Positions 1 to 64,000 of a stretch of DNA of 64,000 nt are shown here, piece after piece. Where the stretch lies: positions 77,471-141,470 of the forward strand of contig JAGOQU010000002.1 in NCBI GenBank assembly GCA_018063165.1, read 5' to 3'. The DNA is from Minisyncoccota bacterium (lineage in GTDB: Bacteria > Patescibacteriota > Minisyncoccia > Phycocordibacterales > UBA5272). The notes under the pieces are model-generated. The model worked only from the letters and a program-made list of their open reading frames with translations, made no database searches and was not told where the DNA came from. A program made the translations under genes and the position numbers. The number at the start of each line of letters is the position of its first letter. Within the stretch, counting starts at the first letter, position 1.

Positions 1-25
1 GTCTAAAAAATAATTTTTACTTTAT

Positions 26-1105
26 ATGCTTCATCCACAATTTGATTTTGATTCTGCTATACGTTGGCACTTGGATCAAGTTCGTAAACTGCGCGCACCA
101 ACTGGACTTTTTACTGCGTCTGCAAGTGATGTCACAACGGGTTACAATAAAGCATGGCTTCGTGATATTTATTTCATGACTCTTGGTTTTAAGTACACAG
201 GTGAATGGAATGTTGTGCAAGATGCAGCAAGGGCACTTCTTAAAATTCTAGCTCTTCATAAAGATAAGATAACATGGGCAGTAAACAATAAGCCATTTGA
301 AACATGGCAATATATACATGCGAGATATAATCCAGAAACATTTGAAGAATATTGGGAGGAGTGGGGGAATAAACAGAACGATGCAGTTGGAGAAGTTTTA
401 TATCTCATTTGTGATTGTGAATTATCTGGATATTCTGTTCTTGAAACAGAAGAAGATAAACAGCTTGTTCAAATGCTTGTTAATTATTTGAATGCTATTG
501 AATATTGGCATGATGCTGATTCTGGTATTTGGGAAGAAAATCAGGAAATGAGAGCTTCTTCTATCGGGTCTGTTGTAAGAGCTCTTTCAACAGCAAAACA
601 ACTTCCTTTTATTTTAATTCCAGATGACGCAATAGAAAAAGGTAATCAAGCTCTTAGGTCACTTCTTCCACGTGAGACGTCTACACGTTTTTGTGATCTT
701 GCCCTCCTTACACTTATTTTTCCATTTGAAGTAACAACAGAAGAGGAGACAAAAACCATACTTTCAAATGTTGAATATTTTCTTACTCGTGATATGGGGG
801 TTATACGATATAGAAATGATAGATATTATAATAAAAATAAAATTGATGGATATAGCGAAGAGGCTGAGTGGTCTATGGGTCTCGCATGGCTTGCTATTAT
901 TTATGCAAAAAGAGGTGATCTTGAAAAAGCAAAATATTATTTAGAGAGGTCAGAGAAAACAGTAAATAAAGATGGGCTTATTCCAGAGCTTTGGTATTCT
1001 CACACAGAGGAATCAAATGATAATATTCCACTTGGGTGGGCAGAAAGTATGCATGTAGTTGCTCTTGTGTGTGTAAAAGATTTGATTGCTAAAAATACTC
1101 AGTAA
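26..1105 (+). CDS. glycoside hydrolase family 15-like (glucoamylase/glucodextranase family) protein
   Basis: 359 aa ORF. Motifs GYNKAWLRD and SGIWEE resemble the GH15 (alpha/alpha)6 signatures (WxRD and the WEE general-acid region). It is short for a full GH15 enzyme. Confidence 0.5.
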   Translation: MLHPQFDFDSAIRWHLDQVRKLRAPTGLFTASASDVTTGYNKAWLRDIYFMTLGFKYTGEWNVVQDAARALLKILALHKDKITWAVNNKPFETWQYIHARYNPETFEEYWEEWGNKQNDAVGEVLYLICDCELSGYSVLETEEDKQLVQMLVNYLNAIEYWHDADSGIWEENQEMRASSIGSVVRALSTAKQLPFILIPDDAIEKGNQALRSLLPRETSTRFCDLALLTLIFPFEVTTEEETKTILSNVEYFLTRDMGVIRYRNDRYYNKNKIDGYSEEAEWSMGLAWLAIIYAKRGDLEKAKYYLERSEKTVNKDGLIPELWYSHTEESNDNIPLGWAESMHVVALVCVKDLIAKNTQ

Positions 1106-1170
1106 AAGTACGTATGCTTGGTTTGTTGTTTTGTCACAAAAGACAATGTAACCTGTTATACTAAGTAAGT

Positions 1171-1545
1171 ATGAATATACAAAAAATAAATAGAATTGTT
1201 ACATATATTTTTGTTGTACTTGCATGGTCACCTCACGCAGTTAAAGAATGTGTAGACGTATGTAACGGGCCTATTTTTATATCTCCTTTACTAGTCGGTT
1301 TTTTTACACCATTTGTACAACTCGATATGTCGATGCGTGGTTTTTTAATGCAACTTATATGGTCTATTCCTTTTATTTTTGTTATGTGGGGTATGATGTA
1401 TATACGAGATAATACGAAATATGGCACTTTTCTAAAAGTGTACCTTGTAGCATGGATTATTTTCGCTGTTATACTTCTTACGCTCTATAATCTTTTATTT
1501 TGGGGAGGTCTTCGTTCTTATATTTTTCCATTGTTTTATTTTTAA
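1171..1545 (+). CDS. small hydrophobic membrane protein (hypothetical)
   Basis: 124 aa ORF with multiple predicted transmembrane segments, immediately upstream of the flavocytochrome gene. No recognisable motif. Confidence 0.3.
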   Translation: MNIQKINRIVTYIFVVLAWSPHAVKECVDVCNGPIFISPLLVGFFTPFVQLDMSMRGFLMQLIWSIPFIFVMWGMMYIRDNTKYGTFLKVYLVAWIIFAVILLTLYNLLFWGGLRSYIFPLFYF

Positions 1546-1556
1546 TACGTATTACT

Positions 1557-2900
1557 ATGCCAAACAAGCAACAACTTTTTTTACACAGATTTAGAAATTC
1601 GTGGAGAATGGTACTTGGTAGTATTCTTGTTGTTCCTTTAATTGTATGGTCACAAATAACACCACTGTCTGAACGTTTTTCTGATATGACTAGTATTTTT
1701 GATTCGTTAGGTCAAATCACTGGAATAACAGGCACCCTTCTTTTCTCGTGGTCACTTATTCTTAGTTACAGAAATAGAATAACAGAAATTATATTTGGTG
1801 GTCTTGATAAAGTGTATCGTATACATCATTTGTCGGGTATGTACGGGCTCTTTTTGCTTTTATTACACCCATTATTTTTGAGTGTAACGAAACTGTCATA
1901 TTCTGCTGAATATGCTATGAATTTTTTTACACCTTTTAAAACATCAACGGCTGTTGATTTTGGTATTTTCTCTCTTTTGTTTTTTATGATCCTTATAGGT
2001 ATTACTCTTTTTGGTGTTATTTTTTCTTATCAGTCACTCAAAAAATTTCATATGTTTCTTGGTGCTGCTTTTTTGCTTGGTGCTGTTCATGGTTTTTTGA
2101 TAGAAAGTGATATTAATGAAAATGTTTTTCTTCGTGTATGGGTTCTTGGTTTTGTTATTCTAGGACTGTGTTGTTATGTTGCCTATACATTTCTAAAAAA
2201 GATCACTGTTCCTAGAAAGTTATTTACTATTTCTGACGTACAAAAAAAAGAAGGAGGTGTTACTCAAGTTTCACTTGTTCCTATGACGGAAGGTATTGTT
2301 CATTTACCTGGACAATTTTGTTTTTTTTCTTTTGTTAATTCTTCTGTTGTAAAAAATAATGAAGCACATCCTTTTACAGTGTCTTCATGGAAAAATGATG
2401 GAAGTGTTGTTATTTCTGTTAAAACATTGGGTGATTTTACAGAGAGTTTTGCACAGGAAAAAGTTGGGGTTTTGGTTGAAGTAGAAGGACCCTTTGGTGA
2501 ATTTAGTTATGGGTATGGTTGCGAAAAACAAGTATGGATAGCAGGTGGTATTGGTGTAACACCTTTCGCTTCTTTTGCTGAACATATAGTAACTCAAAAA
2601 GATTTTATATATGATGTTGATTTTTTCTATTCTGTAAAAACAAAAAATGACGATGTATTTAATGATTTATTTAATAAAGTTTCAGAGTTACACCCTTCTT
2701 TTAAATATTATTGTGTACCAAGTGATACAGAAGGGTATGTATCTGGTGAAATGATTGTACAAAAAGTGTCTGACATCTTTGTTAGAGATATATTTATGTG
2801 TGGCCCACCTCTAATGATGAATTCATTAGAAGCTTCACTTGAAAAGTTAGATGTAAAACAGTCAAACATTCATTCGGAATTGTTTTCGTTATTAAAATAA
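1557..2900 (+). CDS. ferric-reductase/NADPH-oxidase-like flavocytochrome (heme-binding FRD domain plus FAD/NAD(P)-binding domain)
   Basis: Paired His in transmembrane helices (IHHLSGMYGLFLLLLHP and HMFLGAAFLLGAVHG) match bis-heme ferric-reductase spacing. HPFTVSS matches the FAD-binding HPFT motif and GGIGVTPFAS the NAD(P) motif. The first ATG is at 1557; the track ORF begins at a TTG at 1500. Confidence 0.7.
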   Translation: MPNKQQLFLHRFRNSWRMVLGSILVVPLIVWSQITPLSERFSDMTSIFDSLGQITGITGTLLFSWSLILSYRNRITEIIFGGLDKVYRIHHLSGMYGLFLLLLHPLFLSVTKLSYSAEYAMNFFTPFKTSTAVDFGIFSLLFFMILIGITLFGVIFSYQSLKKFHMFLGAAFLLGAVHGFLIESDINENVFLRVWVLGFVILGLCCYVAYTFLKKITVPRKLFTISDVQKKEGGVTQVSLVPMTEGIVHLPGQFCFFSFVNSSVVKNNEAHPFTVSSWKNDGSVVISVKTLGDFTESFAQEKVGVLVEVEGPFGEFSYGYGCEKQVWIAGGIGVTPFASFAEHIVTQKDFIYDVDFFYSVKTKNDDVFNDLFNKVSELHPSFKYYCVPSDTEGYVSGEMIVQKVSDIFVRDIFMCGPPLMMNSLEASLEKLDVKQSNIHSELFSLLK

Positions 2901-2911
2901 AATTACTTATT

Positions 2912-3451
2912 ATGAAAAATACTTTTATTATAGCTGTCTGTATATTTTGGGGATTCGTTATTGCTGTTATAAGTGCAGGGTATATTGTAAAACAAAATAG
3001 AATAGCTCAAGAAGATATGCAAAAGAAATATGTAGATAGTTTAAAACAGATAACTGAAAGTCTTGTAAAAACAAATCAAGGAAACACTACGACAACATCT
3101 CAACAAGCACAAGTTGTTACAAAGGGTGAGGGTGTTAAGAATGTGTCTGTAAGTAAAACTCCTACAAATGTAGGCCAAGCACCGTCTACTGTTACTTCAC
3201 CAAAGATTGTGTCTAATCAAAATTCTCTTACGATGGATATTGTAGCTAAGCATAATTCACAAAATGATTGTTGGATAGTAATTAATCGTAAGGTGTATTC
3301 TGTGACATCATATATTCCTATGCACCCAGGTGGAGCAAAAAGAATAGTACGATTGTGTGGTGCTGATGCTACTAGTGGATATGATGGACAAGGACATTCG
3401 AGTTACGCAAATTCGTTACTGGGTTCATATTTAGTTGGTCCTTTGCAATAA
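2912..3451 (+). CDS. membrane-anchored cytochrome b5-like heme-binding protein
   Basis: N-terminal transmembrane helix and a Thr/Ser-rich linker. The C-terminal CWIVINRKVYSVTSYIPMHPGG matches the cytochrome b5 signature (W..VYDVT.F...HPGG). Confidence 0.7.
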   Translation: MKNTFIIAVCIFWGFVIAVISAGYIVKQNRIAQEDMQKKYVDSLKQITESLVKTNQGNTTTTSQQAQVVTKGEGVKNVSVSKTPTNVGQAPSTVTSPKIVSNQNSLTMDIVAKHNSQNDCWIVINRKVYSVTSYIPMHPGGAKRIVRLCGADATSGYDGQGHSSYANSLLGSYLVGPLQ

Positions 3452-3455
3452 ATAA

Positions 3456-3797
3456 ATGAATTCTATTTTTCTTTTTACAGGTGTTACGGTGTGTGCGATA
3501 GGAACAGTATTTTTTTCTAATTCTCTTATTGCTCGTGAAAATAAAAAACAAGCAAACGCTGTAGTAACTTTTACAGACCAAAAATACAAAGAACATGTGG
3601 CAAGTCGTAAAGTTTCTGAGGTTCTGCCTACTAGTGTTTTAAAAAAAGAAACAGGGGGCACGAATACAAGTCTTATATTTCAATCTTCAAATTCTATTGG
3701 CGACACACAACAAAACAATAATAAAGCACAAGAACCACTTTCTGTAAAAAATAACATATATCATGATGAAGAGGATGAGGAAGAAGATGATGATTAA
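3456..3797 (+). CDS. hypothetical secreted/membrane protein with polyacidic C-terminal tail
   Basis: 113 aa. N-terminal hydrophobic segment and a DEEDEEEDDD tail. No known motif. Confidence 0.35.
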   Translation: MNSIFLFTGVTVCAIGTVFFSNSLIARENKKQANAVVTFTDQKYKEHVASRKVSEVLPTSVLKKETGGTNTSLIFQSSNSIGDTQQNNNKAQEPLSVKNNIYHDEEDEEEDDD

Positions 3798-3870
3798 AAT
3801 AGGTATCTGATTAGTAATTTTTTGAAATAGAATTTGCTTTTCATATTAGTAAGTGCTAATATGAAATAGT

Positions 3871-4137
3871 ATGGTTAAAAAAGAAAATATATATAAAGTG
3901 TTTTCAAATAAAAAAAGGGTAGAACTTATTATGTGTTTAACTCAAGAGAAATGTGTTACTGATTTACTTTCTTTGTGTACTCTTTCACAGTCAGCTTTAT
4001 CACAACATCTTAAAATATTAAAAGATGCAGATATGGTTTCTTGTAAGAGAGAATGGAAACAACAAAAATATCATGTTAAAAATAAACAGGTAAAAAAAAT
4101 AGCAGAATTATTATTAGCTTTAGAAAATAATATATAG
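3871..4137 (+). CDS. ArsR/SmtB family transcriptional regulator
   Basis: 88 aa. RVELIMCL...TDLLSLCTLSQSALSQHLKILKDADMV fits the ArsR winged-HTH pattern. Confidence 0.65.
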   Translation: MVKKENIYKVFSNKKRVELIMCLTQEKCVTDLLSLCTLSQSALSQHLKILKDADMVSCKREWKQQKYHVKNKQVKKIAELLLALENNI

Positions 4138-4140
4138 TAT

Positions 4141-4446
4141 ATGTTTGGATTATTTAGAAAAAAAGAAATGGTTGATGTAAAAGACTTGGTAAAAAATGGT
4201 GCGATTATACTTGATGTGCGTAGTAAAGAAGAATTTAATAGTGGTCATATTAAGGGAGCGGTTAATATTCCTTTAGATGCTCTTGCTTCGTCTGTTTCAA
4301 AACTTGGTAATAAAGATAAAAATATCATCACCTGTTGCATGTCAGGTGGAAGAAGTTCTATGGCAAAAAGTATTTTACATGGAGCTGGGTATAACAATGT
4401 TCATAATGGTGGTGGATGGCATTCTTTACAAAATAAACTTAATTAA
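4141..4446 (+). CDS. single-domain rhodanese-like sulfurtransferase
   Basis: 101 aa. DVRSKEEFNSGHIKGAVNIP and the CCMSGGRS active-site Cys loop are typical rhodanese. Confidence 0.75.
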   Translation: MFGLFRKKEMVDVKDLVKNGAIILDVRSKEEFNSGHIKGAVNIPLDALASSVSKLGNKDKNIITCCMSGGRSSMAKSILHGAGYNNVHNGGGWHSLQNKLN

Positions 4447-4459
4447 TTTTTTAAAAACT

Positions 4460-4702
4460 ATGACTAATAAAAAAGTGATCGTATATTCAACACAAGCGTG
4501 TCATTATTGTGTTTTGGCAAAAAATCATCTTACAAAAATGGGTGTTGCTTATGAGGATAAAAATGTTGGTGTAGATAGAGTGGCTGCACAAGAAATGATT
4601 ATGAAAAGTGGTCAAATGGGTGTTCCTGTTGTTGATATTGACGGGGAGATAATCGTAGGCTTTAGACCTGATGTTTTTGAAAAGCTTATTAATTCTAAAT
4701 AA
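4460..4702 (+). CDS. glutaredoxin-like protein (Grx/NrdH family)
   Basis: VIVYSTQACHYCVLAKNHL carries a CxxC motif and the thioredoxin-fold pattern. The internal ATG at 4460 was chosen because the track ORF 4277..4702 overlaps the upstream rhodanese gene. Confidence 0.7.
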   Translation: MTNKKVIVYSTQACHYCVLAKNHLTKMGVAYEDKNVGVDRVAAQEMIMKSGQMGVPVVDIDGEIIVGFRPDVFEKLINSK

Positions 4703-4709
4703 AAATAGA

Positions 4710-5705
4710 ATGAAAAATAAAAATAATAGCTTTGTATTATTTGGAGCAATTGGTTTGATTATATTTGCATTATTTATAGCAACTTTTACAAAGAGTAATT
4801 CTTGGCTTTTGGGTTCAGATTTTATGAATACATATAATGCTACTCCTAATTCTGTACTTGTGGATGTTAGAACTCCTGGTGAGTTTTTGACAGGACATAT
4901 TGATAAAGCTGTTAATATTGATTTTGAGAATCAGTCATTTCTTTCAGAGATTAAAAAACTTGACGTAAATAAAACATATTTCATTTATTGTCGCTCTGGC
5001 AATAGATCAGGACAGGTTATTTCTTTGATGAAAGCAAATGGAATAAAAAATATTTATGAACTACAAGGAGGAATTGTTTCTAATAAAAACACTATAACAC
5101 TTGTAACAGCAAATATCAGTGAGCCAGAATATGTTATTGATGAAAGTGATATGATTAATGGTCAGGCTCTTATTTCAGGAATAAAAAAATCAGAATTAAC
5201 TGAAAAGGAAAAACTTGGGCTTATTCAAATGCGTGAAGAAGAAAAATTAGCTCGAGATGTATATACAACACTTGGAAATGTATGGGGTACAAGAATCTTT
5301 TCTAATATTGCTTCTTCGGAACAAACACATACCGATGCTATAAAAGTGCTTCTTACAAGGTATACTATTAAAGACCCTGTAATAAATGATACTGTTGGAG
5401 TGTTCACTTCAAAAACTATGCAAGAACTTTATGATAATCTTGTTTCCCAAGGAAAAGTTTCATTATCAGAAGCTTTTAAAGTTGGTGCCACTATTGAAGA
5501 TTTAGATATTCATGATTTGGATATTCTTAAAAATGAAACAACGAAGGAAGATATTTTACTTACATACAACAATTTACAGAAAGGGTCTCGTAATCATTTA
5601 AGAGCTTTCGTAAGAGTAAGTGGTGTTAACTATACCCCTAAATATATTAGTCAGTCAGATTATGCTTCAATCATTAGCTCTTCTCAAGAAAGAGGGAGAC
5701 AGTAA
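4710..5705 (+). CDS. membrane-anchored rhodanese domain fused to a ferritin-like (DUF2202-type) domain
   Basis: N-terminal transmembrane segment. Rhodanese motifs VDVRTPGEFLTGHIDKAVNI and YCRSGNRSGQ. The C-terminal half (EEEKLARDVY ... SEQTHTDAIKVLL ... RNHLRAF) resembles the ferritin-like DUF2202 family. Start placed at the ATG after the glutaredoxin stop. Confidence 0.55.
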   Translation: MKNKNNSFVLFGAIGLIIFALFIATFTKSNSWLLGSDFMNTYNATPNSVLVDVRTPGEFLTGHIDKAVNIDFENQSFLSEIKKLDVNKTYFIYCRSGNRSGQVISLMKANGIKNIYELQGGIVSNKNTITLVTANISEPEYVIDESDMINGQALISGIKKSELTEKEKLGLIQMREEEKLARDVYTTLGNVWGTRIFSNIASSEQTHTDAIKVLLTRYTIKDPVINDTVGVFTSKTMQELYDNLVSQGKVSLSEAFKVGATIEDLDIHDLDILKNETTKEDILLTYNNLQKGSRNHLRAFVRVSGVNYTPKYISQSDYASIISSSQERGRQ

Positions 5706-5728
5706 TTATTACAATCTAAAATAGTACT

Positions 5729-6631
5729 ATGAAAATAATTAAAAATATCGGAGTCTTTGATAGAGTTATTAGATTATTTCTTTCAGAAATTTTTTTCTTA
5801 CTTGCATTTTTCTGGACATATGGAACATTACAGATCGTGTTATACGTTCTTTCGTTTGTAATGCTCGCTACGTCATTATTTAGATTCTGTGGTTTGTATA
5901 CTCTTTTCAAAATAAATACTTGTCCTTCAAATGAAAAGCTCATGTCAAAATTCACAATTGGTTTTTCCGTATTACTTTTTGTTGTAATAGCTGTGGTGGG
6001 AAGTTACTACAGCACCTTCTTCACTAAAAAATTCTTTTTAGAAGATTACAATAGAATGAATCAATACTACAAGCAAACACTTTTCTTTACTGGTCAGAAC
6101 AATCGGACAGAAGCAGTGAGTAATTACACTAATCTTGTGAAAGAGTACAGCGTTTTCTATAATAAATATTATACATATCACCCATTTGTTATTTCAAAAG
6201 ATGAGTATTTTAATGAAGATTTAATTTTAATTAAAGATAAAATTATTTCACTTGAAACTGATGTGAATAGTGGAAACCTACTTTCTACCCATTTGGAATT
6301 TGAAATAATTAGACCAATTTTCCAAGATATTTTAAAAAGGAATAATTTTTCAATGCTTGCTGTTTACTTGGTAGATTTTCATGATGCTATGGAAAAGGTT
6401 ATTGCAGGTGCAGATGCTAAGAATGCTTCAGAAGTTATTTCTGTATATCAAGAGGTAAGTGATAAACTAAAAGCAGTAGAAGATGTTGCAAATGATATAG
6501 AGATACAAACTATTCGTCAGAAATTAGAACAAATCACAGCTTCTGCAAGAAGTGGAAATGTGGAAGTTTTACCTACACAAGGAGCAGAATTAAAAAGTAG
6601 CTTTGTTAAAGTGTATTTAAAGAGAGGATAA
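5729..6631 (+). CDS. DUF2892 (YgaP-like) membrane-domain protein with C-terminal extension of unknown function
   Basis: N-terminus IGVFDRVIRLFL ... RFCGLYTLFKINTCP matches the DUF2892 pattern (DR.IR ... G.CP.Y...G..TC). That domain is commonly associated with rhodanese genes. Confidence 0.45.
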   Translation: MKIIKNIGVFDRVIRLFLSEIFFLLAFFWTYGTLQIVLYVLSFVMLATSLFRFCGLYTLFKINTCPSNEKLMSKFTIGFSVLLFVVIAVVGSYYSTFFTKKFFLEDYNRMNQYYKQTLFFTGQNNRTEAVSNYTNLVKEYSVFYNKYYTYHPFVISKDEYFNEDLILIKDKIISLETDVNSGNLLSTHLEFEIIRPIFQDILKRNNFSMLAVYLVDFHDAMEKVIAGADAKNASEVISVYQEVSDKLKAVEDVANDIEIQTIRQKLEQITASARSGNVEVLPTQGAELKSSFVKVYLKRG

Positions 6632-6655
6632 TAATAGAAAATAAATAATAAAAAT

Positions 6656-6880
6656 ATGTCAGTATTTAAAATAAAAACATCACATTGGTATATAGGAAGA
6701 ATTGTGTATCTTCTTGCTGGAATTATTACGCTCACATCAGGATTACTCGTTTTAACTACAGGGGTGGTAGCTTGGGCGTTTCTCGCATTATTCGTCGCAC
6801 TTATGCAAATAATTTTTGCTCTAACTGGATATTGTTTGAGTGCAATTATTATGGATAAGTTTGGTATTCCAAGAGAATAA
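6656..6880 (+). CDS. small DUF2892-family membrane protein
   Basis: 74 aa, two transmembrane segments. GRIVYLLAG ... LTGYCLSAIIMDKFGI is DUF2892-like. Confidence 0.45.
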   Translation: MSVFKIKTSHWYIGRIVYLLAGIITLTSGLLVLTTGVVAWAFLALFVALMQIIFALTGYCLSAIIMDKFGIPRE

Positions 6881-6915
6881 AAAGTGTTCTATCTAATTAA
6901 TACATTTTTTATATA

Positions 6916-8427
6916 ATGAAGAAAAACATAAAAAATATAATACATAATAGTGTTTATTTTAGACGTGTTTTTTTAATTAAAATAGTATTGTTTATTGTTT
7001 TATGTGTAGGTATTTGGAATGTTTGGAAACCTTTACCTGAAAATATTAATAAAAAATGGGGGCAAAGAAATGTGAATGAATCTCAGGTTGCATTTTTGCA
7101 AGACACTACTTACTTTACTTCCGAGGGAGAAAGGAAAGTTGATCAACATATTTTTAATGAAGTTATAGGTATGGTGCGTAATGCGCATTCCTATATTCTT
7201 GTAGATATGTTTTTATGGAATGATTATCTTGGTGGATCAACTACAACACAAAGAAAAATCGCACAAGAATTAGCAACAGAACTTATTCTTAAAAAGAAAG
7301 AAAATCCAAATATAGTAATTGAAGTAATTAGTGACCCTATTAATATTTCCTATTACGGAGGAGTGTCTGATATTTTTGAAAACATGAAAAAGTCTGGTAT
7401 TGATGTAACATTTACGAACCTTTCAAAATTAAGAGACAGTAATCCACTTTTTTCTTCTTTTTGGAGAGTTTTTGTTAATTCTCTTGATATGTTACACGTA
7501 TATCTTTTTAATTCTTATTATACATTTAGAATTTTCCCTAATATTATTAATGCTGGTGGTGAGCCTGTAACACTACGATCATTTCTCTCATTGTTAAATT
7601 TTAAAGCTAACCATAGAAAATTAATAGTTACAGATGAGTTTAGAGAGGGTGGTATACATTATGTAAGCTTAGTGGCATCAGCAAATCCTCACGATGGATC
7701 AAGTTCTCATAGTAATGTAGCAATTAAGATTGACGGTGATATAGCGAAAGATATTATTCTAAGTGAAAATCAGATTTTAAATCTCTCAGGAAAAAGTACT
7801 AAAGCTCAGACATTAGATAACGTTGCGCCTAGTGGTGATATAAAAGTTGCTTTAGTTACAGATGGTGCTATTAAAGATGAAGTTATTTCTCTTATAAGAA
7901 ATACACAAAAAGGTGATTCTATTAATCTGTTAATGTTTTATATTTCAGATAGGGATATTATTAGAGAATTGGTTGATGCTGCAAAAAGAGATGTTTCTGT
8001 GCATATTATTCTTGACCCAAATAAAGATGCGTTTGGAAGAGAGAAAAATGGAATTCCTAATAGAGAAACCGCTGATTCTTTAGTTAAAAAAAGTTCCAAT
8101 AAAATAGTTATTAGATGGTGTGATACACATGGAGAACAGTGTCATGGAAAAATGCTATTAGTAAAACAAAAAGATACACATTCAGTGTTACTTGGTTCAG
8201 CTAATTATACAAGAAGAAATATCGGTGGATATAATCTTGAGACAGATATTTTAGTAACATCAAAAAATGTATTTACAGCATGGAATGATTCATCAGAATA
8301 TTTTTCAAAACTTTGGAATAATGAAAATATGCTTTTTACAACTGAATATACTGTATACAAAGACGAATCAGTTTTTAAGAAAATAATTTCTTGGATAATG
8401 GAAAATAGTGGAGTAGGAACATTTTAA
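6916..8427 (+). CDS. phospholipase D / cardiolipin synthase family protein
   Basis: N-terminal transmembrane segment. Two HKD-like motifs: HRKLIVTD ... SANPH and HGKMLLVKQKDTHSVLLGSANYTRRN. Confidence 0.55.
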   Translation: MKKNIKNIIHNSVYFRRVFLIKIVLFIVLCVGIWNVWKPLPENINKKWGQRNVNESQVAFLQDTTYFTSEGERKVDQHIFNEVIGMVRNAHSYILVDMFLWNDYLGGSTTTQRKIAQELATELILKKKENPNIVIEVISDPINISYYGGVSDIFENMKKSGIDVTFTNLSKLRDSNPLFSSFWRVFVNSLDMLHVYLFNSYYTFRIFPNIINAGGEPVTLRSFLSLLNFKANHRKLIVTDEFREGGIHYVSLVASANPHDGSSSHSNVAIKIDGDIAKDIILSENQILNLSGKSTKAQTLDNVAPSGDIKVALVTDGAIKDEVISLIRNTQKGDSINLLMFYISDRDIIRELVDAAKRDVSVHIILDPNKDAFGREKNGIPNRETADSLVKKSSNKIVIRWCDTHGEQCHGKMLLVKQKDTHSVLLGSANYTRRNIGGYNLETDILVTSKNVFTAWNDSSEYFSKLWNNENMLFTTEYTVYKDESVFKKIISWIMENSGVGTF

Positions 8428-8495
8428 ATAAAAAATATAGTTGTTGTGATTATTTTTTGGAAAATAAAAGTAAAGAGTGTTACACTGTTTGACAT

Positions 8496-10829
8496 ATGAA
8501 CAATGATAAAAATTTTGATGCATACATACGTGCTGCGAACTATCTTTCAGCGGCACAGATTTTTTTACAAGATAATTTTTTACTAGAGAGGCCGCTTTCC
8601 TTTGATGATATTAAACCAAGACTTCTTGGACATTGGGGTACCGCACCTGGTATTAATTTGTTGTATGCGCATCTAAATGCTCTTGTTCAAAAGCATGATA
8701 TTAATATGCTTTTCGTTCTTGGTCCTGGACATGGTTTTGCTGGACTTCAGGCGAATCTTTTTATGGAAGGAACTCTTTCTAAATACTATCCTGATTTACC
8801 TCAAAATTTTGATGGAATGAAAAAAATGACAAAGATGTTTAGTTGGCCTTATGGTTTTCCGAGTCATACAAATCCAGGTACACCAGGAGCTATTTTAGAA
8901 GGAGGGGAATTAGGATATTCTCTTTCTGTTGCATATGGTGCGGTATTAGATAATCCTGACCTTATTGCAGTTGCTATGGTTGGTGATGGTGAATCAGAAA
9001 CTGGCCCAATGGCAACAGCTTGGCATTTAAATAAATTTATTGATCCACAAACTAACGGTACAGTACTTCCTGTACTACACCGTAATGGATATAAAATTTC
9101 AGGGCCTACTATTTTTGGACGTATGTCTCATGAAGAATTAGAGTCTTTATTTACAGGATATGGTTATCATCCATATTTTGTTGATGGTGGTGAAGGTGTT
9201 CATGCAAGGTTATCAGAAACGCTTGAGGCTTGTTATAACGAGATACAGGAAATTAAAAAAACATCTCCTGTTTCTCCTCGTATGCCTATGATTATTCTTA
9301 CAACAGAAAAAGGAGAAGGAGGTATTAAGACATTACATGGAAAGAAAATTGAAGGTAACTTTGCCTCTCATCAAGTGGTAGCAACAAATGCAAAAACTGA
9401 CCCAGAAGAACTTGCGTTAGTTGAAGAATGGCTTCGTTCATACAGATTTAATGAATTATTTAGTCCTGAACATGGTTTTATTGATGACATAAAAGCTCTT
9501 GTTCCAAAAGAAGAAAGGAGGATTGGTGATAATAAGCATTGTTTTGGTGGTGATGCTGTATATAAAGATCTTTCTTTACCAGATGTTGATGCTGACGCAA
9601 GTGATGTTACTGAAAGAGGTGTAACACTTTCAAGTAATATGAAAGCTGCTGGAAATTATTTAAAAAGAGTTATTGAACATAATGAAGAAACTAAAAATTT
9701 TAGAATCTTTTCACCAGATGAAACATACTCAAATAAGTTAGATGCTATTTTTGGAGCAACTAAACGAGCTTTTGTGTGGCCTCATATGGACCACGATGAA
9801 GATCTTGCTAAAAATGGAAGAGTTATAGAAATGCTTTCAGAGCATTCGCTTCAAGGGTTAATGCAAGGATATGTGCTTACTGGTCGCCATGGAGTATTTC
9901 CTTCATATGAAGCGTTTGTGCAGATTATAGGAAGTATGACTGATCAATATATTAAGTTTATTCGTGTTGCACGAGAAATACCATGGAGAGGAAAAGTTTC
10001 TTCTCTTAATTATATTTTAACAAGTCCTGGATGGGCACAAGAACATAATGGTTTTTCTCATCAAAATCCTGGTTTTATTGATACACTTCTTCAAAAACAT
10101 GGTCCATTTGTACACGTGTATTTCCCAGCAGATAAAAATATGACTCTTGTTGTTCTTAAAAAATCACTCGAATCAAAACAAGAAGTAAACGCTATAGTTT
10201 CAGGAAAAGCTGATTTCCCTGAATGGCTAACACTACGTGAAGCAAAAGAGGCTGTGGATAGAGGGGTGATGGTATGGGATTTTGCTTCAGACTCAAACCC
10301 AGATATTGTTCTTTCTTCTGTGGGAGATTATTTAACTAAAGAATGTTTAGCTGCAATTACGATACTTAAAGAAGATATACCTGAAGTGAGGATTCGTTTT
10401 GTTAATATAGTTGAGCTTACGGCTACTGGTATTGGTTCAGGAAACAAGAGTATACCATTCTCTTCTTTTGAAGATTATTTTACTCACGATAAACCGGTTA
10501 TTCTTAATTTTCATGGATACCCAGAAACAATTAAACAAAAATTATTTGATCAAAAAAGTGCACACAATAGATTCTTTGTTCACGGATACACAGAACACGG
10601 TTCAACAACAACACCGTTTGATATGCAGGTGAGAAATAAAACAAGTAGACTTCATTTATCTATGGAAGCTGTTGTATTGCTTGAGAAAAATGAAGTTATA
10701 TCTCCTAACAAAGCTACTGAATTAATACACAAATACAAAACATTACTTGAAGAACATCTTGTGTATATTAAAGAACACGGAGAAGATCCTTCGTATATTG
10801 CAAACTGGCAATGGAAAAAAATATCTTAG
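8496..10829 (+). CDS. xfp: xylulose-5-phosphate/fructose-6-phosphate phosphoketolase
   Basis: 777 aa. LLGHWGTAPGINLLYAHLN, GPGHG and the TPP-binding GDGE region match phosphoketolase throughout, and the length is typical. Confidence 0.9.
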   Translation: MNNDKNFDAYIRAANYLSAAQIFLQDNFLLERPLSFDDIKPRLLGHWGTAPGINLLYAHLNALVQKHDINMLFVLGPGHGFAGLQANLFMEGTLSKYYPDLPQNFDGMKKMTKMFSWPYGFPSHTNPGTPGAILEGGELGYSLSVAYGAVLDNPDLIAVAMVGDGESETGPMATAWHLNKFIDPQTNGTVLPVLHRNGYKISGPTIFGRMSHEELESLFTGYGYHPYFVDGGEGVHARLSETLEACYNEIQEIKKTSPVSPRMPMIILTTEKGEGGIKTLHGKKIEGNFASHQVVATNAKTDPEELALVEEWLRSYRFNELFSPEHGFIDDIKALVPKEERRIGDNKHCFGGDAVYKDLSLPDVDADASDVTERGVTLSSNMKAAGNYLKRVIEHNEETKNFRIFSPDETYSNKLDAIFGATKRAFVWPHMDHDEDLAKNGRVIEMLSEHSLQGLMQGYVLTGRHGVFPSYEAFVQIIGSMTDQYIKFIRVAREIPWRGKVSSLNYILTSPGWAQEHNGFSHQNPGFIDTLLQKHGPFVHVYFPADKNMTLVVLKKSLESKQEVNAIVSGKADFPEWLTLREAKEAVDRGVMVWDFASDSNPDIVLSSVGDYLTKECLAAITILKEDIPEVRIRFVNIVELTATGIGSGNKSIPFSSFEDYFTHDKPVILNFHGYPETIKQKLFDQKSAHNRFFVHGYTEHGSTTTPFDMQVRNKTSRLHLSMEAVVLLEKNEVISPNKATELIHKYKTLLEEHLVYIKEHGEDPSYIANWQWKKIS

Positions 10830-11968
10830 TTGTTAATATAGGTAGTTCTTCAAAAAAATATTCTTTCTACAGTAAAGGAGAGCTAGTTCTTGGTGCTCAT
10901 TTTGAAAAAGATAAAGAAATATTTGAGGTGACGTATGGAAAAGAAGACCCAACCCCTATATCTAAGAATGTCTTTAATGATAGTATTTCAGCATTTTATA
11001 ATGCGCTTTATGCTAGAAAAATAATACAAGAGGGCGGTGTCACTGTATCTGCAATAGGAATGAGAATGGTTGCACCAGGTTTATATTTTACTGAGAATAG
11101 AATTGTCGATTCATTTTTTATGAATATGCTTAAAGAGGTTTCAAAAGAAGATTCTTTACATATTGAGCCTATACAAAAGGAGTTATCAAGAATAAAAGAA
11201 ATTTTTGGAGAAGTTAAGGTGTTTGCAATATCGGATAGTGCTTTTCATCGCACCATGCCGAGTGTTTCAAAAAATTATGCTTTACCAAAGAAAATTATTG
11301 AAGAGTTTGGTTTGTATCGTTTTGGGTATCATGGTATTTCGCTTGCAAGCATAGTGTCTTCGTTAGTAAAAAGAAGTGTTCCACTAGAAAGAAAAATAGT
11401 TATTTGTCATCTTGGTAGTGGTGCTAGTGTGACCGCAGTTCTTGATGGTAAAAGTATAGAGACATCTATGGGGTATTCTCCTCTTGAAGGTCTTGTAATG
11501 AGTTCACGTACTGGTTCTATTGATGTTGGTGCTATTCTTCGTCTTTTTGAAAAAGGTAATACAGAAGAGCTTAGAGAAACTTTTTATAACAAAAGTGGTC
11601 TTTTGGCTCTTAGTGGTCTTTCTAACGATATGAGAGTTCTTATTGATAAAGAAAAAGAAGGTCATGTTGGTGCCAAAAATGCAATAGACGCTTTTGCTTA
11701 TGGTGTAAGAAAACATATAGCTATGGCAGTATCTGCACTTAACGGTATAGATCTTCTTGTTTTTTCTGGAACAATAGGAGAAAGATCTTTTATTCTTCGT
11801 GAGCGTATTTGTAGAGATTTAGGATGGCTAAATGTTAATGTAGACAATGAAAAGAATATACTTGCAAAAAGTGGTGAGTATATAAGTGTATATGGTTCAC
11901 TTGGTGTATGTGTGATGCATAGTGATGAGGATATAGAAATTATGAATAATGTTGAGGATCTTTTATAA
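10811..11968 (+). CDS. ackA: acetate kinase
   Basis: 385 aa. N-terminal ILVVNIGSSSKKYSFY matches the acetate kinase signature (LVLNCGSSSIKY). The start overlaps the xfp 3' end by 19 nt. Confidence 0.85.
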   Translation: MEKNILVVNIGSSSKKYSFYSKGELVLGAHFEKDKEIFEVTYGKEDPTPISKNVFNDSISAFYNALYARKIIQEGGVTVSAIGMRMVAPGLYFTENRIVDSFFMNMLKEVSKEDSLHIEPIQKELSRIKEIFGEVKVFAISDSAFHRTMPSVSKNYALPKKIIEEFGLYRFGYHGISLASIVSSLVKRSVPLERKIVICHLGSGASVTAVLDGKSIETSMGYSPLEGLVMSSRTGSIDVGAILRLFEKGNTEELRETFYNKSGLLALSGLSNDMRVLIDKEKEGHVGAKNAIDAFAYGVRKHIAMAVSALNGIDLLVFSGTIGERSFILRERICRDLGWLNVNVDNEKNILAKSGEYISVYGSLGVCVMHSDEDIEIMNNVEDLL

Positions 11969-11986
11969 ACAATCTAAATATAATAT

Positions 11987-12598
11987 ATGAACTTTACTAA
12001 AAAATATTTCCCCCTGTTTCTTCTTCTTGTTTATGTTTTATTGTTTATAGTTCTTGGTATTAATCCGTACGATAGAGATGTTTGGTATGTAGAAAATGGT
12101 CCTATAGTAGCTATTGTTATATTTCTCGTTGTTTCTTGGTACCGAGGTCTTAGATTTTCCAATCTTTCATACCTTCTTATGAGTGTTCTTTTGTATATGC
12201 ATACAATTGGTGGTCATTTTACGTTTGAAAGAGTTCCTTTTGAATGGTTTAATACTTTTTTTGGTTTTGAAAGAAATATGTATGACAGAATAGCGCATTT
12301 TAGTGTTGGGTTTTATGCGTACCCTTTCGCAGAGTATCTTCTTACAAGAAAACTTGTCGCAAAAAAGTGGATAGCATATGCAATGCCACTCTTTTTTATT
12401 ATGGCATTAGCTGCTTTATATGAAATGTTTGAATGGTGGTATGCTGCTTCTTTTGGAGGTGAAGCTGGTGCTGCTTTTCTTGGTTCACAAGGGGATATTT
12501 GGGATGCACAGAAAGATATTCTTATGGATACATTAGGTGCCATTTTTTCACTTATATTATTTTTATGTGTTCAAATAGTTGGTACAAGTAAAAAATAG
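11987..12598 (+). CDS. YjdF/DUF2238-like integral membrane protein
   Basis: Multi-transmembrane protein. HTIGGHFTFERVP and RNMYDRIAHFSVGF resemble DUF2238. Recalled from memory, so low confidence. Confidence 0.35.
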   Translation: MNFTKKYFPLFLLLVYVLLFIVLGINPYDRDVWYVENGPIVAIVIFLVVSWYRGLRFSNLSYLLMSVLLYMHTIGGHFTFERVPFEWFNTFFGFERNMYDRIAHFSVGFYAYPFAEYLLTRKLVAKKWIAYAMPLFFIMALAALYEMFEWWYAASFGGEAGAAFLGSQGDIWDAQKDILMDTLGAIFSLILFLCVQIVGTSKK

Positions 12599-12635
12599 AA
12601 CAAGAATCTGTTAATTCGTGTGATATACTTTTCTT

Positions 12636-13280
12636 ATGAAAGTTAACCCTGATGTAAAACCTGTTTCTAAAATACGATATTATGCCTCCTTGTTAGAAGC
12701 CGTTATTGTTTTTATTGGAAGTGTTTTTGCTACACATTATGCAAGTAAGTTTGCTGAAGTACATGCAAGTGGACATGTAAATGATATTATTTTAAGTAAC
12801 ACTCAGGTGTATAATTTTGAGTTAGTCTTTGTTGAAGGTGCTATAGTTCTTTCACTTTTTGTTATTGCTCTTTGTTTTAAATTTAGAAAGACAGCACCTT
12901 TTCTTATTAAAGCTGTTTCATTGTTTATTATTATTAGGGCAATATTTGTTTCGCTTACTCATATTGGACCATTTCCAACAAAGTTAGTTCTTGAATCAAG
13001 AGCTCTTGATTTTATTACTTCTGGAAATGATTTGTTTTTTTCTGGGCACACAGGACTTCCTTTTCTTATTGCTCTTATTTTTTGGAACCATCTTTATATT
13101 AGAACCATTTTCCTTGCTGGATCTGTTGTTCTTGGTGCTAGTGCTTTACTTGCTCACCTACATTATTCCATTGATGTCTTCGCAGCGTTTTTTATTACCT
13201 ACAGTATTTATCATATTTCTATCAAGCTTTTCAAGAAAGATTTTGATTTTTTTACACTAGAAGATACTAAACATAAGTAA
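12636..13280 (+). CDS. PAP2-superfamily-like integral membrane protein
   Basis: Multi-transmembrane protein. FSGHTG matches PAP2 motif 2 (PSGH) and HLHYSIDV matches motif 3 (H...D). Confidence 0.4.
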   Translation: MKVNPDVKPVSKIRYYASLLEAVIVFIGSVFATHYASKFAEVHASGHVNDIILSNTQVYNFELVFVEGAIVLSLFVIALCFKFRKTAPFLIKAVSLFIIIRAIFVSLTHIGPFPTKLVLESRALDFITSGNDLFFSGHTGLPFLIALIFWNHLYIRTIFLAGSVVLGASALLAHLHYSIDVFAAFFITYSIYHISIKLFKKDFDFFTLEDTKHK

Positions 13281-13338
13281 TTATTAATATGTATATGTAC
13301 TATGCTTGTAGTTTTTTGATTGTGTTATACTTTATATA

Positions 13339-13752
13339 ATGAAAAAACAAGACGCTTCGATGCCTAGTGTTCACATGGACTATCATCCTAAATTAGTTAA
13401 AGAGGGTGTTTTTATTCTTGAAGAAGAAGTGTGGAGTACTCAAAAGCGTATAGCACGTATTTATGGTAGAAGTATTCCTACAATAAACGATCATCTTAAG
13501 AAAATATATCAAGAAAAAGAACTCATGAAAGCTTTGAGTGAACGTATACTTATGGTTACTCAACAAGAGGGGAAGAAAAAGGTTGCGAGAAAAACATATG
13601 TGTATAATAGTGATATGGTTATTGCTATAGGTTTTCGTGTGAAAGGAGAGTGGGGTAAAGAGTTTCGTGTATGGGCACGTGAAGTGGTAAGAGCGAGTTA
13701 TGATCCAAGAGATCAGGTAAGACATCTTATAGGTAGTCACCCCTTAGGATAA
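13339..13752 (+). CDS. RhuM-family protein, N-terminal fragment (truncated)
   Basis: 137 aa. QKRIARIYGRSIPTINDHLKKIYQEKEL ... GFRVKGEWGKEFRVWAREVV matches the N-terminal region of RhuM-family proteins, which are about 330 aa full length. Its 3' end overlaps the convergent FAD-oxidase gene. Confidence 0.45.
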   Translation: MKKQDASMPSVHMDYHPKLVKEGVFILEEEVWSTQKRIARIYGRSIPTINDHLKKIYQEKELMKALSERILMVTQQEGKKKVARKTYVYNSDMVIAIGFRVKGEWGKEFRVWAREVVRASYDPRDQVRHLIGSHPLG

Positions 13753-15336
13753 TTTTTTTCTTGTTAAGTGTTCTTTGGAATAATTTAGTGTAATGCCTAA
13801 TTTTTTACCTGGATTAAATATGTGAAGCGGATCCCATGCTTCTTTTATTTTTTTAAATATATCAACAGTAGCTTCGTTATACACAAAAGGTAGATAAGGT
13901 GTTCTAGAAACACCTTCACCATCTTTTGCGCTTATTCCTCCTTTATATTTTTTTATAATAGTAAAAATAGTCTGAGTATAGTTTTCTATTTCTTGTTCAT
14001 ATGTTAGAGAAAGAGGGTTGAAAAGAGTTGTAACAGAAATATGACCACTTCCTGCGTTTCCGGTTATTACGTATAATTTTCCAGTTGAATAAAGGTATGT
14101 TTCTAATTCCTCTAAAACAAGAGCGTATTTAGTATTGGAGACTATAAGTGCGTCACAGGAGTATATTGGGGTAAGCGAACCTTGTGTGTATGTTTGTAAC
14201 AGATTTTCTAAAAAAGAAGTTTCTGTTATTTTTTCAATAAAAGAACTGTCCTCGTACACAATACTATTGTTATTTTGTAGATGTGTTTCGTGTGTATATT
14301 TTTTTATGCAATTTTTTACATGTTCTTCGCTGTTTCCGTAAAAAGAAATACATAGAGCGTACGATGCATCGGGGAAAGATAAAAGAGTTTCTGGTCTATA
14401 TCTGTCTGTAAGTTCCATGAAAGTAGAGTCATAGAGAAAAATATGATCAGCATTATGTTGCACAGCTTTTTCTATGTAATTATGCATACTTTCTTTTTCT
14501 TGTATAGGTATACATATCGTTTCTGTATATTGTTTTAGAGGCGTTAATCGTAATGTTACTGTTGTAATTATTCCTAGAGTACCCTCTGATCCAACAATGT
14601 GATTAATAAGTTGCCGTGGGCCTATAGAAGTATTCCATAAGGCATACCCCGTAGCATCATCATTTATATCTGGCTTAGATGCACGAAGCATGGGGCCATT
14701 TTCTGTAAGTATAGGAAAAATAGATTGATAAATACCAAGTAATCTACCACTAGGGCTTACACCATCTCGTATGTGATGTTCCTCACCTGTGTCCACAACA
14801 ATAGTAATGTTCTCTACCCATTCTCGTATTGTGCTTTGTCTAAAAGATGTAGGTGTAACACTTTTAGTTGCTAGTAATGAGGCTATAGTAGAGTGATTGT
14901 TTTGTGCAGTAAGTATTGGAATATCTACATGTAGAGCGTGTAGTTGTTCTCTTAGTTTTTTTATAGTAACACCTGCGTCAACAGTTATTGTTTGGTCAAG
15001 TACATTAATTTGACGTATGTGATTAAAATACCTTGTCATATCAATAATGATCCCTTCACCAATAGAACCTCCTGTATTTGAGGTGCCGTTACCTCTTACT
15101 GTTACAGGCATAGTATATTCACGTGCAAAAGAAAGAATATGTTTTATGTCTGTAACATTTTTTGGATAGAGTATGGCTTGCGGTCTTATTGTGTAAGGTG
15201 ATTTTGTGGTACTGTATTTTTGTATAGATTCTAAGGAACATTCAATTTCACCAGTAATAGATTTTGCTAGTTCTGAAAAAAGAGGGGGAACATGAGAAAA
15301 AATGTTAGATACCTTTATCATAGATACTCTCACCAT
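13744..15336 (-). CDS. FAD-linked oxidase (GlcD/D-lactate dehydrogenase family)
   Basis: 530 aa. N-terminal FAD_binding_4-like region (YTMPVTVRGNGTSNTGGSIGEGIIIDM) and a C-terminal FAD-oxidase-like region. Confidence 0.65.
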   Translation of the reverse strand: MVRVSMIKVSNIFSHVPPLFSELAKSITGEIECSLESIQKYSTTKSPYTIRPQAILYPKNVTDIKHILSFAREYTMPVTVRGNGTSNTGGSIGEGIIIDMTRYFNHIRQINVLDQTITVDAGVTIKKLREQLHALHVDIPILTAQNNHSTIASLLATKSVTPTSFRQSTIREWVENITIVVDTGEEHHIRDGVSPSGRLLGIYQSIFPILTENGPMLRASKPDINDDATGYALWNTSIGPRQLINHIVGSEGTLGIITTVTLRLTPLKQYTETICIPIQEKESMHNYIEKAVQHNADHIFLYDSTFMELTDRYRPETLLSFPDASYALCISFYGNSEEHVKNCIKKYTHETHLQNNNSIVYEDSSFIEKITETSFLENLLQTYTQGSLTPIYSCDALIVSNTKYALVLEELETYLYSTGKLYVITGNAGSGHISVTTLFNPLSLTYEQEIENYTQTIFTIIKKYKGGISAKDGEGVSRTPYLPFVYNEATVDIFKKIKEAWDPLHIFNPGKKLGITLNYSKEHLTRKKLS

Positions 15337-15599
15337 TTTTATAGACTAAAAAAACAACAATTGTTAAAGCAAGTAATATACATAACACCAGAAAAAGGTG
15401 TCTAAATATAACATGGAATGTTTGTTTTTCGGACAGAACTATTTTCTCCTTAGAGGTGTCTTCTTGCAGTGTTTGTTCCATGGTATACAGTATACATCGT
15501 TTGTATAAACTTCTTTATATTTTTTTGTCCACATATACTCTTTTATGATTACGCGATATACTAATATAGATACATTTATTAATTATACATATACTATCT

Positions 15600-17636
15600 A
15601 TGAAGTTTTTATCAACATTTTTTTCTAAGCTTTATCAATACGCTACTGTTTGTATTGTTGTAGGTTCACCTTTATTTTTTATACCTAATACTAGCTTTTC
15701 TCCGGATGTTACTTATTATGTAACTATGGGTATTTTGGTGGCAATCGCACTTCTATCATATGTTGTGTCAGCGCTCATAACACGTTCTTGGCACAGTCTT
15801 TCAAGACTTGAGTTTATTTCATATTTCGCATTCTCACTTGCTGTTATTTTGTCTGTGCTTTTTGCAAAAAATCAGCGCTTTAGTTTGTTTGGTGAAGTGT
15901 TGGAACCTGCATCAGGGGCTGCACTGTTATCGCTCCCGGTAATTATGTATCTTGTGAGAACTCTTCCAGAAAAACTTCGTCATACTCTAAAACTCATTCT
16001 AGGTTCACTTCTAGGTATATCAGCTTTTACGTTTGTAACAGCTCTTATGTATAATGGTGCTATAACTTCCTTCACAAAGCAAATATTTTCTGGTTTCATT
16101 AGTCCTGTTTCTTTTGCTATATATATTGGTTTGTTTGCTGTTGCTTGTCTTTTCTTTGTATTTAAAGGAACGCTTCCTAAAAAACATAAAATTGCTATAG
16201 GTATAACAGGTGTTCTTTTCTTTATGTGGGCATTTGCTATCTCAGCACAAGATGGGGTTAGACCTAACTTCACAAGTACAATGCTTGTTGGTAAAGGTGT
16301 TATGTTAAACGAGGGTGTGTTTGGTATCGGTTCAGGTAATTTTACTAGAGCTTGGCAACTATATAGACCACAAAGTGTTATTAATTCAGAGTATTTTGGA
16401 TATGATTTCAATCAAGGTTCAAGTACAATGAGTACAATTTTTGTAACATTAGGTATTTTTGGTCTTCTGTCATTCCTATTTCTTGTTATTTCTGCTTTAT
16501 ACAATACAGTGATGACGTATCGTCAGAATAAAGAAGGTCAAGAACATTTTATTTTAGGTTTCTTATCTGTTTCTCTTATGTATCTTCTTGTTGCTTCTTT
16601 CTTTTTACCATTTTCATATGCAATGCTTGTCGTGTGGATGGTTGTTTCTGGACTTGGTTTAGCAAAAACAAAATTAACCGAGTATCATCCAAGCAAAAAA
16701 ATAGCATTCCTTATGATTCCACTTACTGTTATATTGGTAAGTCATATGTTTATAACAATTGATAAAGTTAGAGCATTTTCTGTATACAGTATGGTTCAAA
16801 CTGCAAAAACACCAGAAGATTCTTTGAAATATTTAGTTAAAGCTGCTCAAATTTATCCATATGATGGCTTTTATAGACTCCAAGTTGAACAATTAATTCA
16901 AGCGAATAGAAATCTGGTATCTGTTGCAACAGATGATCAAGAAGCATTAAAGAATGAATATCTTGAAACATCTAAAAAAGCCGTAGATGCTGCTTTGTTT
17001 GCTGTAAAACTTAATCCAAATAGTTATCAAAATTATGTTTCTCTAGGTAGGGCGTATGAACTTGCTATACCTTTTGATAAAGAAAATGGATTTGATAGAG
17101 CAAAAAAAGCATACGAAGAAGCTGTTAAGTTATATAAAGATAATCCATATTTGTACTTAATGCTTGCACGTTTAGAGTCTTCTGCAGGTACAAAAGAAGG
17201 AGTTAGACAAAATTTAACTGACGCTCTTAAAAAGAAGCAGAATTTTACAGATGCTCTTTATCTTATGAGTCAGCTTGAAGCGTCAGATAGTAAAATAGAT
17301 GAAGCTATTAACTATGCTGTAGAAGCTATAAAAAGTTCACCAAATGAACCATTAGTATATATACAAGCAGGATTATTATTCTACGGTAAAAAAGATTATG
17401 AGAATGCTGTATATGCACTCAAAGTAGCTCTTGAAAAAGATCAAAATAATGCTAATGTTGCTTACTTCTTAGCTCTAGCTCTTCGTGACGGGGGTCGTCC
17501 TGATATAGCTAAACAAATAGCTGAAGAACTACTTAAACGTAATCCTGACAATGCAGATCTTGTTGCTTTTATTAAAACGCTTGAAGTAAAAGCTGAACCT
17601 GTTTTACCAGAAACAACAAAGAAGACTAAAAAATAA
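15600..17636 (+). CDS. O-antigen ligase (Wzy_C)-like polytopic membrane protein with C-terminal TPR repeats
   Basis: About 10 transmembrane segments with GxGxGNF (FGIGSGNF), followed by roughly 230 aa of TPR-like repeats. Confidence 0.55.
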   Translation: MKFLSTFFSKLYQYATVCIVVGSPLFFIPNTSFSPDVTYYVTMGILVAIALLSYVVSALITRSWHSLSRLEFISYFAFSLAVILSVLFAKNQRFSLFGEVLEPASGAALLSLPVIMYLVRTLPEKLRHTLKLILGSLLGISAFTFVTALMYNGAITSFTKQIFSGFISPVSFAIYIGLFAVACLFFVFKGTLPKKHKIAIGITGVLFFMWAFAISAQDGVRPNFTSTMLVGKGVMLNEGVFGIGSGNFTRAWQLYRPQSVINSEYFGYDFNQGSSTMSTIFVTLGIFGLLSFLFLVISALYNTVMTYRQNKEGQEHFILGFLSVSLMYLLVASFFLPFSYAMLVVWMVVSGLGLAKTKLTEYHPSKKIAFLMIPLTVILVSHMFITIDKVRAFSVYSMVQTAKTPEDSLKYLVKAAQIYPYDGFYRLQVEQLIQANRNLVSVATDDQEALKNEYLETSKKAVDAALFAVKLNPNSYQNYVSLGRAYELAIPFDKENGFDRAKKAYEEAVKLYKDNPYLYLMLARLESSAGTKEGVRQNLTDALKKKQNFTDALYLMSQLEASDSKIDEAINYAVEAIKSSPNEPLVYIQAGLLFYGKKDYENAVYALKVALEKDQNNANVAYFLALALRDGGRPDIAKQIAEELLKRNPDNADLVAFIKTLEVKAEPVLPETTKKTKK

Positions 17637-18601
17637 TGACTATTGCTGAGATAGAAAGCACTTTATACACACTCTTTGCACGACATAATGATCTTAATGA
17701 AGAAACGCTTAAGACGTTGCTTCTGGCAGGAGGTTGGGAAAATGTGCATATACAAGAAGCTTTATCTATTTTTAAAACAATAAAGCCGAAATTGCTACAG
17801 ACTCTTCAGGTTAAAGAAACCCAAGTTGTTGCTCCTGTAGAAAATATTTCAAAAAATACTATAAATCCTGCTGTTGCTGAAAGTAGTAATTTTGTTGTAC
17901 ATGAAAAAGAAAGTGTAAAAGTGGTTACTGATACCCCGCAATCTATTCCTGAAAAAGAAAAAATAGAAGAAAAAGGTATCTCAGAAAATGTACAAGTAAG
18001 CACCACTAAAGATTATACTCAAACAGAAAATATTGTTTATTTTGATAGTAGTGGAGAAGAGGAGAGAGATGTTTCAAGTGTTCCTAATATAGACAGTAAC
18101 CCTGTCTTTATTAAAGAGAAACTAGAAATAAAAAAAGATACAGAAAATGTTCCACGTCAAGAAATAGTACAACAGGAAACTCCTGTAATTGTTGTAACTG
18201 ATAAAAATGATGACAATCAGGCAAGTGTAAATAATCTTAATGAAGAAAAACAAAAAAACACTGAGCCTCAGTCACTTATTGAACATAAAGAAGATACGAG
18301 AGTAATTTCAAAAGAAGTTGAACCACCAATGAATTTACCTCTCAAGCCTTTTGAAAGTTCTCCGCATGTGTGGCCTTTTTCTAAATATAAAGATGTGTTT
18401 CACGGAGAAACAATGCCAGAAATAAAAGAACAAGAGAAAAAAATAACTGGAAATACGTCATCTGAGTCCGTTCAAGAAAAAAATACTATACGTATTTCAG
18501 GTTTCGACCGTGAAGACGAAAGTCTTATTGTGTTAACTGGGGTTGCTCTTCTTGTTATTATTTTGTTACTGGTATACATGTATTCTAATGGAAGGTTATA
18601 A
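17636..18601 (+). CDS. hypothetical protein with C-terminal membrane anchor
   Basis: 321 aa, E/K-rich low-complexity middle, C-terminal transmembrane helix. The start overlaps the previous stop codon (ATGA). Confidence 0.35.
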   Translation: MTIAEIESTLYTLFARHNDLNEETLKTLLLAGGWENVHIQEALSIFKTIKPKLLQTLQVKETQVVAPVENISKNTINPAVAESSNFVVHEKESVKVVTDTPQSIPEKEKIEEKGISENVQVSTTKDYTQTENIVYFDSSGEEERDVSSVPNIDSNPVFIKEKLEIKKDTENVPRQEIVQQETPVIVVTDKNDDNQASVNNLNEEKQKNTEPQSLIEHKEDTRVISKEVEPPMNLPLKPFESSPHVWPFSKYKDVFHGETMPEIKEQEKKITGNTSSESVQEKNTIRISGFDREDESLIVLTGVALLVIILLLVYMYSNGRL

Positions 18602-18661
18602 TTTTGCATTTTTCTGTGTGATATACTAGGTATATTATTAAAAAGATTTTAAGTATATTAT

Positions 18662-19450
18662 ATGGAAATAGATTATAAAAAATATGTATGGGTTACGGGT
18701 TCTCTAGCTCTTGTTGCACTTTCATTTGCATCAGTGGCGTTTGGTATAAATAATCTTTCTCTCACTAAACATCCGAATGGTCAAATTGCCTCTATTACAG
18801 TTTCTGGAGAAGGAGAGGTGACAGCATTACCAGATATAGCAACTGTTATACTTACTGTTCGTGAGTCAGCAAAGACAGTTCCAGAAGCTCAAAAATTAGT
18901 TGAAGCAAAAATTTCTTCTGCGATTAAAGAATTATCAGCTCTCTCTGTTGAAAAGAAAGACACAAAAACACTTTCTTATACAATTAATCCAAAATACGAA
19001 CAACAAGGATCTGGTGTTTGTACAGCATATGGGTGTCCAGCTGTAAAAACAATAGTTACTGGATATGAAGTTGCACAATCTATGCAGGTTAAAGTTCGTA
19101 AAATTGATCAAGCAGGCGCTGTGATAGGTGTTATTGGTAAGGCAAATATTACTGAAGTCTCAGGTCCAGAATTTACTGTCGAAGATATGGATAAAGTAAA
19201 AGCAGAAGCGAAAGCTTTAGCCATAGAAAAAGCTTTAGAAAAAGCAAAACTTACAGCAAAATCTCTTAATGTAGATCTCGGTTCTATTATTAGTTTTAAC
19301 GAAGATGGGGGAAATATGTACCCCGTTATGTATGCACGTGCAAATATGATGGATATGAAAGAGTCTAGTCTTGGTGCTCCAGCTGTAACACTTCCACAAG
19401 GTGAAAATGTAATTAAGTCAAATGTAACCATTACATATACACTTGAATAA
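18662..19450 (+). CDS. SIMPL (DUF541) domain periplasmic protein
   Basis: Signal/transmembrane N-terminus, then ITVSGEGEVTALPDIATVILTV ... TGYEVAQSMQVKVRKIDQAGAVI ... AKALAIEKALEKAK, matching the SIMPL domain pattern. Confidence 0.65.
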   Translation: MEIDYKKYVWVTGSLALVALSFASVAFGINNLSLTKHPNGQIASITVSGEGEVTALPDIATVILTVRESAKTVPEAQKLVEAKISSAIKELSALSVEKKDTKTLSYTINPKYEQQGSGVCTAYGCPAVKTIVTGYEVAQSMQVKVRKIDQAGAVIGVIGKANITEVSGPEFTVEDMDKVKAEAKALAIEKALEKAKLTAKSLNVDLGSIISFNEDGGNMYPVMYARANMMDMKESSLGAPAVTLPQGENVIKSNVTITYTLE

Positions 19451-19467
19451 AAGTTTTTATAATATAC

Positions 19468-19500
19468 AAAAAACGATGTATTTACATCGTTTTTTGTTTT
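19468..19500 (+). terminator. rho-independent terminator
   Basis: Stem AACGATGTA / TACATCGTT with a 3 nt loop, followed by a T-run. Confidence 0.7.
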
Positions 19501-19502
19501 TA

Positions 19503-19531
19503 TTGACAATCTTTGTATAATTTAGTATAAT
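19503..19531 (+). promoter_or_regulatory. sigma70-type promoter upstream of secE-nusG
   Basis: TTGACA, 17 nt spacer, TATAAT: a perfect consensus. An additional TGTATAAT lies inside the spacer. Confidence 0.55.
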
Positions 19532-19598
19532 AGAGTTATACAAATGCCCACGGGGGTGTTTTTTAGAATAAGGGGTACAATAATTCTATTATATATTT

Positions 19599-19781
19599 AT
19601 GGACATTCTCAAATATCTCAAAGAAACAAAAGCTGAACTTAAAGAAGTTACTTTTCCAAGTCGCTCCCAGACAATCGTATATACTATGGTTGTTGTTGGT
19701 ATTTCTATACTTATTGCAGTAGTGCTTAGTCTTACTGATTTTGGTCTTCGTGAAGCACTTACAAAAATACTCTCTCGTTAA
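19599..19781 (+). CDS. secE: preprotein translocase subunit SecE
   Basis: 60 aa with a single transmembrane helix, positioned directly upstream of nusG. Confidence 0.75.
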   Translation: MDILKYLKETKAELKEVTFPSRSQTIVYTMVVVGISILIAVVLSLTDFGLREALTKILSR

Positions 19782-19807
19782 TTTTATAAATAACTCTTTT
19801 TAAATAT

Positions 19808-20353
19808 ATGGCTAAACAAGAATTTACGGGTGATCGTCACTGGTATGCTATTCATACATACAGTGGATATGAAAACGCAGTGCTTCGTAACTTAAAACAA
19901 CGTATTGAATCTCTTCAGATGGAAGATAAGATATTTGCTGTTGTTGTTCCTACTGAAAAGAAAATTAAAGTAAAGGGGACAAAACGAGTTGAAGTAGAAG
20001 AAAAAATATATCCAGGATATATTCTTGTGGATATGATTGTAGATGATAATAGTTGGTATGTTGTCCGCAATACACCACGAGTAACTGGATTCGTTGGGGC
20101 AGGAACTACACCAGTGCCACTAAGACAAGAAGAAATAGATTTTCTCTTTAGTCGTATGAATAATGGTGAAGTTGAACATGATATTTCTGTGGTAGTTGGA
20201 GAACTTGTGGGTATTATAGACGGACCTTTTAAAGATTTTGAAGGAAAAGTAAGTGAAGTTGATAAGGCTCGTGGTAAGTTAAAGGTTCTAGTTAACATGT
20301 TTGGACGAGAAACACCTGTTGAGCTAGACTTCCTTCAAATTAAGAAAGTTTAA
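19808..20353 (+). CDS. nusG: transcription termination/antitermination factor NusG
   Basis: 181 aa. NGN domain (WYAIHTYSGYENAV) and a C-terminal KOW region (GELVGIIDGPFKDFEGKV). Confidence 0.85.
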   Translation: MAKQEFTGDRHWYAIHTYSGYENAVLRNLKQRIESLQMEDKIFAVVVPTEKKIKVKGTKRVEVEEKIYPGYILVDMIVDDNSWYVVRNTPRVTGFVGAGTTPVPLRQEEIDFLFSRMNNGEVEHDISVVVGELVGIIDGPFKDFEGKVSEVDKARGKLKVLVNMFGRETPVELDFLQIKKV

Positions 20354-20552
20354 AAAATCATAAATCACTTCATCTACTTCGTTACAGAAAATTTTCCCTC
20401 CCGCGATTGAATCAGCAGATTCACGGCCTAGCTGTAAATAAATCTCTTGGTCGTAAAAATTTCTGTGCCTTGTAGCTAAAGCAATTTCTGACTTTTCGGA
20501 AATAGGAAATATTCTCTTTGAAATAAAAAAAGTGAAGAAAATAGTTTAAAAG

Positions 20553-20590
20553 ATATGAGCCTTTGTAAGAAGGCTCATATCTTTTTATGG
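20553..20590 (+). terminator. rho-independent terminator
   Basis: 11 bp stem AGATATGAGCC / GGCTCATATCT, then TTTTTAT. Confidence 0.6.
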
Positions 20591-20628
20591 TATAATCCAG
20601 AGTGGAACTAACTTACAAGGAGAAAGTA

Positions 20629-20835
20629 ATGAAAGATTTAGATCTTACTGGTTTAGAAAAAAATAACCCCGTTGCAGATATCTCAGAGGTGGTTCCTGAT
20701 ATAAAACGTACAAATTTTGTTTCTATAGAAGATCTACCATCAAATGAAGTTATTTTGGAACGCGCAAAAATTTCAAAAAAGCGTTTTTACAGAAATGTTA
20801 AGGCTTTTATTGATAGCATGCCAAAGCCTAAGTAG
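20629..20835 (+). CDS. hypothetical small protein
   Basis: 68 aa from the internal ATG, which is preceded by AAGGAG. The track ORF begins at 20602. Confidence 0.35.
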   Translation: MKDLDLTGLEKNNPVADISEVVPDIKRTNFVSIEDLPSNEVILERAKISKKRFYRNVKAFIDSMPKPK

Positions 20836-20988
20836 TAACTACTTTTAAATTAGAACGGTCAAAGAAGATAGTTGAAGCAAGGGGTATACTGTTAAGTTAT
20901 AAGAATTGAATTAAATAGTTTTATGAATACGCCAAAACTCTGTTTTTGGCCTATTTTTATGCTTAAAATAAAACCACTATTAATTGCC

Positions 20989-21017
20989 TTGAAATGATTA
21001 AAGAAACGTGTTAGAAT
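20989..21017 (+). promoter_or_regulatory. sigma70-type promoter upstream of rplK
   Basis: TTGAAA, 17 nt spacer, TAGAAT. Confidence 0.45.
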
Positions 21018-21034
21018 GACTAAACTTTAAATAT

Positions 21035-21448
21035 ATGGCTAAGAAAATTACAAAATACGTTAAGGTTCAGATTGAAGCAGCAAAAGCTACTCCTGCTCCA
21101 CCACTTGGTCCTGCACTCGGACAGGCTGGTGTACAGATTGGTGATTTCGTTAATAAATTTAACGCTGCAACTCAAGGACAAACAGGAAGAATGTCAGTTA
21201 AGATTTATGTGTATGAAGATCGTACATACGACTTTGTTATTAAGACTCCTACTGCTACATCACTTGTTATGAAAGCTGCAAATGTTGCAAAAGGTAATTC
21301 AAAAGGAAAAGCTGGAACAATTTCAAAGGAAAAAATCCGCGAAATTGCAACACTTAAACTTAAAGACCTAACAGCTCATACTGTAGAACAGGGAATGAAG
21401 ATTATCGAAGGTACAGCTCGTTCAGCAGGAATCGCTGTTGTAGCATAA
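21035..21448 (+). CDS. rplK: 50S ribosomal protein L11
   Basis: 137 aa. PPLGPALGQAGVQIGDFVNKFN is the L11 signature. Confidence 0.9.
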   Translation: MAKKITKYVKVQIEAAKATPAPPLGPALGQAGVQIGDFVNKFNAATQGQTGRMSVKIYVYEDRTYDFVIKTPTATSLVMKAANVAKGNSKGKAGTISKEKIREIATLKLKDLTAHTVEQGMKIIEGTARSAGIAVVA

Positions 21449-21465
21449 CCCTCTATCTCTAGAAA

Positions 21466-21497
21466 CAAAAAACCGCATAGTTGCGGTTTTTTGTTTT
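21466..21497 (+). terminator. rho-independent terminator after rplK
   Basis: AAACCGCATAGTTGCGGTTTTTTGTTTT. Confidence 0.7.
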
Positions 21498-21563
21498 GCA
21501 GTGTAGGATTGTCATAGCCCTGGAAACAGGATTACTGTTATTTACAAAGAAAGAGATAGTTCT

Positions 21564-22676
21564 ATGCATAAAATATCTGGTGTGTTTAGCAAAGCAGATT
21601 TTGAGCGTTTGATTTGTTCTAGGCGAATTAAGACACTTAAAGGTTTCAAAGAGGACCATCTTAATCCTGCTTCTCTTGATATTACAACAACAGGAGAAGT
21701 TTTTCGTATTAACCGTCTACTCCAACCAAGTCAACTTGAAAATGAGACAGTTAGAAGTCTACTTTCAAAGATGGAAGCAGATCAAGTTCATGTTGGATCT
21801 GTTATGGAAGTTGGTGCTACATATTTAGCAAAAGCTAGTATAGATATTAACTTTCCTCCTGGTATGTATGGATATTTGAATGCAAAATCAAGCTGTGGAA
21901 GGAATTTTCTTTTCGTGAGATCTCTTGCTGACGGTATTCATGAATTTGATTCCGTTGATAGAAGAAATCATGGATATACAGGGGAATTGTGGCTTGTTAT
22001 CCAACCACTTGCTTTTCCTGTAATTCTTTCTGATAAAGAATGTTACAATCAACTTCGTGTTTTTGATGCTGATACTCGTTTTAGTAAAACTGATCTAGAA
22101 CAACTTCTTTGCGAAAGAGATATTTTATATAGGCGTAATCAGGAGCCATATAAACAAGGTGAGCTTTCTCTTTTTACTAATGATGGTTCTGTACTTTGTA
22201 CGTTAGATGCTTTACCAAAGAAACATGTTGGATATAAAGCAAAAAGTACAAATGTACCAATAGATCTTACAAAAAGAAAATCACTTAACCCTCATGATTT
22301 TTTCGATCCAGTGATTGCAGAATCTTTTGGTGAAGGGAAATATGATGGTTTTGTGCATGTTGAGGCTGGTCATCATTATTTACTTGCTACAAATGAGATG
22401 CTTAAAATTTCTGTTGACTATACAGCAGAATTAACAGCGCTTGACCCTCGTCTAGGTTTCTTTTTTACCCATTTTGCAGGTTTTTTTGATCCTGGCTTTT
22501 TTGGAACAGGAACGTTAGAAGTGTTTGCACCTCATAATACATTTCTTAGACACAAACAACCTCTTGCGCGCTTTGTTTTTGAGAAAATGAAAAATAAAGC
22601 ACCATCGTATGCAGATAATGGTAACTATAGTGGTCAAATCGAAACACAATTACCAAAACAGTTCGCTGATTGGTAG
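21564..22676 (+). CDS. dcd: 2'-deoxycytidine 5'-triphosphate deaminase, long (about 365 aa) form
   Basis: 370 aa. The C-terminal half (HFAGFFDPGFFGTGTLEVFAPHN) and AKSSCGRN align to Dcd motifs (GRSSLAR and DPGW.G...LE). The length matches the long-form Dcd family. Confidence 0.55.
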   Translation: MHKISGVFSKADFERLICSRRIKTLKGFKEDHLNPASLDITTTGEVFRINRLLQPSQLENETVRSLLSKMEADQVHVGSVMEVGATYLAKASIDINFPPGMYGYLNAKSSCGRNFLFVRSLADGIHEFDSVDRRNHGYTGELWLVIQPLAFPVILSDKECYNQLRVFDADTRFSKTDLEQLLCERDILYRRNQEPYKQGELSLFTNDGSVLCTLDALPKKHVGYKAKSTNVPIDLTKRKSLNPHDFFDPVIAESFGEGKYDGFVHVEAGHHYLLATNEMLKISVDYTAELTALDPRLGFFFTHFAGFFDPGFFGTGTLEVFAPHNTFLRHKQPLARFVFEKMKNKAPSYADNGNYSGQIETQLPKQFADW

Positions 22677-22680
22677 TATA

Positions 22681-22712
22681 AAAAAAACGGTCCTCGGACC
22701 GTTTTTTATTTT
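22681..22712 (+). terminator. rho-independent terminator
   Basis: AAAAAAACGGTCCTCGGACCGTTTTTTATTTT. Confidence 0.7.
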
Positions 22713-22724
22713 TGATATACTATA

Positions 22725-23147
22725 GTGATGAAACTTAAAATTAAAAAATTATACGAAAATACAAAATTACCAACACGAGCTCATCATGATGATGCTGGAA
22801 CTGATATGTATGCACAAGGTGATCACATTGTAGAACCTCACACAACTGTTGTAATTCCAACAGGTGTTGCTATGGAATTAGAAAAAGGATATGTGTCACT
22901 TATTTGGGATAAATCTTCAGTTGGATCAAAAGGTATTAAGACATTGGGTGGAGTGATTGATGCAGGGTATCGTGGGGAATATAAAATCATTGTTCATAAT
23001 TTGAATAACGAAGCATATACGTTTACACATGGAGATAAGGTTGCACAACTCCTCGTACAAAAAGTTGAATTTCCAGAACTTGAGGAGGTTGTTGAACTTA
23101 ATGATTCGACACGTGGAGAAGGGGGTTTTGGAAGTACAGGGAAGTAA
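22725..23147 (+). CDS. dut: dUTP diphosphatase
   Basis: 140 aa. AGTDMYA, GVIDAGYRGE and the C-terminal RGEGGFGSTG dUTPase motifs. Confidence 0.85.
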   Translation: MMKLKIKKLYENTKLPTRAHHDDAGTDMYAQGDHIVEPHTTVVIPTGVAMELEKGYVSLIWDKSSVGSKGIKTLGGVIDAGYRGEYKIIVHNLNNEAYTFTHGDKVAQLLVQKVEFPELEEVVELNDSTRGEGGFGSTGK

Positions 23148-23231
23148 CCTCTGCTATTTCTTATTGTTTTAAAGTGTGTAATAAAGAAAAATAAAAAAGC
23201 GATACGTGTACACGTATCGCTTTTGCTGTTT

Positions 23232-24182
23232 TTAAGTCAGAAGAGTCGCACCAATTTTTCCTTGATTCTTATAGTCAATGATTCGAATATCATCCATGGT
23301 AAAAGAGTCTATGTCTTTTATTTCTGGATTAAGCCAAAGTTTAGGTCCTTTGTTAGGAGTTCTTTCTAATTGTTTATTTACAGCTTTTAGATGTCCGTTT
23401 TTCCATACAGGTTTTTTTTCTGCATCAAGACCTGCAAGGTAAATATGACAGTCTTCAAGTGTAATAACAAGCTCCCCAGGAATCATTCCTACACACTGAG
23501 CAACCATGTGATTTAGCATTGCATAACTTGCAATATTGAAAGGTTCTCCAAGAAACATATCACATGACCGTTGATCCATTGAAGTATCAAGATACATTTT
23601 CTTATCGCGTCTATGGCTTGGTCTTACAAAGAATTGCATCTTCATATGGCACGGAGGTAAACACATGTCATCAAGTTCTCCGGGGTTCCATGCATTAACA
23701 ACATGATAACGCATGAAAGGGTCTTCTTTTAACTGTCGTATTACTTTTGCTAATTGATCAATTGAATTACCTTCTGTTGTTTTCCAATCTCTCCATTGTG
23801 CACCGTAAATACGACCGCAGTCTCCTTCGAATTGAGCTCTACCTTTTTTTGCAAAATTTAACTGATCTCCAGTCCACACATTTTTTGCATTAGAAGGTTT
23901 ACCCATTAACTCATTGAATTTTGCTATAGATAGTCTGCCTCCGGTTTCTTTACCTGCATCAAGTAACCAAAGAAGTTCTGCTTTAATAACTTCAAAAGCT
24001 GTAAACTTTGTAGTTATAAGAGGAAAGTTTTTTTGTAAATCAAAGCGCATTTGATGTGCAAAAATTGCAGTGGTAATACCATTGCGACCTTTTCGTCTTG
24101 TTCCTTCTCTTTTTATTTTTCTAAGTACCTCTAGATATTCATCTTCATTTGGGTTAATTCTCGGTATTAATGTAATCATCAT
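23232..24182 (-). CDS. thyA: thymidylate synthase (ThyA family)
   Basis: PPCHMKMQFFV and QRSCDMFLGEPFNIASYAMLNHMVAQ are near-identical to the E. coli ThyA active-site region. The start was moved to an internal ATG preceded by GGAGG, because the track ORF has a 25 aa N-terminal extension. Confidence 0.8.
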   Translation of the reverse strand: MMITLIPRINPNEDEYLEVLRKIKREGTRRKGRNGITTAIFAHQMRFDLQKNFPLITTKFTAFEVIKAELLWLLDAGKETGGRLSIAKFNELMGKPSNAKNVWTGDQLNFAKKGRAQFEGDCGRIYGAQWRDWKTTEGNSIDQLAKVIRQLKEDPFMRYHVVNAWNPGELDDMCLPPCHMKMQFFVRPSHRRDKKMYLDTSMDQRSCDMFLGEPFNIASYAMLNHMVAQCVGMIPGELVITLEDCHIYLAGLDAEKKPVWKNGHLKAVNKQLERTPNKGPKLWLNPEIKDIDSFTMDDIRIIDYKNQGKIGATLLT

Positions 24183-24354
24183 TTTTCCTCCAAAAAGTTT
24201 ATGTAAAGAACTGGTGTATACCAAACAAACTCTACATGTTTTTTGTCTTTGAAGCAACTCTATGTTTTATTTGTTATATTTTCTTTTTATTTTTAAAACT
24301 ATTGTGTTAGTATATGCTTCTAAACTATCGTTCTTTTACATATAAGGAGATGTG

Positions 24355-25050
24355 ATGAAAACTGGAAAAGTAGGAAAACGCACAAGGTTAATTTTAATAG
24401 AAGGAGATGACGTTTCTTCTAAAGAAAAACAAACAAAACTCTTAGTTAACCAGCTTCGAAAAGAAAAATACACAGTTGCAAATATTTCTTTTCCTTACTA
24501 CATACAAACATTTACAGAGTCTTTTAACGGAAAACCAGAAACCAGATTTTCACCATTTGATTATTCAGAGGTTTATAAAGATGAAGCAAAAACCTTTTGC
24601 ACTTCTAAAGGAGAAGATTTTGCATCTTGTTTAGAAGCTTTAATTAAAGAAAATGACATAGTTGTTTTTGATAGATATATTGAATCTAATTTACTTTTTT
24701 ATGGTTCTCAGATTTTAATGGATATTGATAAAATTAATTTTGCTCATTATCTGTTTAATGCTGAATATAAAATTAGCAAGATGCCAAAACTTTCTGATGT
24801 GGTGTATCTTTCTGTTCCTTGGAGTCTTATGCATAAAAGATTTTTATTAAAAAATCCTCATATAGATACTTCTTCTGAACAAGTAAAGAATGACATTGAA
24901 GCAATAAAAAAACAATATGAATCTGGGAATTTTTATTCTAAATTATTAGAATGGAAAATGGTTAGTTGCGTATCTGATTTTCGTGATCTTTCTGAAGAAG
25001 AGGTTCATAATCATATTATGGCTTTGTTAGGGTTTAGGTGCCATATTTAA
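24355..25050 (+). CDS. thymidylate kinase-like protein with degenerate P-loop
   Basis: LILIEGDDVSSKEKQ aligns to the Tmk P-loop (IEG.DGSGKTTQ) but reads GDDVSSKE. VVFDRYIESNLLFYGSQ matches the Tmk DRY motif. AAGGAG lies 5 nt upstream of the ATG. Confidence 0.5.
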   Translation: MKTGKVGKRTRLILIEGDDVSSKEKQTKLLVNQLRKEKYTVANISFPYYIQTFTESFNGKPETRFSPFDYSEVYKDEAKTFCTSKGEDFASCLEALIKENDIVVFDRYIESNLLFYGSQILMDIDKINFAHYLFNAEYKISKMPKLSDVVYLSVPWSLMHKRFLLKNPHIDTSSEQVKNDIEAIKKQYESGNFYSKLLEWKMVSCVSDFRDLSEEEVHNHIMALLGFRCHI

Positions 25051-25121
25051 TTTTTTTAAACCAATTTTACATAGTAAAATTGGTTTTTCTTTTTATTATT
25101 TTGAAAATAAGGTAGTATATA

Positions 25122-26825
25122 GTGATGAATGCTTATAATATAATAACGCAAGAAATAAAAAAAATAGTAGGTGAGGGTGTTGATTTTTCTGTTTCTATTT
25201 CAGAAGATTTTTCTCGAGGTGACTATTCAACAAATCTTGCTTTTGTTCTTGGTAAACAAAAAAGTATTACTCCGAATATGTGTGCTGAAGAACTTGTTCC
25301 AATTCTACAAGAAAAACTTATTGCTGTTGTAGAAAAAATAGAAGTTGCTGGACCTGGCTTTATTAATTTTTCTTTGAAGAAAGAAATTATAAGAGAAGAA
25401 ATTTTGAGATGTCAAAAATTAGAAACATTTACAACAAAATACACAGATAAAAAAGTTCTGGTTGAACACTCATCTCCAAATCTTTTTAAACCATTTAGTG
25501 TTGGTCTCCTTCTTAATCATATTGCTGGAGCATCACTTACCCATCTTATGAAAGCAGGGGGTGCAAAGGTTACAACAGTTTCATTCCCTTCAGATATTTC
25601 TATGGGTATTGCAAAAGCAGTGTACTCAATAAAAAAAGATGGTGGACTTTCTCAAGACATTTTTAATAAAAGTCAGGAAGAGGTTATTGCATATCTTGGC
25701 AGTGCATATACCCGAGGCGTCACATCATTTGATGAATCAGAGTCTGTACAAGGAGAAGTAAAAGAAATTGCAGAGAAACTCTATAGTGAAACACCAAGTG
25801 AAGAGTTCGATATTTTTGAAAAAGGGAAGAATATAAATGTTGCATATTTTGAACACATGCTTTCACTTCTTGGTTCACATTTTGACGGATTCATTTATGA
25901 AAGTGAAGCAGCTGTAGTTGGTAAAGAGATAGTACTTGCACGAGAGGACATATTTACTCATAGTGAAGGTGCTATTGTGTATATTCCAGACGAGGGGACA
26001 AAGGGTGTGCATACGGCAGTATTTATTAATAGTCAAAGGAATCCAACATATGAAGCAAAGGATCTTGGTCTCCTTCATATGAAATTTGAACGTTACACCC
26101 CGGACTATTCTTTTTTTGTTACCGATAATGAGCAAATCTCTCATTTTAATGTTGTGCTCGATGCTGCTTCAAAAATTGAAAAGAAATGGAAAGAGGTGAG
26201 CACTCATGTGTATCATGGTCGTATGACATTTAAGGGTCAGAAGATGTCGAGTAGACTTGGAGGCGTTCCTCTCGCACAAGAAATTTTGGATGTTGTTACA
26301 GACGAAGTAAAAGAAAGATCTGGTGAAAAAATAGATCATCTTACAGAAGAAGAAAAGAACGTCGTATACAAGCAGGTTGCGCTCGGAGCGCTTCGCTTCT
26401 CTATGCTCCGCTCGAAACTTGGTAGTTCAATTAATTTTGATCCAGAAACATCACTCTCATTTGAAGGAGATTCTGGTCCATATGTGCAGTACACCTATGC
26501 ACGAGGAGTATCACTTTTAGCAAAAGGAAAAGAATTAGGATTTTCACCATCGTATCATTCTGGAGAAGAAGTTACGATTCTTGAAAGAAAACTCATGCAG
26601 TGGGAAGGGGTTGCTTTGCGTGCCATAGAAGAAATAGCTCCTCAATATGTTGTAACTTATCTTTTTGAGCTTGCTCAGATGTTTAATAGTTTCTATGCAT
26701 CGACTCCAATTGTTGTAAAGGGTGATGATCTCTCAGAACATAGACTAGCTATTACAGAATCTGTAACGAAAGTGATTAAAAAAGCACTACACCTTCTCGC
26801 TGTTGAAGCACCAGAGAGAATGTAG
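25122..26825 (+). CDS. argS: arginine--tRNA ligase
   Basis: 567 aa with overall ArgRS architecture, a QKMSSR variant of KMSKS and a C-terminus ending APERM as in bacterial ArgRS. The HIGH position appears to read SVGL by eye. Confidence 0.75.
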   Translation: MMNAYNIITQEIKKIVGEGVDFSVSISEDFSRGDYSTNLAFVLGKQKSITPNMCAEELVPILQEKLIAVVEKIEVAGPGFINFSLKKEIIREEILRCQKLETFTTKYTDKKVLVEHSSPNLFKPFSVGLLLNHIAGASLTHLMKAGGAKVTTVSFPSDISMGIAKAVYSIKKDGGLSQDIFNKSQEEVIAYLGSAYTRGVTSFDESESVQGEVKEIAEKLYSETPSEEFDIFEKGKNINVAYFEHMLSLLGSHFDGFIYESEAAVVGKEIVLAREDIFTHSEGAIVYIPDEGTKGVHTAVFINSQRNPTYEAKDLGLLHMKFERYTPDYSFFVTDNEQISHFNVVLDAASKIEKKWKEVSTHVYHGRMTFKGQKMSSRLGGVPLAQEILDVVTDEVKERSGEKIDHLTEEEKNVVYKQVALGALRFSMLRSKLGSSINFDPETSLSFEGDSGPYVQYTYARGVSLLAKGKELGFSPSYHSGEEVTILERKLMQWEGVALRAIEEIAPQYVVTYLFELAQMFNSFYASTPIVVKGDDLSEHRLAITESVTKVIKKALHLLAVEAPERM

Positions 26826-28020
26826 ATCGTATAAGGATCCTTGAGAGTGGTTTTCTTCTGACGGATAAAGTGAATTATTATTGTTAATAAATACAATTAA
26901 TTTTCTATAAAAATGCTATTATTTAGTTATTAATTAAACTAAAAACTTGCATGAAAAATATTCTACTGAAATGGTTATTTATTTATTTGTCTCTTTTTCT
27001 TGGAACTTCTTCATCTTTTGCGATGGTGTGTACTGATCTTACAAAAACCCTCTCTAAAGGTTCAGAAAATAGTGAAGTATTGAAACTACAGCAATTCCTT
27101 TTTGATGGTGAATATTTAACTGCAAAACCAAATGGATATTTTGGAAATGGAACTGTTTCTGCGGTCAGGAAGTTTCAAAAAACAAATGGACTTTCACAAG
27201 TTGGTTTAGTTGGCCCTGGAACAAGGAATAAAATTAAAAGTTTAAGTTGCAGTAATAGTTCTAAAAATGAAACATTACTTATAAGTTTACCTCAAAATAA
27301 GAATAATATTCAAATTAAAGATAAGAAAATAACAGATAACTCTAAAATGATAACTGTATCAAAAGATTCTGATCTTATATACTTTCCTGTTCGTGAGCCT
27401 AGAGATAGTAACATAGATGGTGAAATAAAATCAATTGAAAATATTAAATATTATTTATTAGAGACATACAGAATGGAACCTTTTATTGTTTTTGAAGATT
27501 TCTTTACTCGTGCGATTGACTATAGGAAACTTACTCCTACAGGTGAAGCGTGTACAAGATTATTCGTAAGTAGTCAAAAAAGAGATTTTTATAAAGATAT
27601 CTCTTTATTAGATACAAAGAATTATCTTTTGAGTTTCCCAGAACTTAAAGCTCTAAGAGATATAAATCTTGAATATAAAAAGAACCCGAACAGTTTTAAT
27701 AAGCAACTTAAAGATAGTACACAAGATAGAGCTGAAAAATTCTTAAAAGAGAATGAACTAAAACTTAATGAAACATTTGATCAAAAGTATCTAGCGAGTA
27801 TTCGGTCTTCATATGAAAAATTTGCATCTAGTTATAATACGGATCTATTTAATTCTTGTAGGATTGATAAAAATGGACCACCCATAAAAGTAAATTTTGT
27901 TATTTCTAATAGAGATTTTGGCAGTATTCTTAATTTAAATACTCTTTTAAAGTATATTCTTGAAGATGGAATAATTTAGTTTTTTAAATCTTTAAAAAGT
28001 TTTTCTTCCTAGTTTCTTTA
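26826..28020 (+). mobile_element. putative integrated segment flanked by direct repeats of the argS 3' end (no integrase present)
   Basis: The 1.2 kb between argS and a 95 percent identical in-frame copy of its last 180 bp carries a single secreted peptidoglycan-binding protein gene. Confidence 0.35.
26951..27979 (+). CDS. secreted protein with peptidoglycan-binding (PG_binding_1-like) domain
   Basis: Signal peptide. LKLQQFL ... GYFGNGTVSAVRKFQKTNGLSQVGLVGPGT matches the PG_binding_1 repeat. Confidence 0.5.
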   Translation: MKNILLKWLFIYLSLFLGTSSSFAMVCTDLTKTLSKGSENSEVLKLQQFLFDGEYLTAKPNGYFGNGTVSAVRKFQKTNGLSQVGLVGPGTRNKIKSLSCSNSSKNETLLISLPQNKNNIQIKDKKITDNSKMITVSKDSDLIYFPVREPRDSNIDGEIKSIENIKYYLLETYRMEPFIVFEDFFTRAIDYRKLTPTGEACTRLFVSSQKRDFYKDISLLDTKNYLLSFPELKALRDINLEYKKNPNSFNKQLKDSTQDRAEKFLKENELKLNETFDQKYLASIRSSYEKFASSYNTDLFNSCRIDKNGPPIKVNFVISNRDFGSILNLNTLLKYILEDGII

Positions 28021-28021
28021 G

Positions 28022-28201
28022 TATGTTGTGACCTATCTTTTTGAGCTTGCTCAGATGTTTAATAGTTTCTATGCATCGACTCCAATTGTTGTAGAGGGTG
28101 ATGATCTCTCAGAACATAGACTAGCTATTACAGAATCAGTTACGAAGGTTATTAAAAAAGCACTATACCTTCTCGCTGTTGAAGCACCAGAGAGAATGTG
28201 A
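28022..28201 (+). pseudogene. duplicated 3' fragment of argS (last 59 codons plus stop), no start codon
   Basis: Near-identical to 26646..26825. It is in frame and ends ERM followed by TGA. Six of the eight codon differences are synonymous. Confidence 0.7.
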
Positions 28202-28216
28202 TTTCTTGGCTGAATT

Positions 28217-28353
28217 CCTGGCCAAGAAATCACTTCCAAGCGTAAGCGTTAGGAAGTAAATTTCTTGTCTTAATTTAGAGAAGTGTATTGCTAGTTTCCC
28301 TGGCCAAGAAATCACTTCCAAGCGTAAGCATTAGGAAGTAAATTTCTTGTCTT
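28217..28353 (+). repeat. two copies of a 54 bp hairpin-forming direct repeat (units 28217..28270 and 28309..28353)
   Basis: Unit CCTGGCCAAGAAATCACTTCCAAGCGTAAGCGTTAGGAAGTAAATTTCTTGTCTT contains an internal inverted repeat (AAGAAATCACTTCC / GGAAGTAAATTTCTT). An extra inverted repeat lies at 28200..28231. Confidence 0.6.
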
Positions 28354-28498
28354 GTCCTAATTTTGATGTTTTTTCTCTTGCACCATTATTATTTTCTGTT
28401 AGTATTAAGTAATAAGAGATACGTTGAAGGAATTAATCACTCCTGAGTATGGGAAGAACCTGACATCTCGTCACAAGTAGAACCCGAGTAAATGAGTT

Positions 28499-28538
28499 GG
28501 ATGGTATTTTTTGAAATGCATTTCAAAAAATACCATCC
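28499..28538 (+). promoter_or_regulatory. perfect 40 bp palindrome in the ileS leader
   Basis: GGATGGTATTTTTTGAAATG followed by its exact reverse complement CATTTCAAAAAATACCATCC. Confidence 0.6.
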
Positions 28539-28546
28539 AAAAAACA

Positions 28547-28560
28547 AGGTGGTACCACGA
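28547..28560 (+). promoter_or_regulatory. T-box-like sequence motif in the ileS leader (hypothetical)
   Basis: AAGGTGGTACCACG matches the T-box consensus AGGGUGGNACCGCG at 12 of 14 positions. It lies about 75 nt upstream of the ileS ATG. Confidence 0.3.
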
Positions 28561-28632
28561 CCAAACATCGTCCTTGGAAAAGAAATTAAATTCTTTTCTG
28601 TGGGCGATTTTTATTTTACTAAAAAACAAATC

Positions 28633-31600
28633 ATGAGCAATAATCAAACTAACACCCCAAAAACAATAAGTGAAAAAGAACAGGAGACACTGAAGTTCTG
28701 GCAAGAAAATGCTATTTTTGAAAAAACAATAACAACTCCTGCTAACGAAGAAGCGCGAGGAGATTTTTCATTTTATGACGGACCTCCGTTTGCAACAGGA
28801 CTTCCTCACTATGGACATATTCTTGCGGGTACTATAAAAGATACAATACCTCGATATCAAACAATGAAAGGGAACAGTGTGCGTCGTGTGTGGGGGTGGG
28901 ATTGTCATGGTCTACCAATTGAAAATTTGATTGAAAAGAAACTTGGTCTTACAAGTAAAAAAGATATTGAGGATTTTGGTATTGATAAGTTTAATAAAGA
29001 TGCTAACGATAGTGTTCTTACATACGAAGAGGAATGGAAAAAAGTTGTTCCACGTCTTGGTAGATGGGCTGACATGGATAGACCGTACAAAACAATGGAT
29101 GCAACATATACAGAAAGTATTTGGTGGGCATGGAAACATTTACACGAAAAAGGTTTGGTATACGAGGGGCATAAAATGATGCACATATGTCCACGTTGTG
29201 AGACAACCCTTGCTCAAAGTGAAGTTGGTATGGAATACACAGATATTACAGATTTATCTGTTACAGCTAAGTTTGAACTTGTTGATGAACCAGGGACATT
29301 TGTTCTTGCGTGGACTACTACACCTTGGACTCTTCCAGGTAATAGTGCTCTTGCTGTTAAAGGAGATGCTTCATATGTAGTGGTTGATATAGATGGTATG
29401 GAAGGAAAGTATATTCTTGCAGAAGAAAGAGTTGAACATGTTCTTAAAGATATGAAGTGTGAAGTTGTTAAAAAAATGAAAGGTGAAGATTTGGTAGGAA
29501 AAAAATATATACCACCATTCCCATATTTTAAAGATTCTGATATTGAGTATAAAGAAAATGCGTTCAAGATTTGGCATGCTGATTTTATTACATTAGATAC
29601 AGGTACAGGTATTGCTCATGAGGCTCCAGCATTTGGTGCTGAAGATATGGATCTTGCAAAGCTTCATTCTATTCCTGTTATAAAGCATGTAAAAATGGAT
29701 GGAACATTCATATCTACAGTTACTGATTTTGCTGGAATAAAAGTAAAAGCAAAAGATGATACACAGTCAGCAGATATAGAAATTATTAAATGGCTTGCTC
29801 ATCATAATGTACTTTTTGAAAAACATAAAATTATACATTCATACCCACTTTGTTGGCGCTGTAAAACGCCGTTACTCAACTATGCAACGTCATCGTGGTT
29901 CGTTGATGTTCCGAAGATAAAAGACAAGCTTCTTTCTGAGAATCAGAAGATTGGGTGGACACCTGCGCACACACGTGACGGGCGTTTCGGTAAATGGTTA
30001 GAAGGTGCTCGTGAATGGGCTGTTTCACGTAGTCGTTATTGGGGTGCACCACTTCCAGTTTGGAAAAATGATGATGGTGAAGCGATGATGATTGGCTCTC
30101 TTAAAGAATTAGCAGAACATACATCACAAAAACCAAAAAATACATATTATATAATGCGTCATGGTGAGTCTGTGAGTAATCAAGATGGTATTCTTGAAAC
30201 TAAAGGTGATCCAAATAATCATTTAACAGAAAAAGGAAAAGCACAAGTTATGGATTCTCTTGCTCTTATTAAGTCTCTAGGTATTGATGTTATAATTACA
30301 TCTCCTTTTGTGAGAACAAGAGAAACTGCTGCTATTGTGTCATCTTTTTTAGATATACCTGTAGAGACCGAAGATAGAATACATGAATATGATATGGGTG
30401 AATTTAGTGGGAAGAAGGCTACAGAATATATGGAATATTATGGTCATTCATATTTACGTTTTAATACTCGTCCAAAAGGCGGTGAAACTCATGAAGAGAT
30501 GATGAATAGATCAATGAGTGCAATTATGGATTTTGAGAATCGTTACGAAGGTAAAAATATACTTGTGGTTACTCATGGCGGACCAGCTCGTATGATGCTT
30601 ATTGGTGGAGAACTTTACACAGAAGAAGAAGCTCTTCTTGATGAACGTGCAGTAATAACAACTCTGTATCTTGGTAATGCTGAAATACGAAAACTTAATT
30701 TAAAAATTGTACCACGTGATGAAACTGGTGCTGTTAATCTTCATAGACCATATATTGATAATGTAACGCTTTCAGTAAATGATAAAATATACACACGTAT
30801 ATTAGACGTATTTGATTGTTGGTTTGAGTCAGGGTCTATGCCGTTTGCTTCCATCCACTATCCGTTTGAAAATAAAAAAATATTTGATAAAAATTATCCA
30901 GCTGATTTTATTGCCGAAGGGGTTGATCAGACGCGTGGGTGGTTTTATTCACTTATTAATTTAGGTGTTGGTCTTTTTGATAAAGCACCATATAAACACG
31001 TTATAGTTAATGGTCATATATTGGCATCATCAGGTTTAAAACTTTCAAAGAGTGAAAAGAATTATACAGACCCAATGGAGCTTGTAGAAAAATATGGAGC
31101 AGATGCAATGAGATACGCTCTTATAGCTAGTCCTGCTGTTAAAGGTGAAAACGTTCAGTTTGATGATGAAAATGTTTCTGAGATATATAAGAAATGTATA
31201 TCTAGACTTGAGAATGTTGTGACTCTATATGAAATGAATAAACCAGAGAAGACTCAACCTTTGAATACTTCAGAAAATATTCTTGATAGTTGGATGATAT
31301 CCCGCATTAATGAACTTGTAACAGAATCAACAAAAGGATATGAAGAGTATATGCTTGAAGATGCTACAAGAGGTATAGCAGAAATTATTGATGATATATC
31401 TGTGTGGTATACAAGAAGATCAAGAGATCGTTTAAAAGGGGATGAGGGTGAGATGTCTAAGAAAGAAGCTTATCAAACACTAAAATATACGTTACTAACT
31501 CTTTCAAAAGTGATGGCACCAGTGATGCCTTTCATATCAGAAAGAATATATAAACAGTGTGATGGCGAAAAAGAATCTGTTCATTTAGAATCATGGCCGA

Positions 31601-32082
31601 TATCAGATAATATAGATTATGAAATAATTAAAGATATGAAGATTGTACGAGAACTTGTTTCCCTTGGTCTAATGAAAAGAACTGAAACAAAAATAAATGT
31701 AAAGCAACCACTTCTTTCTGTTTCATTTAAGAAAGTTGTTTCTGGTAAGTACAATAATCTTATTAAAGATGAGTTAAATGTAAAAGATGTTTTCTATAAT
31801 GATTCACAAAAAGAAGATGTTGTTCTTGATACAACGATCACAGAAGAGTTACAGAAGGAGGGTGATATACGTAAACTTATTCGTGCTGTTCAAGACATGA
31901 GAAAAGCAAAAGGACTTAAACAGGTAGACGAAATTAATCTTGTTGTTTCTTCATTAACATCTTTAGGGGATATGTCACTTCTTGTATCAACGTGTAAAAT
32001 AAAAGAAATTAAAGAAGATGTTAGTATTAAAGATAATAGTATTGAATTATCCTCAGGTGTTTTATGTTTTGTATTAGAGTAA
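28633..32082 (+). CDS. ileS: isoleucine--tRNA ligase (type 2-like) with an inserted histidine-phosphatase (PGAM-like) domain
   Basis: HYGH (HIGH) and KLSKS (KMSKS), the editing-domain region, WAVSRSRYWGAPLPVW and DCWFESGSMP. The start was placed at MSNNQTNTPKT because the track ORF extends upstream through the palindrome. Residues encoded by about 30139..30714 carry RHGESVSN and VVTHGG, characteristic of the histidine phosphatase superfamily. Confidence 0.85.
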   Translation: MSNNQTNTPKTISEKEQETLKFWQENAIFEKTITTPANEEARGDFSFYDGPPFATGLPHYGHILAGTIKDTIPRYQTMKGNSVRRVWGWDCHGLPIENLIEKKLGLTSKKDIEDFGIDKFNKDANDSVLTYEEEWKKVVPRLGRWADMDRPYKTMDATYTESIWWAWKHLHEKGLVYEGHKMMHICPRCETTLAQSEVGMEYTDITDLSVTAKFELVDEPGTFVLAWTTTPWTLPGNSALAVKGDASYVVVDIDGMEGKYILAEERVEHVLKDMKCEVVKKMKGEDLVGKKYIPPFPYFKDSDIEYKENAFKIWHADFITLDTGTGIAHEAPAFGAEDMDLAKLHSIPVIKHVKMDGTFISTVTDFAGIKVKAKDDTQSADIEIIKWLAHHNVLFEKHKIIHSYPLCWRCKTPLLNYATSSWFVDVPKIKDKLLSENQKIGWTPAHTRDGRFGKWLEGAREWAVSRSRYWGAPLPVWKNDDGEAMMIGSLKELAEHTSQKPKNTYYIMRHGESVSNQDGILETKGDPNNHLTEKGKAQVMDSLALIKSLGIDVIITSPFVRTRETAAIVSSFLDIPVETEDRIHEYDMGEFSGKKATEYMEYYGHSYLRFNTRPKGGETHEEMMNRSMSAIMDFENRYEGKNILVVTHGGPARMMLIGGELYTEEEALLDERAVITTLYLGNAEIRKLNLKIVPRDETGAVNLHRPYIDNVTLSVNDKIYTRILDVFDCWFESGSMPFASIHYPFENKKIFDKNYPADFIAEGVDQTRGWFYSLINLGVGLFDKAPYKHVIVNGHILASSGLKLSKSEKNYTDPMELVEKYGADAMRYALIASPAVKGENVQFDDENVSEIYKKCISRLENVVTLYEMNKPEKTQPLNTSENILDSWMISRINELVTESTKGYEEYMLEDATRGIAEIIDDISVWYTRRSRDRLKGDEGEMSKKEAYQTLKYTLLTLSKVMAPVMPFISERIYKQCDGEKESVHLESWPISDNIDYEIIKDMKIVRELVSLGLMKRTETKINVKQPLLSVSFKKVVSGKYNNLIKDELNVKDVFYNDSQKEDVVLDTTITEELQKEGDIRKLIRAVQDMRKAKGLKQVDEINLVVSSLTSLGDMSLLVSTCKIKEIKEDVSIKDNSIELSSGVLCFVLE

Positions 32083-32121
32083 TCTGTATACAGTAAATGT
32101 GAACATTACAAAAGAGTAGAT

Positions 32122-32676
32122 ATGGCTATAGAAAAGTACACAACTGAATGTATAGTGGTAGAGTCGTTCAATAACGGAGAGCACGATAAAGTATATAAAG
32201 TTTTTACAAGAGATTTTGGTATGATACTAGCGCATGCTAAAAGTATTAGAAAACTTGAAAGTAAACTTCGCGCACATATTCAAGAAAGAAGTGTAAGTCT
32301 GATTACTCTTGTACAAGGTAGAGATGTTTTTAGATTGGTTGGTGCAGAAGAGAGATATACAGAAAAAATGTTTATTCATGAAGTTGTTTCTCTTCTTAAA
32401 CGTTTTGTTCGTGGAGAGGGTGCACATAAAGCGTTATATGATAGACTTATTATTTTTTTAAAAACAAAAGCATCGTACGACATATCTTTATCAAGAACAC
32501 TTCTCTACTATATTGTTTTGGTTGAACTTGGGTATGCAGATTCTAAAGTTATTGGTGCAAAAAGTAATAAAGAATATGTTTCTTGGACAAATGATGATTT
32601 GTATACTCATTGTATTTTATCTCACGCTTTAGTAAAAGCACATGTGCATGATGTGCTTAAAGAAATGCAATTATAA
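32122..32676 (+). CDS. recO: RecO-like DNA repair protein (short form)
   Basis: 184 aa. The N-terminal OB-fold region (ECIVVESFNNGEHDKVYKVFTRDFGMILAHAKSIRK) resembles the RecO N-terminus. Shorter than canonical RecO. Confidence 0.4.
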   Translation: MAIEKYTTECIVVESFNNGEHDKVYKVFTRDFGMILAHAKSIRKLESKLRAHIQERSVSLITLVQGRDVFRLVGAEERYTEKMFIHEVVSLLKRFVRGEGAHKALYDRLIIFLKTKASYDISLSRTLLYYIVLVELGYADSKVIGAKSNKEYVSWTNDDLYTHCILSHALVKAHVHDVLKEMQL

Positions 32677-32754
32677 TGTATTTGATAGCCGAAATGTTAT
32701 TCAAAAAATATTGACAGTATCACTGTTATATGTGAAAAGTCTTTGCTATACTAG

Positions 32755-34638
32755 GTGTATATGCAATTATCTCATCAACCAGAACGAAGCGACAGTGCTC
32801 TAGATTCACTTGAGCATGAACTTTATAATCCAAAAAATAAAATGGAGATGGATGATCTTCATCGTGTGAGAGATAAAAAAACTCAAGAACTTCCTGTTTC
32901 ATGGGGTGATAATGCCCCAATCATTACTCATGGTAGAGATGAAAGTGGTTTTTCTTTTGGTGCAAAATTTTTAATTGTTGCTCTTATTTTACTTCTTGCT
33001 TCTGTTTCGTTTGCTTTATATCGTGTTATGTCTTCTAGTAGTGTTGTCTCATCTGCAAACATAGATATGTCTCTGGAGATGAATCCATATGTCGAAGGAG
33101 GAGAATCATCACCACTTTCATTTTCGTTGCACAACAGAAACACTGTACCTCTTCAAGATGCTTTTATAGTCGTTGAATATAAACGTGGGGCAGGATCTCA
33201 AGATGAAGAAGAAAAAGTATATGAAAAAAGAGAGCTCGGTAGTATTAATTCTGGAGATTTTAAACGTCAGGATTTTGACGTGGTTCTGTATGGTGCTGAA
33301 GCAGAACAAAGAAGTGTTACTGTAAAACTGGAATATAAAATAGCCGGATCAGGTGGATCATTTAGTAAAATAGCAACAGCTTCTACAATACTTAAAACAC
33401 CACAAATAGCTGTCCGCATAGATGGACCTGAAGTGCTTTCTGTTGGTCAAAGTGGCGTTTTTACTATTACTGTTAAAAATAATTCAGCAACAACTTCATT
33501 ACCTAGTGTTCTTCAACTAGCAATACCTAACACGCTTACCGTGACTAATTATGAGCCGAAACTTAGTTCCAGAGGTCAAATTTGGTCAGTGAAACCTCTT
33601 TCATCCGGTGAATCAAAAGTATTTACTGTAACAGGATATCTTTCTGGTAAACAAGGGGAAGTAGCAACAATGAAAGCTATAGTTGGTGCAGAGGGGAGTA
33701 ATAATACAAATATGGGAATTGTATATTCTTCTCAAACCATTGATATCAAATTACGTTCGTCTCCGCTTAATTTTGTAGTGGCGCTTGATACCCAAAATGG
33801 ACTTTCTGAAAAGATTAGATACGGAGATAGAGCAAATCTTTCTATAACATACACTAACACAAGTGATAGTCCTCTCTTTGATGTTTCTATTGAACTTCTG
33901 CTTTCTGGAGAAGCTCCGTTATATAAGGATATTTTTTCACAAGAAGGATATTATGATTCAATTAATAAAACAATAACATGGGATAAAACAAGTATACCTG
34001 CACTTGCTAATGTTCCAGCAAATTCAAACGCGACATTTGTTGTACAAATTCCGATGGTGACAAGTGGCAGTAATTCTCCTAATGTAAAAATGACTCTAAC
34101 GGGTAAGGCAACAGATAAAGAGTCTGATGATGTTATTTCTATCATTTCAAAAACATGGCAAGTAGAAGGTAGTGCTTCTCTTACAGCAAAAACATTACAC
34201 AAAAATTCTTCTTTACAAAATACAGGCCCTATACCACCTGAACCAAATATTGAAACTTCTTATACTGCACATCTTCTTGTGTCCGCTCAAAATGCTCTAG
34301 TTAATACAAAAGTTTCCTTTACACTTCCTACATACGTATCATGGACTGGTGTTGTTTCAACTTCATCATATGTAACATATGATAAAAAATTGCGTACAGT
34401 AACATGGAATATAGGTAACTTAGCAGCGGATGCTGTTGTACAAACAGATATAAATGTATTAGTAAAACCATCTCAGACACATGTTGGTAAAATGCCACCA
34501 ATTACTTCTGGTATAGTTCTTGATGCTGATGAAGAAATATCACGCTCTCACATAAAGACAACACTTTCACCTCTTACTACATATCTTGCAGGGGAGAATT
34601 GGGGAAGTGAAGACCCTTCTCGTGTTGCCGATAGATAA
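32755..34638 (+). CDS. type II membrane protein with large extracytoplasmic repeat region (CARDB/DUF11-like beta-sandwich repeats)
   Basis: 75 aa cytoplasmic N-terminus, one transmembrane helix, then a Ser/Thr-rich region with repeated VxVTNTS-type motifs. Confidence 0.35.
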   Translation: MYMQLSHQPERSDSALDSLEHELYNPKNKMEMDDLHRVRDKKTQELPVSWGDNAPIITHGRDESGFSFGAKFLIVALILLLASVSFALYRVMSSSSVVSSANIDMSLEMNPYVEGGESSPLSFSLHNRNTVPLQDAFIVVEYKRGAGSQDEEEKVYEKRELGSINSGDFKRQDFDVVLYGAEAEQRSVTVKLEYKIAGSGGSFSKIATASTILKTPQIAVRIDGPEVLSVGQSGVFTITVKNNSATTSLPSVLQLAIPNTLTVTNYEPKLSSRGQIWSVKPLSSGESKVFTVTGYLSGKQGEVATMKAIVGAEGSNNTNMGIVYSSQTIDIKLRSSPLNFVVALDTQNGLSEKIRYGDRANLSITYTNTSDSPLFDVSIELLLSGEAPLYKDIFSQEGYYDSINKTITWDKTSIPALANVPANSNATFVVQIPMVTSGSNSPNVKMTLTGKATDKESDDVISIISKTWQVEGSASLTAKTLHKNSSLQNTGPIPPEPNIETSYTAHLLVSAQNALVNTKVSFTLPTYVSWTGVVSTSSYVTYDKKLRTVTWNIGNLAADAVVQTDINVLVKPSQTHVGKMPPITSGIVLDADEEISRSHIKTTLSPLTTYLAGENWGSEDPSRVADR

Positions 34639-34685
34639 AATACTATGTGTTTCTTCGTGGAGGGCTCTTGTGTTAGAATGCATAT

Positions 34686-35729
34686 ATGAAAGAAACAACA
34701 CATATAAGTATTTCGTCAGGAACTATTATTAAAATACTTTTTTATTGTACTATATTTGCGGGGTTGTTTTATGTAAGAGATTTTGTTGTAGCTCTTTTAG
34801 TTGCTGTTGTTCTAGCGTCTGCTATCGAGATGCCTGTTAAAGCAATGTTAAAATGGGGAATCCCTAGATCTATTTCGGTTGTTATATTGTTTTTATCTTT
34901 AATTATTTCTATTGTATCTGTTGCGGTTATTTTTATTCCGACGATGGCAGATGATGTTGCGAAATTCATTAAGACGCTTCCACAGATTTTAGATTCTGTA
35001 AGAATTTTTGGGAAAGATATGGGTTTTAAAGATTTATCTCTTGCTATTCAAGAGCTTTCAAGAGATATATCAAAAGGTCAAATTTTAACAGTTATAAAAA
35101 ATGCTATTTTTGGTTCTAGTGGTTTTTTTGCAACAACGTCTGTTGTTATAGCTGGCGTGTTTAATTTTGTATTAACATTTGTTCTTGCTTTTTATTTATC
35201 TCTTGAAGAAAATGGTGTGCAAAAGTTTTTACGTTTAATCGTTCCAAAAATTAAAGAAGGGTACATAGAAGATTTGTGGGGCAGGGCTCAGAAAAAAATT
35301 GGACTTTGGATGCAGGGTCAATTATTGCTGTCACTTTTTGTTGCTCTTCTTGTATATGTTCCTTCTCTTATATTAAATATTCCTTATGCATCTCTGCTGG
35401 CTGTTCTAGCTTTTATTGGTGAACTAATTCCAATGGTTGGTCTCACTCTTGCAATGGTTCCAGCACTTTTCTTGGCGTGGACACATGGCGGTTTTGATCT
35501 TCTTTGGATAACTGGACTTATTTATTTTGCTATTTCTCAAATTGAGAGTCATATTTTGTATCCTAGGGTTATGAGTAAAATGGTCGGTGTTCCATCGGTT
35601 GTTGTTATTATCTCAATAGTAATTGGTGCTAAAATAGCTGGTATTTGGGGTGTAATACTTTCTGTGCCAATTGCTTCTGTTCTTATGGAGCTTGCGTCTG
35701 ATTTAGAAAAAAGAAAATCTCATGAATAA
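34686..35729 (+). CDS. AI-2E family transporter (UPF0118/PerM)
   Basis: 347 aa, about 8 transmembrane segments, with the characteristic C-terminal region (LYPRVMSKMVGVPSVVVIISIVIGAKIAGIWGVILSVPIASV). Confidence 0.7.
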   Translation: MKETTHISISSGTIIKILFYCTIFAGLFYVRDFVVALLVAVVLASAIEMPVKAMLKWGIPRSISVVILFLSLIISIVSVAVIFIPTMADDVAKFIKTLPQILDSVRIFGKDMGFKDLSLAIQELSRDISKGQILTVIKNAIFGSSGFFATTSVVIAGVFNFVLTFVLAFYLSLEENGVQKFLRLIVPKIKEGYIEDLWGRAQKKIGLWMQGQLLLSLFVALLVYVPSLILNIPYASLLAVLAFIGELIPMVGLTLAMVPALFLAWTHGGFDLLWITGLIYFAISQIESHILYPRVMSKMVGVPSVVVIISIVIGAKIAGIWGVILSVPIASVLMELASDLEKRKSHE

Positions 35730-37191
35730 TAAAAAGTTTTATATCACCACAACACTTCCTTATGTGAATTCTGATCCACATATTGGTTTTGCTATGGAGA
35801 TAGTAAGAGCGGATGTAATTGCGAGATATAAAAGTCTAACAGGGTGTGATGTATTTTTTAATACAGGAACAGATGAACATGGTGCAAAAATTTATGAAAA
35901 CGCTTGTATTAAAAATATATCACCGCAATCGTATGTGGATGGATATGCTTCAAAATTTAAAACATTAACCAGTGACCTTGCTATTGATAGTGTACATTTT
36001 ATTCGTACTACTGACGAAAAGCATATAGAAGCTGCAAAAGAAATATGGAAGCGTTGTTTTGATAATGGGTATATTTATAAAAAAACATATCAGACAAAAT
36101 ATTGTGTAGGGTGTGAGTTAAATAAAACAGATAGCGAGCTAGATAACGGTGTCTGCACACTTCATCCAAATAGAAGTATTGAACTAATTGATGAAGAAAA
36201 TTATTTTTTCAAGTTTTCTGAATTTCAAAAGCCACTTCTAGATTTTTATGAATCACACCCTGATTTTGTTATTCCTTCTTTTAGGTTTAATGAAATAAAA
36301 AATTTTGTTGAACGTGGTCTTGAAGATTTTTCTATTTCACGTCTTAAAGAAAAAATGCCGTGGGGTATTTCTGTTCCTAATGATGATGACCATGTGATGT
36401 ATGTATGGTTTGATGCACTTACAAGCTATATTTCTACACTAGGTTTTGGAACAGATAATAAAGATTTTTCTTTTTGGGAAGAAGGAGAGCCTGTTCAATA
36501 TTGTGGTAAAGATAATCTTCGTCAGCAGTCAGCTATGTGGCAAGCGATGCTTATGGCAGCAGGACTCCCTAATTCACGCCATATTATTATTAATGGATTT
36601 ATTACAGGTGTTGATGGTCAAAAAATGAGCAAATCACTTGGTAATGTAATATCACCATTTGATGTTCTTGATATATATAAAGAAGTAACAGAATATCCAG
36701 AAGATGTACTTCGTTTTGTTGTGCTTCAAAATCTTTCTTCTTTTGAAGATGGTGGTATTTCTCTTGATTCTATTAAAGTAAGTTATCAGGCTAATCTTCA
36801 GAATGGTATAGGAAATCTTACGAATCGTATTATGAAATTAGCAAGTTCTCACTTATCTGAACCAGTAAATATTTCTCATCTTCAAGGAATAAAATCCTTT
36901 ACCTCATCTCAGTGCGATGCGCTAAACACTTATGATATAAAACATTTTACAGATGAAATTCTAAAAGATATAAACGCTATAGATTCTTCAATAGCAGAAC
37001 TTGAACCTTTTAAAGTAATTAAAACTGATCGTGAGAAAGGGATTATTATGATAAGAACTCTTGTAGAATCTTTAGCGAGAGTAGCTAATGTATATTCTTG
37101 TGTGTTACCACATACATCAAAAAAAATTCTCGAATGTATTATTGAAAATAAAATGCCTGAAAAGCCACTTTTTAATCGTTTTGTATCATAA
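35722..37191 (+). CDS. metG: methionine--tRNA ligase (short form lacking the C-terminal tRNA-binding domain)
   Basis: PYVNSDPHIGF (a HIGH variant reading HIGF), FNTGTDEHGAKI and KMSKSLGNV. 489 aa. Confidence 0.8.
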   Translation: MNNKKFYITTTLPYVNSDPHIGFAMEIVRADVIARYKSLTGCDVFFNTGTDEHGAKIYENACIKNISPQSYVDGYASKFKTLTSDLAIDSVHFIRTTDEKHIEAAKEIWKRCFDNGYIYKKTYQTKYCVGCELNKTDSELDNGVCTLHPNRSIELIDEENYFFKFSEFQKPLLDFYESHPDFVIPSFRFNEIKNFVERGLEDFSISRLKEKMPWGISVPNDDDHVMYVWFDALTSYISTLGFGTDNKDFSFWEEGEPVQYCGKDNLRQQSAMWQAMLMAAGLPNSRHIIINGFITGVDGQKMSKSLGNVISPFDVLDIYKEVTEYPEDVLRFVVLQNLSSFEDGGISLDSIKVSYQANLQNGIGNLTNRIMKLASSHLSEPVNISHLQGIKSFTSSQCDALNTYDIKHFTDEILKDINAIDSSIAELEPFKVIKTDREKGIIMIRTLVESLARVANVYSCVLPHTSKKILECIIENKMPEKPLFNRFVS

Positions 37192-37225
37192 AAATATACC
37201 AGTCATTAAGACTGGTATATGTATA

Positions 37226-38221
37226 TTAACTAAGAAAACCAACATTTGTTTTCTTGTTAATTTTAATGGGTGAATGTTTGATATGTATGCTAGAACTTTT
37301 ATATAGTTTTGCATTACCAAACCCACTCATAAGAATACGTCGCATTTCACGTGGTCCAAAATCAGACAGAATATTCAGAACTTCATCTTTTGGAGTTTCT
37401 TCAAAATATTTACCCCAGTTATGAAGTGATCGTATCGATGTATATAGATTATAAGCAACTTTACGAGATTGTTCACGCGTTGGTTTTTTAATTTCAAAGA
37501 CATTCATTCTGTTAAGAATTGGTTCTGGAATAGAACGTTCATCATTAGCGGTCGTCACCCAGATGACTTGACTTGCATCAATTGGAATATCTGCAAATTC
37601 ATCTGTAAATGTTTTTGCTGTGTCATGCTCAAGTAATCCATAGAGTGCACCAAGAGGGTCATATTGAGCAAAGTTACTTGCTTTATCAATTTCATCAACA
37701 ACAATAACAGGGTTTGCGTACTCTCCTGTAACGAGTGTTTCAAAAATTTTACCAGGTCCTGAGTGTTGCCATTTTGATGCAGAGCCAGAAAGTATCCAGC
37801 CTGCTGTGGTAGAACTCATGGAGACTAAAGACATGCTCGTGCCTAATAGATCACCAATTTTTTGAGAAAAAAATGTTTTACCTACTCCAGGTGGTCCAAG
37901 AAGTAATATCGGTGTTATTTCAAGACCGTCATCACTATCTTCGCATAATGCAACATTTCTTTTTATATCATCTAAAACCTCTTCAAAGTTTGGTAATTCT
38001 TCATAAAGTGACTCCATGTCTGGAGTACCAGAAAGAGTCACATGAAAACGTTCGCCACCACGTTCAAGCATTTCCATATACATAAGACGGAGATCGTCAT
38101 TTGCATTTTCCCGCAAACTTGTTAATCGTTTTTCTACGTCGTGTTTGTGATATACATGACGCATTTTTGCTATTGGAAATCTAATCTTGTCGCTTTTTTT
38201 AGGAATAGTTCTTTGTTCCAT
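37226..38221 (-). CDS. Lon-like AAA+ ATPase module without protease domain
   Basis: LLLGPPGVGKTFFSQ (Walker A), VIVVDEIDKAS (Walker B) and PILNRMNVFEI match the Lon ATPase domain (GPPGVGKTS, LDEIDK, LLDRMEVI). No Lon protease Ser-Lys dyad region. Confidence 0.55.
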   Translation of the reverse strand: MEQRTIPKKSDKIRFPIAKMRHVYHKHDVEKRLTSLRENANDDLRLMYMEMLERGGERFHVTLSGTPDMESLYEELPNFEEVLDDIKRNVALCEDSDDGLEITPILLLGPPGVGKTFFSQKIGDLLGTSMSLVSMSSTTAGWILSGSASKWQHSGPGKIFETLVTGEYANPVIVVDEIDKASNFAQYDPLGALYGLLEHDTAKTFTDEFADIPIDASQVIWVTTANDERSIPEPILNRMNVFEIKKPTREQSRKVAYNLYTSIRSLHNWGKYFEETPKDEVLNILSDFGPREMRRILMSGFGNAKLYKSSSIHIKHSPIKINKKTNVGFLS

Positions 38222-38326
38222 TGATACGCTCCTTGATAGATTGTTACATGTACTTTCTTATCCAATACTATGCTTTTTATATAATATAGTCAAAATAGAA
38301 GAATTTATGCTATTATTTTAATATCT

Positions 38327-39139
38327 ATGAATTATGCACTTTTTGATATACATTCCCATGTTCATGATAAAGCTTTTAATGATGATAGGGAAAAAGTATT
38401 AGAAGAAATGAAATCGTACGGTGTTGGTACAATAACAATTGGTACTGATTGTAAAGAAAGTGAAGCATCAGTAGCTCTTTCTGAGAAATATGCACATGTA
38501 TATGCATCTGTTGGTTTGCATCCAAATGATAATAAAGAAGAATTGTTTGATGAAAAAAAATATGAAGAACTAGCACTACATGAAAAGGTTGTGGCTATTG
38601 GTGAATGTGGTCTTGATTATTTTAGACTTGAAGAAGTAAAAGATGTTGTGATTGATGAAGAAAAAGCAAGACAGAAAGGTATTTTTATACAACAAATAGA
38701 ACTTGCTGTAAAAGTAAATAAGCCACTTATGCTTCATGGTAGACCTAGTAAGGGGACCATGGATGCGTATGAAGACATGCTTACTATTTTAGAAGAAAGT
38801 AAAAAAAAGTATGGTAATAAATTAAGAGGCAATGCTCATTTTTTTGCAGGTAATATAGATATAGCTCAGCGATTTATTAATATTGGTTTTACAATGAGTT
38901 TTTCTGGTGTGATTACTTTTACAAAAGAATTTGATGATGTGGTTAGATTCATACCACTTACCCTTCTTCATGCTGAAACAGATAGTCCATATGCTACACC
39001 AGTACCATATCGCGGAAAAAGAAATACACCAATGTATGTGCAAGAGGTGGTTGCAAAAATAGCAGTAATACGAGAACAGCCTATGGAAGAAGTAAGAGTG
39101 CAATTACTTGAAAACGCTAGACGAGTTTTTGGTATTTAA
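38327..39139 (+). CDS. tatD: TatD family metal-dependent hydrolase (DNase)
   Basis: 270 aa. DIHSHVH and GECGLDYF TatD motifs. Confidence 0.8.
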   Translation: MNYALFDIHSHVHDKAFNDDREKVLEEMKSYGVGTITIGTDCKESEASVALSEKYAHVYASVGLHPNDNKEELFDEKKYEELALHEKVVAIGECGLDYFRLEEVKDVVIDEEKARQKGIFIQQIELAVKVNKPLMLHGRPSKGTMDAYEDMLTILEESKKKYGNKLRGNAHFFAGNIDIAQRFINIGFTMSFSGVITFTKEFDDVVRFIPLTLLHAETDSPYATPVPYRGKRNTPMYVQEVVAKIAVIREQPMEEVRVQLLENARRVFGI

Positions 39140-39145
39140 ATTTTG

Positions 39146-39174
39146 TTGACAAAAAAACTGAAAAAGTACAGAAT
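39146..39174 (+). promoter_or_regulatory. sigma70-type promoter
   Basis: TTGACA, 17 nt spacer, CAGAAT, upstream of the small ORF at 39209. Confidence 0.4.
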
Positions 39175-39208
39175 GCGTTCAGAGTAGTTTTACTATAAAG
39201 GGGTCAAT

Positions 39209-39484
39209 ATGCAAACACTTACTGGGATTCCTCATAAAGATATTCCTGTTGCTGGATTTGTGCGTGGATTAAAAGATCTTCGTGACGGTAATACAAAATT
39301 CCGTATTGTGGATTCATGGTTTATTGTTCCTACAAAAAGTACATATGCAAAAATAGTTCATGAATATGAAAAAGTGGTTGTTGTTTTTTCAAATAGTGGT
39401 AAAAAGCATCCAAAAATTATTTCTATTACTCCGGTTGGAAACATTGGAGATTTGCTAAAAATAATGTCCTCATATCATGAATAG
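39209..39484 (+). CDS. hypothetical small protein
   Basis: 91 aa. An AAAGGGG Shine-Dalgarno-like sequence upstream. No motif recognised. Confidence 0.4.
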   Translation: MQTLTGIPHKDIPVAGFVRGLKDLRDGNTKFRIVDSWFIVPTKSTYAKIVHEYEKVVVVFSNSGKKHPKIISITPVGNIGDLLKIMSSYHE

Positions 39485-39563
39485 AAGTAATACATTAAAC
39501 GAAAGATCTACACATTGTTGTAGGTCTTTTCTTTTACCTAAAAACGTGGTATAATAGCACCCT

Positions 39564-40079
39564 ATGACTGATATAAATGAAATCACAGTAGACAGCCGTG
39601 TGTATGAAATTTCTTTCATCTTTGATAACAAACTAGATGAAGGAGCGGCGCTTGATAAGGCAAACGCAATCAAGCAGTCTATTGCTACCTTAGGAGGTAG
39701 CTTCATTTCAGAAGAAGCTCCGTATATGCGTGAGCTTGCCTATGAAATGGTGCGCGTTGTTAACAATGTTAACGTTCGTTTTAATGAAGGATATTTTGGA
39801 TGGATAAAATTCGAAATGGAAGGTTCTAATGTTAAGGAGTTTGAAAAAGCACTTAAATTAGATGAACAAATAGTTCGTTACTTGGTTGTAAAAACAGTTA
39901 GAGAGAATACTGTATATACAAAGCGTGCACCTGTTATAAAAGTAGAATCATTAGCTAATAATGAAACTGACGATATAGTAGATATTGATACTACAAAAGA
40001 CGCAGATATTATTTTAGATGAAGTAAGACCAAGTCTTGAATCTGTTGATTCAGAAGTTACTGGCGAAATAGTAAAATAA
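39564..40079 (+). CDS. rpsF: 30S ribosomal protein S6 with C-terminal extension
   Basis: N-terminal YEISFIFD resembles the S6 start (YEIVFMV). Operon context with ssb and rpsR. Acidic C-terminal extension. Confidence 0.7.
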   Translation: MTDINEITVDSRVYEISFIFDNKLDEGAALDKANAIKQSIATLGGSFISEEAPYMRELAYEMVRVVNNVNVRFNEGYFGWIKFEMEGSNVKEFEKALKLDEQIVRYLVVKTVRENTVYTKRAPVIKVESLANNETDDIVDIDTTKDADIILDEVRPSLESVDSEVTGEIVK

Positions 40080-40122
40080 AGTTTACACTAGTAACTACTA
40101 TTAATCAGTAATTAGTTATCGT

Positions 40123-40590
40123 ATGTACCTCAATAAAACATTTTTGTTCGGAAATCTTACTCGTGATCCTGAAATGAAATCTCTTCCTAACGGAACAGCT
40201 GTCACTCAGTTCTCTATTGCAACTAACCGTATCTATAAAGATGCACAAGGTCAGAAGCAAGAGCAAGCAGAGTACCACAATATTGTAATATTCGGAAGAC
40301 AAGCAGAAACAAGTGCTCAGTACCTTAAAAAAGGACAAGGAGTCATGATAGAAGGACGTATACAAACTCGTTCATGGGATGATAAAACAACCGGTGAGAA
40401 AAAGTATCGTACAGAAATTATTGCTGATCAAGTTCAATTTGGTCCAAAATCTGGCCCTGCACCAGAAGGTGGCTACGCTCCAAAGCCTGCACAAACAGGA
40501 AATGCTACTCCAGCACCATCTGCTATGCCAGATCTCGACACAATCGACTATGGTGATAGCAATGTAAATGTTGATGACATTCCTTTCTAA
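40123..40590 (+). CDS. ssb: single-stranded DNA-binding protein
   Basis: OB-fold region with [10 protein letters not shown], a Gly/Pro/Ala-rich linker and a C-terminal DDIPF tail. Confidence 0.85.
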
Positions 40591-40631
40591 AACACAAAAA
40601 GTTTACTTATAAATTATTAATAATCGTAGAT

Positions 40632-40835
40632 ATGAAAAAACAAGATCACTTCAATCAGAACAGTATTAAGTTTATTGACTACAAGGATACAGAAATCCTC
40701 GTTAAGTTCATTAACCCACATGCTCGTATTCTTAATCGTCGCAAGACAGGGCTCACAGCAAAGAATCAGAGAGCTCTTGCGAATGCTATCAAGCGTTCAC
40801 GTTTCATGGGGCTTCTTCCATACGTTGCGCACTAA
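40632..40835 (+). CDS. rpsR: 30S ribosomal protein S18
   Basis: 67 aa. IDYKDTEIL ... KFI ... [33 protein letters not shown] is the S18 signature. Confidence 0.85.
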
Positions 40836-40917
40836 CACGACCACAGACTTCGCAGACGAGACATAGATCACGTAGATGAAATGCACACAAAAGCGAACTC
40901 TTACGAGTTCGCTTTTG

Positions 40918-41154
40918 TTATTTGTATGTATTCTCATCTCTCAATTTTACCGAATCAATTACAGTATCATTGTTTTCTTTGTGGAAAATAATTCTAAAGT
41001 TACCTTTACGGATTCTATAGAGTTCTAATCCTTTTAACTTTATCGGTTTTAAATGTGAAATATCTTTTTCATTAAGAATTTCTTCTATGACGAATAAGAG
41101 AGCTTCTCTATCCTTTTTAGAAATTTTATTAAGTAGTTTTTCTATTTTGTTCAT
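40918..41154 (-). CDS. RelE/ParE-superfamily type II toxin
   Basis: 78 aa. ELYRIRKGNFRIIFHKENNDTVIDSVKLRDENTY matches the RelE/ParE C-terminal pattern (R.R.G.YRIIY ... V ... RK). Confidence 0.55.
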   Translation of the reverse strand: MNKIEKLLNKISKKDREALLFVIEEILNEKDISHLKPIKLKGLELYRIRKGNFRIIFHKENNDTVIDSVKLRDENTYK

Positions 41155-41164
41155 AGAAATTCTA

Positions 41165-41416
41165 TTACTGAAGCTTCTTTAATATTTTTACAAGTTCAGT
41201 TGCCTTAATTCCTTTTCCATTATTATCTCTAATTGCATCAAAAACAGTGTATGCAGGGTCTCCTTTTTCAAGGCGTGCAGGGGATATGTGAAGTGTATCA
41301 CCTTTCTGAGTTACAAGAATAGTATTGGTTTTTGTCATATTGCGCCACGCTACAGGAAGGGTGATTTGCCCTTTGCTTGTTATCTTTTGTATTCTTTCTT
41401 GCGATGTTGTTTTCAT
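41165..41416 (-). CDS. AbrB/MazE (SpoVT-AbrB fold) antitoxin
   Basis: 83 aa. KGQITLPVAWR matches the swapped-hairpin AbrB/MazE motif. It sits immediately upstream of, and co-oriented with, the toxin gene. Confidence 0.55.
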   Translation of the reverse strand: MKTTSQERIQKITSKGQITLPVAWRNMTKTNTILVTQKGDTLHISPARLEKGDPAYTVFDAIRDNNGKGIKATELVKILKKLQ

Positions 41417-41542
41417 ATTCCTTATTTTATTACTTCCTTACTTACCTGTCAACACAATTAGTTATACTAATAACTATATAGTATTTTTTATTACAAAATA
41501 CTATACTTAGTATATTAGATTCTATAATTTATTTTTACATAC

Positions 41543-42100
41543 ATGAAAATAGAAAATAAGGTGCTCAGAGCACAGGCAAGAGAAGCTCTTTCAGGAAAGT
41601 GGTGGTCAGCTATTGGTGCCTTTATTATTTTTGAAGTGGCTTTAATTGCATCTAGTTATGTTAATCCAAGGACTAGTGGTTTTATTTACGGGGATACAAT
41701 TGGAGATATCGTATATGTAATTTATGCAATTTTTGGGGAAACAATTGTGGATATCATATGTACAATTATACAATATTGTATCGCTGGTCTAGCTACAATA
41801 GGTCTAATTTTTTACTATATAAAACTCTCAAGAGGTCAAAGTACTGATCTGTCGCATTTAGCGGTAGGTTTCACAAGATTCTTTAGGAATGTTCTCGCAT
41901 ATGTAATGGTACTTGTTGCGACAATGTTTGGTTTCATGTTATTTATTATTCCTGGCGTTATTATCGCACTTATGTTTTCACAAACATTGTTTATTCTTGC
42001 TGATAATCAGGAAATTGGTGCAGTTGACGCAATAAAGAAAAGTGTAAAAATGATGGATGGAAATAAAAGAAAGTTGCTTGGTATGTTGTCATATTTTTAG
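41543..42100 (+). CDS. DUF975-like membrane protein, N-terminal part (possibly one gene split with 42103..42429)
   Basis: The N-terminus (KVLRAQAREALSGKWWSAIGAFIIF) resembles the DUF975 pattern. The ORF ends at a TAG that is followed 2 nt later by another hydrophobic ORF in a different frame. Confidence 0.4.
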   Translation: MKIENKVLRAQAREALSGKWWSAIGAFIIFEVALIASSYVNPRTSGFIYGDTIGDIVYVIYAIFGETIVDIICTIIQYCIAGLATIGLIFYYIKLSRGQSTDLSHLAVGFTRFFRNVLAYVMVLVATMFGFMLFIIPGVIIALMFSQTLFILADNQEIGAVDAIKKSVKMMDGNKRKLLGMLSYF

Positions 42101-42102
42101 CG

Positions 42103-42429
42103 ATGTTGTTGTTATCTGTTGTTGGTATTTTTATTTTAGTAACGATATGGTGGTGGGTATATGCATCAGTAGGTGGGGTAGCAGGTTTTAATGTAACAAA
42201 TTTCTTTGGTAGTGCTACGGGTATTTTAATAGCAAGATTTTTAAGGTTCTTCGTAAGTTTTTTTTGGATATGTCCATATATGATGGTTTCATTGGCTAAG
42301 TTTTACGATGATATTAAGAGTGTTAATGATGAGATCTTTATTGCTCCTAAAGTAAATACACCCACAGAAGCTATTTCTCAGAGTTCTGAGGATACTTCTG
42401 CCTCAGTTACCGCTTCTGTGGTAGTGTAA
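42103..42429 (+). CDS. hydrophobic membrane protein, possible C-terminal part of the split DUF975-like gene
   Basis: 108 aa with transmembrane segments. It abuts the previous ORF with a frame change. Confidence 0.35.
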   Translation: MLLLSVVGIFILVTIWWWVYASVGGVAGFNVTNFFGSATGILIARFLRFFVSFFWICPYMMVSLAKFYDDIKSVNDEIFIAPKVNTPTEAISQSSEDTSASVTASVVV

Positions 42430-42633
42430 TCTGCTTTTTCTTGCAAATAAAGTGCTGTGTTATACTTTAAAATATGGTTAAAAAGTTATTAGTAATTGTT
42501 GCAGTTTTAGTATTTTTTAGCATTGTTGGTGTTTTGTTATATTTAAGACAAGCAGCAAAACAAAGTCCTTCTATACAAGGAAATGAATATGATAAAAATA
42601 TGAAGAAGAAAACAGAAGAATTTTTAAAATAAT

Positions 42634-42984
42634 ATGAATGAAGCACCTCTTAATCTTTCTAGTCAAGAAAATAAGAATCAAACTTCTTCTAAGGAAAAAT
42701 TACTTGGAAAATATGACAAAGAAAGTGTCTATAAAAAAATAATGGAAATGAGTGAAGCTGATAAAGATGCTTTTAAATTAGCTCTTAACTTAAATGGTTT
42801 TGATCCTGATCAAATGGAAAAAGAAGTTGAAGACATGATGTTTGATGATTCTGATTACACAGAAGAAAGAGGAGCTAAAATTTCTTCTTTGCTTGGGGAT
42901 TTTAAGTATCATACTGACACAGCATCAAAGAAATTAATAGCGAGAGATTTGGTATATTGTTTGCAAGGAAAAGTTTTGCACTAG
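42634..42984 (+). CDS. hypothetical protein
   Basis: 116 aa, acidic. No motif recognised. Confidence 0.35.
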   Translation: MNEAPLNLSSQENKNQTSSKEKLLGKYDKESVYKKIMEMSEADKDAFKLALNLNGFDPDQMEKEVEDMMFDDSDYTEERGAKISSLLGDFKYHTDTASKKLIARDLVYCLQGKVLH

Positions 42985-43079
42985 TTTAGTGTAAAAAAGA
43001 GTGAGTTTACCTTTGGCAAAGTCACTCTTTTTTGTTAGTATTAACACTAATTACTAATAATCAATAACTAAGAATTAAT

Positions 43080-43691
43080 ATGCATCCAAAAAAAGAAAGA
43101 ACATTTGTTATCCTTAAGCCAGACGCAGTACAGCGTGGTCTTGTTGGAGATATTATTAAGCGTTTCGAGCGTATTGGTCTTAAGATTGTAGGCATGAAAA
43201 TGCATATGGTCAATGAGCAAACACTTTGGGATCATTATAATAAAGACGATGCTTGGTATATAAAGAAGGGAAGTAATATTGTTGAGAATAAAAAGAAGCT
43301 TGGCATGGTTGTAGATAAGGAACCTATTGAGTATGGAAAGGATATTATTCGTGCGATGGTGCACTACATGTGCGCTTCACCAGTAGTCTCACTTGTTATT
43401 GAGGGTAACGGTGCTCAGTCTGTAGTAAAGCGTCTTGTAGGAAGCACAGAACCATCAACAGCGGATACTGGAACTATACGTGGTGACTATTCACTCGATT
43501 CATACTATCTTTGTGATACAGATGGTTCACGTGGTATGCGTAACCTTATTCATTGTACAGATCCAGCAGATGGTGAGGGTGCATATGAAAGAGAGGTTAA
43601 TCTTTGGTTTACTAAGGAAGAAGTTATGAATTATCGTCTCGTTTCAGAAGCGATGCTTTATGATGTTAATCTTGATGGAATTCTTGAATAA
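43080..43691 (+). CDS. ndk: nucleoside diphosphate kinase (long form with insertions)
   Basis: TFVILKPDAVQRGLVGDIIKRFE and NLIHCTD (catalytic His region) match NDK. At 203 aa it is long compared with the usual 140 to 150 aa. Confidence 0.7.
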   Translation: MHPKKERTFVILKPDAVQRGLVGDIIKRFERIGLKIVGMKMHMVNEQTLWDHYNKDDAWYIKKGSNIVENKKKLGMVVDKEPIEYGKDIIRAMVHYMCASPVVSLVIEGNGAQSVVKRLVGSTEPSTADTGTIRGDYSLDSYYLCDTDGSRGMRNLIHCTDPADGEGAYEREVNLWFTKEEVMNYRLVSEAMLYDVNLDGILE

Positions 43692-43812
43692 ATTAGCTGA
43701 TAGACAATAGTCGATAGATTATAGTAAAAGTAAATACAAAAGTGGTCTCGACAAGACCACTTTTGTTATTTGTGTGTAGTCGGGTAAAAGTGTATACTTT
43801 TAAGTATTAAAT

Positions 43813-44211
43813 ATGTTATATTTATTCTCCACTGAAGGCAGAATTTCAAGAGAAAAATTCTGGAAAGGTTTCATCCTCTATTTTGTAGTTTCAGTTATCG
43901 CGTACGGTTTTTTTACGCAGACAGCTTTCAGCACAAATGGTTCTTTTGACGGTTCTTCAGCTCATTTAATGGGTTTTATTATTATATTCCAAATTTTTGC
44001 TAAGCTTATTTTTCTCTTATTTATGGTAAGACGAATTCATGATAGAGATAAAAGTGGTTGGTGGGTGCTGTTAGGATTGGTTCCGGGTCTTGGTTTTTGG
44101 TGGGTTGTAATTGAAGGTGGTTTATTGAAGGGTACGTCTGGTTCAAATAAATATGGACTAGATCCGCTTGACTCAAATGATGTGTTGACAGTTCCTATTG
44201 ATAGACAATAG
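43813..44211 (+). CDS. DUF805 family membrane protein
   Basis: GRISREKFW ... RRIHDRDKSGWWVL matches the DUF805 signature (R.HD.G.SGWW). Confidence 0.6.
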   Translation: MLYLFSTEGRISREKFWKGFILYFVVSVIAYGFFTQTAFSTNGSFDGSSAHLMGFIIIFQIFAKLIFLLFMVRRIHDRDKSGWWVLLGLVPGLGFWWVVIEGGLLKGTSGSNKYGLDPLDSNDVLTVPIDRQ

Positions 44212-44540
44212 TTTTCCGACTATAGCAAAAAAAGCACAAAATGAACTCTAAACTACCAAGTTTACTTCTTGGAAGATGGGGTCGTTTTTGTATTGCTATT
44301 GTCTATAAGCTATGTGCTATAAGCTGTATCTGCTATCCACTCTATCCACCTAATCCACACCAATTTTTTGACTTGCAAGGTTCTGTGGGAGGAATATAAT
44401 ACGCATAGGTGCTCTAGTTATCATAACTGTTTTCCTTCGAAGGGTTGGTGCATGTCAGATGTTGCATAGTCGTTCGTGACGCATGTCTCTCTAATACGTA
44501 TCAGCACAGTGTATGGAATTGTGAGTACCTCCACTATAGA

Positions 44541-44575
44541 AAAATCCTGATGAGTGTCATCGGGATTTTTCTTTT
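44541..44575 (+). terminator. rho-independent terminator-like hairpin in an ORF-free region
   Basis: AUCCUGAUGA / UCAUCGGGAU stem with one G-U pair, then a T-run. Confidence 0.5.
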
Positions 44576-44749
44576 CCGGAGACTCTTTACTTTTTTTATT
44601 GTAAGCATATAATGATTTATAGGGAGCTTAGGTATTTTTCTGGATAATACATCTTTGGGTTATGGAATATTGCGAAAAGACTGTGGTCCTTCCGTTTTCT
44701 TACCCACCTGACATAAAACATCAGGAAGATGTCCTTGGCTCCCAAACAA

Positions 44750-44776
44750 AACATCACCGAAAGGTGATTTTTTGTT
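44750..44776 (+). terminator. rho-independent terminator-like hairpin
   Basis: ATCACCGAAAGGTGAT followed by TTTTTTG. Confidence 0.55.
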
Positions 44777-44826
44777 TCTGTTCGCGCCTACTAGCAACTA
44801 TGAGCGAGTAACTATATACTATATAC

Positions 44827-45207
44827 ATGATACGAATTATTCTTTCATTACTTTTTTTACTTACGGTATTTTCTATTTCTAAATTTATATTTGATCCGGC
44901 GTATCTTTATTATGAGCTTCCTTGGCTTGATATACCTATGCATGTTATTGGTGGTATTTGTGTTGCTTTTCTTGTTACATCACTTCTTTTATATAAAAAA
45001 ATAAAAGTATCATTTCTGTATATAGTTGTGTGGTACATGATAATAGCTTTTTCTTGGGAAATATATGAACACATTCTTAATTATATGCATGTAAAAACGT
45101 GGTATGGCAGTAGAATGCCTTTAGAAGATATAGTTGATTCATTGTATGATTTTTTAAATGGTTTTATAGGTATGAGTATTTTCTATCTTTTTATGAAGAA
45201 AAAATAG
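44827..45207 (+). CDS. hypothetical membrane protein
   Basis: 126 aa with 3 or 4 transmembrane segments. Confidence 0.4.
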   Translation: MIRIILSLLFLLTVFSISKFIFDPAYLYYELPWLDIPMHVIGGICVAFLVTSLLLYKKIKVSFLYIVVWYMIIAFSWEIYEHILNYMHVKTWYGSRMPLEDIVDSLYDFLNGFIGMSIFYLFMKKK

Positions 45208-45266
45208 TATATACTAATTGGTAGTGTATATTTCTATTTACAATCAATTTTACATCATTAGTTTTT

Positions 45267-46640
45267 ATGTCTACATTCAAAATTACATTTGCAGGAGGTG
45301 CACAGATGCCAACAGGTTCTAACTTTTTGGTGGAATTTGGTGGTAAAAAAATTCTTATAGATTGTGGTCTTGTCCAAGGAGAAAAATATTCAGTACCTAT
45401 CAATAGTGAACCTTTTTCATATGACCCAAAAAGTGTTGATTTCCTTTTCATTACTCATGCGCACCTAGATCATGTAGGAAAAATTCCAAGACTTGTTCGT
45501 GAAGGGTTTAGAAATAACATAATAAGCACAGAACCTACACGTGAGATGGCTGAACTTATCATGCTTGATTCTATGGGGATACTTGCAAAAGAGGCGACAA
45601 GAGATGGTACACCAATGCTTTATGAAGAAAAAGATGTTTTAGAAACTATGCATTTATGGGGAACAACACTACCGTATGAAAAAGCATACACTATAACAAC
45701 AGACGATGGTGATGCTACTGTGACACTACACGATGCTGGGCATATTTTAGGAAGTGCAATTATTGAGATTGCATATAAAGGGAAGAAGCTTGCTTTCACC
45801 GGAGACTTGGGTAATACGCCGTCACCACTTATGAGAGACACTACTTTACTTAAAGATATTGATTATCTAGTTATAGAAAGTGTGTACGGTGATAGAAATC
45901 ATAAAGATAAAGATAGACGTATAGAGATTTTTAAGGAAGCAGTTACGACGACTATACACAAAGGAGGAACAGTTCTTATTCCTGCATTTTCTATTGAACG
46001 TACACAAGAAATGCTTCTTGCTTTTAATGAATTAGTTGAAACAAAACAAATACCAGAGATACCAGTGTATCTTAATTCTCCATTAGGAATAAACATTACA
46101 AAAATCTATAAAAAATATGACAGTTGGTTTAATGAAAATATAGAATCAATTATTAAAAGTGGTGACGATATTTTTGCATTTAAAGGTCTCATACAGACAC
46201 CGTCACCAGAAGAAAGTAAAGCAATAAATGGAGATAATAGGCCAAAGGTAATTATCGCAGGAAGTGGCATGAGTAATGGTGGCCGTATTTTACACCATGA
46301 AGCAAAGTATCTACCTGATCCAAACAGTACTATTATTATCGCAGGGTATCAAGCAGTAAACACTCTCGGTAGACATATAGTAGACGAAGAGAGGGAAGTA
46401 TATATACACGGTAATCCAATCCCACTTAGAGCACGTGTTGTTAATATTCATGGTTTTTCTGCACATAAAGATTCAGAGCATCTGGTTGAGTTTGTTGCGT
46501 CTACCGCAGACACTCTCAAGAAAGTTATTGTGGTTCTTGGTGAGCCAAAGAGTACATATTTCTTGGGTCAGCGTATACACGAGACGTATGATCTTCCTGT
46601 ATCTGTTCCTGAAAAAGGGGATGTAATGATTCTTGAATAA
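45267..46640 (+). CDS. MBL-fold beta-CASP family hydrolase (RNase J/CPSF-like RNA-processing nuclease)
   Basis: HAHLDHVG (the HxHxDH motif), followed by the beta-CASP region and a C-terminal RNA-metabolising MBL motif (HGFSAHKD). Confidence 0.7.
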   Translation: MSTFKITFAGGAQMPTGSNFLVEFGGKKILIDCGLVQGEKYSVPINSEPFSYDPKSVDFLFITHAHLDHVGKIPRLVREGFRNNIISTEPTREMAELIMLDSMGILAKEATRDGTPMLYEEKDVLETMHLWGTTLPYEKAYTITTDDGDATVTLHDAGHILGSAIIEIAYKGKKLAFTGDLGNTPSPLMRDTTLLKDIDYLVIESVYGDRNHKDKDRRIEIFKEAVTTTIHKGGTVLIPAFSIERTQEMLLAFNELVETKQIPEIPVYLNSPLGINITKIYKKYDSWFNENIESIIKSGDDIFAFKGLIQTPSPEESKAINGDNRPKVIIAGSGMSNGGRILHHEAKYLPDPNSTIIIAGYQAVNTLGRHIVDEEREVYIHGNPIPLRARVVNIHGFSAHKDSEHLVEFVASTADTLKKVIVVLGEPKSTYFLGQRIHETYDLPVSVPEKGDVMILE

Positions 46641-46699
46641 TGTTTCATTAAAAGTATTATTCACTATCATCTATTATATATAAGCTATATACTATTTTT

Positions 46700-47275
46700 A
46701 TGAAACAACAACGAATTACAATTAGTGTGTCAGGTGCAGCAGAAATTGCTCATTGCGGTCCTACAGTTATTCCTATAGCAAAGGAACTAGGGCGTGAGAT
46801 CGCTCGCCAAGGGTGTCAAATTATTACTGGTGCAACAAGTGGTTTTCCAATGTATTCTGCAGAAGGCGCAAAAGAAGCTGGTGGTTTTTCTTTTGGTCTT
46901 TCTCCTGCAGCTAGTAAAAAAGAACATTTGGAAGTGTATCGTCTCCCATTAAAAGCAATGGATACTGTTATTTATACAGGATTTGGTTTCCCTGGACGTG
47001 ACCTTATGCTTATACGGTCGTCAGACGCTGTTGTTGTCGGCTGTGGACGAATTGGGACAATTCATGAGTTTACTGTTGCCTGGGAGGCAAATATGCCTCT
47101 TGGTGTGCTTACAGGGGAGTGGGCAACAGATGAAGTAATACAAAATATCATTAAAAATAGTGGTAGAACTAATCCAAATGTTGTCTTTGAAAAAGATCCA
47201 AAAATAATGATAGAAAAGCTTATTGAAATGGTAAGAAAACAAGAAGTGAATGGCGAAAGAGAAATGAGATTATAA
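46700..47275 (+). CDS. TIGR00725-like Rossmann-fold protein (LOG/SLOG superfamily)
   Basis: ITGATSGFPMYSAEGAKEAGGFSFGL and VVGCGRIGTIHEF resemble the LOG-family and TIGR00725 patterns. Confidence 0.4.
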   Translation: MKQQRITISVSGAAEIAHCGPTVIPIAKELGREIARQGCQIITGATSGFPMYSAEGAKEAGGFSFGLSPAASKKEHLEVYRLPLKAMDTVIYTGFGFPGRDLMLIRSSDAVVVGCGRIGTIHEFTVAWEANMPLGVLTGEWATDEVIQNIIKNSGRTNPNVVFEKDPKIMIEKLIEMVRKQEVNGEREMRL

Positions 47276-47316
47276 TAGTGTTTAAGAAATAAAAATATAA
47301 TAAACATTTATTTTAC

Positions 47317-48045
47317 ATGACATCAAAATTGACCATATCTTTACTAACTCTTTGTGTTTTATTTTTCTTTATTAATGGTTTTTTTGATTTTTCTAATTCA
47401 CAATTAGACAAAATCTATCTCACGGTAAGTACTTTTTTATTTTCCATATTTAATGGTTTTTTTATTTCAAGACAATCAAGTAGATATAGTGAGATTCGTA
47501 ATAATTTAAGCCGTTTCGATGCAAATATGAGTATTATTTTTCGAGAAAGTTCTCATTTAACAAAAGAAGAACATGCATATTTTGGAGATGTTATTAAAGA
47601 GTATTATATGAAGATACTTTCAAGTAAAGATTGGTCATACTATTTTACACATAAAACAGATTTGATATCAAAACTTCATGTGTATTTAGAAAAATGTGGT
47701 GAAGCAGGAATGGATAAAATACGTGGAGAGGCTCAACGTAAAATATTAGGTACCTTAGATGACGTTCAAATAATACGAAAGGTATTAGTTTCTCTTAAAG
47801 AAGAAACAATACCTCGTTTTCAGCAGTTTTTTATTTATACTTTGGCTGTAATTTTATTTTTAGCAATTATGACTCTTCCTTCAGAGGGTCTTGTTGTTGC
47901 GTCTATTTTAAAAAGTGTGTATATGGTTACGGTGATTTCTGTGGTAATACTTCTTAAAAAGTTTAATGATTTGACGTTGTTTGAGGGTGTTATAGGTGAG
48001 CATAGCGCAAGAGATGTTGTGGGTATTATAGATGGGGAGAAATAG
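47317..48045 (+). CDS. hypothetical membrane protein
   Basis: 242 aa with N- and C-terminal transmembrane helices. Confidence 0.4.
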   Translation: MTSKLTISLLTLCVLFFFINGFFDFSNSQLDKIYLTVSTFLFSIFNGFFISRQSSRYSEIRNNLSRFDANMSIIFRESSHLTKEEHAYFGDVIKEYYMKILSSKDWSYYFTHKTDLISKLHVYLEKCGEAGMDKIRGEAQRKILGTLDDVQIIRKVLVSLKEETIPRFQQFFIYTLAVILFLAIMTLPSEGLVVASILKSVYMVTVISVVILLKKFNDLTLFEGVIGEHSARDVVGIIDGEK

Positions 48046-48095
48046 TGATCATATAAAAGTGAGGAGAGTTGTGCGTACCTCGTGCTTCAAATATG

Positions 48096-48130
48096 GATAA
48101 ATAAAGAAAAGCGCGACCTTCGGTCGCGCT
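48096..48130. terminator. bidirectional rho-independent terminator between convergent genes
   Basis: AAAGCGCGACCTTCGGTCGCGCTTTT with A-runs and T-runs on both sides. Confidence 0.7.
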
Positions 48131-48175
48131 TTTCTATTTTGCTGTCAACTATAGTCTATCGACTGTTTGCTGTAT

Positions 48176-48523
48176 TTACGCTTTAACGTGGTTTACGATA
48201 CGTGTAAAAGTTTCTGGGTGTTCTGCTGCAATTTCTGTAAGCATTTTACGATTGATCGACATATTCTTTTTTGCAAGTTTTCCAATGAAAACAGAGTAAG
48301 TAATATCAAGAGCGCGTAGTCCTGCATTAAGACGTGTTGTCCAAAGGCGACGCATATCAGTCTTCTTATCTTTTCTGTGAGCAAAAGCATGAGCTCCAGC
48401 GTGACGTAATGCAACTTTTGCTTCTACTTCTTTCTTACTGCGTCCAAAACGAAAACCTTTGGCTTGTTTTAGGACATTGCGACGATGCTTCATCGCCATT
48501 GTGCTTCTTTTTACGCGTGACAT
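48176..48523 (-). CDS. rplT: 50S ribosomal protein L20
   Basis: MSRVKRSTMAMKHRRNVLKQAKGFRFGRSK is the L20 N-terminal signature. Confidence 0.85.
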   Translation of the reverse strand: MSRVKRSTMAMKHRRNVLKQAKGFRFGRSKKEVEAKVALRHAGAHAFAHRKDKKTDMRRLWTTRLNAGLRALDITYSVFIGKLAKKNMSINRKMLTEIAAEHPETFTRIVNHVKA

Positions 48524-48560
48524 AGTGGTTGATTAAATAAAATAAATGAGTCTAAAAGGT

Positions 48561-48749
48561 TTAGAACATACCAGGGAGGAAACGTGACTTTTCTTTTCCT
48601 GTCATAGCAAAATCTTGTGCACGTTTACCAGCTAATTGCTTACTTCGTGATGCTTTTGCATTGAAGTGGTTGAGTCCTGGTTTACGAGCGAGGATTTTAC
48701 CGTTTTTTGTGACCTTGAGTCTTTTCAAGAATGATTTGTTTGTCTTCAT
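48561..48749 (-). CDS. rpmI: 50S ribosomal protein L35
   Basis: MKTNKSFLKRLKVTKNGKILARKPGLNHFNAKASRSKQ is L35-like. An internal start was used, and the gene sits between infC and rplT. Confidence 0.7.
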   Translation of the reverse strand: MKTNKSFLKRLKVTKNGKILARKPGLNHFNAKASRSKQLAGKRAQDFAMTGKEKSRFLPGMF

Positions 48750-48953
48750 ACGTTTTTCTAAATTATGTTCTTTCCTTTCAGATAGTCGGGTTATTCTATC
48801 ATAGATATTCAATTTTATCAAGCCTGAATATCAGTTTGTAGTCGATGGACTATAGCTGATAGCTCTTAATGTGAGCATAGTCTTTATAGAATTGATTTTT
48901 CTGAATTTAATTAAGCTATTTGCTATAGACTATTAACTATTGTCTGAATCTTG

Positions 48954-49466
48954 CTATTTTGCTTTTTCGAGTACAACCATCATAGATTTTGGTATTTTTT
49001 TGAGAGGTTCTGCGATTTTGTAGTCAGCGGGGACAATAGCCAAAATACGGTTCATTCTTTCACGAAGAAACTTCTCATCCATGTATTTTGTTCGTCCTTT
49101 TAGCTGAAGATCTATCTTTACTCGATGACCTTCGTTGATCCATTCAGCTGTTTTTTTAGCTTTCATCATAAGATCATTGTCACTAATAGACACACTTATC
49201 TGTACTGTTTTTGTTTCGGTGACATGTGCCTTTGCCTTTACTTCCTTTAATTTTTTTGAAGTTTCGTAGGTGTATTTTCCATAATCTGCTATACGAGCAA
49301 CAGGTGGGTCAGCATGTGGAGATACTTCTATTAGATCAAGTCCTACATTTTTAGCTTGAAGAAGAGCTTCTTCTTTTGTAAGAACACCTAAATTATCTCC
49401 GTTGTGTCCAATGACACGAAGTTTAGGTGCACGTATATTGTTATTGATGTTTACTTTTTCTGCCAA
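48954..49466 (-). CDS. infC: translation initiation factor IF-3
   Basis: NIRAPKLRVIG ... GLDLIEVSPHADPPVARIADYGKYTYE is highly similar to bacterial IF3. The true start codon may be a non-ATG. Confidence 0.8.
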   Translation of the reverse strand: MAEKVNINNNIRAPKLRVIGHNGDNLGVLTKEEALLQAKNVGLDLIEVSPHADPPVARIADYGKYTYETSKKLKEVKAKAHVTETKTVQISVSISDNDLMMKAKKTAEWINEGHRVKIDLQLKGRTKYMDEKFLRERMNRILAIVPADYKIAEPLKKIPKSMMVVLEKAK

Positions 49467-49572
49467 AGCGTTATATGAATACTATTATAGCACGAAATTA
49501 GAGAAAAGGGAATGATTTTGTGATAGACTTAGATTGCTATAAACAATAATTAGTAATAACAATATAAAGTAT

Positions 49573-50070
49573 ATGTCTCTTCTTTTTTTTATTGCATCTA
49601 CACCGCATCTTTTTTTTATTGCATCTATACTACATCTTTTTCTACCAATTGTAATTTATTTTCGTACTTTACCTAGCTTGAAGAGAGATTATCTGGAAGG
49701 GAAAAATACTCTTAAGGTTTCCATTTCAAAACTTAATACTATTTTTTTGATTCCACTTTTTATTGGTATTGCTTTTGTTCTCGTTTCTAGTTTTCTGGTG
49801 CACAAACTTAATATTATTAATGATAATGCTATGGCGATTGGATTTATAAGTATCTATTTAATAATTTCAACTTTCACTCTTTTACCAATTGTTTCGACAA
49901 TCTTAACGGTTATTGCTTATTTCAAGTTAAAGGAGTTTAAGGAGAATGGTGGAGTAGATGGCAAATTTTCAAGTGCGCTTAATATGTTTACACGATACTT
50001 CTTTTATTTTATTTTGTTACTAATTGTTTCAATTTGTATTGCCTTTTTAATAGCAAGTCAACTCAATTAA
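49573..50070 (+). CDS. hypothetical polytopic membrane protein
   Basis: 165 aa, about 4 transmembrane segments. Its 5' end contains a 30 bp tandem duplication. Confidence 0.4.
   Translation: MSLLFFIASTPHLFFIASILHLFLPIVIYFRTLPSLKRDYLEGKNTLKVSISKLNTIFLIPLFIGIAFVLVSSFLVHKLNIINDNAMAIGFISIYLIISTFTLLPIVSTILTVIAYFKLKEFKENGGVDGKFSSALNMFTRYFFYFILLLIVSICIAFLIASQLN
49583..49640 (+). repeat. about 30 bp tandem direct repeat (2 copies) at the 5' end of the CDS
   Basis: TTTTTTTTATTGCATCTACACCGCATC and TTTTTTTTATTGCATCTATACTACATC, encoding LFFIASTPH and LFFIASILH. Confidence 0.6.
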
Positions 50071-50152
50071 TTTAGTAATAAAAAGAAAGAACGATGGCAT
50101 GCTCATTTCATTTAAAGTGGAAGGTTGGTACATTGAAATGTGAGTAGAAATT

Positions 50153-50235
50153 CGGGCACATGCTTGACCAGAATTTGAGAAGTTAAAAATACTTTCGGAG
50201 TGTAGTATTGGGTTTAGTGAGTGGTTGAAGAGGGG
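50153..50235 (+). repeat. copy A of an approximately 83 bp dispersed repeat
   Basis: About 85 percent identical to 51912..51993. Shared core CGGGCACA...CCAGAATTTGAGAAGTTAAA...ATTGGGTTTAGTGA.TGGTTGAA. Confidence 0.6.
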
Positions 50236-50247
50236 TATAAAGTTCAA

Positions 50248-51405
50248 TTAGAGACCGTTTCTTTGTTTGGATGTATGTAATAATGCCCCATTCTTTAATA
50301 TATCAGCAATTTTTTGAGCTTTATCTAGAGGTTGTCCAGGAATTAAAATTCCATTAAATAAGAAACCGCCTTGCCCTGTTTGTGCTTGCTGTGAAGCATT
50401 TGTTATTTTCACATTAGAAATTCCTAGTACTCTATCAATGATACCTTGCTCAATCGTAACATCTTGAATCGTGTTGTAAGGTGCATGTTTTTCTTGTCTA
50501 GAAATAATACCAGATTTGAGATATATATATTCTGGTGTAAATTTAAAAGAGAATGTTTTTTTCCAAAAAAAGGTGTAAATATTTTTAAATATAAAAAGAA
50601 TAAAGAAAATAAGAGAAATAATCAAAGTGTTTACTTGTATTTGAAATTTGTTCGCAACAGAGAATGAGCTTTCTCCTGTAGAAAAAAGAACATAACATAC
50701 GAGTAGTGTGTAAAAAAAACTCCACATGATACTACCTAACATTCTTGCGATTATCCAATTACCAGAAATTGGATACGTTTTTATTGAAACTTCTTCATTA
50801 ATATTAAAGGTTTCTGATTTATTTTTTGTTTGTTCATTTGATGTTGTTGAAGATTTATTCATTTCCAATGAGTAGTAGTTGTTACTCCTTTCTTTTATTT
50901 TTTGTAAAAATGTATTTTTTAAACGTTCTGCTGTTTCTGCATCAACTCCATCAATATGTGCCTCGATTCCAGAATTGGCGGTTGCACTTGCAATGTGAAC
51001 ATCATATAACCCAATAACCCTGTCTATAATATCTTGATCAACATATACATCTTGAATTTTTTGATATTGTACATGTATTTCTGTTGGAGAAAAAATACCT
51101 TTTTTAATTGTAATAAAATCAGAGTCCGTATCATAGAAATAATATTTTATATAAGCTTTTATGTAAATAGCTTCGAAAATCATTAGTGAAATGAACATAG
51201 TTAAGTAAATAGAGATTCCTACAGTAACTAAAGATTCTGAACTATTTAATTGAGTATTACTTAATATGTAAACAACAAAAATAATTAAAGAAAGAAATGC
51301 TGAAAGTAGACTAATTGAAACAGCTTCTTCAAGAAACTTCTTCCAGAATTTTCTTGGATTAAGTGGGTTGTTAATCTGAAAGTTGCTTTTAATTGAGTTT
51401 GACAT
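50248..51405 (-). CDS. membrane protein with two bacterial PH (bPH_2/DUF304, YdbS/YdbT-like) domains
   Basis: Two repeats of the pattern KKGIFSPTEIHVQYQKIQDVYVDQDIIDRVIGLYDVHI and KSGIISRQEKHAPYNTIQDVTIEQGIIDRVLGISNVKI, each following transmembrane helices. Confidence 0.55.
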   Translation of the reverse strand: MSNSIKSNFQINNPLNPRKFWKKFLEEAVSISLLSAFLSLIIFVVYILSNTQLNSSESLVTVGISIYLTMFISLMIFEAIYIKAYIKYYFYDTDSDFITIKKGIFSPTEIHVQYQKIQDVYVDQDIIDRVIGLYDVHIASATANSGIEAHIDGVDAETAERLKNTFLQKIKERSNNYYSLEMNKSSTTSNEQTKNKSETFNINEEVSIKTYPISGNWIIARMLGSIMWSFFYTLLVCYVLFSTGESSFSVANKFQIQVNTLIISLIFFILFIFKNIYTFFWKKTFSFKFTPEYIYLKSGIISRQEKHAPYNTIQDVTIEQGIIDRVLGISNVKITNASQQAQTGQGGFLFNGILIPGQPLDKAQKIADILKNGALLHTSKQRNGL

Positions 51406-51850
51406 ATTAATGCTAAATTATTATATATTAGTAATAATTGTACCATGTTTCCCTAGTCTTATTCTAAGTTATTAAATTTTGTAAATAGGTTAGTAAAACT
51501 AAAATTCAACAGGAAAAGTTTATTTTAGTTGTTTTTAAAATAAAATATAAGCAGTGTGTACACATTATGGACACCCAATCCAAATTACAACTCGAAAAAC
51601 TTTATTGTTTAGCTATTTTTGCTACAAATACGACTAACTTTTATAATACGATAAAGGTGGGCTTCATCGGTCACCGCTACGGATCGCTTTGAAAAGCTTT
51701 GCTTTCCTCATCTCGGCACGTAGCCTCGACCCCGAGAAAAACCGACAAAATTATTTCTAAAAACACTGAACCCAGTTTTTGGAAATAATTGTGTAGACGG
51801 TTTTTCGTTTGATTCCGACATAAGTCAGTTTGAAATGACTTATTCCCATC

Positions 51851-51907
51851 TCTACAGAAATAAATTAAACCGCATCAATTGATGCGGTTTAATTATTTCT
51901 GTGGAGA
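51851..51907. repeat. long imperfect inverted repeat with perfect 24 bp palindromic core
   Basis: TCTACAGAAATAAATTAAACCGCATCAATTGATGCGGTTTAATTATTTCTGTGGAGA. The core AAACCGCATCAATTGATGCGGTTT is a perfect palindrome. Confidence 0.6.
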
Positions 51908-51911
51908 TAAA

Positions 51912-51993
51912 CGGGCACACGTCGAACCAGAATTTGAGAAGTTAAAGATAGTATCAGAGTATATTATTGGGTTTAGTGATTGGTTGAAAAAAG
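51912..51993 (+). repeat. copy B of the approximately 83 bp dispersed repeat
   Basis: See copy A. Both copies lie just 3' of minus-strand genes, at 50248 and 52017. Confidence 0.6.
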
Positions 51994-52016
51994 AAAATAT
52001 CCTTAAATAATTAACT

Positions 52017-52994
52017 TTATTTAATTCTAATCATCCTTCCGTTTCCTGGAATTGGATTTCCTTCTTTATCTTTTAAGGTGCCCCACTCATCCCATTTGTT
52101 TGCAATTTCTGGTGGAATTAATTTCGCCCATTTTTTCCAATCTTTATCACCATCAGGGGTTACTACATAGACACGTTTAAGCTCATCTGCTTCCCAGCCA
52201 TTCTTTTTAACAAGATTTCCTGTATGTCCTTTCTTTCCATTGATTTTATTTAAAATCATTAATGTTTTATCCCAACGTTTAACATCTACATTTTTTAGAA
52301 AACGTGCCAACTGACCGCCTTGCATAAAAGGTACATTTTCAAACGAATTTAAATTTTTCCAAATAGTTTCCTTTGCTTCTGAAATAGTTAAACCACTTAG
52401 CCCCTTCACACTGTTTTGAAGTTGTATCCCAACAGATTGAGTCATTTTGTCATTTAAAAATTCATCCACAGTGTTATAGCTAAGAGCTAAAGAAAACCAA
52501 CACAAAAGATTATCTTTTCTATACGTATCTTCATTTTGATTTTCAGCAAGAATATCTGTATCATAACTATATTCAGTATCCCTCTTTTCGACCTTAACAG
52601 AAACAAATGTTGGCAGTCCTCCAATTTTGGAATTGTACCCTACAGCATTTTTTAAATAATTAATCATACCAGCACCAGAATCAGCAACAAAAACACCAGC
52701 ACCATCGGGGGTATTATCATTACCAATATTTTTTATATCGAGTTTTTCTTTTGGTTTTAGACCGTTAGCAAGAATACTATCAATAATTCCCCCTCCTTCT
52801 CCAGTTAAAGTTCCATGCCAGTAATATTCGGCTTTCGGCATTCTTTCTAAGTTAATCTGAGGAGTTTCGATGTTTTTAGTTTCAGGTGATTCGACGAGGT
52901 ATTTTTCATCCTGTTCTTTAGGGGAGAGCTTTTGTGCTTGTTTTTTATCCCTAGTTTCTGTTTTATTTTCTGGTAATGATTCTAGTGTTGTCAT
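52017..52994 (-). CDS. PARP/Tpt1 (KptA)-fold ADP-ribosyltransferase-like protein
   Basis: YYWHGTLTGEGGGIIDSILANGLKPKE and GAGVFVADSGAGMINY align to the PARP catalytic signature (LLWHGS..N..GIL..GL and G.GIYFAD...S..Y). They also align to Tpt1/KptA (LYHGT ... GL ... HYVHLSAD). A low-complexity N-terminus and about 150 aa of C-terminal extension of unknown function. Confidence 0.45.
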   Translation of the reverse strand: MTTLESLPENKTETRDKKQAQKLSPKEQDEKYLVESPETKNIETPQINLERMPKAEYYWHGTLTGEGGGIIDSILANGLKPKEKLDIKNIGNDNTPDGAGVFVADSGAGMINYLKNAVGYNSKIGGLPTFVSVKVEKRDTEYSYDTDILAENQNEDTYRKDNLLCWFSLALSYNTVDEFLNDKMTQSVGIQLQNSVKGLSGLTISEAKETIWKNLNSFENVPFMQGGQLARFLKNVDVKRWDKTLMILNKINGKKGHTGNLVKKNGWEADELKRVYVVTPDGDKDWKKWAKLIPPEIANKWDEWGTLKDKEGNPIPGNGRMIRIK

Positions 52995-53185
52995 ATTGAA
53001 TAGTATAACTCTTTTTTTAGAAATAAATAGTTGGAGGAATCGGTCACAAAACTACCTCGCTTTGCTCGAAGTAGTTTCCCGACCCGTATTCGATTCCGCC
53101 GAAAGCCAAGCAGTTGGCTTTCTCCTTTTCCTCACTGAAATATAAAAATACCCCTAGGGTTACCTAAGGGTATTTTTATATTTAG

Positions 53186-53575
53186 TGGAGGTGGGCGGAA
53201 TCGAACCCCCGTGTACTAAGGTATGATGCATGGGTCTACTGTACGTAGTTTGCTTATATGTGTTCGCATGCATTATAGAAAACAAACGAAAACAATGAAT
53301 GTATAGCATGAATTATTTCAATAGTAATGCTATGCAACATTACAATCTACTTCCACTGTTATATTGCCCAGACTTTTTCCGTGGTTACGAAAAAGAAGGA
53401 CACCCGGTCGGCCAGTATTTAGGCGAACGCAGGAACTAGACCAAACGCGTATGGCGATGGAATAGCCTTACCAGTTGTTTTTGCAACATGGGCGCTCTAA
53501 CGTTAACGAGTGCTAGAGCAGTCTCGGTACAGCGCATACAACATATTCTTAGTGTCAAAGCCAAAGATCACCCCC
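53186..53575 (-). ncRNA. ssrA: tmRNA (ssrA)
   Basis: Minus-strand 5' end GGGGGUGAUCUUUGGCUUUGACAC resembles tmRNA 5' ends (GGGGCUGAUUCUGGAUUCGAC). The 3' end has a T-arm GGGGGUUCGAUUCCGCC and acceptor CACCUCC pairing with the 5' GGGGGUG, then A/CUA. An internal ORF begins at a GCA resume-like codon and encodes AKTTGKAIPSPYAFGLVPAFA followed by stop. smpB is adjacent. Confidence 0.7.
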
Positions 53576-53655
53576 CGTGTGGCACAGCAAATAGTTACTA
53601 GTTCAGAAGTCGATAGTTTAGAATTCTATTCTAGCTATCGATTATTAGTTGTGGT

Positions 53656-54090
53656 CTATTTGCTTTCACGTAGTTCTCTACGTGCTATATCTTTTTTGAT
53701 ATCTTCTCGTTTATCTCGAGAATCTTTTTTCTTGCACACTGCAACATCACATTTGATGAGGCCATGTGCATCGTACAATGAATTAGGAGCAAGTGTCAAG
53801 GTTTTTGATTGTTCTTTTTGAAAAAGTTCTGTGATCTCTGATTTTTTAAGGAGTAATTTTCGTGTTCTGTAAGCATCATATGATTTTGGAGTATTAGATG
53901 CTTGATAGGGTGGAATGTACACACCAACCAAAAAAGCTTCACCACCGCGAATAAGAACCTTTGCTCCGTCTAGTGACCCTTGTTTTTTTCTGAGTGCTTT
54001 TACTTCAAAACCAAAAAGCTCAATACCTGCTTGATATGACTCTTGTATTACATGTGTAAGGTGAAGTTTTTTACTTTCTATTAATTTCAT
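53656..54090 (-). CDS. smpB: SsrA-binding protein SmpB
   Basis: EVKALRKKQGSLDGAKVLIRGGEAFLVGVYIPPY ... YRTRKLLLKKSEI matches SmpB (GTEVKSLR ... ISPY ... RTRKLLL). Confidence 0.85.
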   Translation of the reverse strand: MKLIESKKLHLTHVIQESYQAGIELFGFEVKALRKKQGSLDGAKVLIRGGEAFLVGVYIPPYQASNTPKSYDAYRTRKLLLKKSEITELFQKEQSKTLTLAPNSLYDAHGLIKCDVAVCKKKDSRDKREDIKKDIARRELRESK

Positions 54091-54183
54091 TTCTGTTATT
54101 TTAACACACTATTAGATTTGTTTATTGTTTTAGTTTGTCGTAGAGTATGTAAAGAAGTTCTTACATTAAAAGGAGAAATAGGT

Positions 54184-54522
54184 ATGGCAGATAAAAAAAT
54201 ACCAAAAGCTGTTAAACGCTGGAGAAGAGATAGAAATATAAGACGACTTGAAAGAGATTTCAAGGAGTTGTGGTCTATTCTCAAAGGAAAAAATATACGA
54301 GAAAAAACTACTATTTTTACGGAAGATGAAAAGAAAAAATATTTTTTTAAAAAAGATGCAATTGGAACGATTACGTGTCCTCTATGTGGAAAAGTAACTT
54401 TTGTAGCTAATCCAAATGGTATACATGGTGACGCTTTGTATGATTATATTATGCGCCATAATGCAAAAAAAACTTTATGTAGCGCATCTCTGATGCCTGT
54501 TAAAAACTTTTTTGATGATTAG
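54184..54522 (+). CDS. hypothetical small zinc-ribbon-like protein
   Basis: Internal ATG preceded by AAAGGAGAAATAGGT. CPLCG ... H ... C motif and a basic N-terminus. Confidence 0.35.
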   Translation: MADKKIPKAVKRWRRDRNIRRLERDFKELWSILKGKNIREKTTIFTEDEKKKYFFKKDAIGTITCPLCGKVTFVANPNGIHGDALYDYIMRHNAKKTLCSASLMPVKNFFDD

Positions 54523-54694
54523 ATTAAGTTAGTGTACAGAAGTGACAAAATCATAAAAGTGTATATTCTCATGTGTTCTTTATTATTATGTTTTGCTCTT
54601 AATTCAAAAAAGTGTGTCATATAAAAACTAGTCTTTAGGGCTAGTTTTTTCTTTGGGTAACTTTTCTTCTAATCTGTTATAATAGTCGAATATT

Positions 54695-56602
54695 ATGAAA
54701 AAGATGAACATGCCAAAAATTAAAAATGTTATAAAAGATGGTCAAGAAAAAATAACGACAGGAAAAAAAGTACAAGGGTTTTCTCAACAACTCTTAGGTA
54801 CTTTTATTATTTTTATGGTTCTTGTGTGGGGATATTCTGTTATTTCTGAAAAGAAATCTACACCAACTGTACCACTTTCAGAATTTGCCACTCTTGTTAA
54901 CGGACAACAAATAGTTTCTATCACAGTAGAAGGTGACGCACTCACCGGAGAAAAAGCAGACAAAACAAAAGTAATAAGTAAAAAAGAATCTGGTTCATCT
55001 GTGCTTGAAACATTAAAGATATACGGTGTTAGTTCTTCAACATTAGCAACCACAACAATACTTGTGTCTTCAGAAAAAGGTCTTTCTTTTTGGGGGTCAC
55101 TTATTCCAATTATACTTCCAATCCTTTTCTTAGGATTTATGATTTGGTGGCTTGCTCGAGGTATCAAAGGTGCAAATGTACAAGCTATGTCTTTTGGACA
55201 GTCACGTGCAAAAATTATTTACCCAGATGATACAAAAGAAAAAATTACTTTCAAAGATGTTGCTGGTGCAAAAGAAGCAAAAGAGGAGCTTGCTGAGATA
55301 GTAGAATTTCTTCGAGCCCCAAAAAAGTTTACAGATATTGGAGCAGAGATTCCAAAAGGTGTTCTTCTTATGGGGGCGCCAGGTACTGGTAAGACTATGC
55401 TCGCTCGTGCTGTAGCAGGGGAGGCTGGTGTGCCATTCTTTCATCTTTCTGGTTCTGAATTTGAAGAAATGTTTGTCGGTGTTGGTGCTTCACGCGTGCG
55501 TGATCTTTTTGATATGGCAAAAAAAGAAGCTCCTGCTATTATTTTTATTGATGAAATAGACGCTGTCGGACGTGCTCGTGGTTCATCTATTAGTGGTCAA
55601 GGAGAAGGTAGGGAGCAAACACTTAATCAGATTCTTGTGGAAATGGACGGTTTTGAACCAACTATGAATCTTATTGTCATGGCTGCAACCAATAGACCAG
55701 ATGTTCTTGATCAAGCACTTCTTCGTCCAGGAAGATTTGATCGTCGTGTCACACTTGACCTTCCTGACAGAGAAGACAGAGAAGCGATACTTTCAGTACA
55801 TGTAAAATTAAAACCACTCGCAGAAGATGTTAATTTAAAAATAATTGCAGAGCGTACACCTGGTTTTTCTGGTGCCGATCTGTATTCTCTTATGAATGAA
55901 GGTGCAATACTCGCTGCTCGTGAAGAAAGAAAGAAAGTGGCACAATTTGACCTTATCCGTTCAATAGAAAAAGTGATGCTCGGACCAGAAAGAAAGAGTC
56001 ATGTGCTTTCTCCACGTGAAAAGAAAATAACAGCGTATCATGAAGCGGGACACGCTCTTGTTGCGTCATGTTTGCCAGACGCTGATCCTGTGCATAAGAT
56101 TTCTATTATCGCAAGAGGGAATGCAGGAGGATATACTCTCAAACTTCCTTTTGACGAGAGACGTCTTATGAGTCGTGCATCATTTTTAGATGATATCGCT
56201 ATGTCTCTTGGTGGATATGTTGCAGAAAAAGAAATATTTGGTGACATAACAACAGGACCATCTAACGATCTTCAAGTCGCTACCGCTATGGCACGAGCTA
56301 TGGTGACTAAGTATGGTATGAGTACACTCGGCCCTATAGCACTTTCATCACCACAAGAAGAAAGAAGTATTTTTTCAAGTAAAGAATATAGTGAAACAAT
56401 GGGCACAAAGATAGATGATGAAGTGAAGCGTATCATGGATGAAGCATGGGCTCGTGCTCGGAAAATTATTCTTGATAAACGTGAGGCACTCACTGCAATT
56501 GCAGATGAGCTTATGACTGTTGAAAATATAGAACGCGAAGCATTTGAGAGATTACTCATATTGCACGGAATTACACCTAAGAAAAGAGAAGATATTATTT
56601 AA
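54695..56602 (+). CDS. ftsH: ATP-dependent zinc metalloprotease FtsH
   Basis: N-terminal transmembrane helices, AAA module ([37 protein letters not shown]) and the HEAGHAL zinc-binding motif. Confidence 0.9.
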
Positions 56603-56610
56603 TACTATAA

Positions 56611-56640
56611 AGAAACCACCCAAGAGGGTGGTTTTTTAAA
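56611..56640 (+). terminator. rho-independent terminator after ftsH
   Basis: AAACCACCCAAGAGGGTGGTTTTTTAAA. Confidence 0.7.
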
Positions 56641-56646
56641 TAGATA

Positions 56647-56841
56647 TTATTTTTTGTTTTTTAATCTGTATTCTTCTGCTTTAGATTTTCCTTTTTCTAT
56701 ATTTGACCCAATAGCACCGGTTCTACCTAAGCAAGTATTTTTACTATCACTGAAAGAACAATATCCTTTTTTTATTTGATTGATACAATCTTCTCCACCT
56801 GGAACAAGACGTTCACAGTGGTTTTTTACTTTATCTGCCAT
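56647..56841 (-). CDS. hypothetical small Cys-rich protein
   Basis: 64 aa with five Cys. No motif recognised. Confidence 0.25.
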   Translation of the reverse strand: MADKVKNHCERLVPGGEDCINQIKKGYCSFSDSKNTCLGRTGAIGSNIEKGKSKAEEYRLKNKK

Positions 56842-57000
56842 TACGCACTTCTCCTTATAGTTAGACTTTTTTGAAAGATATTAAATACACCTTTCAAAAT
56901 ATATAGTACTCTTTTAGGCTTTTTTGTAAAGTGCTCACAATATAAAAAGCACACTGTCATTTCATGGTGAATATGATATAGGTATATTTTATATACAAAG

Positions 57001-57073
57001 TGCGCCCACCAGGACTCGAACCTGGGACCAGTCGTGTATAAGACGACGGCTCTACCAACTGAGCTATAGGCGC
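57001..57073 (-). tRNA. tRNA-Ile (anticodon UAU)
   Basis: Manual fold of the minus strand. Acceptor GCGCCUA / UGGGCGC, D-arm GCUC-AGUUGGUA-GAGC, anticodon stem GUCGU / ACGAC with loop CUUAUAC (U33, A37, anticodon UAU), variable loop UGGUC, T-arm CCAGG-UUCGAGU-CCUGG, discriminator A. No encoded CCA. Confidence 0.75.
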
Positions 57074-57187
57074 ACTTTATGTACAAAACTATCTTTTATA
57101 CTTATAAACTATAGCAAAAAATATGAAGTTATTCCAGAGCTTCATTTTTGCTTTGATTATCTTAGCGTTTTTGGTATTCTTCATTAT

Positions 57188-58189
57188 ATGAAAACTAATG
57201 TAGTTATTTCAAAAAATTTTTCTTCTCTTCGTGTTGGTGGTGAGTGTGAAATGGTGACTCTTACGAATGAAGATCAAATTCCTGAAATTATTGCTTATGC
57301 AAAAACTAAAAAATGTAGATTGTTCGTAATTGGTATGGGTACTAACACATTTTTTAATGACACAGTAAAAGATGTGTTACTAGTTAAAAATGAAATTAAG
57401 GGTATAGAGTTTGTACCTTTTGGTAATAGTGTACATGTTCGTGTAGGGGGTGGTGAAATTTTTGACGATGTTGTTACACTTTCTGTAGAAAAAGGATTTT
57501 GGGGTATCGAAAATTTATCATATATCCCCGGCACAGCAGGCGCTGCTCCTGTTCAAAATATAGGAGCATATGGCACTGAGTGTAAAGATGTATTTGTCTC
57601 TCTCAGAGCATATGATATACAAAATTCTTTATTCGTAGAATTTCTAAAAGATGATTGCGCTTTTGGTTATCGTGATTCTGTGTTTAAACGAGAAAGTGGC
57701 AGATATATTATTATATCTATTGTCATAGCTCTTTCGATCACCCCAAAACCCGTACTTACTTATAAGCCACTTGATACGCTTTTAGAAAAAAAAGATATCA
57801 CAGTTTCTGAAATTAGAGATTTAGTTATAAGAACAAGAATAGCAAAATTGCCTGATTGGCGTACATATCCAAATGCAGGTTCTTTTTTTAAAAATCCTGT
57901 AGTGTCTTCTGTGCAAGGCGAAACTTTGCGCGCCTCATACCCAGATATACCACTCATGGAACATGGTGATATGTATAAGATACCCACAGCATGGCTTATA
58001 GAACATGTAGCAGAAATGAAAGGAATGAGAATTGATAATCTTGGATTATGGCCCATGCAACCACTTGTTTTAGTTAATTATGGTAACGCAACCGCGGGAG
58101 AAGTTATTTCTTTTTCAAAACAAGTTATTGAACGTATACAAGAAAAAACTGGAATTGTTCTAGAAAGAGAAGTCTGTTTTGTTGCTTAG
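57188..58189 (+). CDS. murB: UDP-N-acetylenolpyruvoylglucosamine reductase
   Basis: 333 aa. FAD-binding PCMH region (LFVIGMGTNTFF) and a C-terminal MurB region (IPTAWLIEHV ... GMRIDNLGLWP). Confidence 0.75.
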   Translation: MKTNVVISKNFSSLRVGGECEMVTLTNEDQIPEIIAYAKTKKCRLFVIGMGTNTFFNDTVKDVLLVKNEIKGIEFVPFGNSVHVRVGGGEIFDDVVTLSVEKGFWGIENLSYIPGTAGAAPVQNIGAYGTECKDVFVSLRAYDIQNSLFVEFLKDDCAFGYRDSVFKRESGRYIIISIVIALSITPKPVLTYKPLDTLLEKKDITVSEIRDLVIRTRIAKLPDWRTYPNAGSFFKNPVVSSVQGETLRASYPDIPLMEHGDMYKIPTAWLIEHVAEMKGMRIDNLGLWPMQPLVLVNYGNATAGEVISFSKQVIERIQEKTGIVLEREVCFVA

Positions 58190-58282
58190 TGTACATATAT
58201 TGCATACTTTTATATTGTGTGGTATTGTAAAAGTATTGCACACGACGGTGCAAATCATATTTTGTGAGTAAAGGAGTTCTTT

Positions 58283-58708
58283 ATGGGTATTAAATTTGGT
58301 ATCGCGGTAGAAGCATATAGAAAAAAATTATTTATTTATTTGTCACAGGGTAAGGAGCATCATTGTTCTTTTGCTGAGATAAAGCTTGGTATTGGGAATG
58401 TTTTGTATACAGAATCGTATCTGCTGTATCCAGATGGTGTTGTTGGCGTTCTTTCTGTTAATAATTTTTTTCAATTTAAAGTTTGTAGAAAAATAACTAA
58501 CATATGGGTTCCAACTAAAACTCAAATGCAAGCTTTGCAAGGTACTCTTCTAGAAGAAAATATTATGTTTAGTGGTGAGTATCAAATAAAAGAAATGTCA
58601 GAAAGTGATTTGTTTCCACGTGCGGAACATACAACAGATGAGATGCGTTTCAAGAACCCTAAAGGTGCTTGGGATACAGTTGTTGCGAGATGTCTTTTTG
58701 GATCATAG
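58283..58708 (+). CDS. hypothetical protein
   Basis: 141 aa. No motif recognised. Confidence 0.35.
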   Translation: MGIKFGIAVEAYRKKLFIYLSQGKEHHCSFAEIKLGIGNVLYTESYLLYPDGVVGVLSVNNFFQFKVCRKITNIWVPTKTQMQALQGTLLEENIMFSGEYQIKEMSESDLFPRAEHTTDEMRFKNPKGAWDTVVARCLFGS

Positions 58709-58776
58709 GATGTATAAAGTGTTACACAATAGTTGTAACACTTTTTTATTGTCTATATATTTGTTAGGATGTACAT

Positions 58777-59469
58777 ATGGAAACATCTTACGGAATTCTT
58801 TATATTGTACCCACACCAATTGGTAATCTTGAAGATATAACTCTTAGAGCTATTCGAATTTTAAAAGAAGTAGATTTGGTTTTGTGTGAAGATACGTCAG
58901 TTACTCAAAAGCTTTTTAAACACTACGATATTACAACAAAGACAAGTCTTTTTTATGCACAAACAGGAATCAAGAATATTGAAAAAATATTAAATACTCT
59001 TTCTGAAGGAAAAAAAATTGCACTTGTTAGTGATGCTGGGACCCCTACTATTTCTGATCCTGGTGTTCTTTTGGTTGATAGAGTAAGAAAAGAATTAAAA
59101 GATGTTTCTGTTATATCTTTACCAGGTGCTTCTGCTCTTGTAACTGCTCTAGCTTCTTCTGGTATTTCATCAGCATCTTTTACGTTTTACGGTTTTTTAC
59201 CTCATAAAAAAGGAAGAGAAACATTATTCAAAATAATAGCAGAAAATAAATTCACGTCTGTTTTTTATGAATCTGTACATCGTATAGAAAAAACATTAGA
59301 AGCTTTATCAAAAATACTTTCTAATACTCGTCAGATTGTTATAGCTCGAGAATTAACAAAAATGCACGAAGAAGTAATTAGGGGTACATCAGAAGAAATA
59401 TCTCAGTATTTTAAAAACAATAAAGACCATATACGAGGAGAATTTGTTGTGATAGTGGAGGGGGTGTAG
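58777..59469 (+). CDS. rsmI: 16S rRNA (cytidine1402-2'-O)-methyltransferase RsmI
   Basis: LYIVPTPIGNLEDITLRAIRILKEVDLVLCEDT is the RsmI/tetrapyrrole-methylase-family N-terminal signature. Confidence 0.8.
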   Translation: METSYGILYIVPTPIGNLEDITLRAIRILKEVDLVLCEDTSVTQKLFKHYDITTKTSLFYAQTGIKNIEKILNTLSEGKKIALVSDAGTPTISDPGVLLVDRVRKELKDVSVISLPGASALVTALASSGISSASFTFYGFLPHKKGRETLFKIIAENKFTSVFYESVHRIEKTLEALSKILSNTRQIVIARELTKMHEEVIRGTSEEISQYFKNNKDHIRGEFVVIVEGV

Positions 59470-59558
59470 TTGACATAAGTAATCTGTGTTGTGTTATTCA
59501 TGTTTCAGTGACGCACTATAGTATTTTTTGAATTATATCTGCTATAATAGACACTATT

Positions 59559-59771
59559 ATGTCACCACTTGGAATTAAACGAACCGTTGCTTTTCTTCTT
59601 ATTTTTTCACCGTGGATTTTTGTACCCGATATAACTAAAGATATTTTTTTTATTTTTGCGGGTATATTTTTATTAATAAGTACTCTTGATTTACGTAAAA
59701 AAGTTATTATACATCCTGATCATCAAGAAACCGAAAGTTACCCTGTAAAAGACCATATTGTTAATTCATGA
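59559..59771 (+). CDS. hypothetical small membrane protein
   Basis: 70 aa, two hydrophobic segments. Overlaps the next gene's start by 4 nt. Confidence 0.3.
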   Translation: MSPLGIKRTVAFLLIFSPWIFVPDITKDIFFIFAGIFLLISTLDLRKKVIIHPDHQETESYPVKDHIVNS

Positions 59772-60958
59772 AACTAGCGATTGCTACCAGTCTTGTGTTT
59801 GGTGTACTTATTTTTTGGGTATTGTATAGCGGTCATAAACATGTTTCTTTTGTAAAAGAGTTCGGTAAAGAAGAATATGTAATAGATACTGGTGCTAGCG
59901 CTACTACAACTTTAGAGGGAGGTACTTCTTTGTCTTACGCTACAACAACAGCAACAACCACAAAAAGTATTACTCATATACAAACACCTGAACATGTAAA
60001 ATCTATTTATATGTCTTCTTGGGTAGCCGGAACACCATCGATACGTAATAAGCTTGTAAAGCTTATCGAAGATACAGAATTAAATGCAGTTGTGATAGAT
60101 GTAAAAGATAACACTGGGATTATTTCTTGGGATGGTCGTATCAGGGATCTTGAAGATTTTATAGAAGAATTACATAGTAAAAATATTTATGTTATTGCAC
60201 GTATTGCAGCTTTTCAGGATCCATTATATGTAAAAAGATTTCCAGAAGAGGCTGTGCGTTCAAAAAAAACAGGTGAAGTATGGAAAGATCATAAAGGTAT
60301 ACCGTGGGTAGATTCTGGTTCAAAAAAAATGTGGGAATATGTTGATTATCTATCTAAAGAAAGTTACAAAAGAGGTTTTGATGAAATTAATTTAGATTAT
60401 ATTCGTTTCCCTACCGATGGGGTGCTTTCTGATATGACGTTTCCTATAAGTGGGAAAAATGGAACTATTGTAAACAAGCCACAAATTATCGGTGATTTTT
60501 ATCACTATATAACAGATTCGCTTCGTAAAGAAGGTGTGCCTGTATCGGGTGATCTTTTTGGTATAGTAATGGTTACTAAAGTGGATATTGTTGTGTTAGG
60601 TCAAGACATGCATACAGCACTTGAAACATTTGATTATGTTGCTCCAATGATATACCCATCACACTTTTATGCAGGAACTGCAGGGTATCAAAAACCTGCT
60701 CTTCATCCTGGTGAAATCATAGATTATTCTATGAGGCTTGGTATAGCAATTGCAGATGAAGTTGCAAGTAGTACACAAGTAGCAACAAGTACTATACGAG
60801 CAAAATACAGACCATGGTATCAAGATTTTGATATGGGAGGAACATATACTGCAGACATGGTGAGGGCACAAATAGACGCTGGAGAAAAGCTTGGAATTAA
60901 TTCATGGATGTTATGGGATCCTGCTAATACATATACAAAAGAAGCGTTAAAAAAATAA
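59768..60958 (+). CDS. membrane-anchored secreted protein, putative TIM-barrel glycoside-hydrolase-like (GHL/DUF4015-type)
   Basis: N-terminal transmembrane helix and a Thr-rich linker. VVIDVKDNTGIISWDGRI ... IYVIARIAAFQD ... INLDYIRFP resembles predicted glycoside-hydrolase-like TIM-barrel families. Confidence 0.4.
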   Translation: MKLAIATSLVFGVLIFWVLYSGHKHVSFVKEFGKEEYVIDTGASATTTLEGGTSLSYATTTATTTKSITHIQTPEHVKSIYMSSWVAGTPSIRNKLVKLIEDTELNAVVIDVKDNTGIISWDGRIRDLEDFIEELHSKNIYVIARIAAFQDPLYVKRFPEEAVRSKKTGEVWKDHKGIPWVDSGSKKMWEYVDYLSKESYKRGFDEINLDYIRFPTDGVLSDMTFPISGKNGTIVNKPQIIGDFYHYITDSLRKEGVPVSGDLFGIVMVTKVDIVVLGQDMHTALETFDYVAPMIYPSHFYAGTAGYQKPALHPGEIIDYSMRLGIAIADEVASSTQVATSTIRAKYRPWYQDFDMGGTYTADMVRAQIDAGEKLGINSWMLWDPANTYTKEALKK

Positions 60959-61036
60959 TTAATACCGTGTATCTCTTACGTGTGATTTAGTGTTATTCTC
61001 TACCACCCTCTAGATAAAGGTTGTATACTGTGTAGT

Positions 61037-63019
61037 ATGTCAGATGGTGAACATCAAAAAATTACATATCTAGGAAAGATTGATTATCGTGATAAACAGG
61101 TAACTTTTGGTATTAAAGAAAACGACAGAACTAAGCATACCTATATCATAGGTAAATCAGGTATGGGTAAATCAACACTTCTTGAAAATTTAATTATTCA
61201 AGATATTACTGGTGGAGAAGGTGTATGTGTTATTGATCCTCATGGGGCATTAGCAGAAACAATACTTCATTATATTCCAGAATCTCGCATTAAAGATGTT
61301 GTTTATTTTGCTCCTTTTGATGGAGATTTTCCTATGGGTCTTAATATGCTAGAAAAAGTGTCAGCAGAAAAAAGATACTTGCTAGCAAATGGTATGATGT
61401 CTGCGTTTAAGAAAATTTTTACCGACGGTGATGGTAAGGGGACATTTTCTGCACGTATGGAATATGTTCTTAATAACATTATTCTTGCACTTCTTGAAAA
61501 TGAAGGTCAGACACTTCTCGGTGTTAACAGAATGCTTTTTGATAAAGAGTATAGAAAATTTATTGTGAGTAATGTAACAGACCCAACAGTAAAAGATTTT
61601 TGGGTAAATGAATATGCTAATTATACAGACAAAACTGCTCAAGAACTTGCTCCTTCAATACAAAATAAAATAGGTCAATTTGTGTCTAATCCACTTATTA
61701 GAAATATTATCGGTCAAAAGAAAACATCCTTTGATATACGAAAGATAATGGATGAGAAAAAGATTTTTATAGCTAATCTTTCAAAAGGGAAAGTTGGCGA
61801 AGGAAATGCAAATCTTCTTGGTTCTCTTCTTATTACAAAAATATATTTAGCTGCGATGTCACGCGCTGATGTTGACGTGTATGAAGCAAAGAATTTACCA
61901 CCGTGTTATTTTTATGTGGACGAGTTTCAAAACTTTGCCAATGAATCTTTTGCAAGTATTTTGTCAGAAGCTCGTAAGTATAAACTTGCTCTTACTGTTG
62001 CTCATCAATATATAGAACAAATGACAGATGAAGTGAGATCTGCTGTTTTTGGAAACGTTGGCACTATGATTACATTTCGCATTGGTGCAACAGATGCAGA
62101 GATTTTTGAAAAAGAATTTGCTCCTAAATTTGTCCTTGATGATTTTGTGAATCTTTCCGCATATCAAATTTATTTACGTCTTATGATTGACGGTCAGGGT
62201 TCACAACCATTTTCCGCTAGAACACTTCCGTCAACAGAAAGACCTGTACATTCGTATGAACAAGCTGTCATAGCTTATTCACGTTTAGAACATGCAAAGC
62301 AAAAGTTTTTGGTTGAGGATGAGATTATGGAATTTTATAAACCTGTACCAAAAGTAGAAAAAATAAAAACAGAGATACCTTCTCCTGATGTAAAGTTTTT
62401 AAAAGTGAATGAATATAAAAATGAACAACCTTCATATCCATCAAAACGTAATGACAGCTTTAAACGTTTTGATGCTAAGAAAAATAATGAGGAAAGAAGA
62501 TATCAGACATCTCCAATCACAAGATATGATTCTCCTGAAAGAAAAGATGAGAAGCAGAATATTGCTCATTCTTCTGTAGATACTGCACAAGCCGTTGTTG
62601 CTAATTCTGAGCCAACCACAGTTGTTCATAAAGAAAACAATATAGAAAAAAATAACAGAAGAGAAGAACAAAAATATATTCCTGAAATAGAAAAAAAAGA
62701 AATTAAAATTGAAAGTGTGTTTGATACAGTAAAACAACCTGTTTATAAAAAAGAATATGTTGACAAAACAGTAGAACAAAAACCTACTCCAGTTTTTGAC
62801 GATAAGCCAGCAATGTCTCTTAAAGAAGCTCTAGAAAAAGCACTTAAAGATCAAAAGCCAATAACAGAAAATGTGTACCAAAAGAAAGAGGTGACAGATC
62901 AAGAAGATATAAACAATGGTGAGGTAAAAGATAGAAAAATAAAAGAAGACATGCAAGTTTCTTTACCTAAGAAGAAAGAAGTACCAGAAGATGTTCTTCG
63001 AAAATTGATAGAAGAATAA
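61037..63019 (+). CDS. type IV secretion coupling-protein-like (TraG/TraD/VirD4 family) P-loop ATPase with K/E-rich C-terminal tail
   Basis: Walker A IIGKSGMGKST, DPHG, Walker B YFYVDEFQNF and ARKYKLALTVAHQYIEQM match the T4CP patterns (hhhhDE and the A.QS..QL sensor). No N-terminal transmembrane domain. The last 230 aa are low-complexity. Confidence 0.5.
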   Translation: MSDGEHQKITYLGKIDYRDKQVTFGIKENDRTKHTYIIGKSGMGKSTLLENLIIQDITGGEGVCVIDPHGALAETILHYIPESRIKDVVYFAPFDGDFPMGLNMLEKVSAEKRYLLANGMMSAFKKIFTDGDGKGTFSARMEYVLNNIILALLENEGQTLLGVNRMLFDKEYRKFIVSNVTDPTVKDFWVNEYANYTDKTAQELAPSIQNKIGQFVSNPLIRNIIGQKKTSFDIRKIMDEKKIFIANLSKGKVGEGNANLLGSLLITKIYLAAMSRADVDVYEAKNLPPCYFYVDEFQNFANESFASILSEARKYKLALTVAHQYIEQMTDEVRSAVFGNVGTMITFRIGATDAEIFEKEFAPKFVLDDFVNLSAYQIYLRLMIDGQGSQPFSARTLPSTERPVHSYEQAVIAYSRLEHAKQKFLVEDEIMEFYKPVPKVEKIKTEIPSPDVKFLKVNEYKNEQPSYPSKRNDSFKRFDAKKNNEERRYQTSPITRYDSPERKDEKQNIAHSSVDTAQAVVANSEPTTVVHKENNIEKNNRREEQKYIPEIEKKEIKIESVFDTVKQPVYKKEYVDKTVEQKPTPVFDDKPAMSLKEALEKALKDQKPITENVYQKKEVTDQEDINNGEVKDRKIKEDMQVSLPKKKEVPEDVLRKLIEE

Positions 63020-63039
63020 AATTCTTTTGTATGAAAAAA

Positions 63040-64000
63040 ATTCTCTTCATTATTACTTTGCTATTAAGCATGAATGGATATGGGGACATGCTTAGTATTA
63101 ATGAAATCATGTCTAATCCGGTTGGTGATGATAGTGGAAGAGAGTGGATAGAATTACATAATACCAGTTCGAGTACTGTTGACATTAGCACCCTTACTAT
63201 CTCAGTTAAAGGTGGTGCGTTCGTAGGTGTTGTTCCACTTTCTGGTGGTACGAGTATTGAACCTGACGGATATGCAATCATTGGATCTACTGTGAGTGGT
63301 GCTACAAAATTTTCTCAAGATTATTCTAGTTATAACGGTCCACTTTTTAGAAGTTCTGTGAGTCTTGTAAATACTGGTGTTACATCACTTGAGATAAGTT
63401 TACAGGGAGTTTCTCTAGATAAGATTTCTTCATATACGGCTGCAAAAGAGGGGTTTACTCTTTCTAAGGTAGATGGAGCTCTTGTATCTACCAATCCAAC
63501 ACCAGGAGCCAAAAATGAGCCTTTAGTAAACGATAACACCCAAGAGTCATCATCTGTATCAACTTCTAGTGTTACAACGTCTACACAAAGCATTATTTCA
63601 CAAGCATTTATTCCTACACCTGACATTGTCCTTTATATGGATTCAGAAAAAATTGCTGTCGCAGGAGCTGGTACTACTTTTTCACTTTTTGGTTTAACTA
63701 GATCAGGAAAATATATTGATAATATGCGTTATACATGGACTTTTGGAGACGGCGGACAAAGTACGGGTAGTAGTACAGAATATCATTATGCATATCCTGG
63801 TACATATATTGCAGTTGTTGAAGGTTCAAATGGAATTGTATATGGTCAAGGACGTATGCGAGTCAGAGTCGTAGCTCCAGATCTTGTAATACGAGGTATA
63901 CAAACAGGAAAATATGGTTCTTATGTTGATATAGAAAATCCTAACGAATACGATCTTGATCTCTCGGGATGGAGACTTGTAATTAATGGTGCTTCATACA
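63040..64000 (+). CDS. secreted lamin-tail-domain (LTD) protein with PKD-like domain, 3'-truncated by the window end
   Basis: Signal peptide. INEIMSNPVGDDSGREWIELHN matches the LTD signature. WTFGDGGQSTGSSTEYHYAYPGTYIAVVEG is a PKD-like motif, and a second LTD-like LDLSGWRLVINGAS lies at the window edge. Confidence 0.6.
   Translation, partial: MLFIITLLLSMNGYGDMLSINEIMSNPVGDDSGREWIELHNTSSSTVDISTLTISVKGGAFVGVVPLSGGTSIEPDGYAIIGSTVSGATKFSQDYSSYNGPLFRSSVSLVNTGVTSLEISLQGVSLDKISSYTAAKEGFTLSKVDGALVSTNPTPGAKNEPLVNDNTQESSSVSTSSVTTSTQSIISQAFIPTPDIVLYMDSEKIAVAGAGTTFSLFGLTRSGKYIDNMRYTWTFGDGGQSTGSSTEYHYAYPGTYIAVVEGSNGIVYGQGRMRVRVVAPDLVIRGIQTGKYGSYVDIENPNEYDLDLSGWRLVINGASY

Follow-up and report, generated by a model that had tools for sequence, protein, structure and literature searches.

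A SpNOX-type flavocytochrome gene paired with the gene of a predicted outward-facing cytochrome b5: a putative route of electron export in CPR bacteria

SpNOX of Streptococcus pneumoniae (PDB 8QT6, 8QQ7) is a bacterial NOX homologue, in which a single polypeptide combines a six-helix bis-haem membrane domain with FAD and NAD(P)H domains. The structural work on this enzyme postulated a protein acceptor. In CPR bacteria, the co-location of NOX-like and cytochrome b5 genes has already been reported in a 2021 preprint (10.1101/2021.11.17.468889), according to which 185 of the 1427 pFre-bearing CPR genomes have PF01794 and PF00173 genes (pFre-cytb5) separated by no more than 10 kb. Its authors suggested a membrane complex with a CPR-specific function. 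Their study centred on the MAPR-like (Tyr-ligated) cytb5MY proteins and two-component regulators, for which an ancestral operon was proposed, and nothing is said in its text about disulfides, signal peptides or a location in the periplasm or outside the cell. A comparable flow of electrons was proposed for the ‘MsrQ-like’ systems (Meheust et al. 2021, PMC8238504), where a PF01794 bis-haem protein, usually fused to PF00175, would deliver electrons from cytosolic NAD(P)H to an extracytosolic carrier whose gene lies beside its own.

Electrons are also drawn from a cytoplasmic or membrane pool and handed by a membrane protein to a tethered or periplasmic carrier or enzyme in MsrPQ (YedYZ) and in the flavin-based extracellular electron transfer of Listeria (Ndh2-EetAB-PplA). 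MsrQ draws on quinol or Fre, has no fused dehydrogenase and serves a molybdoenzyme, while the Listeria system operates with quinones and flavins in place of haems. In eukaryotes, an FNR-type FAD/NAD domain is likewise paired with a b5 carrier. The NADH-cytochrome b5 reductase is FNR-like, soluble or tail-anchored, and lacks an FRD membrane domain; both the reductase and the C-tail-anchored cytochrome b5 act on the cytosolic face.

The window analysed here (the whole stretch of DNA, 64,000 nucleotides) carries a NOX-like gene and a b5 gene side by side on the plus strand, at 1557-2900 and 2912-3451, in agreement with a preliminary description of the locus. Two details of that description had to be amended: position 1171, given there as the start, begins a separate gene for a 124-aa membrane protein, and the NOX-like product has 447 residues instead of 448. 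The features of the locus are as follows:

1171-1545, plus strand: gene of a small membrane protein, 124 aa, ending 11 nt before the NOX-like gene
1557-2900, plus strand: gene of the SpNOX-type flavocytochrome, ATG start, 447 aa (Pfam, SpNOX similarity, AF2, Foldseek)
1824-1868, plus strand: predicted TM3 haem ligands H90 (inner haem, codon 1824-1826) and H104 (outer haem, codon 1866-1868), aligned with SpNOX His69 and His83
2049-2090, plus strand: predicted TM5 haem ligands H165 (inner haem, codon 2049-2051) and H178 (outer haem, codon 2088-2090), aligned with SpNOX His129 and His142
2367-2378, plus strand: FAD-binding motif HPFT, residues 271-274, within the FAD_binding_8 match
2544-2573, plus strand: NAD(P)H-binding motif GGIGVTPFAS, residues 330-339 (25-homologue alignment)
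2799-2810, plus strand: CGPP motif, residues 415-418 (25-homologue alignment)
2883-2885, plus strand: C-terminal aromatic F443, invariant, at the position of SpNOX F397
2912-3451, plus strand: gene of the predicted membrane-tethered cytochrome b5, 179 aa (Pfam Cyt-b5, 1CXY similarity)
2921-2989, plus strand: predicted N-terminal anchor of the b5 protein, residues 4-26, a single hydrophobic helix
3227-3448, plus strand: C-terminal b5 domain, residues ~106-179 (Pfam Cyt-b5)
3269-3397, plus strand: span of the key b5 residues C120, H138, C149 and H162 (alignment of 52 b5 domains)
3269-3271, plus strand: C120, aligned with a Cys of 1CXY
3323-3325, plus strand: predicted haem ligand H138 in HPGG, residues 138-141 (b5 alignment)
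3356-3358, plus strand: C149, aligned with a Cys of 1CXY
3395-3397, plus strand: predicted haem ligand H162 in GHS, residues 161-163 (b5 alignment)
3456-3797, plus strand: gene of a 113-aa protein, starting 4 nt past the b5 stop

In both sequence and fold, the product of gene 1557-2900 is a NOX/FRE-type flavocytochrome of the SpNOX kind. It consists of an N-terminal six-helix bis-haem ferric-reductase domain (residues ~15-217) and a C-terminal FAD/NAD(P)H dehydrogenase domain (residues ~220-447), and four Pfam matches lie above the gathering cut-offs: Ferric_reduct (residues 55-175, E 4e-8), FAD_binding_8 (PF08022, E 2e-7), NAD_binding_1 (PF00175, E 6e-11) and NAD_binding_6 (PF08030, E 5e-5). 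The architecture of a bis-haem FRD joined to FAD and NAD(P) domains, as proposed before, is thereby confirmed. Among solved structures, SpNOX is the closest in sequence (8qt6/8qq7, E 2e-30, residues 56-438), and full-length SpNOX was also the top Foldseek match (E 1e-25, TM-score 0.75/0.83) of the AF2 model (pLDDT 88, pTM 0.81). When the dehydrogenase domains were compared alone, a TM-score of 0.91 and an rmsd of 2.1 A were obtained. A protein 100% identical to that of the window is encoded in a ‘Candidatus Pacebacteria’ MAG.

The six helices of the AF2 model span residues 15-34, 44-70, 83-113, 131-151, 158-181 and 190-217, and the loops predicted to be extracytoplasmic are all short (35-43, 114-130, 182-189). 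From the four K/R residues at the N-terminus and the six helices, the dehydrogenase domain is assigned to the cytoplasm. The only histidines within the transmembrane helices are H90 and H104, 14 residues apart, and H165 and H178, 13 residues apart. The preliminary description had treated the alignment of these pairs as decisive for a haem-binding domain. They align with the SpNOX ligands (numbering according to 10.1101/2023.10.17.562464), and in an alignment of 25 homologues (32-79% identity) H104 and H178 are invariant, with H90 and H165 conserved in at least 90% of the sequences. Both nucleotide-binding motifs named earlier were found as well: H271, P272 and F273 of HPFT are invariant or nearly so, A329, G330, G333, T335, P336, F337, C415 and F443 do not vary at all, and conservation reaches at least 90% for G331, G416 and P417. 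The protein may thus be expected to bind both haems and FAD.

Besides its overall organization, the window protein shares with SpNOX the His spacing of 14 and 13, the conserved C-terminal aromatic residue and the short outer loops. Unlike SpNOX, to which it is ~23% identical, it has a C loop longer by ~13 residues and a dedicated b5 gene directly downstream.

The second gene, which starts 11 nt past the NOX-like stop codon, is predicted to encode a canonical bis-His cytochrome b5 anchored by its N-terminus, as had been claimed on the strength of its HPGG motif. Residues 108-178 match Cyt-b5 (PF00173, E 2e-19), and a linker of ~75-80 aa, rich in Thr, Ser, Gln, Val and Lys, separates the anchor from the haem domain. 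The latter can be aligned with 52 solved b5-domain sequences, the best solved relative being cytochrome b558 of Ectothiorhodospira vacuolata (1CXY, E 4e-15), with which both cysteines and both haem ligands coincide. Among 52 b5 domains encoded beside NOX-like genes, both Cys are conserved in 100% and both haem His in 98%, whereas in a eukaryotic-type b5 the Cys positions are occupied by Thr and Ala and the pair is absent. The cysteines of b558 reportedly form a disulfide, and the protein is said to be periplasmic. In contrast to the window b5 with its helix and long linker, b558 is soluble and has four additional residues ahead of the second His. The arrangement had been called eukaryote-like; the closest relationship of the b5 is rather to a bacterial protein, and it has extracytoplasmic-type features.

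Compared with the published clusters, the window conforms to the pFre-cytb5 type (10.1101/2021.11.17.468889), with PF01794 and PF00173 genes 11 nt apart in ‘Candidatus Pacebacteria’. It has a bis-His b5 in place of the cytb5MY on which the preprint centred, and Pfam detected neither a MAPR-like cytb5MY gene nor a two-component regulator among the window genes at 26-8427. The carrier of the MsrQ-like systems is an ApbE-flavinylated FMN-binding protein, found mainly in Actinobacteria (PMC8238504), whereas that of the window is a predicted b-type haem protein; no ApbE or FMN_bind match was obtained with Pfam for the window genes at 26-8427.

The distribution of the pair was surveyed in 80 homologous loci, 77 of which have sequence room downstream of the NOX-like gene. 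A b5 or b5-like gene lies directly downstream on the same strand in 43 of these 77 (34 strong and 9 weak matches), and in 2 further loci a b5 is encoded elsewhere within the locus. The distribution across relatives, proposed earlier as a check, shows the pairing to be genuine and conserved; the earlier opinion that the combination is unexpected is not supported, as the module is common in the CPR and was described previously (10.1101/2021.11.17.468889). The loci with a downstream b5 include some from CPR phyla and two from Pacearchaeota (L020, L024), although the preprint 10.1101/2021.11.17.468889 states that no co-location exists outside the CPR. The b5 is the only broadly conserved neighbour of the NOX-like genes in the homologous loci, and the two genes stay together where the flanks change (L083).

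Several properties of the partners point to a location outside the cytoplasm. In 31 of 38 b5 partner proteins the net charge is greater on the N side of the anchor; the partners have a positive N-flank and, after the anchor, a polar linker of 10-251 aa composed to 66% of S/T/P/N/Q/G/A. Some carry tandem b5 domains (2, 3 or 8). The weakly b5-like downstream protein of three loci terminates in LPRTG, LPKTG or LPVTG plus a hydrophobic tail, i.e. a sortase-type signal. The partners in L025, L029 and L064 gave weak b5 matches (E ~1e-3, six-sequence search with filters off), which are no more than suggestive of a b5-like nature. Five DPANN loci have, in place of the b5, a peptide made of a transmembrane segment and a linker, with ApbE encoded directly upstream, which parallels the MsrQ-like flavinylation systems (PMC8238504). 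ApbE adjoins the NOX-like gene in 7 loci only, and the window is not one of them. The multi-b5, LPXTG-anchored and ApbE-linked DPANN variants suggest a modular family of carriers tethered outside the cytoplasm, with a single type of membrane enzyme supplying them. A PepSY-like domain seen by eye after the b5 in L005, L007, L041 and L067 was discarded, as Pfam reported none for L007 or L067.

What is added here to the known co-location is the alignment of the b5 Cys pair with 1CXY, the signal-anchor with Thr/Ser/Pro-rich linkers, the tandem domains, the LPXTG-type partners and the ApbE-associated DPANN peptide. A literature search on tandem, extracellular or secreted cytochrome b5 found no reports.

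The window b5 itself is less clear in its charges, with +1 in the N-flank (MKN) and a net +2 in the first 15 residues past the anchor. As these values are not decisive, its predicted outward orientation is based on the clearer homologues, the Cys pair and the linker.

Based on these observations, we suggest that electrons pass from NAD(P)H to FAD, through two transmembrane haems to an extracytoplasmic, tethered b5 and from there to an external acceptor, and we put the probability of this route at roughly 55%. NAD(P)H would be oxidised and FAD reduced in the cytoplasmic dehydrogenase domain, from which electrons would move singly to the inner haem (H90/H165) and then to the outer haem (H104/H178) of the six-helix domain. 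The exposed outer haem would hand them over to the haem of the b5 encoded by the next gene, a transfer that is probably direct. Held on the outer membrane face by its N-terminal anchor and long flexible linker, the b5 could act as a tethered one-electron shuttle towards Fe(III), O2, a surface enzyme or a host cell surface, which are the candidate acceptors. The partner looks extracytoplasmic because of the Cys pair shared with 1CXY, the charge bias, the polar linkers and the sortase-type signals.

CPR and DPANN organisms have no respiratory chains (PMC7507113) and would therefore benefit from an outlet for the electrons of NAD(P)H. In a fermentative organism of this kind, the net effect would be the regeneration of NAD(P)+ and the disposal of electrons outside the cell, and this is the role that we presume for the unit. 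Extracellular electron transfer had been listed as a possible role in the preliminary description and is the one favoured here also. We further hypothesize, more tentatively, that a haem-b conduit for extracellular electron transfer exists, in which the SpNOX-type enzyme drives NAD(P)H electrons onto tethered b5, in some lineages onto cell-wall-anchored proteins or chains of up to eight b5 domains, so that cells could get rid of the reducing power from fermentation by passing it to external acceptors or hosts. The tandem b5 domains fit a chain reaching away from the membrane.

Several points count against the proposed route. Neither a terminal acceptor nor an enzyme is co-conserved with the pair in the homologous loci, and the charges of the window b5 are not decisive. 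Patescibacteria cells from one groundwater sample gave no signal with an oxidoreductase probe, a result which its authors call tentative. Moreover, CPR bacteria are generally regarded as unable to make haem, hence the three haems of each NOX-b5 unit would need to be scavenged.

The same chain might serve another purpose, namely the reduction of extracellular Fe(III) or its chelates (or of Cu) for uptake instead of electron disposal. We consider such an assimilatory ferric/cupric reductase unlikely. The NOX-like family is annotated as ferric reductase, a function in assimilatory iron reduction was proposed for actinobacterial MsrQ-like clusters found together with the iron transporter VIT1 (PMC8238504), and the poly-acidic tails of many b5 partners could, as a conjecture, bind cations. 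Nevertheless, no iron or metal transporter is co-conserved with the pair in the homologous loci and none is adjacent in the window, and the multi-domain b5 chains look oversized for assimilation.

A rather improbable alternative is that the b5 faces the cytoplasm, accepts electrons straight from the FAD/NAD(P)H domain, like the b5 of the eukaryotic b5R-b5 pair, and passes them to a desaturase, hydroxylase or similar enzyme in the cytoplasm or the membrane. The dehydrogenase domain is indeed related to NADH-cytochrome b5 reductases, both by sequence (2eix, E 8e-11) and in Foldseek, where many of them were matched, and the positive-inside rule would allow a C-in topology of the window b5, which is more positive past the anchor than in its N-flank. 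On the other hand, all four transmembrane haem ligands are conserved, which indicates that selection maintains the route through the membrane. The invariant Cys pair corresponds to that of b558 (1CXY), not to a cytosolic b5, and the charge bias of the family, its polar Thr/Ser/Pro linkers and the sortase-type signals on related partners point outward. No desaturase or P450 is co-conserved, and a scan of 34 window ORFs (26-35729) detected none either.

We give equally little credence to a genuine NADPH oxidase, whose outer haem would pass electrons to O2, yielding superoxide or H2O2, either to scavenge O2 or to produce ROS, with the b5 as an accessory, e.g. a stabilising subunit or a ROS-limiting sink. 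The protein has the architecture of NOX enzymes, and SpNOX oxidises NAD(P)H in vitro with O2 as acceptor. However, the SpNOX work questions a physiological role of O2, as it found no canonical O2 site, no effect of mutations in candidate sites and no phenotype of a knockout. In the alignment of 25 NOX-like sequences, neither an Arg nor a His other than the ligands is invariant or nearly so in the outer helix halves and outer loops, the sole invariant Arg being R72 in the cytoplasmic B loop. An O2-reduction centre of the NOX2/NOX5/DUOX type (Arg and a non-ligand His) thus appears to be lacking, and it is absent from SpNOX as well. Cytochromes b5 have potentials of ~ -100 to +20 mV, well above those of the NOX haems (~ -225 and -265 mV), hence electrons on a b5 would be poor at making superoxide. 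It is also hard to see a conserved, dedicated haem partner, sometimes of up to 8 domains, as an accessory.

Finally, it is very improbable that the haems and the b5 feed an extracytoplasmic repair or maturation enzyme such as methionine sulfoxide reductase, in the manner of MsrPQ: MsrQ belongs to the same FRD superfamily and has an outer haem exposed for the docking of a partner protein, and in the window the module is soon followed by a thiol/sulfur-redox cluster (ArsR, rhodaneses, glutaredoxin), but this cluster is not beside the module in L083, and no MsrP, other molybdoenzyme or other reductase is co-conserved.

CPR and DPANN have been described as purely fermentative and without electron-transport chains. 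A widespread outlet driven by NAD(P)H would alter models of their redox balance and possibly views of their dependence on hosts or oxidants. If the conduit outlined above exists, the physiological protein acceptor long sought for bacterial NOX homologues would be cytochrome b5, and the multi-b5 proteins would constitute a b-haem counterpart of the wires made of multihaem c-type cytochromes. The CPR/DPANN pair is a specific and directly testable candidate for the protein acceptor suggested by the SpNOX study.

The neighbourhood of the module offers some further observations. The fermentation genes xfp (8496-10829) and ackA (10811-11968), to which the preliminary description had drawn attention as neighbours, are both present; they lie ~5 kb from the pair, are not linked to it in relatives, and a 58%-identical relative has the module in a different neighbourhood. 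As L083 keeps the module with different flanks, a functional link to xfp-ackA was rejected, as was one to the adjacent ArsR/rhodanese/glutaredoxin cluster. A scan of 900-4200 for promoters and terminators yielded no more sites than shuffled sequence, therefore the operon structure is presumed from the gene spacing of 4-11 nt.

The small 124-aa membrane protein encoded upstream contains the conserved motifs PHAxKECVxxCxGP, HGFLMQ and YNLLFWGGxR, and matched no Pfam family at cut-off. It holds the same position in L082 (74% identity) and L083 (54% identity), even though the flanks of L083 differ. With 12 close homologues, and 5 representatives in a profile search of 1.8 billion proteins, it appears to be a clade-specific accessory. 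Its AF2 model is of low confidence (pLDDT 51), and a role as a p22phox-like partner would be pure conjecture.

The 113-aa protein encoded past the b5 gene gave no match in Pfam or NCBIfam. It begins with a single hydrophobic helix, continues through a variable region and ends in a poly-acidic stretch (HDEEDEEEDDD), and possibly represents a fourth member of the NOX-b5 unit. A counterpart with the same acidic tail follows the b5 in L082 and L083, and many of the other loci encode a b5 protein whose own C-terminus is extended by a similar tail.

The NOX-like flavocytochrome is encoded in a unit of four genes arranged head to tail, with spacings of 11, 11 and 4 nt, in a window whose G+C content is 30-37%:

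1171-1545, plus strand: small membrane protein, 124 aa (ORF)
1557-2900, plus strand: NOX-like protein, 447 aa (Pfam domains, AlphaFold2 model)
2912-3451, plus strand: tethered cytochrome b5, 179 aa (Pfam Cyt-b5)
3456-3797, plus strand: small anchored protein with an acidic tail, 113 aa (ORF)

The preliminary description identified the flavocytochrome correctly, but gave its length as 448 aa and let the NOX-b5 pair begin at 1171, which is the start of the separate upstream gene. The 100% match of the 447-aa protein is annotated as a 'Candidatus Pacebacteria' protein from a metagenome-assembled genome (MAG), which assigns the organism to the CPR/Patescibacteria. The upstream 124-aa protein, with invariant H22, C27 and C31 and the motifs PHAxKECVxxCxGP and YNLLFWGGxR, belongs to a tiny family (5 representatives among 1.8 billion proteins), and in the window's clade its gene invariably lies immediately 5' of the NOX-like gene.

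Four Pfam domains of the NOX-like protein, i.e. Ferric_reduct (residues 55-175), FAD_binding_8, NAD_binding_1 and NAD_binding_6, exceed the curated cut-offs. Across 25 aligned homologues (32-79% identity), conservation is complete or at least 90% for HPF (271-273), GGxGxTPF (330-337), CGP (415-417) and the C-terminal F443. Of the six histidines in the membrane half, H90/H91/H104 and H165/H178 are located within helices; H104 and H178 never vary, and H90 and H165 are kept in at least 90% of the homologues. The best solved sequence relative is the NADPH oxidase homologue SpNOX of Streptococcus pneumoniae (PDB 8qt6/8qq7; E 2e-30, residues 56-438), with whose haem ligands His69, His83, His129 and His142 (numbering from 10.1101/2023.10.17.562464) H90, H104, H165 and H178 line up. 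The expected spacing of about 13 residues holds for the second pair, the first being 14 apart. A confident alignment-based AlphaFold2 model (pLDDT 88, pTM 0.81) has six long helices and then a β/α dehydrogenase domain; among PDB structures it matches full-length SpNOX best (TM-score 0.75/0.83). Domains, motifs and fold thus bear out the NOX/ferric-reductase architecture proposed earlier, including its bis-haem N-terminal domain.

The four K/R residues at the N-terminus, together with the six helices, place the NAD(P)H-requiring dehydrogenase domain on the cytoplasmic side. In the model and alignment H90/H165 lie towards the inner and H104/H178 towards the outer face, matching SpNOX. The loops on the outer side are all short, spanning 35-43, 114-130 and 182-189, and among the 25 homologues the outer side carries no invariant or nearly invariant Arg or extra His, so that a canonical NOX oxygen site is not evident. 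The cryo-EM study of SpNOX likewise found no canonical O2-reduction centre; it described an outer haem highly exposed to solvent and showed that cytochrome c is reduced directly under anaerobic conditions.

The next gene does encode a membrane-anchored cytochrome b5, as previously noted: the Cyt-b5 match (E 2e-19, residues 108-178) contains both haem ligands, H138 (HPGG) and H162 (GHS), and a single hydrophobic helix occupies residues 4-26 at the N-terminus. Its closest solved relative is cytochrome b558 of Ectothiorhodospira vacuolata (1CXY, E 4e-15), which we take to be a periplasmic protein whose two cysteines form a disulfide. C120 and C149 of the window b5 align with both of these cysteines. 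Across 52 b5 domains adjoining NOX-like genes the Cys pair is 100% conserved, versus 98% for the haem ligands; in a eukaryotic-type b5 it is replaced by Thr and Ala. The b5 partners open with a short, positively charged N-flank, typically MKK, and continue with a hydrophobic stretch of ~23 residues and a polar linker, features characteristic of signal-anchored surface proteins. In 31 of 38 partners the N-side has the higher net charge (means +1.7 vs +0.3), and the linkers, 10-251 residues long, consist of 66% S/T/P/N/Q/G/A. In the window's clade, the residues after the anchor, KQNRIAQEDMQKKYV, have a net charge of +2 against +1 for the N-flank MKN, so the charge rule alone does not fix the orientation of the window b5. 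Taken together, the 1CXY relative, the Cys pair, the anchor and linker and the sorting signals of some partners (see below) point to a b5 outside the membrane, an orientation presumed for the window's clade too.

Poly-acidic C-terminal tails (e.g. EDDD, DDDEEEDD) recur among the module loci. In homologous loci L004, L009, L011, L013, L020, L024, L026, L032, L036 and L044 the tail is fused C-terminally to the b5 domain; in the window's clade the tail is on the separate small anchored protein (3456-3797), encoded immediately 3' of b5.

The distribution of the gene pair was analyzed by running a profile of the NOX-like protein against prokaryotic genomes, one per species. Six-frame ORFs of the best 80 loci were then searched with a b5-domain HMM made from relatives of the window b5. 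Among the 77 loci with downstream sequence, a strong b5 match (E < 1e-10) starts within a few hundred bases downstream on the same strand in 34, a weaker b5-like match takes that position in 9, and b5 lies elsewhere in the locus in 2. In all-against-all comparison of neighbouring ORFs of the retrieved loci, b5 was the sole broadly conserved neighbour. The best 80 loci span many CPR lineages (Saccharibacteria, Nomura-, Azam-, Falkow-, Magasanikii-, Buchanan- and Staskawiczbacteria, Paceibacterota) and include two Pacearchaeota MAGs (L020, L024), where Pfam confirmed Cyt-b5. The HMM found no b5 in Chloroflexota and Fimbriimonadaceae loci of this set, nor in eight loci labelled Actinomycetota, Actinomycetes or Solirubrobacterales (three, L045, L069 and L078, lack downstream sequence and are uninformative). 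NOX-like genes also occur in MAG records labelled 'uncultured Gammaproteobacteria' (L010, L025, L036, L039, L044, L049, L058, L064, L067, L080) or 'Pseudomonadales' (L027), some with CPR-type NOX-b5 modules; the labels of these third-party assemblies may be unreliable.

Close relatives of the window retain the four-gene unit. The wider neighbourhood is also the same in L082 (79% identity), while in L083 (58% identity) all four genes stay together and both flanks differ. The unit therefore appears autonomous, without a functional tie to the ArsR/rhodanese/glutaredoxin cluster or to the fermentation genes in whose context the pair had been viewed. The latter were confirmed ~5 kb downstream of the unit:

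8496-10829: phosphoketolase (xfp)
10811-11968: acetate kinase (ackA)

The former is part of a thiol/sulfur-redox run (3871-6880). Besides an ArsR-type regulator, a rhodanese and a glutaredoxin-like ORF (within 4277-4702), this run contains a rhodanese-DUF2202 fusion and two membrane proteins, one YgaP-like and one small. Its synteny extends to L082, but in L083 it is not present beside the module.

Several loci carry a different downstream partner:

L025, 1446-2156: weakly b5-like LPXTG partner
L029, 6410-7108: weakly b5-like LPXTG partner
L064, 6330-7046: weakly b5-like LPXTG partner
L003, 6895-10497: tandem-b5 protein adjoining the NOX-like gene
L049, 2473-4284, minus strand: tandem-b5 protein adjoining the NOX-like gene
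L008, 2030-2395: DPANN anchor-linker peptide
L022, 6245-6502: DPANN anchor-linker peptide
L023, 6182-6607: DPANN anchor-linker peptide
L052, 6254-6622: DPANN anchor-linker peptide
L059, 6263-6685: DPANN anchor-linker peptide

The LPXTG partners combine an N-terminal anchor, a Cys-rich, weakly b5-like domain and a Thr/Pro stalk with LPRTG, LPKTG or LPVTG and a hydrophobic tail, i.e. a sortase-type cell-wall sorting signal. Partners in L007, L013, L036, L041 and L043 have two tandem b5 domains, that in L049 three, and in L003 (a record labelled Saccharibacteria) a single-domain b5 gene is followed by one for a 1201-aa protein with eight Cyt-b5 stretches (Pfam, E 3e-138). Each tandem domain retains the haem ligands and Cys pair; phrase searches of the literature turned up no account of multi-b5 proteins. 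In the five DPANN loci the b5 position holds only an anchor and a Thr/Pro-rich linker, all ending in ...(V/R)TRAS; their stop codons differ, and no ORF reads through. In all five, the gene immediately 5' of the NOX-like gene encodes an ApbE flavin transferase (Pfam, E about 1e-49, for L022 and L059), and TRAS may be a candidate minimal flavinylation site (cf. [S/T]GA[S/T]). These variants indicate that the slot after the NOX-like gene repeatedly holds a membrane-tethered extracytoplasmic element, which is a redox carrier or is associated with machinery making one.

Gene pairs of this kind are on record but have never been characterised. A 2021 preprint on the origins of MAPR (10.1101/2021.11.17.468889) found PF01794 putative ferric reductase (pFre) genes co-localised with cytochrome-b5-domain genes in CPR genomes (b5 within 10 kb in 185 of 1427 pFre-bearing genomes), stated that this co-location is absent beyond CPR, and suggested that the products form a membrane complex serving 'an unknown CPR-specific function'. 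Neither disulfides nor signal peptides come up in its text, nor does an extracellular or periplasmic location. The domains by themselves will not surprise a specialist. What is new is the case for a probably extracytoplasmic, disulfide-type, tethered b5, the occurrence of the pair in DPANN archaea, the multi-b5, LPXTG and ApbE-linked partner variants, and the tie to the acceptor problem of bacterial NOX homologues.

Based on our observations, we suggest that the cytoplasmic domain oxidises NAD(P)H and that electrons would travel via FAD and the two haems, first the inner and then the outer, to the tethered b5 outside the membrane, and from there to an external acceptor. In a cell that ferments and has no respiratory chain, NAD(P)+ would thereby be regenerated. 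We consider such electron export the best explanation, at somewhat better than even odds (about 0.55): architecture, conservation, fold and gene linkage are demonstrated, and cofactor loading, the b5 orientation in the window's clade, direct electron transfer and the physiological role are presumed. NOX haems have potentials of about -225 to -265 mV and b5 about -100 to +20 mV; transfer from the outer haem to b5 would thus be downhill and b5 a poor superoxide generator, which counts against ROS production as the purpose. Patescibacteria and DPANN are described as lacking electron-transport chains and reliant on fermentation (Beam et al. 2020, PMC7507113). Outward transfer of NAD(P)H electrons was also proposed for the 'MsrQ-like' systems, mostly of Actinobacteria, in which genes for PF01794-PF00175 fusions accompany those for ApbE and an FMN-binding protein outside the cytosol (Meheust et al. 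2021, PMC8238504).

An assimilatory ferric reductase would fit the same electron chain, but no transporter is linked to the module, and we regard this role as improbable. Slightly less probable still is a cytoplasmic b5-reductase/b5 couple, against which speak the conservation of the membrane histidines and the Cys pair, linkers and sorting signals of the partners. We rate equally low a genuine NADPH oxidase to which b5 is accessory, given the SpNOX data and the dedicated, in some loci multi-domain, partner. Supply of an MsrPQ-like repair system is very unlikely, as no reductase partner is linked. The module opens two questions to direct test: which acceptor bacterial NOX homologues reduce, and by what means CPR/DPANN cells achieve redox balance.

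Three other genes of the window were annotated:

13744-15336, minus strand: FAD-linked oxidase, D-lactate/glycolate dehydrogenase type (FAD_binding_4 and FAD-oxidase_C)
53183-53575, minus strand: tmRNA gene (Rfam scan, 81 bits)
57001-57073, minus strand: tRNA gene, one (Rfam scan)

The first of these is a further flavoenzyme in a genome otherwise containing few oxidoreductases.

Follow-up and report, generated by a model that had tools for sequence, protein, structure and literature searches.

The thymidylate kinase-like gene (24355..25050, plus strand) at the end of the dcd-dut-thyA block of the window, which comprises the whole 64-kb stretch of DNA analysed here, probably encodes a catalytically impaired but retained derivative of thymidylate kinase (Tmk), which would be crippled or repurposed and not provide the normal last step of the pathway. 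At the orthologous tmk locus the catalytic signature has decayed, with no such damage to the three enzymes encoded before it. The original prediction had described the block as a complete dTTP-synthesis module with a degenerate P-loop in its kinase. This is overstated, since the kinase also lacks the equivalent of Arg74 of Mtb TMPK and the D175/E178 pair and scores more than 4 SD below its subfamily; judged by the alignments, the damage extends past the P-loop.

Organisation of the locus and the upstream enzymes

In the window, rplK is followed by long-form dcd, dut, thyA (minus strand), the Tmk-fold gene and argS, and profiles and coordinates bear out the contiguity of the block directly after rplK, including the convergent orientation of thyA, as it was originally proposed. 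The same DNA (5,507 of 5,507 bases identical) occurs in a separate assembly of run SRR11088409. The upstream anchor rplK (21035..21448, plus strand) encodes ribosomal protein L11 with the Pfam domains Ribosomal_L11_N and Ribosomal_L11, which shares 92% and 95% identity with its counterparts in the relatives L008 and L002, respectively. The downstream anchor argS (25125..26825, plus strand) is recognised by Arg_tRNA_synt_N, tRNA-synt_1d and DALR_1. A terminator-like hairpin with an 11-pair stem and a T run behind it is located 3' of dcd (22682..22707, plus strand). Further hairpins of this kind separate the convergent genes dut and thyA (23195..23224; 13-pair stem, bidirectional, both strands scored) and lie 3' of the kinase gene, which thus has a terminator-like hairpin of its own (25058..25086, plus strand; 13-pair stem followed by a T run).

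The dcd gene (21564..22676, plus strand) encodes a dCTP deaminase of 370 aa with Pfam scores of 89 bits for DCD_N (cut-off 21.4), 107 for DCD and 80 for DCD_C (cut-off 22), all above cut-off. The long-form class is defined by a two-domain architecture with PF06559 and PF22569 above cut-off, and this architecture is present, the activity being predicted from sequence; the score against the NCBIfam equivalog NF005734 (179 bits) lies under the cut-off of 283. The best PDB match is 2r9q, a 2'-deoxycytidine 5'-triphosphate deaminase of 370 aa (E 1.8e-31, residues 5-352), and the L002 orthologue is 72% identical. The dUTPase encoded by dut (22728..23147, plus strand; 139 aa) scores 104 bits with PF00692 (cut-off 22) and 135.7 with TIGR00576 (cut-off 102.55), and has the C-terminal glycine-rich motif RGEGGFGSTGK.

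ThyA (23232..24182, minus strand; 316 aa) scores 276 bits with PF00303 (cut-off 24.3) and 250.9 with TIGR03284 (cut-off 108.35). It is of the long Lactobacillus casei-like type with insertions, and its best PDB matches are L. casei TS entries of 316 aa (E 2e-58). The near-canonical active site claimed for it was confirmed by alignment to E. coli ThyA: R21, E58, Y94, R126, C146, H147, Q165, R166, S167, D169, N177, H207 and Y209 are kept, while the position of R127 is occupied by Y. A longer thyA ORF starting at TTG 24257, and with it the suspected N-terminal extension, is not real, as a GGAGG motif is situated 5 nt upstream of ATG 24182, and an independent gene call agrees with this start. Going by these domains and residues, dcd, dut and thyA upstream of the kinase are intact. 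The gene for the step after Tmk, ndk (nucleoside diphosphate kinase; 43080..43691, plus strand; PF00334 113.9 bits in two stretches), lies inside the window as well, 18 kb distant from the kinase gene.

Family assignment and fold of the kinase

The kinase gene starts at ATG 24355, preceded by AAGGAG at 24344-24349, and encodes 231 aa. The match to PF02223 (28.0 bits, cut-off 27) covers the N-terminal half only, and the NCBIfam dTMP kinase models score far below their cut-offs (see below). The DRY motif seen in the original alignment to Tmk is retained as D106-R107-Y108 (24670..24678, plus strand; Mtb D94-R95-Y96). Pfam scores descend from about 63 bits in canonical relatives to 28 in the window and to no match for the L002 orthologue. 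Automated pipelines label the window kinase either "hypothetical" or, via the weak Pfam match, "thymidylate kinase".

The AF2 model (pLDDT 88, pTM 0.84) depends on the alignment and is silent on activity. It includes a confident, P-loop-shaped beta1-loop-alpha1 element at residues 11-40 (pLDDT 94-97), which answers the call for a structure prediction of this loop, whereas confidence is low for the stretch at about residues 50-90 (pLDDT 53-79 per 10-residue block). Foldseek returned 318 PDB matches at E <= 0.001, the best 50 of which are all thymidylate kinases with Mtb TMPK on top, and the target-normalised TM-score reaches up to 0.77 for Mtb TMPK among the matches listed. The model thus predicts the three-dimensional fold of Tmk. 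Assignment to a different, P-loop-less family is rejected due to this fold and to the position of the gene as an orthologue of canonical tmk.

Degenerate catalytic motifs

Catalytic positions were compared to a reference set of 127 homologues that had been retrieved by searching 1.84 billion representative proteins. In this Mtb-like subfamily the P-loop reads G-x-D-G-x-G-K-x-T, and the window kinase departs from it in G17-D-D19-V20-S-S22-K23-E-K25 (24403..24429, plus strand; translation GDDVSSKEK). Glycine occupies position 20 in 92 and position 22 in 123 of the 127 homologues, and threonine occupies position 25 in 122, while the window residues V, S and K occur in 0/127 at these positions; measured against these column frequencies, the substitutions are beyond chance variation. 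The original description of GDDVSSKE as degenerate holds with respect to the sequence and the kept Lys. The Glu next to this Lys, however, does not mark a lost Thr/Ser: in this subfamily Glu is the second commonest residue at the site (35/127), and S or T occurs there in 16/127 only. The conserved hydroxyl sits two residues past the Lys, and it is this one that is lost (T25K). Loss of the second Gly was correctly noticed (G20V), but the count was too low, as both later P-loop glycines are lost (G20V, G22S).

Outside the P-loop, E175-Q-V-K178 (24877..24888, plus strand) stands in place of the near-invariant D-x-x-E of the lid region (Mtb Asp163...Glu166), of which D and E are each found in 123/127 homologues (97%). 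K161 and R162 of the lid are kept, and the main Arg (80/127 homologues) is Lys166. Also lost is the counterpart of Mtb Arg74, an Arg conserved in 98%, whose place is taken by A78 or G86 depending on the alignment. The Phe70 equivalent is ambiguous (Y74 or C82), as residues 50-90 align poorly. In contrast, Asp19, Lys23, F46-P47-x-Y49, DRY, Asn112 and the hydrophobic core are retained, and so are the dTMP-site equivalents of Mtb Asp9, Phe36, Tyr39 and Asn100.

Against an HMM of 126 canonical members, the window kinase (152.6 bits) and its L002 orthologue (135.7) score lowest of 152 sequences, with a family score of 249 +/- 23. Near-invariant sites are altered in 7/20 cases in the window and in 12/20 in L002. 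In 9 close canonical relatives, 70 columns are invariant; the window kinase keeps 32 of these, and Mtb TMPK, which belongs to another phylum, keeps 35.

Orthologues in related genomes

The genes occur in the order nusG-rplK-x-dcd-TS-tmk-argS-..-ileS in L008, whose IleS is 73% identical to that of the window, and in the order dut (70% identical to the window)-thyA (66%, minus strand)-tmk in L012. Furthermore, tmk adjoins argS in L002, L003, L008 and L010, whereas glyA lies between them in L004. The tmk genes of L008, L012, L003 and L004 have the canonical EGSDGxGK(E/A)T. Because these four occupy the same slot, the window kinase gene is, as far as gene order tells, the positional orthologue of a canonical single-copy tmk.

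Identity of the window kinase to the Tmk proteins of its canonical relatives is 36-37% at most, and its best matches anywhere show 32-37%. Across 45 canonical pairs, Tmk identity follows 0.97 x Dut identity - 3 (sd 8.2), from which 65% is expected for window vs L012 and 37% observed (z -3.4), and 66% is expected for window vs L002 and 30% observed (z -4.4); gene transfer could partly confound this calibration. The dcd-to-argS segment is mosaic across relatives, and close relatives differ in the thymidylate-synthase gene beside the tmk slot, where three types have replaced one another. For comparison, L008 and L010 share 49% identity in IleS and 51% in Tmk, whereas window and L008 share 73% in IleS and 36% in Tmk.

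In a NJ tree, the window and L002 kinases are sisters with the longest terminal branches, and both have the derived features E178K, D147S and an N-terminal extension with G7-K8. The L002 orthologue is more decayed, with EHY instead of DRY, loss of N112, F46 and Y49, and Ile at the glycine before the Lys. The degenerate form was observed in these two genomes only, i.e., in two sequence clusters among 5.8 billion.

These observations bear on the question whether the window protein is still the dTMP kinase of the cell, with a remodelled active site that combines a non-glycine P-loop with Lys25 and Lys178 as substitutes for the charges of Thr, Glu or Mg2+, so that the block would be a working dCTP-to-dTDP module. 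We regard this as unlikely, albeit not far-fetched. Pathway logic speaks for it: the window contains intact dcd, dut and thyA as well as ndk. An intact upstream pathway that is maintained by selection needs a dTMP kinase of some kind, which counts against an impaired kinase. Neither a canonical tmk, a second Tmk-like ORF nor another NMP-kinase-like P-loop was found within the 64-kb window, and the retained Asp19, Lys23, FPxY, DRY and Asn112 as well as the purifying selection on the ORF (see below) point in the same direction. In addition, a few homologues that group apart from the rest (P0050, P0077, P0149) carry G22F with all other sites canonical, so the glycine before the P-loop Lys may be replaceable in this subfamily. 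Against an active kinase, six residues conserved in 72-98% of the 127 homologues (positions 20, 22, 25, 78, 175 and 178) are changed to residues seen in 0-1%, and the scores lie far below the NCBIfam dTMP kinase equivalog cut-offs (NF005923, 42.9 vs 193; TIGR00041, 24.7 vs 83.25). The losses in L002 also weigh against it, and due to them the function common to both proteins is unlikely to be dTMP phosphorylation.

Quite improbable is a stricter form, in which these organisms have no dTMP kinase besides the degenerate protein. Phosphate transfer would then proceed although both glycines of the P-loop, its conserved Thr and the metal-associated Glu are missing, and the charge usually due to Mg2+ and Thr/Glu would come from Lys25 and Lys178. 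This would be an undescribed, possibly metal-independent P-loop kinase chemistry; its mirror would be an unrecognised non-orthologous dTMP kinase with the old Tmk as non-catalytic partner.

A change of substrate or donor, e.g., to another (d)NMP or to a donor of the polyphosphate type, for which the PPK3 family derived from Tmk is a model, appears very improbable. The Tmk superfamily has been exapted before, in the PPK3 subunits (PMC12995831), a changed base specificity would agree with the lost equivalent of Arg74, the Arg that recognises thymine, and the fold is under purifying selection. Yet the two carriers differ at the same catalytic positions (S/I at 22, A/G vs K at the Arg, E/N at 175), which looks like relaxation and not like convergence on a new site. 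Moreover, no ppx, CHAD or second-Tmk partner adjoins the window kinase, whose neighbours thyA and argS are those of the canonical orthologues, and Foldseek shows no preference for the PPK3 homologue 5h70 (rank 29, with an E-value like those of many Tmks). The originally implied atypical binding mode or altered substrate may still apply to the window protein, but relaxed catalytic constraint, as in a pseudoenzyme, accounts for the decay pattern better than a new mode of binding would.

Selection on the reading frame

The ORF is intact in both carriers, with 231 aa in the window and 228 aa in L002, and strong Shine-Dalgarno sites precede both genes. The probability of 231 open codons by chance, given the base composition, is 6.5e-10, and the other five frames contain 13-34 stops. 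Where the two proteins differ, the exchanges are conservative (mean BLOSUM62 -0.41 vs null -1.16, z 6.5), which shows that the fold is held by purifying selection.

A dying gene, i.e., a functionless pseudogene decayed by missense mutations on its way to loss, would account for the lost catalytic residues, the accelerated divergence and the rarity of the form, and CPR genomes are reductive. It is nevertheless hardly credible: both ORFs are full-length although the two genomes share no more than 52-82% identity in the proteins encoded nearby (RplK 95%), core residues are retained, and the intact frames, ribosome-binding sites and conservative substitutions in both copies indicate that the gene is not a dead pseudogene.

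Proposed course and implications

According to the reading favoured here, that of an impaired but retained Tmk derivative, the gene corresponds by position to the single-copy tmk of the Mtb type that is flanked by the thymidylate-synthase slot and argS in this Patescibacteria (CPR) group. On the branch of the window genome and L002, it would have evolved about twice as fast as expected and lost residues kept by the other family members sampled: the glycines and Thr that shape the ATP phosphate-binding loop (G20V, G22S, T25K), the Arg74 equivalent, which hydrogen-bonds the thymine ring, and the paired Asp and Glu of the lid (Mtb Asp163/Glu166 to E175/K178). Canonical ATP:dTMP phosphotransfer would thereby be lost or severely weakened, the role for which purifying selection keeps the protein would be a non-catalytic or altered one, and dTMP from dcd-dut-thyA would be phosphorylated by another kinase with its gene elsewhere than in the window. 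The kept Asp19, Lys23, FPxY, DRY and Asn112 and the P-loop-shaped AF2 model leave room for residual or modified kinase activity.

Tmk is essential and single-copy in almost all cellular life and is usually annotated by homology alone. Should the protein be inactive, another source of dTDP is needed by these ultra-small symbionts, be it an unrecognised kinase or the host, which bears on the reading of CPR metabolic reconstructions; if it is active, it broadens what a P-loop kinase can look like. The locus would probably represent a natural example, from two uncultivated genomes only, of an essential enzyme becoming a retained pseudoenzyme at its own locus.

Comparison with known systems

The closest canonical relatives are the Patescibacteria Tmk orthologues (P0002/L008, L009/L012, L013, P0003/L004), which have the same length as the window kinase and occupy the same slot (dut or dcd, TS slot, tmk, argS). 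They keep all 20 near-invariant sites, of which 7 are altered in the window kinase, and share 51-66% mutual identity compared to 36-37% with the latter.

In Mtb TMPK, the thymine ring stacks on Phe70, undergoes a cation-pi interaction with Arg95 and receives hydrogen bonds from Arg74 and Asn100, while Asp9 binds the sugar hydroxyl and the phosphate is contacted by Arg95, Tyr39 and Mg2+ (PMC3619541). The window kinase has the same fold (PDB 1g3u, 1gsi and 1n5l for Mtb TMPK, which provides the top Foldseek matches; PF02223) and the same subfamily signature, namely a variable residue after the P-loop Lys followed by Thr, SFPxY and DRYxxSN, and retains equivalents of Asp9, Lys13, Phe36, Pro37, Tyr39, Arg95 and Asn100. 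It differs from Mtb TMPK in G20V, G22S, T25K, the lost Arg74 equivalent and the change of Asp163/Glu166 to E/K, and sequence identity is only 18-20%.

A related nucleotide-kinase fold in a structural role is found in NDUFA10, an accessory subunit of mitochondrial complex I, which differs in being eukaryotic, of the dNK family and embedded in a large complex; its sequence match to the window kinase is not significant (E about 0.1).

The PPK3 catalytic and regulatory subunits were formerly annotated as thymidylate kinases, and rPPK3 (Saci_2020) is the regulatory, non-catalytic subunit of this polyphosphate kinase within the Tmk superfamily; the context is an adjacent pair of Tmk paralogues in a ppx/CHAD/SixA neighbourhood (PMC12995831). 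PPK3 membership was rejected for the window kinase, as a single Tmk-like ORF in 64 kb between thyA and argS lacks this paired context. While rPPK3 is a paralogue located beside its catalytic partner and ppx, with the true dTMP kinase elsewhere in its genome, the window kinase is an orthologue at the tmk locus itself, without adjacent partner or polyphosphate genes. By analogy, rPPK3 is a precedent for a Tmk homologue that is kept in a role other than dTMP phosphorylation.

Gene content and signals of the thymidylate block

The window DNA stems from a low-GC MAG (30-37% G+C) of 'Candidatus Pacebacteria' (Patescibacteria/CPR). The block is headed by secE and nusG, followed by rplK (21035-21448), and continues with a gene encoding a two-domain dCTP deaminase of 370 aa (dcd, 21564-22676), dut (22728-23147), thyA on the minus strand (24182-23232, 316 aa), the Tmk-like gene (24355-25050, 231 aa), and argS (25125-26825), which is situated next to the latter. 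An ndk gene (43080-43691) is located 18 kb downstream of the kinase gene. Terminator-like hairpins were found 3' of dcd, between the convergent dut and thyA genes, where the site scores on both strands, and 3' of the kinase gene; in total, 6 terminator-like sites were observed compared to 1.5 expected from shuffles. The start of thyA is the ATG at 24182, which is preceded by GGAGG at a distance of 5 nt and agrees with an independent gene call, so that the N-terminal ThyA extension of the raw ORF, left in question by the original prediction, is an artefact. The Tmk-like gene starts with the ATG at 24355, preceded by AAGGAG, and its product is labelled 'hypothetical protein KBC41_01725' at NCBI.

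In the comparison with the related loci L008, L010, L067, and L068, rplK is directly followed (21448-21564) by nucleotide metabolism genes and not by rplA. Between rplK and argS-ileS, a thymidylate block persists even in relatives with an IleS identity of 47-49%, its content varying among dcd, dut, thyA or a ThyX-like ORF, folA, glyA, and tmk. The Ndk protein (43080-43691) comprises 203 aa and is matched by Pfam NDK in two separate stretches, which suggests an insertion within a domain of otherwise roughly 140 aa. Further genes of the window encode a RhuM-family fragment of 137 aa (13339-13752), a SLOG cluster4 protein (46700-47275), and, at 59768-63019, a DUF4015 protein followed by a 660-aa TrwB_AAD_bind protein (type IV coupling-protein-like) with a Walker A motif.

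Upstream genes of the pathway

Judged by their sequences, the products of dcd, dut, and thyA look functional. The deaminase is matched by both DCD domains and by the 370-aa structure 2r9q, and Dut scores above the NCBIfam cut-offs and carries the C-terminal glycine-rich motif. ThyA, a long 316-aa protein of the Lactobacillus casei-like type, exceeds the TIGR03284 cut-off; in the alignment with E. coli ThyA the catalytic Cys-His, the QRSxD segment, N177, H207, Y209, R21, E58, and Y94 are kept, and the replacement of R127 by Tyr is the sole change among the residues compared.

Three different thymidylate synthases occupy the minus-strand position directly preceding tmk in three genomes with IleS identities of 72-73%. 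A long L. casei-like ThyA with 40% identity to the E. coli protein is encoded in the window (23232-24182), and the same type occurs in L009, L012, and L079 at 66-67% identity. In L002 (2286-3763) the slot holds folA and an E. coli-like ThyA with 68% identity to the E. coli protein, and in L008 (4613-5770) an ORF of 386 aa whose ThyX (Thy1) match of 24.2 bits stays below the cut-off of 24.8. This looks like repeated in-place replacement. A folA (DHFR) gene adjoins thyA in L002, L018, L025, L032, L055, and L067; it is absent beside thyA of the window, and none was seen among the window ORFs covered by a non-exhaustive Pfam scan.

Kinase motifs kept and lost

Direct translation gives the P-loop of the window protein as G17-D-D19-V20-S-S22-K23-E24-K25 and shows that the DRY motif is present, which bears out the degenerate P-loop and DRY of the original prediction with corrections. 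Among 1.84 billion representative proteins, searched exhaustively with phmmer, 925 homologues were found at E <= 0.001, the nearest being 36% identical to the window protein, and 127 of them were used for the alignment. Here the subfamily consensus of the P-loop is G-x-D-G-x-G-K-x-T. Since the position that immediately follows the Lys varies (A in 36, E in 35, Q in 11, and others in the remaining homologues), as in the Mtb-type arrangement with Arg14 after Lys13, 'K-E' is normal and the Glu can no longer be counted as an anomaly. The actual deviations are V20 (G in 92 of 127 homologues, V in none), S22 (G in 123, S in none), and K25 (T in 122, K in none).

Furthermore, the decay extends beyond the P-loop. 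The D-R pair corresponding to Asp73-Arg74 of M. tuberculosis thymidylate kinase (Mtb TMPK), with R in 98% of the homologues, is lost, and the D-x-x-E pair (Mtb Asp163/Glu166, 97% each) reads E-x-x-K; Glu166 of Mtb TMPK reportedly helps to hold the phosphate-contacting Mg2+. At the Gln116 and Leu54 positions the window protein has residues unseen elsewhere in the family. Asp19, Lys23, Gln26, Phe46-Pro47-x-Tyr49, Asp106-Arg107-Tyr108, Asn112, Glu137, and core positions are kept. Due to misalignment of the variable 50-90 segment in the hmmalign-based site table, its columns 74, 77, and 78 were disregarded. In Mtb TMPK the thymine ring is hydrogen-bonded by Arg74 and Asn100, stacked on Phe70, and in cation-pi contact with Arg95, the sugar hydroxyl is bound by Asp9, and the phosphate touches Arg95, Tyr39, and Mg2+ (PMC3619541).

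In a separate small Tmk group (P0050 of L006, P0077, and P0149), the Gly that precedes the P-loop Lys is Phe and the subsequent Gln is Asn, e.g., EGLDCSFKETN; the remaining catalytic sites are canonical. Its genomic context is limited to a 1.5-kb contig, and its sequences may represent a functional non-glycine P-loop variant.

Fold and family assignment

The AlphaFold2 model, built from a 128-sequence alignment, reaches a pLDDT of 88 and a pTM of 0.84 with a confident beta1-loop-alpha1 region; residues 50-90 are of low confidence (pLDDT 53-79 by 10-residue block). In the structural comparison, Mtb TMPK entries rank first, ahead of other thymidylate kinases. As modelled, the window protein has the Tmk fold and is a member of the Tmk superfamily by fold and descent, which rules out the proposed alternative of a different P-loop-less family. 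Nevertheless, it fails the P-loop and lid-acid features that define Tmk and falls below the NCBIfam equivalog thresholds; its annotation as a functional dTMP kinase should be avoided.

Single-sequence searches were insensitive: a word-indexed protein search returned only the query, and phmmer with E. coli Tmk against the window left the Tmk-like gene itself undetected. An origin from a defence system or a phage was discarded: PADLOC gave only a spurious 13-bit SspC match, and PHROGs gave only its thymidylate kinase family (29 bits). A PPK3-like role was discarded on the gene context. PDB matches to engineered proteins (OR276 and similar, E about 0.005) span about 30 residues and are chance matches of low complexity.

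Positional orthology and accelerated divergence

The gene order of the window recurs in the related locus L002 (14.7 kb) as rplK-dcd-dut-folA-thyA(minus)-tmk-like-argS-..-ileS-recO. Its neighbouring products are 95% (RplK), 72% (Dcd), 71% (Dut), 73% (IleS), 64% (RecO), and 82% (permease) identical to those of the window, whereas the Tmk-like proteins share merely 30%. The L002 protein, P0004, is more decayed, with GPDSDIKKT as P-loop, SLPCH for SFPxY, EHY for DRY, and N112V, and has no Pfam match at all. In the same slot, L008 (nusG-rplK-x-dcd-TS-tmk-argS-ileS; IleS 73%, RplK 92%) and L012 (dut 70%-thyA 66%(minus)-tmk) encode EGSDG(A/T)GKET proteins that are just 36-37% identical to the window protein. 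By position, the window gene is the orthologue of canonical tmk.

A metagenome scan with the Tmk alignment added 72 Tmk loci, all with a canonical P-loop, and no further members of the degenerate clade were present in a collection of 5.8 billion clusters. The Dcd alignment returned no metagenomic loci, and Dcd scans of genome contigs returned only UBA6899 (L005), with adjacent dcd and thyA and no tmk nearby.

The window gene diverged at an accelerated rate. For 45 canonical locus pairs, Tmk identity follows that of the adjacent Dut (0.97 x Dut - 3, sd 8.2), and the window and L002 proteins lie 2-4 sd below this line against every reasonably close relative; Tmk identity is 51% between L008 and L010 at an IleS identity of 49%, compared to 36% between window and L008 at 73%. 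Nine close canonical relatives share 70 invariant columns; the window protein keeps 32 of these and the L002 protein 37, which is no better than Mtb TMPK with 35. On an HMM of 126 canonical members, with a family score of 249 +/- 23 bits, the two proteins score 152.6 (window) and 135.7 bits (L002), less than any other of the 152 sequences.

Relative to the flanking genes, ArgS and Dcd (25125-26825 and 21564-22676) are mosaic. ArgS identity is 52% between window and L002 and 38% between window and L008, with 73% for IleS in both pairs, and L002 ArgS is closer to that of L010 (58%), although L010 IleS is just 49% identical. Dcd of the window is 72% identical to that of L002 and 44% to that of L008. 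The whole dcd-to-argS segment may have been exchanged between lineages. One metagenomic contig (L047, 1306-2937) carries two tandem canonical tmk genes, thus tmk duplication occurs in the subfamily.

Retention of the gene and the phosphorylation of dTMP

The Tmk-like gene is under continued selection for a folded protein. A dead pseudogene is contradicted by full-length ORFs in both genomes (231 aa in the window, 228 aa in L002), by conservative mismatches between the two proteins (mean BLOSUM62 -0.41 compared to -1.16 in shuffled pairings, z 6.5), and by strong Shine-Dalgarno sites ahead of both genes. The five alternative frames of the window gene contain 13-34 stops, and the probability of 231 open codons by chance at this composition is 6.5e-10.

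Both proteins carry E178K, D147S, and an N-terminal extension of eight residues that includes G7-K8. Other family members show these derived states seldom or never, and the NJ tree places the two proteins together. Based on the shared states and the grouping, it is suggested that decay set in before the two lineages split and that both have retained the gene ever since. Long-branch attraction or convergence may instead explain the pattern. The extension, about 8 residues long, lies ahead of strand beta1 (KTGKVGKRT, window 24355-24387; EIENIGKTA, L002 3914-3946), whereas canonical relatives begin with M(T/A)ARLI. It resembles a GKxT motif, but is located at the wrong end of beta1 for a P-loop replacement.

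In two genomes, near-universal catalytic residues are lost. Canonical ATP:dTMP phosphotransfer has presumably been lost or badly weakened, with more certainty for the L002 than for the window protein, and we infer that the protein persists for another role. In the two genomes the same catalytic positions changed to different residues, a pattern that speaks for a relaxation of catalytic constraint and against a newly formed active site common to both. The window gene is thus best described as a probable Tmk-derived pseudoenzyme that a small CPR lineage has retained at its tmk locus. The original prediction of a complete dTTP-synthesis module is only partly borne out: all four genes are identified and the upstream three look intact, but the kinase has lost conserved P-loop residues, the Arg74-equivalent, and the D-x-x-E residues. 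The clear maintenance of dcd, dut, and thyA means that the cell must still have a way to phosphorylate dTMP: either the window protein keeps an unusual activity, or another kinase takes over this step. Within the 64-kb window, neither a second Tmk-like ORF nor a further nucleotide-kinase-like P-loop was found.

In our literature search, Tmk decay in Patescibacteria was nowhere described, and nothing specific came up on Tmk pseudoenzymes or on Patescibacterial Tmk. The nearest functional analogy to the window protein is given by rPPK3, a Tmk-derived regulatory subunit (PMC12995831). However, rPPK3 is a paralogue situated in a polyphosphate operon, whereas the window protein is the decayed orthologue itself.

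Follow-up and report, generated by a model that had tools for sequence, protein, structure and literature searches.

Tyrosine-integrase islands and prophages occupy the 3′ ends of tRNA, tmRNA, and protein-coding genes, bounded by attL and attR. A replacement tail keeps the target gene intact, the displaced tail persists as a direct repeat at the far end, and a sister strain shows the empty site in single copy. Oliveira et al. reportedly described, in Nat Commun in 2017, chromosomal hotspots where accessory genes turn over between flanking core genes. Cis-mobilizable elements (CIMEs) are decayed remnants of ICEs or IMEs that have kept attL and attR and carry no integration or transfer genes (PMC5704250). 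Homology-facilitated illegitimate recombination (HFIR) and Campbell-type integration of transforming DNA are described for Acinetobacter, S. pneumoniae, and P. stutzeri (summarized in PMC6382021).

The locus studied here is the junction between argS and ileS in a genome of the Paceibacteria (CPR). With integrase islands and prophages it shares the replacement tail that keeps the target intact, the displaced tail as far-end repeat, and the single-copy empty site in a sister strain. It differs from them in having no integrase, either in the insert or in the window (by which we mean the whole 64-kb stretch of DNA that was analyzed), in its cargo of a single gene in 1.2 kb, in its long 178-nt repeat, in not recurring in 84 relatives, and in that a comparable tail in another lineage (contig L115) is cut at another codon. 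Like CIMEs, it is an integrase-less segment bounded by repeats of a gene 3′ end, but it is much smaller and has no decayed mobility genes. HFIR and Campbell-type products resemble it in several ways: a homologous anchor of ~180 nt beside heterologous DNA with one joint apparently lacking homology, junctions that vary, a diverged homologous tract contiguous with the insert, and no need for an element-encoded enzyme. Reported laboratory products of HFIR usually delete recipient DNA and do not duplicate the anchor, and in that respect the argS scar differs. As at turnover hotspots, conserved neighbors (argS and ileS) enclose differing genes, and a sharp recombination tract lies in a flanking core gene; such hotspots are normally without a duplicated core-gene tail, whereas that scar is particular to the argS case. 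Unlike a transposon with its target-site duplication, the insert has no transposase and no terminal inverted repeats, and the 178-nt duplication is 4.5% diverged; unlike an integron gene cassette, it has no integrase in the window, and its repeat consists of coding sequence and does not form an imperfect palindrome (attC). Taken as a whole, we regard the recombination scar at this locus as real, though rather ordinary.

Two argS tails flank a single gene

The arginyl-tRNA synthetase (ArgRS) gene argS is intact at 25125..26825 on the plus strand, as are all features below (566 aa from ATG; Pfam PF03485, PF00750, and PF05746). Its product is 100% identical to MBP6948693.1 and MBP9866778.1 (NCBI, Candidatus Pacebacteria/Paceibacterota MAG). 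The original prediction held that the 3′ end of argS recurs downstream, in frame and with its own stop. An ungapped comparison at an offset of 1376 bore this out, with 170 of 178 positions equal (95.5%) between 26646-26823 and 28022-28199. A repeat search delimited the pair as 26639-26823 and 28015-28199 (185 nt at 94%), by far the longest repeat in the 64-kb window. Copy 1 (26646..26823) is the tail now used by argS, codons 509-567 of a 567-codon GTG frame. Copy 2 (28020..28201) comprises 59 argS codons plus TGA, as defined by alignment with the sister strain L011 and by a match to positions 62-117 of 117 in the DALR_1 model when copy 2 was searched alone (E=6e-15). The repeat is not a chance resemblance, because tblastn with the argS C terminus recovers copy 2 at E=5e-34. 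The stop that follows ERM is TAG in copy 1 and TGA in copy 2, and the similarity between the tails stops precisely at the second base of this codon.

Eight codons differ between the tails. Six of them carry synonymous third-position differences (codons 511, 512, 547, 548, 550, and 551 in the 567-codon frame), the number that had been predicted, and two carry replacements (K533E and H557Y). The resulting pN/pS is 0.10, and the probability of at least six synonymous differences out of eight under neutrality is 0.003. All four changes private to copy 2 are synonymous, and three of the four match the states of more distant relatives. Because of this bias and the wholly synonymous changes private to copy 2, both tails appear to be diverged alleles of functional genes and not a single tail in decay, much as the prediction had proposed. 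Copy 1 has K where copy 2 and 16 of 17 relatives have E, and H where most have Y; copy 2 retains the consensus residues E and Y.

These differences bear on whether the duplication arose in place, by transposon target-site duplication or by slippage during replication, with the spare copy drifting afterwards, or is an assembly artefact that joined the argS ends of two strains. The insert is indeed flanked by direct repeats, and mixed-strain MAGs can be chimeric, but we judge an origin of either kind to be very improbable. A repeat of 178 nt is well past the usual target-site duplications and is accompanied by no transposase or inverted repeats, and the changes in the spare copy, all synonymous and ancestral-like, are unlike neutral decay (P=0.003). 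An artefact would have to account for the joint at 28019/28020, which sets non-argS DNA against codon 509, an arrangement impossible from any strain's intact gene. The arrangement has also been assembled twice, since the three genes have consecutive accessions in two separate NCBI assemblies (MBP6948691-93 and MBP9866778-80), and the similar orphan tail in L115 speaks against both in-place duplication and artefact.

Copy 2 is annotated by NCBI as a 57-aa hypothetical protein. It is probably just part of the 3′ untranslated region of the gene upstream of it, an untranslated relic. What the public annotation lists as a "hypothetical protein" is the displaced end of argS, not a gene of its own.

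Between the copies lies a unique insert of 1196 nt (26824..28019; 25%–29% GC) that is absent from L011. The upstream stretch covering tmk and the 5′ part of argS is as low in GC as the insert, and the 3′ two-thirds of argS together with ileS stand at ~35%–42%. The sole gene between the tail copies (26951..27979; 342 aa), which we call the cargo gene, encodes the peptidoglycan-binding protein that had been predicted: a hydrophobic N-terminal leader (judged by eye), a PG_binding_1 domain (PF01471; residues 40-94, E=1.4e-10), and an orphan C-terminal part. Matches to PHROG endolysins were limited to the PG-binding domain, and the best full-length homologs were 43% and 37% identical. The C-terminal ~240 aa had no meaningful match except itself among 1.84 billion representatives, and the AF2 model was poor outside the PG-binding domain (pLDDT 54). 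A search of the insert for terminal inverted repeats found none.

An empty site and a diverged tract in a sister strain

In L011, argS is followed by terminator hairpins, a T-box, and ileS, with no insert; identity to our genome is 97% over 5.4 kb upstream and 95% downstream. Because this 97%-identical sister strain has an empty site, the ~1.2 kb is a genuine insertion relative to it. L011 shares the TGA stop and the downstream sequence with copy 2. Twin hairpins followed by a U-rich stretch (28200..28257) form the native terminator-like structure of argS (MFE −33.3 kcal/mol, z=−4.55; 0 of 200 shuffles equally stable); a consensus terminator scan did not call it. The same hairpin sequence lies directly 3′ of the argS stop in L011, and no stable structure was found 3′ of copy 1 (z=+0.56). 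Since the native TGA stop and terminator remain with copy 2, this copy is best read as the displaced resident argS tail.

An 82-nt tandem duplication of the hairpin region (28217..28353; 55-nt cores 98% identical) is single-copy in L011. The right-hand edge of the variable spot is a T-box-like leader of ileS (28415..28578; Rfam RF00230, 38.8 bits, E=1.5e-6, under the gathering score) that is conserved in L011, L006, and L115, and the ileS ATG follows at 28633. The idea that the spare tail is kept as an ileS promoter was rejected: no such tail is present in relatives whose argS and ileS enclose other genes, and a promoter-like site in intergenic DNA at 28363-28392 also disfavors it.

Three-way alignment with L011 placed one novel joint, from the insert to argS codon 508/509, within 28014..28025. 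Homology of copy 2 to L011 begins at 28020, and an in-frame TAG (28019-28021) stands immediately before copy 2. At 28019/28020 the joint has AG, at most 2 nt of visible microhomology, in common with the empty-site sequence of L011, no donor having been found for comparison; our microhomology criterion for an illegitimate joint was 3-10 nt. The original prediction had called for mapping the crossover near 26645 and 28021. This joint lies on the right, and on the left divergence drops 12-70 nt inside copy 1, where a 60-nt block (26658-26717) is identical.

That drop closes a tract of argS strongly diverged from L011 (25585..26657), in which 7%–12% of nucleotides differ compared with ~1% upstream (Fisher P=1.5e-39). 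Measured against L011, pS is 0.00-0.09 in dcd, dut, thyA, tmk, and argS codons 1-153, rises to 0.36 at argS codons 154-507, and is 0.12 in copy 1 and 0.08 in ileS. Among distant relatives the argS tail is not otherwise slow-evolving. Because divergence jumps within argS and then drops inside copy 1, homologous recombination breakpoints seem to cluster here; the placement of a crossover inside the repeat is weakly significant (~P=0.01, estimated from counts with few alleles in 178 nt). The L011 tail is copy-2-like, then copy-1-like, then copy-2-like again. A simple deletion between the copies in L011 was ruled out, as its tail is not a single left/right chimera. Judging from these alignments, the locus is visibly mosaic between strains. 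The synonymous bias cannot tell a tail brought in by an element from one acquired when ordinary homologous recombination replaced the allele. The diverged tract and the mosaic tails adjoin the insert, as seen against one close relative, and either strain may be the recipient.

Such a pattern could reflect import of a ready-made scar, in which a diverged argS segment, the insert, and the spare tail would have arrived through ordinary homologous recombination, with two crossovers in the core genes on either side; the scar itself would have been made in another lineage by whatever mechanism. The diverged tract directly left of the insert, with low divergence on both sides, suits such an import, as does an interval that is a variable spot across relatives. 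We nevertheless think it quite unlikely: the divergence falls inside copy 1 instead of running through it, and the import would only shift the duplication question, being compatible with either a homology-anchored or a decayed-element origin.

Search for a recombinase and for related elements

A Pfam scan of all 57 listed window ORFs of at least 120 aa (overlapping antisense frames left out) found no match to an integrase, transposase, or recombinase in the insert or the 64-kb window, which agrees with the prediction that no integrase is present. A second argS tail was found in 0 of 84 related argS loci by a scan whose positive control was the tblastn recovery of copy 2. The genes between argS and ileS in relatives number 0, 1, 3, or 5 and are unrelated, and because relatives carry such differing gene sets there, the interval appears to turn over.

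The insert DNA was unmatched in the fetched relative loci, viral contigs, and phage records. Phage records gave neither a DNA nor a protein match, and the cargo protein had no match in the viral contigs (IMG/VR). A match of the tail in L012, a high-GC actinophage-like viral contig, was judged spurious. It had been suggested that the cargo segment might be found beside an integrase in relatives; the nearest cargo homologs have neither argS nor an integrase within 10 kb. Nor did viral contigs, phage records, the 84 argS loci, or the surroundings of cargo homologs yield a cognate ICE or IME specific for argS, in a clade that is thinly sampled. A single ArgRS query against genome contigs had no match, the species being apparently absent from GTDB representatives, and the 59-aa tail searched against metagenomes had distant ArgRS (35%–45% identity) among the matches listed.

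The original prediction had interpreted the locus as site-specific integration with a replacement 3′ end. The insertion, relative to the empty site of L011, and the displaced resident tail both stand; nothing specific to site-specific integration emerged from the searches for a recombinase, a related viral or phage element, or a second tail at argS loci. A decayed element of this type is the less likely reading but a serious rival. An integrase island or prophage targeting the argS 3′ end would have supplied the tail from its attP and later lost the integrase and most of its cargo by deletion, so that attL and attR would now bound one gene in a CIME-like segment, or a cassette would have been mobilized in trans by a recombinase encoded elsewhere. 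The architecture fits (an intact gene with a replaced tail, cargo, a displaced tail, and an empty sister site), and CIMEs are a described class of such remnants. Also in its favor are the end of similarity at the stop codon, the K for E in the tail in use, which might suit a tail that was unexpressed for a time on an element, and the divergence break inside copy 1, which fits a crossover within the repeat. Set against these are the missing recombinase, the 84 loci with no second tail, the absence of relatives among IMG/VR contigs and phage records, and the surroundings of the cargo homologs. The 1.2 kb moreover holds no pseudogene-sized remnants, and a deletion that spared one intact gene and both att sites would be a demanding coincidence.

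The sole other orphan argS tail found is that of L115 (P0185; JGI 3300045384, Ga0490027_039127), from a different lineage, where it immediately precedes the ileS T-box. The cut falls at codon ~488, next to an ORF that the joint truncates, and the tail is 95% identical to its own lineage's argS (11 nt differences, just 2 aa differences); L115 is a 1-kb metagenome contig and could be chimeric. The other cut point and the abutting truncated ORF count against a decayed element. With junctions at codon 509 here and at ~488 in that single 1-kb contig, the differing cut points would seem easier to reconcile with illegitimate or homologous recombination than with a fixed att core.

Discussion

The reading we favor, held with about even confidence, is that a variable spot between argS and ileS in a Paceibacteria genome bears the scar of homology-anchored recombination, either Campbell-type or one-sided. 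Donor DNA from a related strain would have brought one accessory gene together with an argS tail and the stop codon of that tail, and the last ~180 nt of argS would have served as the homologous segment for recombination with the resident chromosome. Entry may have been by a single (Campbell-type) crossover of a circularized fragment, or by one-sided recombination that was anchored in the homologous segment and left an illegitimate joint at 28019/28020. The outcome would be an intact argS with a wholly or partly foreign tail, followed by the cargo gene and then by the displaced resident tail with the native terminator. We infer recombination of the RecA type and not by an integrase. Transcription of the cargo gene would probably continue from argS and end at the old argS hairpins, and through homologous recombination between the 178-nt direct repeats the insert could be lost precisely, with argS restored intact.

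Some considerations weigh against a homology-anchored origin. In the textbook case, integration by an integrase duplicates the gene tail and restores the target gene, and similarity ending exactly at the stop codon is what one would expect of a replacement tail that an element carries under selection. An integrase could also sit elsewhere in the genome, of which 64 kb is visible, or have been deleted.

For the mining of MAGs for integrative elements, the locus indicates that gene-tail duplications should not automatically count as att sites. It also offers a clean comparison of a filled and an empty site for a gene recently gained in a Paceibacteria (CPR) genome, in a group with little documentation of mobile elements or of how horizontal transfer works. 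A broader proposal is that single accessory genes may routinely be gained and lost through the tails of essential genes, without any mobile-element enzyme, in Paceibacteria and perhaps in further CPR bacteria that have small genomes and scavenge DNA. Each gain would rebuild the essential gene and leave a direct repeat through which the accessory gene could later be lost without a scar, in an integrase-free, self-restoring cassette exchange that recurs at the argS-ileS junction; we consider this generalization unlikely. If the integrase-free reading of the present locus is true, accessory genes would be slotted beside essential genes in reduced genomes by host recombination alone, and would also be precisely removable via the 178-nt repeats.

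A duplicated argS tail flanks a single-gene insertion

We compared the window with itself and found that the 3' tail of argS (26646-26823) is repeated at 28022-28199, with an offset of 1376 nt and 170 out of 178 bases identical. This pair is the longest repeat of the whole 64 kb window. The repeat unit comprises the last 59 argS codons and the first base of the stop, where the likeness of the tails ends (TAG in the upstream copy 1 vs. TGA in the downstream copy 2). Six of the eight differences between the copies are synonymous third-position changes, and the other two are the replacements K533E and H557Y (567-codon frame). The gene argS (25125..26825) retains its three ArgRS Pfam domains, and the 57-aa ORF of copy 2 aligns to the last part of the DALR_1 model. 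The sole gene between the copies (the cargo gene; 26951..27979) encodes a protein with a PG_binding_1 domain at residues 40-94 and, judged by eye, a hydrophobic N-terminal leader. All three are neighbors in two NCBI assemblies of a Candidatus Pacebacteria/Paceibacterota MAG. The repeat, frame, and gene content agreed with the original prediction of an argS tail duplicated around a single-gene insertion, which is a real feature of a known general kind.

The empty site and the surrounding locus

Relatives with 75-84% identical ArgRS keep the gene order dcd-dut-(thymidylate genes)-argS-[variable]-ileS-recO, have 0, 1, 3, or 5 unrelated genes between argS and ileS, and lack a second argS tail. The cluster of the window ArgRS had one other full-length member (P0123), carried on sister-strain contig L011 (Logan SRR12762274), which is 97% identical to the window across 5.4 kb ending at the argS end. 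L011 therefore has the empty site: past the end of argS it reads on without interruption into what lies 3' of copy 2 in the window (stop TGA, then the hairpins, the T-box leader, and ileS). By comparison the window is longer by 1376 bases, 1196 of them unique and the remainder making up the second tail. The cargo gene and the duplication are both missing from the more distant relatives, which makes the insertion a derived trait of the window lineage.

Another variable spot is located immediately 5' of argS (23232-25050 and equivalent intervals in the relatives' loci L001, L004, L006, and L010). It holds thyX in L001 and L004, thyA (opposite strand) and tmk in the window and L011, the same pair plus DHFR in L010, and a larger thyA/DHFR/SHMT/deoxyribosyltransferase/tmk block in L006; close lineages have thus exchanged one thymidylate synthesis route for another. 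On the other side, ileS (28633-32082, + strand) carries a histidine-phosphatase domain (His_Phos_1, E=7e-35) inserted in the synthetase core, at residues 553-703 of the 1196-aa ORF, an architecture shared with L001, L006, L010, and the P0006 contig. A T-box-like leader with a GGUGGUACCACG motif and a short stem I precedes the ileS ATG at 28633 (28415-28578, + strand; Rfam RF00230, 38.8 bits, E=1.5e-6, under gathering). It is kept in L011 (specifier region 40 nt longer), in L006, and in L115, a short metagenome contig of another lineage; possible T-box regulation of a Paceibacteria ileS may merit attention. The sole tRNA gene of the window is a tRNA-Ile with anticodon TAT (57000-57073, - strand). 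An 89-nt direct repeat (81% identical; 50141-50229 and 51900-51988) lies just downstream of two minus-strand genes, one encoding a bPH_2-domain membrane protein (50248-51405) and one without a family (52017-52994).

Copy 2 as the displaced resident tail

A three-way alignment of copy 1, copy 2, and L011 distinguished three alleles. Copy 2 matches L011 at 26645, 26654, 26657, 26718 (E), and 26790 (Y), at the stop codon, and in all downstream sequence. Copy 1 matches L011 over a 13-nt patch (26762-26774) in which copy 2 has four private changes, and five tail changes are private to L011. All four copy-2-private changes are synonymous, and three are states found in more distant relatives. The overall pN/pS between the tails is 0.10, and the probability of at least six synonymous changes out of eight under neutrality is 0.003. 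This synonymous bias and the relative-like states rule out copy 2 as a drifting duplicate, and both tails appear to be functional argS alleles about 5% apart; we regard in-situ duplication with drift, or an assembly artifact, as highly improbable. Copy 2 also keeps the relatives' consensus residues (E in 16/17 sequences, Y in most), where the tail in current use has K and H.

On the 3' side of copy 2 sits a very stable twin hairpin (-33.3 kcal/mol, z=-4.55), with the same placement after argS in L011, and no comparably stable structure was found 3' of copy 1. Since the native hairpin follows copy 2 and not copy 1, copy 2 is the displaced resident tail with its native terminator still attached. 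The core of the original prediction, namely foreign DNA at the argS end with a replacement tail keeping the gene intact and the old tail surviving downstream, was upheld. The cargo gene now sits between argS and the argS terminator, where its transcription by read-through is plausible. The hairpin/terminator region directly after the displaced tail contains an 82-nt tandem duplication (28217-28271 and 28299-28353; 98% identical) that is single-copy in L011.

Recombination breakpoints at the argS tail

The window and L011 diverge very unevenly along the locus. Nucleotide differences are ∼1% across dcd, dut, thyA, tmk, and argS codons 1-153 (21385-25585; pS 0.00-0.09), rise to 7%-12% in argS codons 154-507 (25585-26645; pS 0.36, nearing the 0.5 seen against genus-level relative L001), and then fall to 5.6% in copy 1 (pS 0.12), 5.1% in copy 2 (pS 0.17), and 1.5%-3.5% in the first 1.4 kb of ileS (pS 0.08). 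The 25585-26645 tract is a sharply bounded allele replacement within an essential gene. In distant relatives the argS tail evolves no slower than the remaining argS, so the drop in divergence marks a true breakpoint. Its position lies in the interval 26657-26718, or 12-70 nt past the start of copy 1, and is consistent with a crossover inside the repeat. The resident tail would then be the left part of copy 1 joined to the right part of copy 2, continuing the diverged tract, and the incoming tail the converse. With one close relative compared, the data fit equally well with a one-sided import, copy 1 having arrived in full with the insert. They are also compatible with transfer of the already complete arrangement from another strain, which we consider improbable. 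Overall, breakpoints of homologous recombination cluster at the argS tail.

Search for an integrative element

The insert (26824-28019) has no terminal inverted repeats, and neither its DNA nor the cargo protein has relatives in IMG/VR contigs or phage records. As originally noted, no integrase is present: neither the cargo gene nor any listed window ORF of 120 aa or more (57 in total, overlapping antisense frames aside) gave a match to families of integrases, transposases, or other recombinases. The best full-length cargo homologs (43% and 37% identity) share one contig of another Paceibacteria genome; they are not near argS, and no integrase was seen up to 10 kb from them. The C-terminal 240 residues of the cargo are essentially orphan, and its structure prediction has low confidence. 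A TrwB/TraG-like type IV coupling-protein homolog near the window end (61037-63019, + strand; E=2e-9) and a short RhuM-family fragment (13339-13752, + strand) may trace back to mobile or conjugative DNA; each lies >12 kb from argS.

We scanned GTDB representatives with an ArgRS alignment, yielding 80 Paceibacteria loci. Among 84 loci in which the argS 3' end was complete, drawn from these and closer relatives, none showed its own argS C-terminus a second time in the flanks retrieved; a like search recovered copy 2 of the window at E=5e-34. Hence argS is not a common attachment site in Paceibacteria.

A protein search returned a short protein, P0185, encoded on L115 (JGI 3300045384, Ga0490027_039127; 1015 nt). 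This contig carries, in its interior, the last ∼79 argS codons, 95% identical to argS of the L006 lineage; its 11 nucleotide differences yield just two amino-acid differences, so that this tail too is allelic and not decayed. The T-box leader and ileS start lie directly 3', and on the 5' side is unrelated DNA with a minus-strand ORF cut by the joint. L115 thereby has the copy-2 architecture in another lineage, cut at codon ∼488 vs. 509. Hence displaced argS tails recur immediately 5' of ileS, with differing breakpoints, the second case being one short metagenome contig. Varied breakpoints and an ORF-truncating joint have the look of illegitimate joints; a fixed att core predicts otherwise.

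The predicted site-specific integration thus gained no positive evidence. A decayed integrase-borne element, akin to a CIME (a remnant keeping attL and attR; PMC5704250), would have this classic architecture, and the genome was seen over 64 kb only; yet the missing recombinase, the lack of recurrence at argS, the variable cut point, the truncated ORF at the L115 joint, and the mosaic tail alleles make it rather unlikely. We give an even chance to a homology-anchored recombination scar at a gene-turnover hotspot, formed by Campbell-type single crossover of a circularized fragment or by homology-facilitated illegitimate recombination (a class summarized in PMC6382021). Whatever the origin, homologous recombination between the 178-nt direct repeats could remove the insert precisely, regenerating an intact argS. 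As a clean gene-gain event in a CPR genome the locus is of mild interest, and it cautions that gene-tail duplications alone do not equate to att sites.
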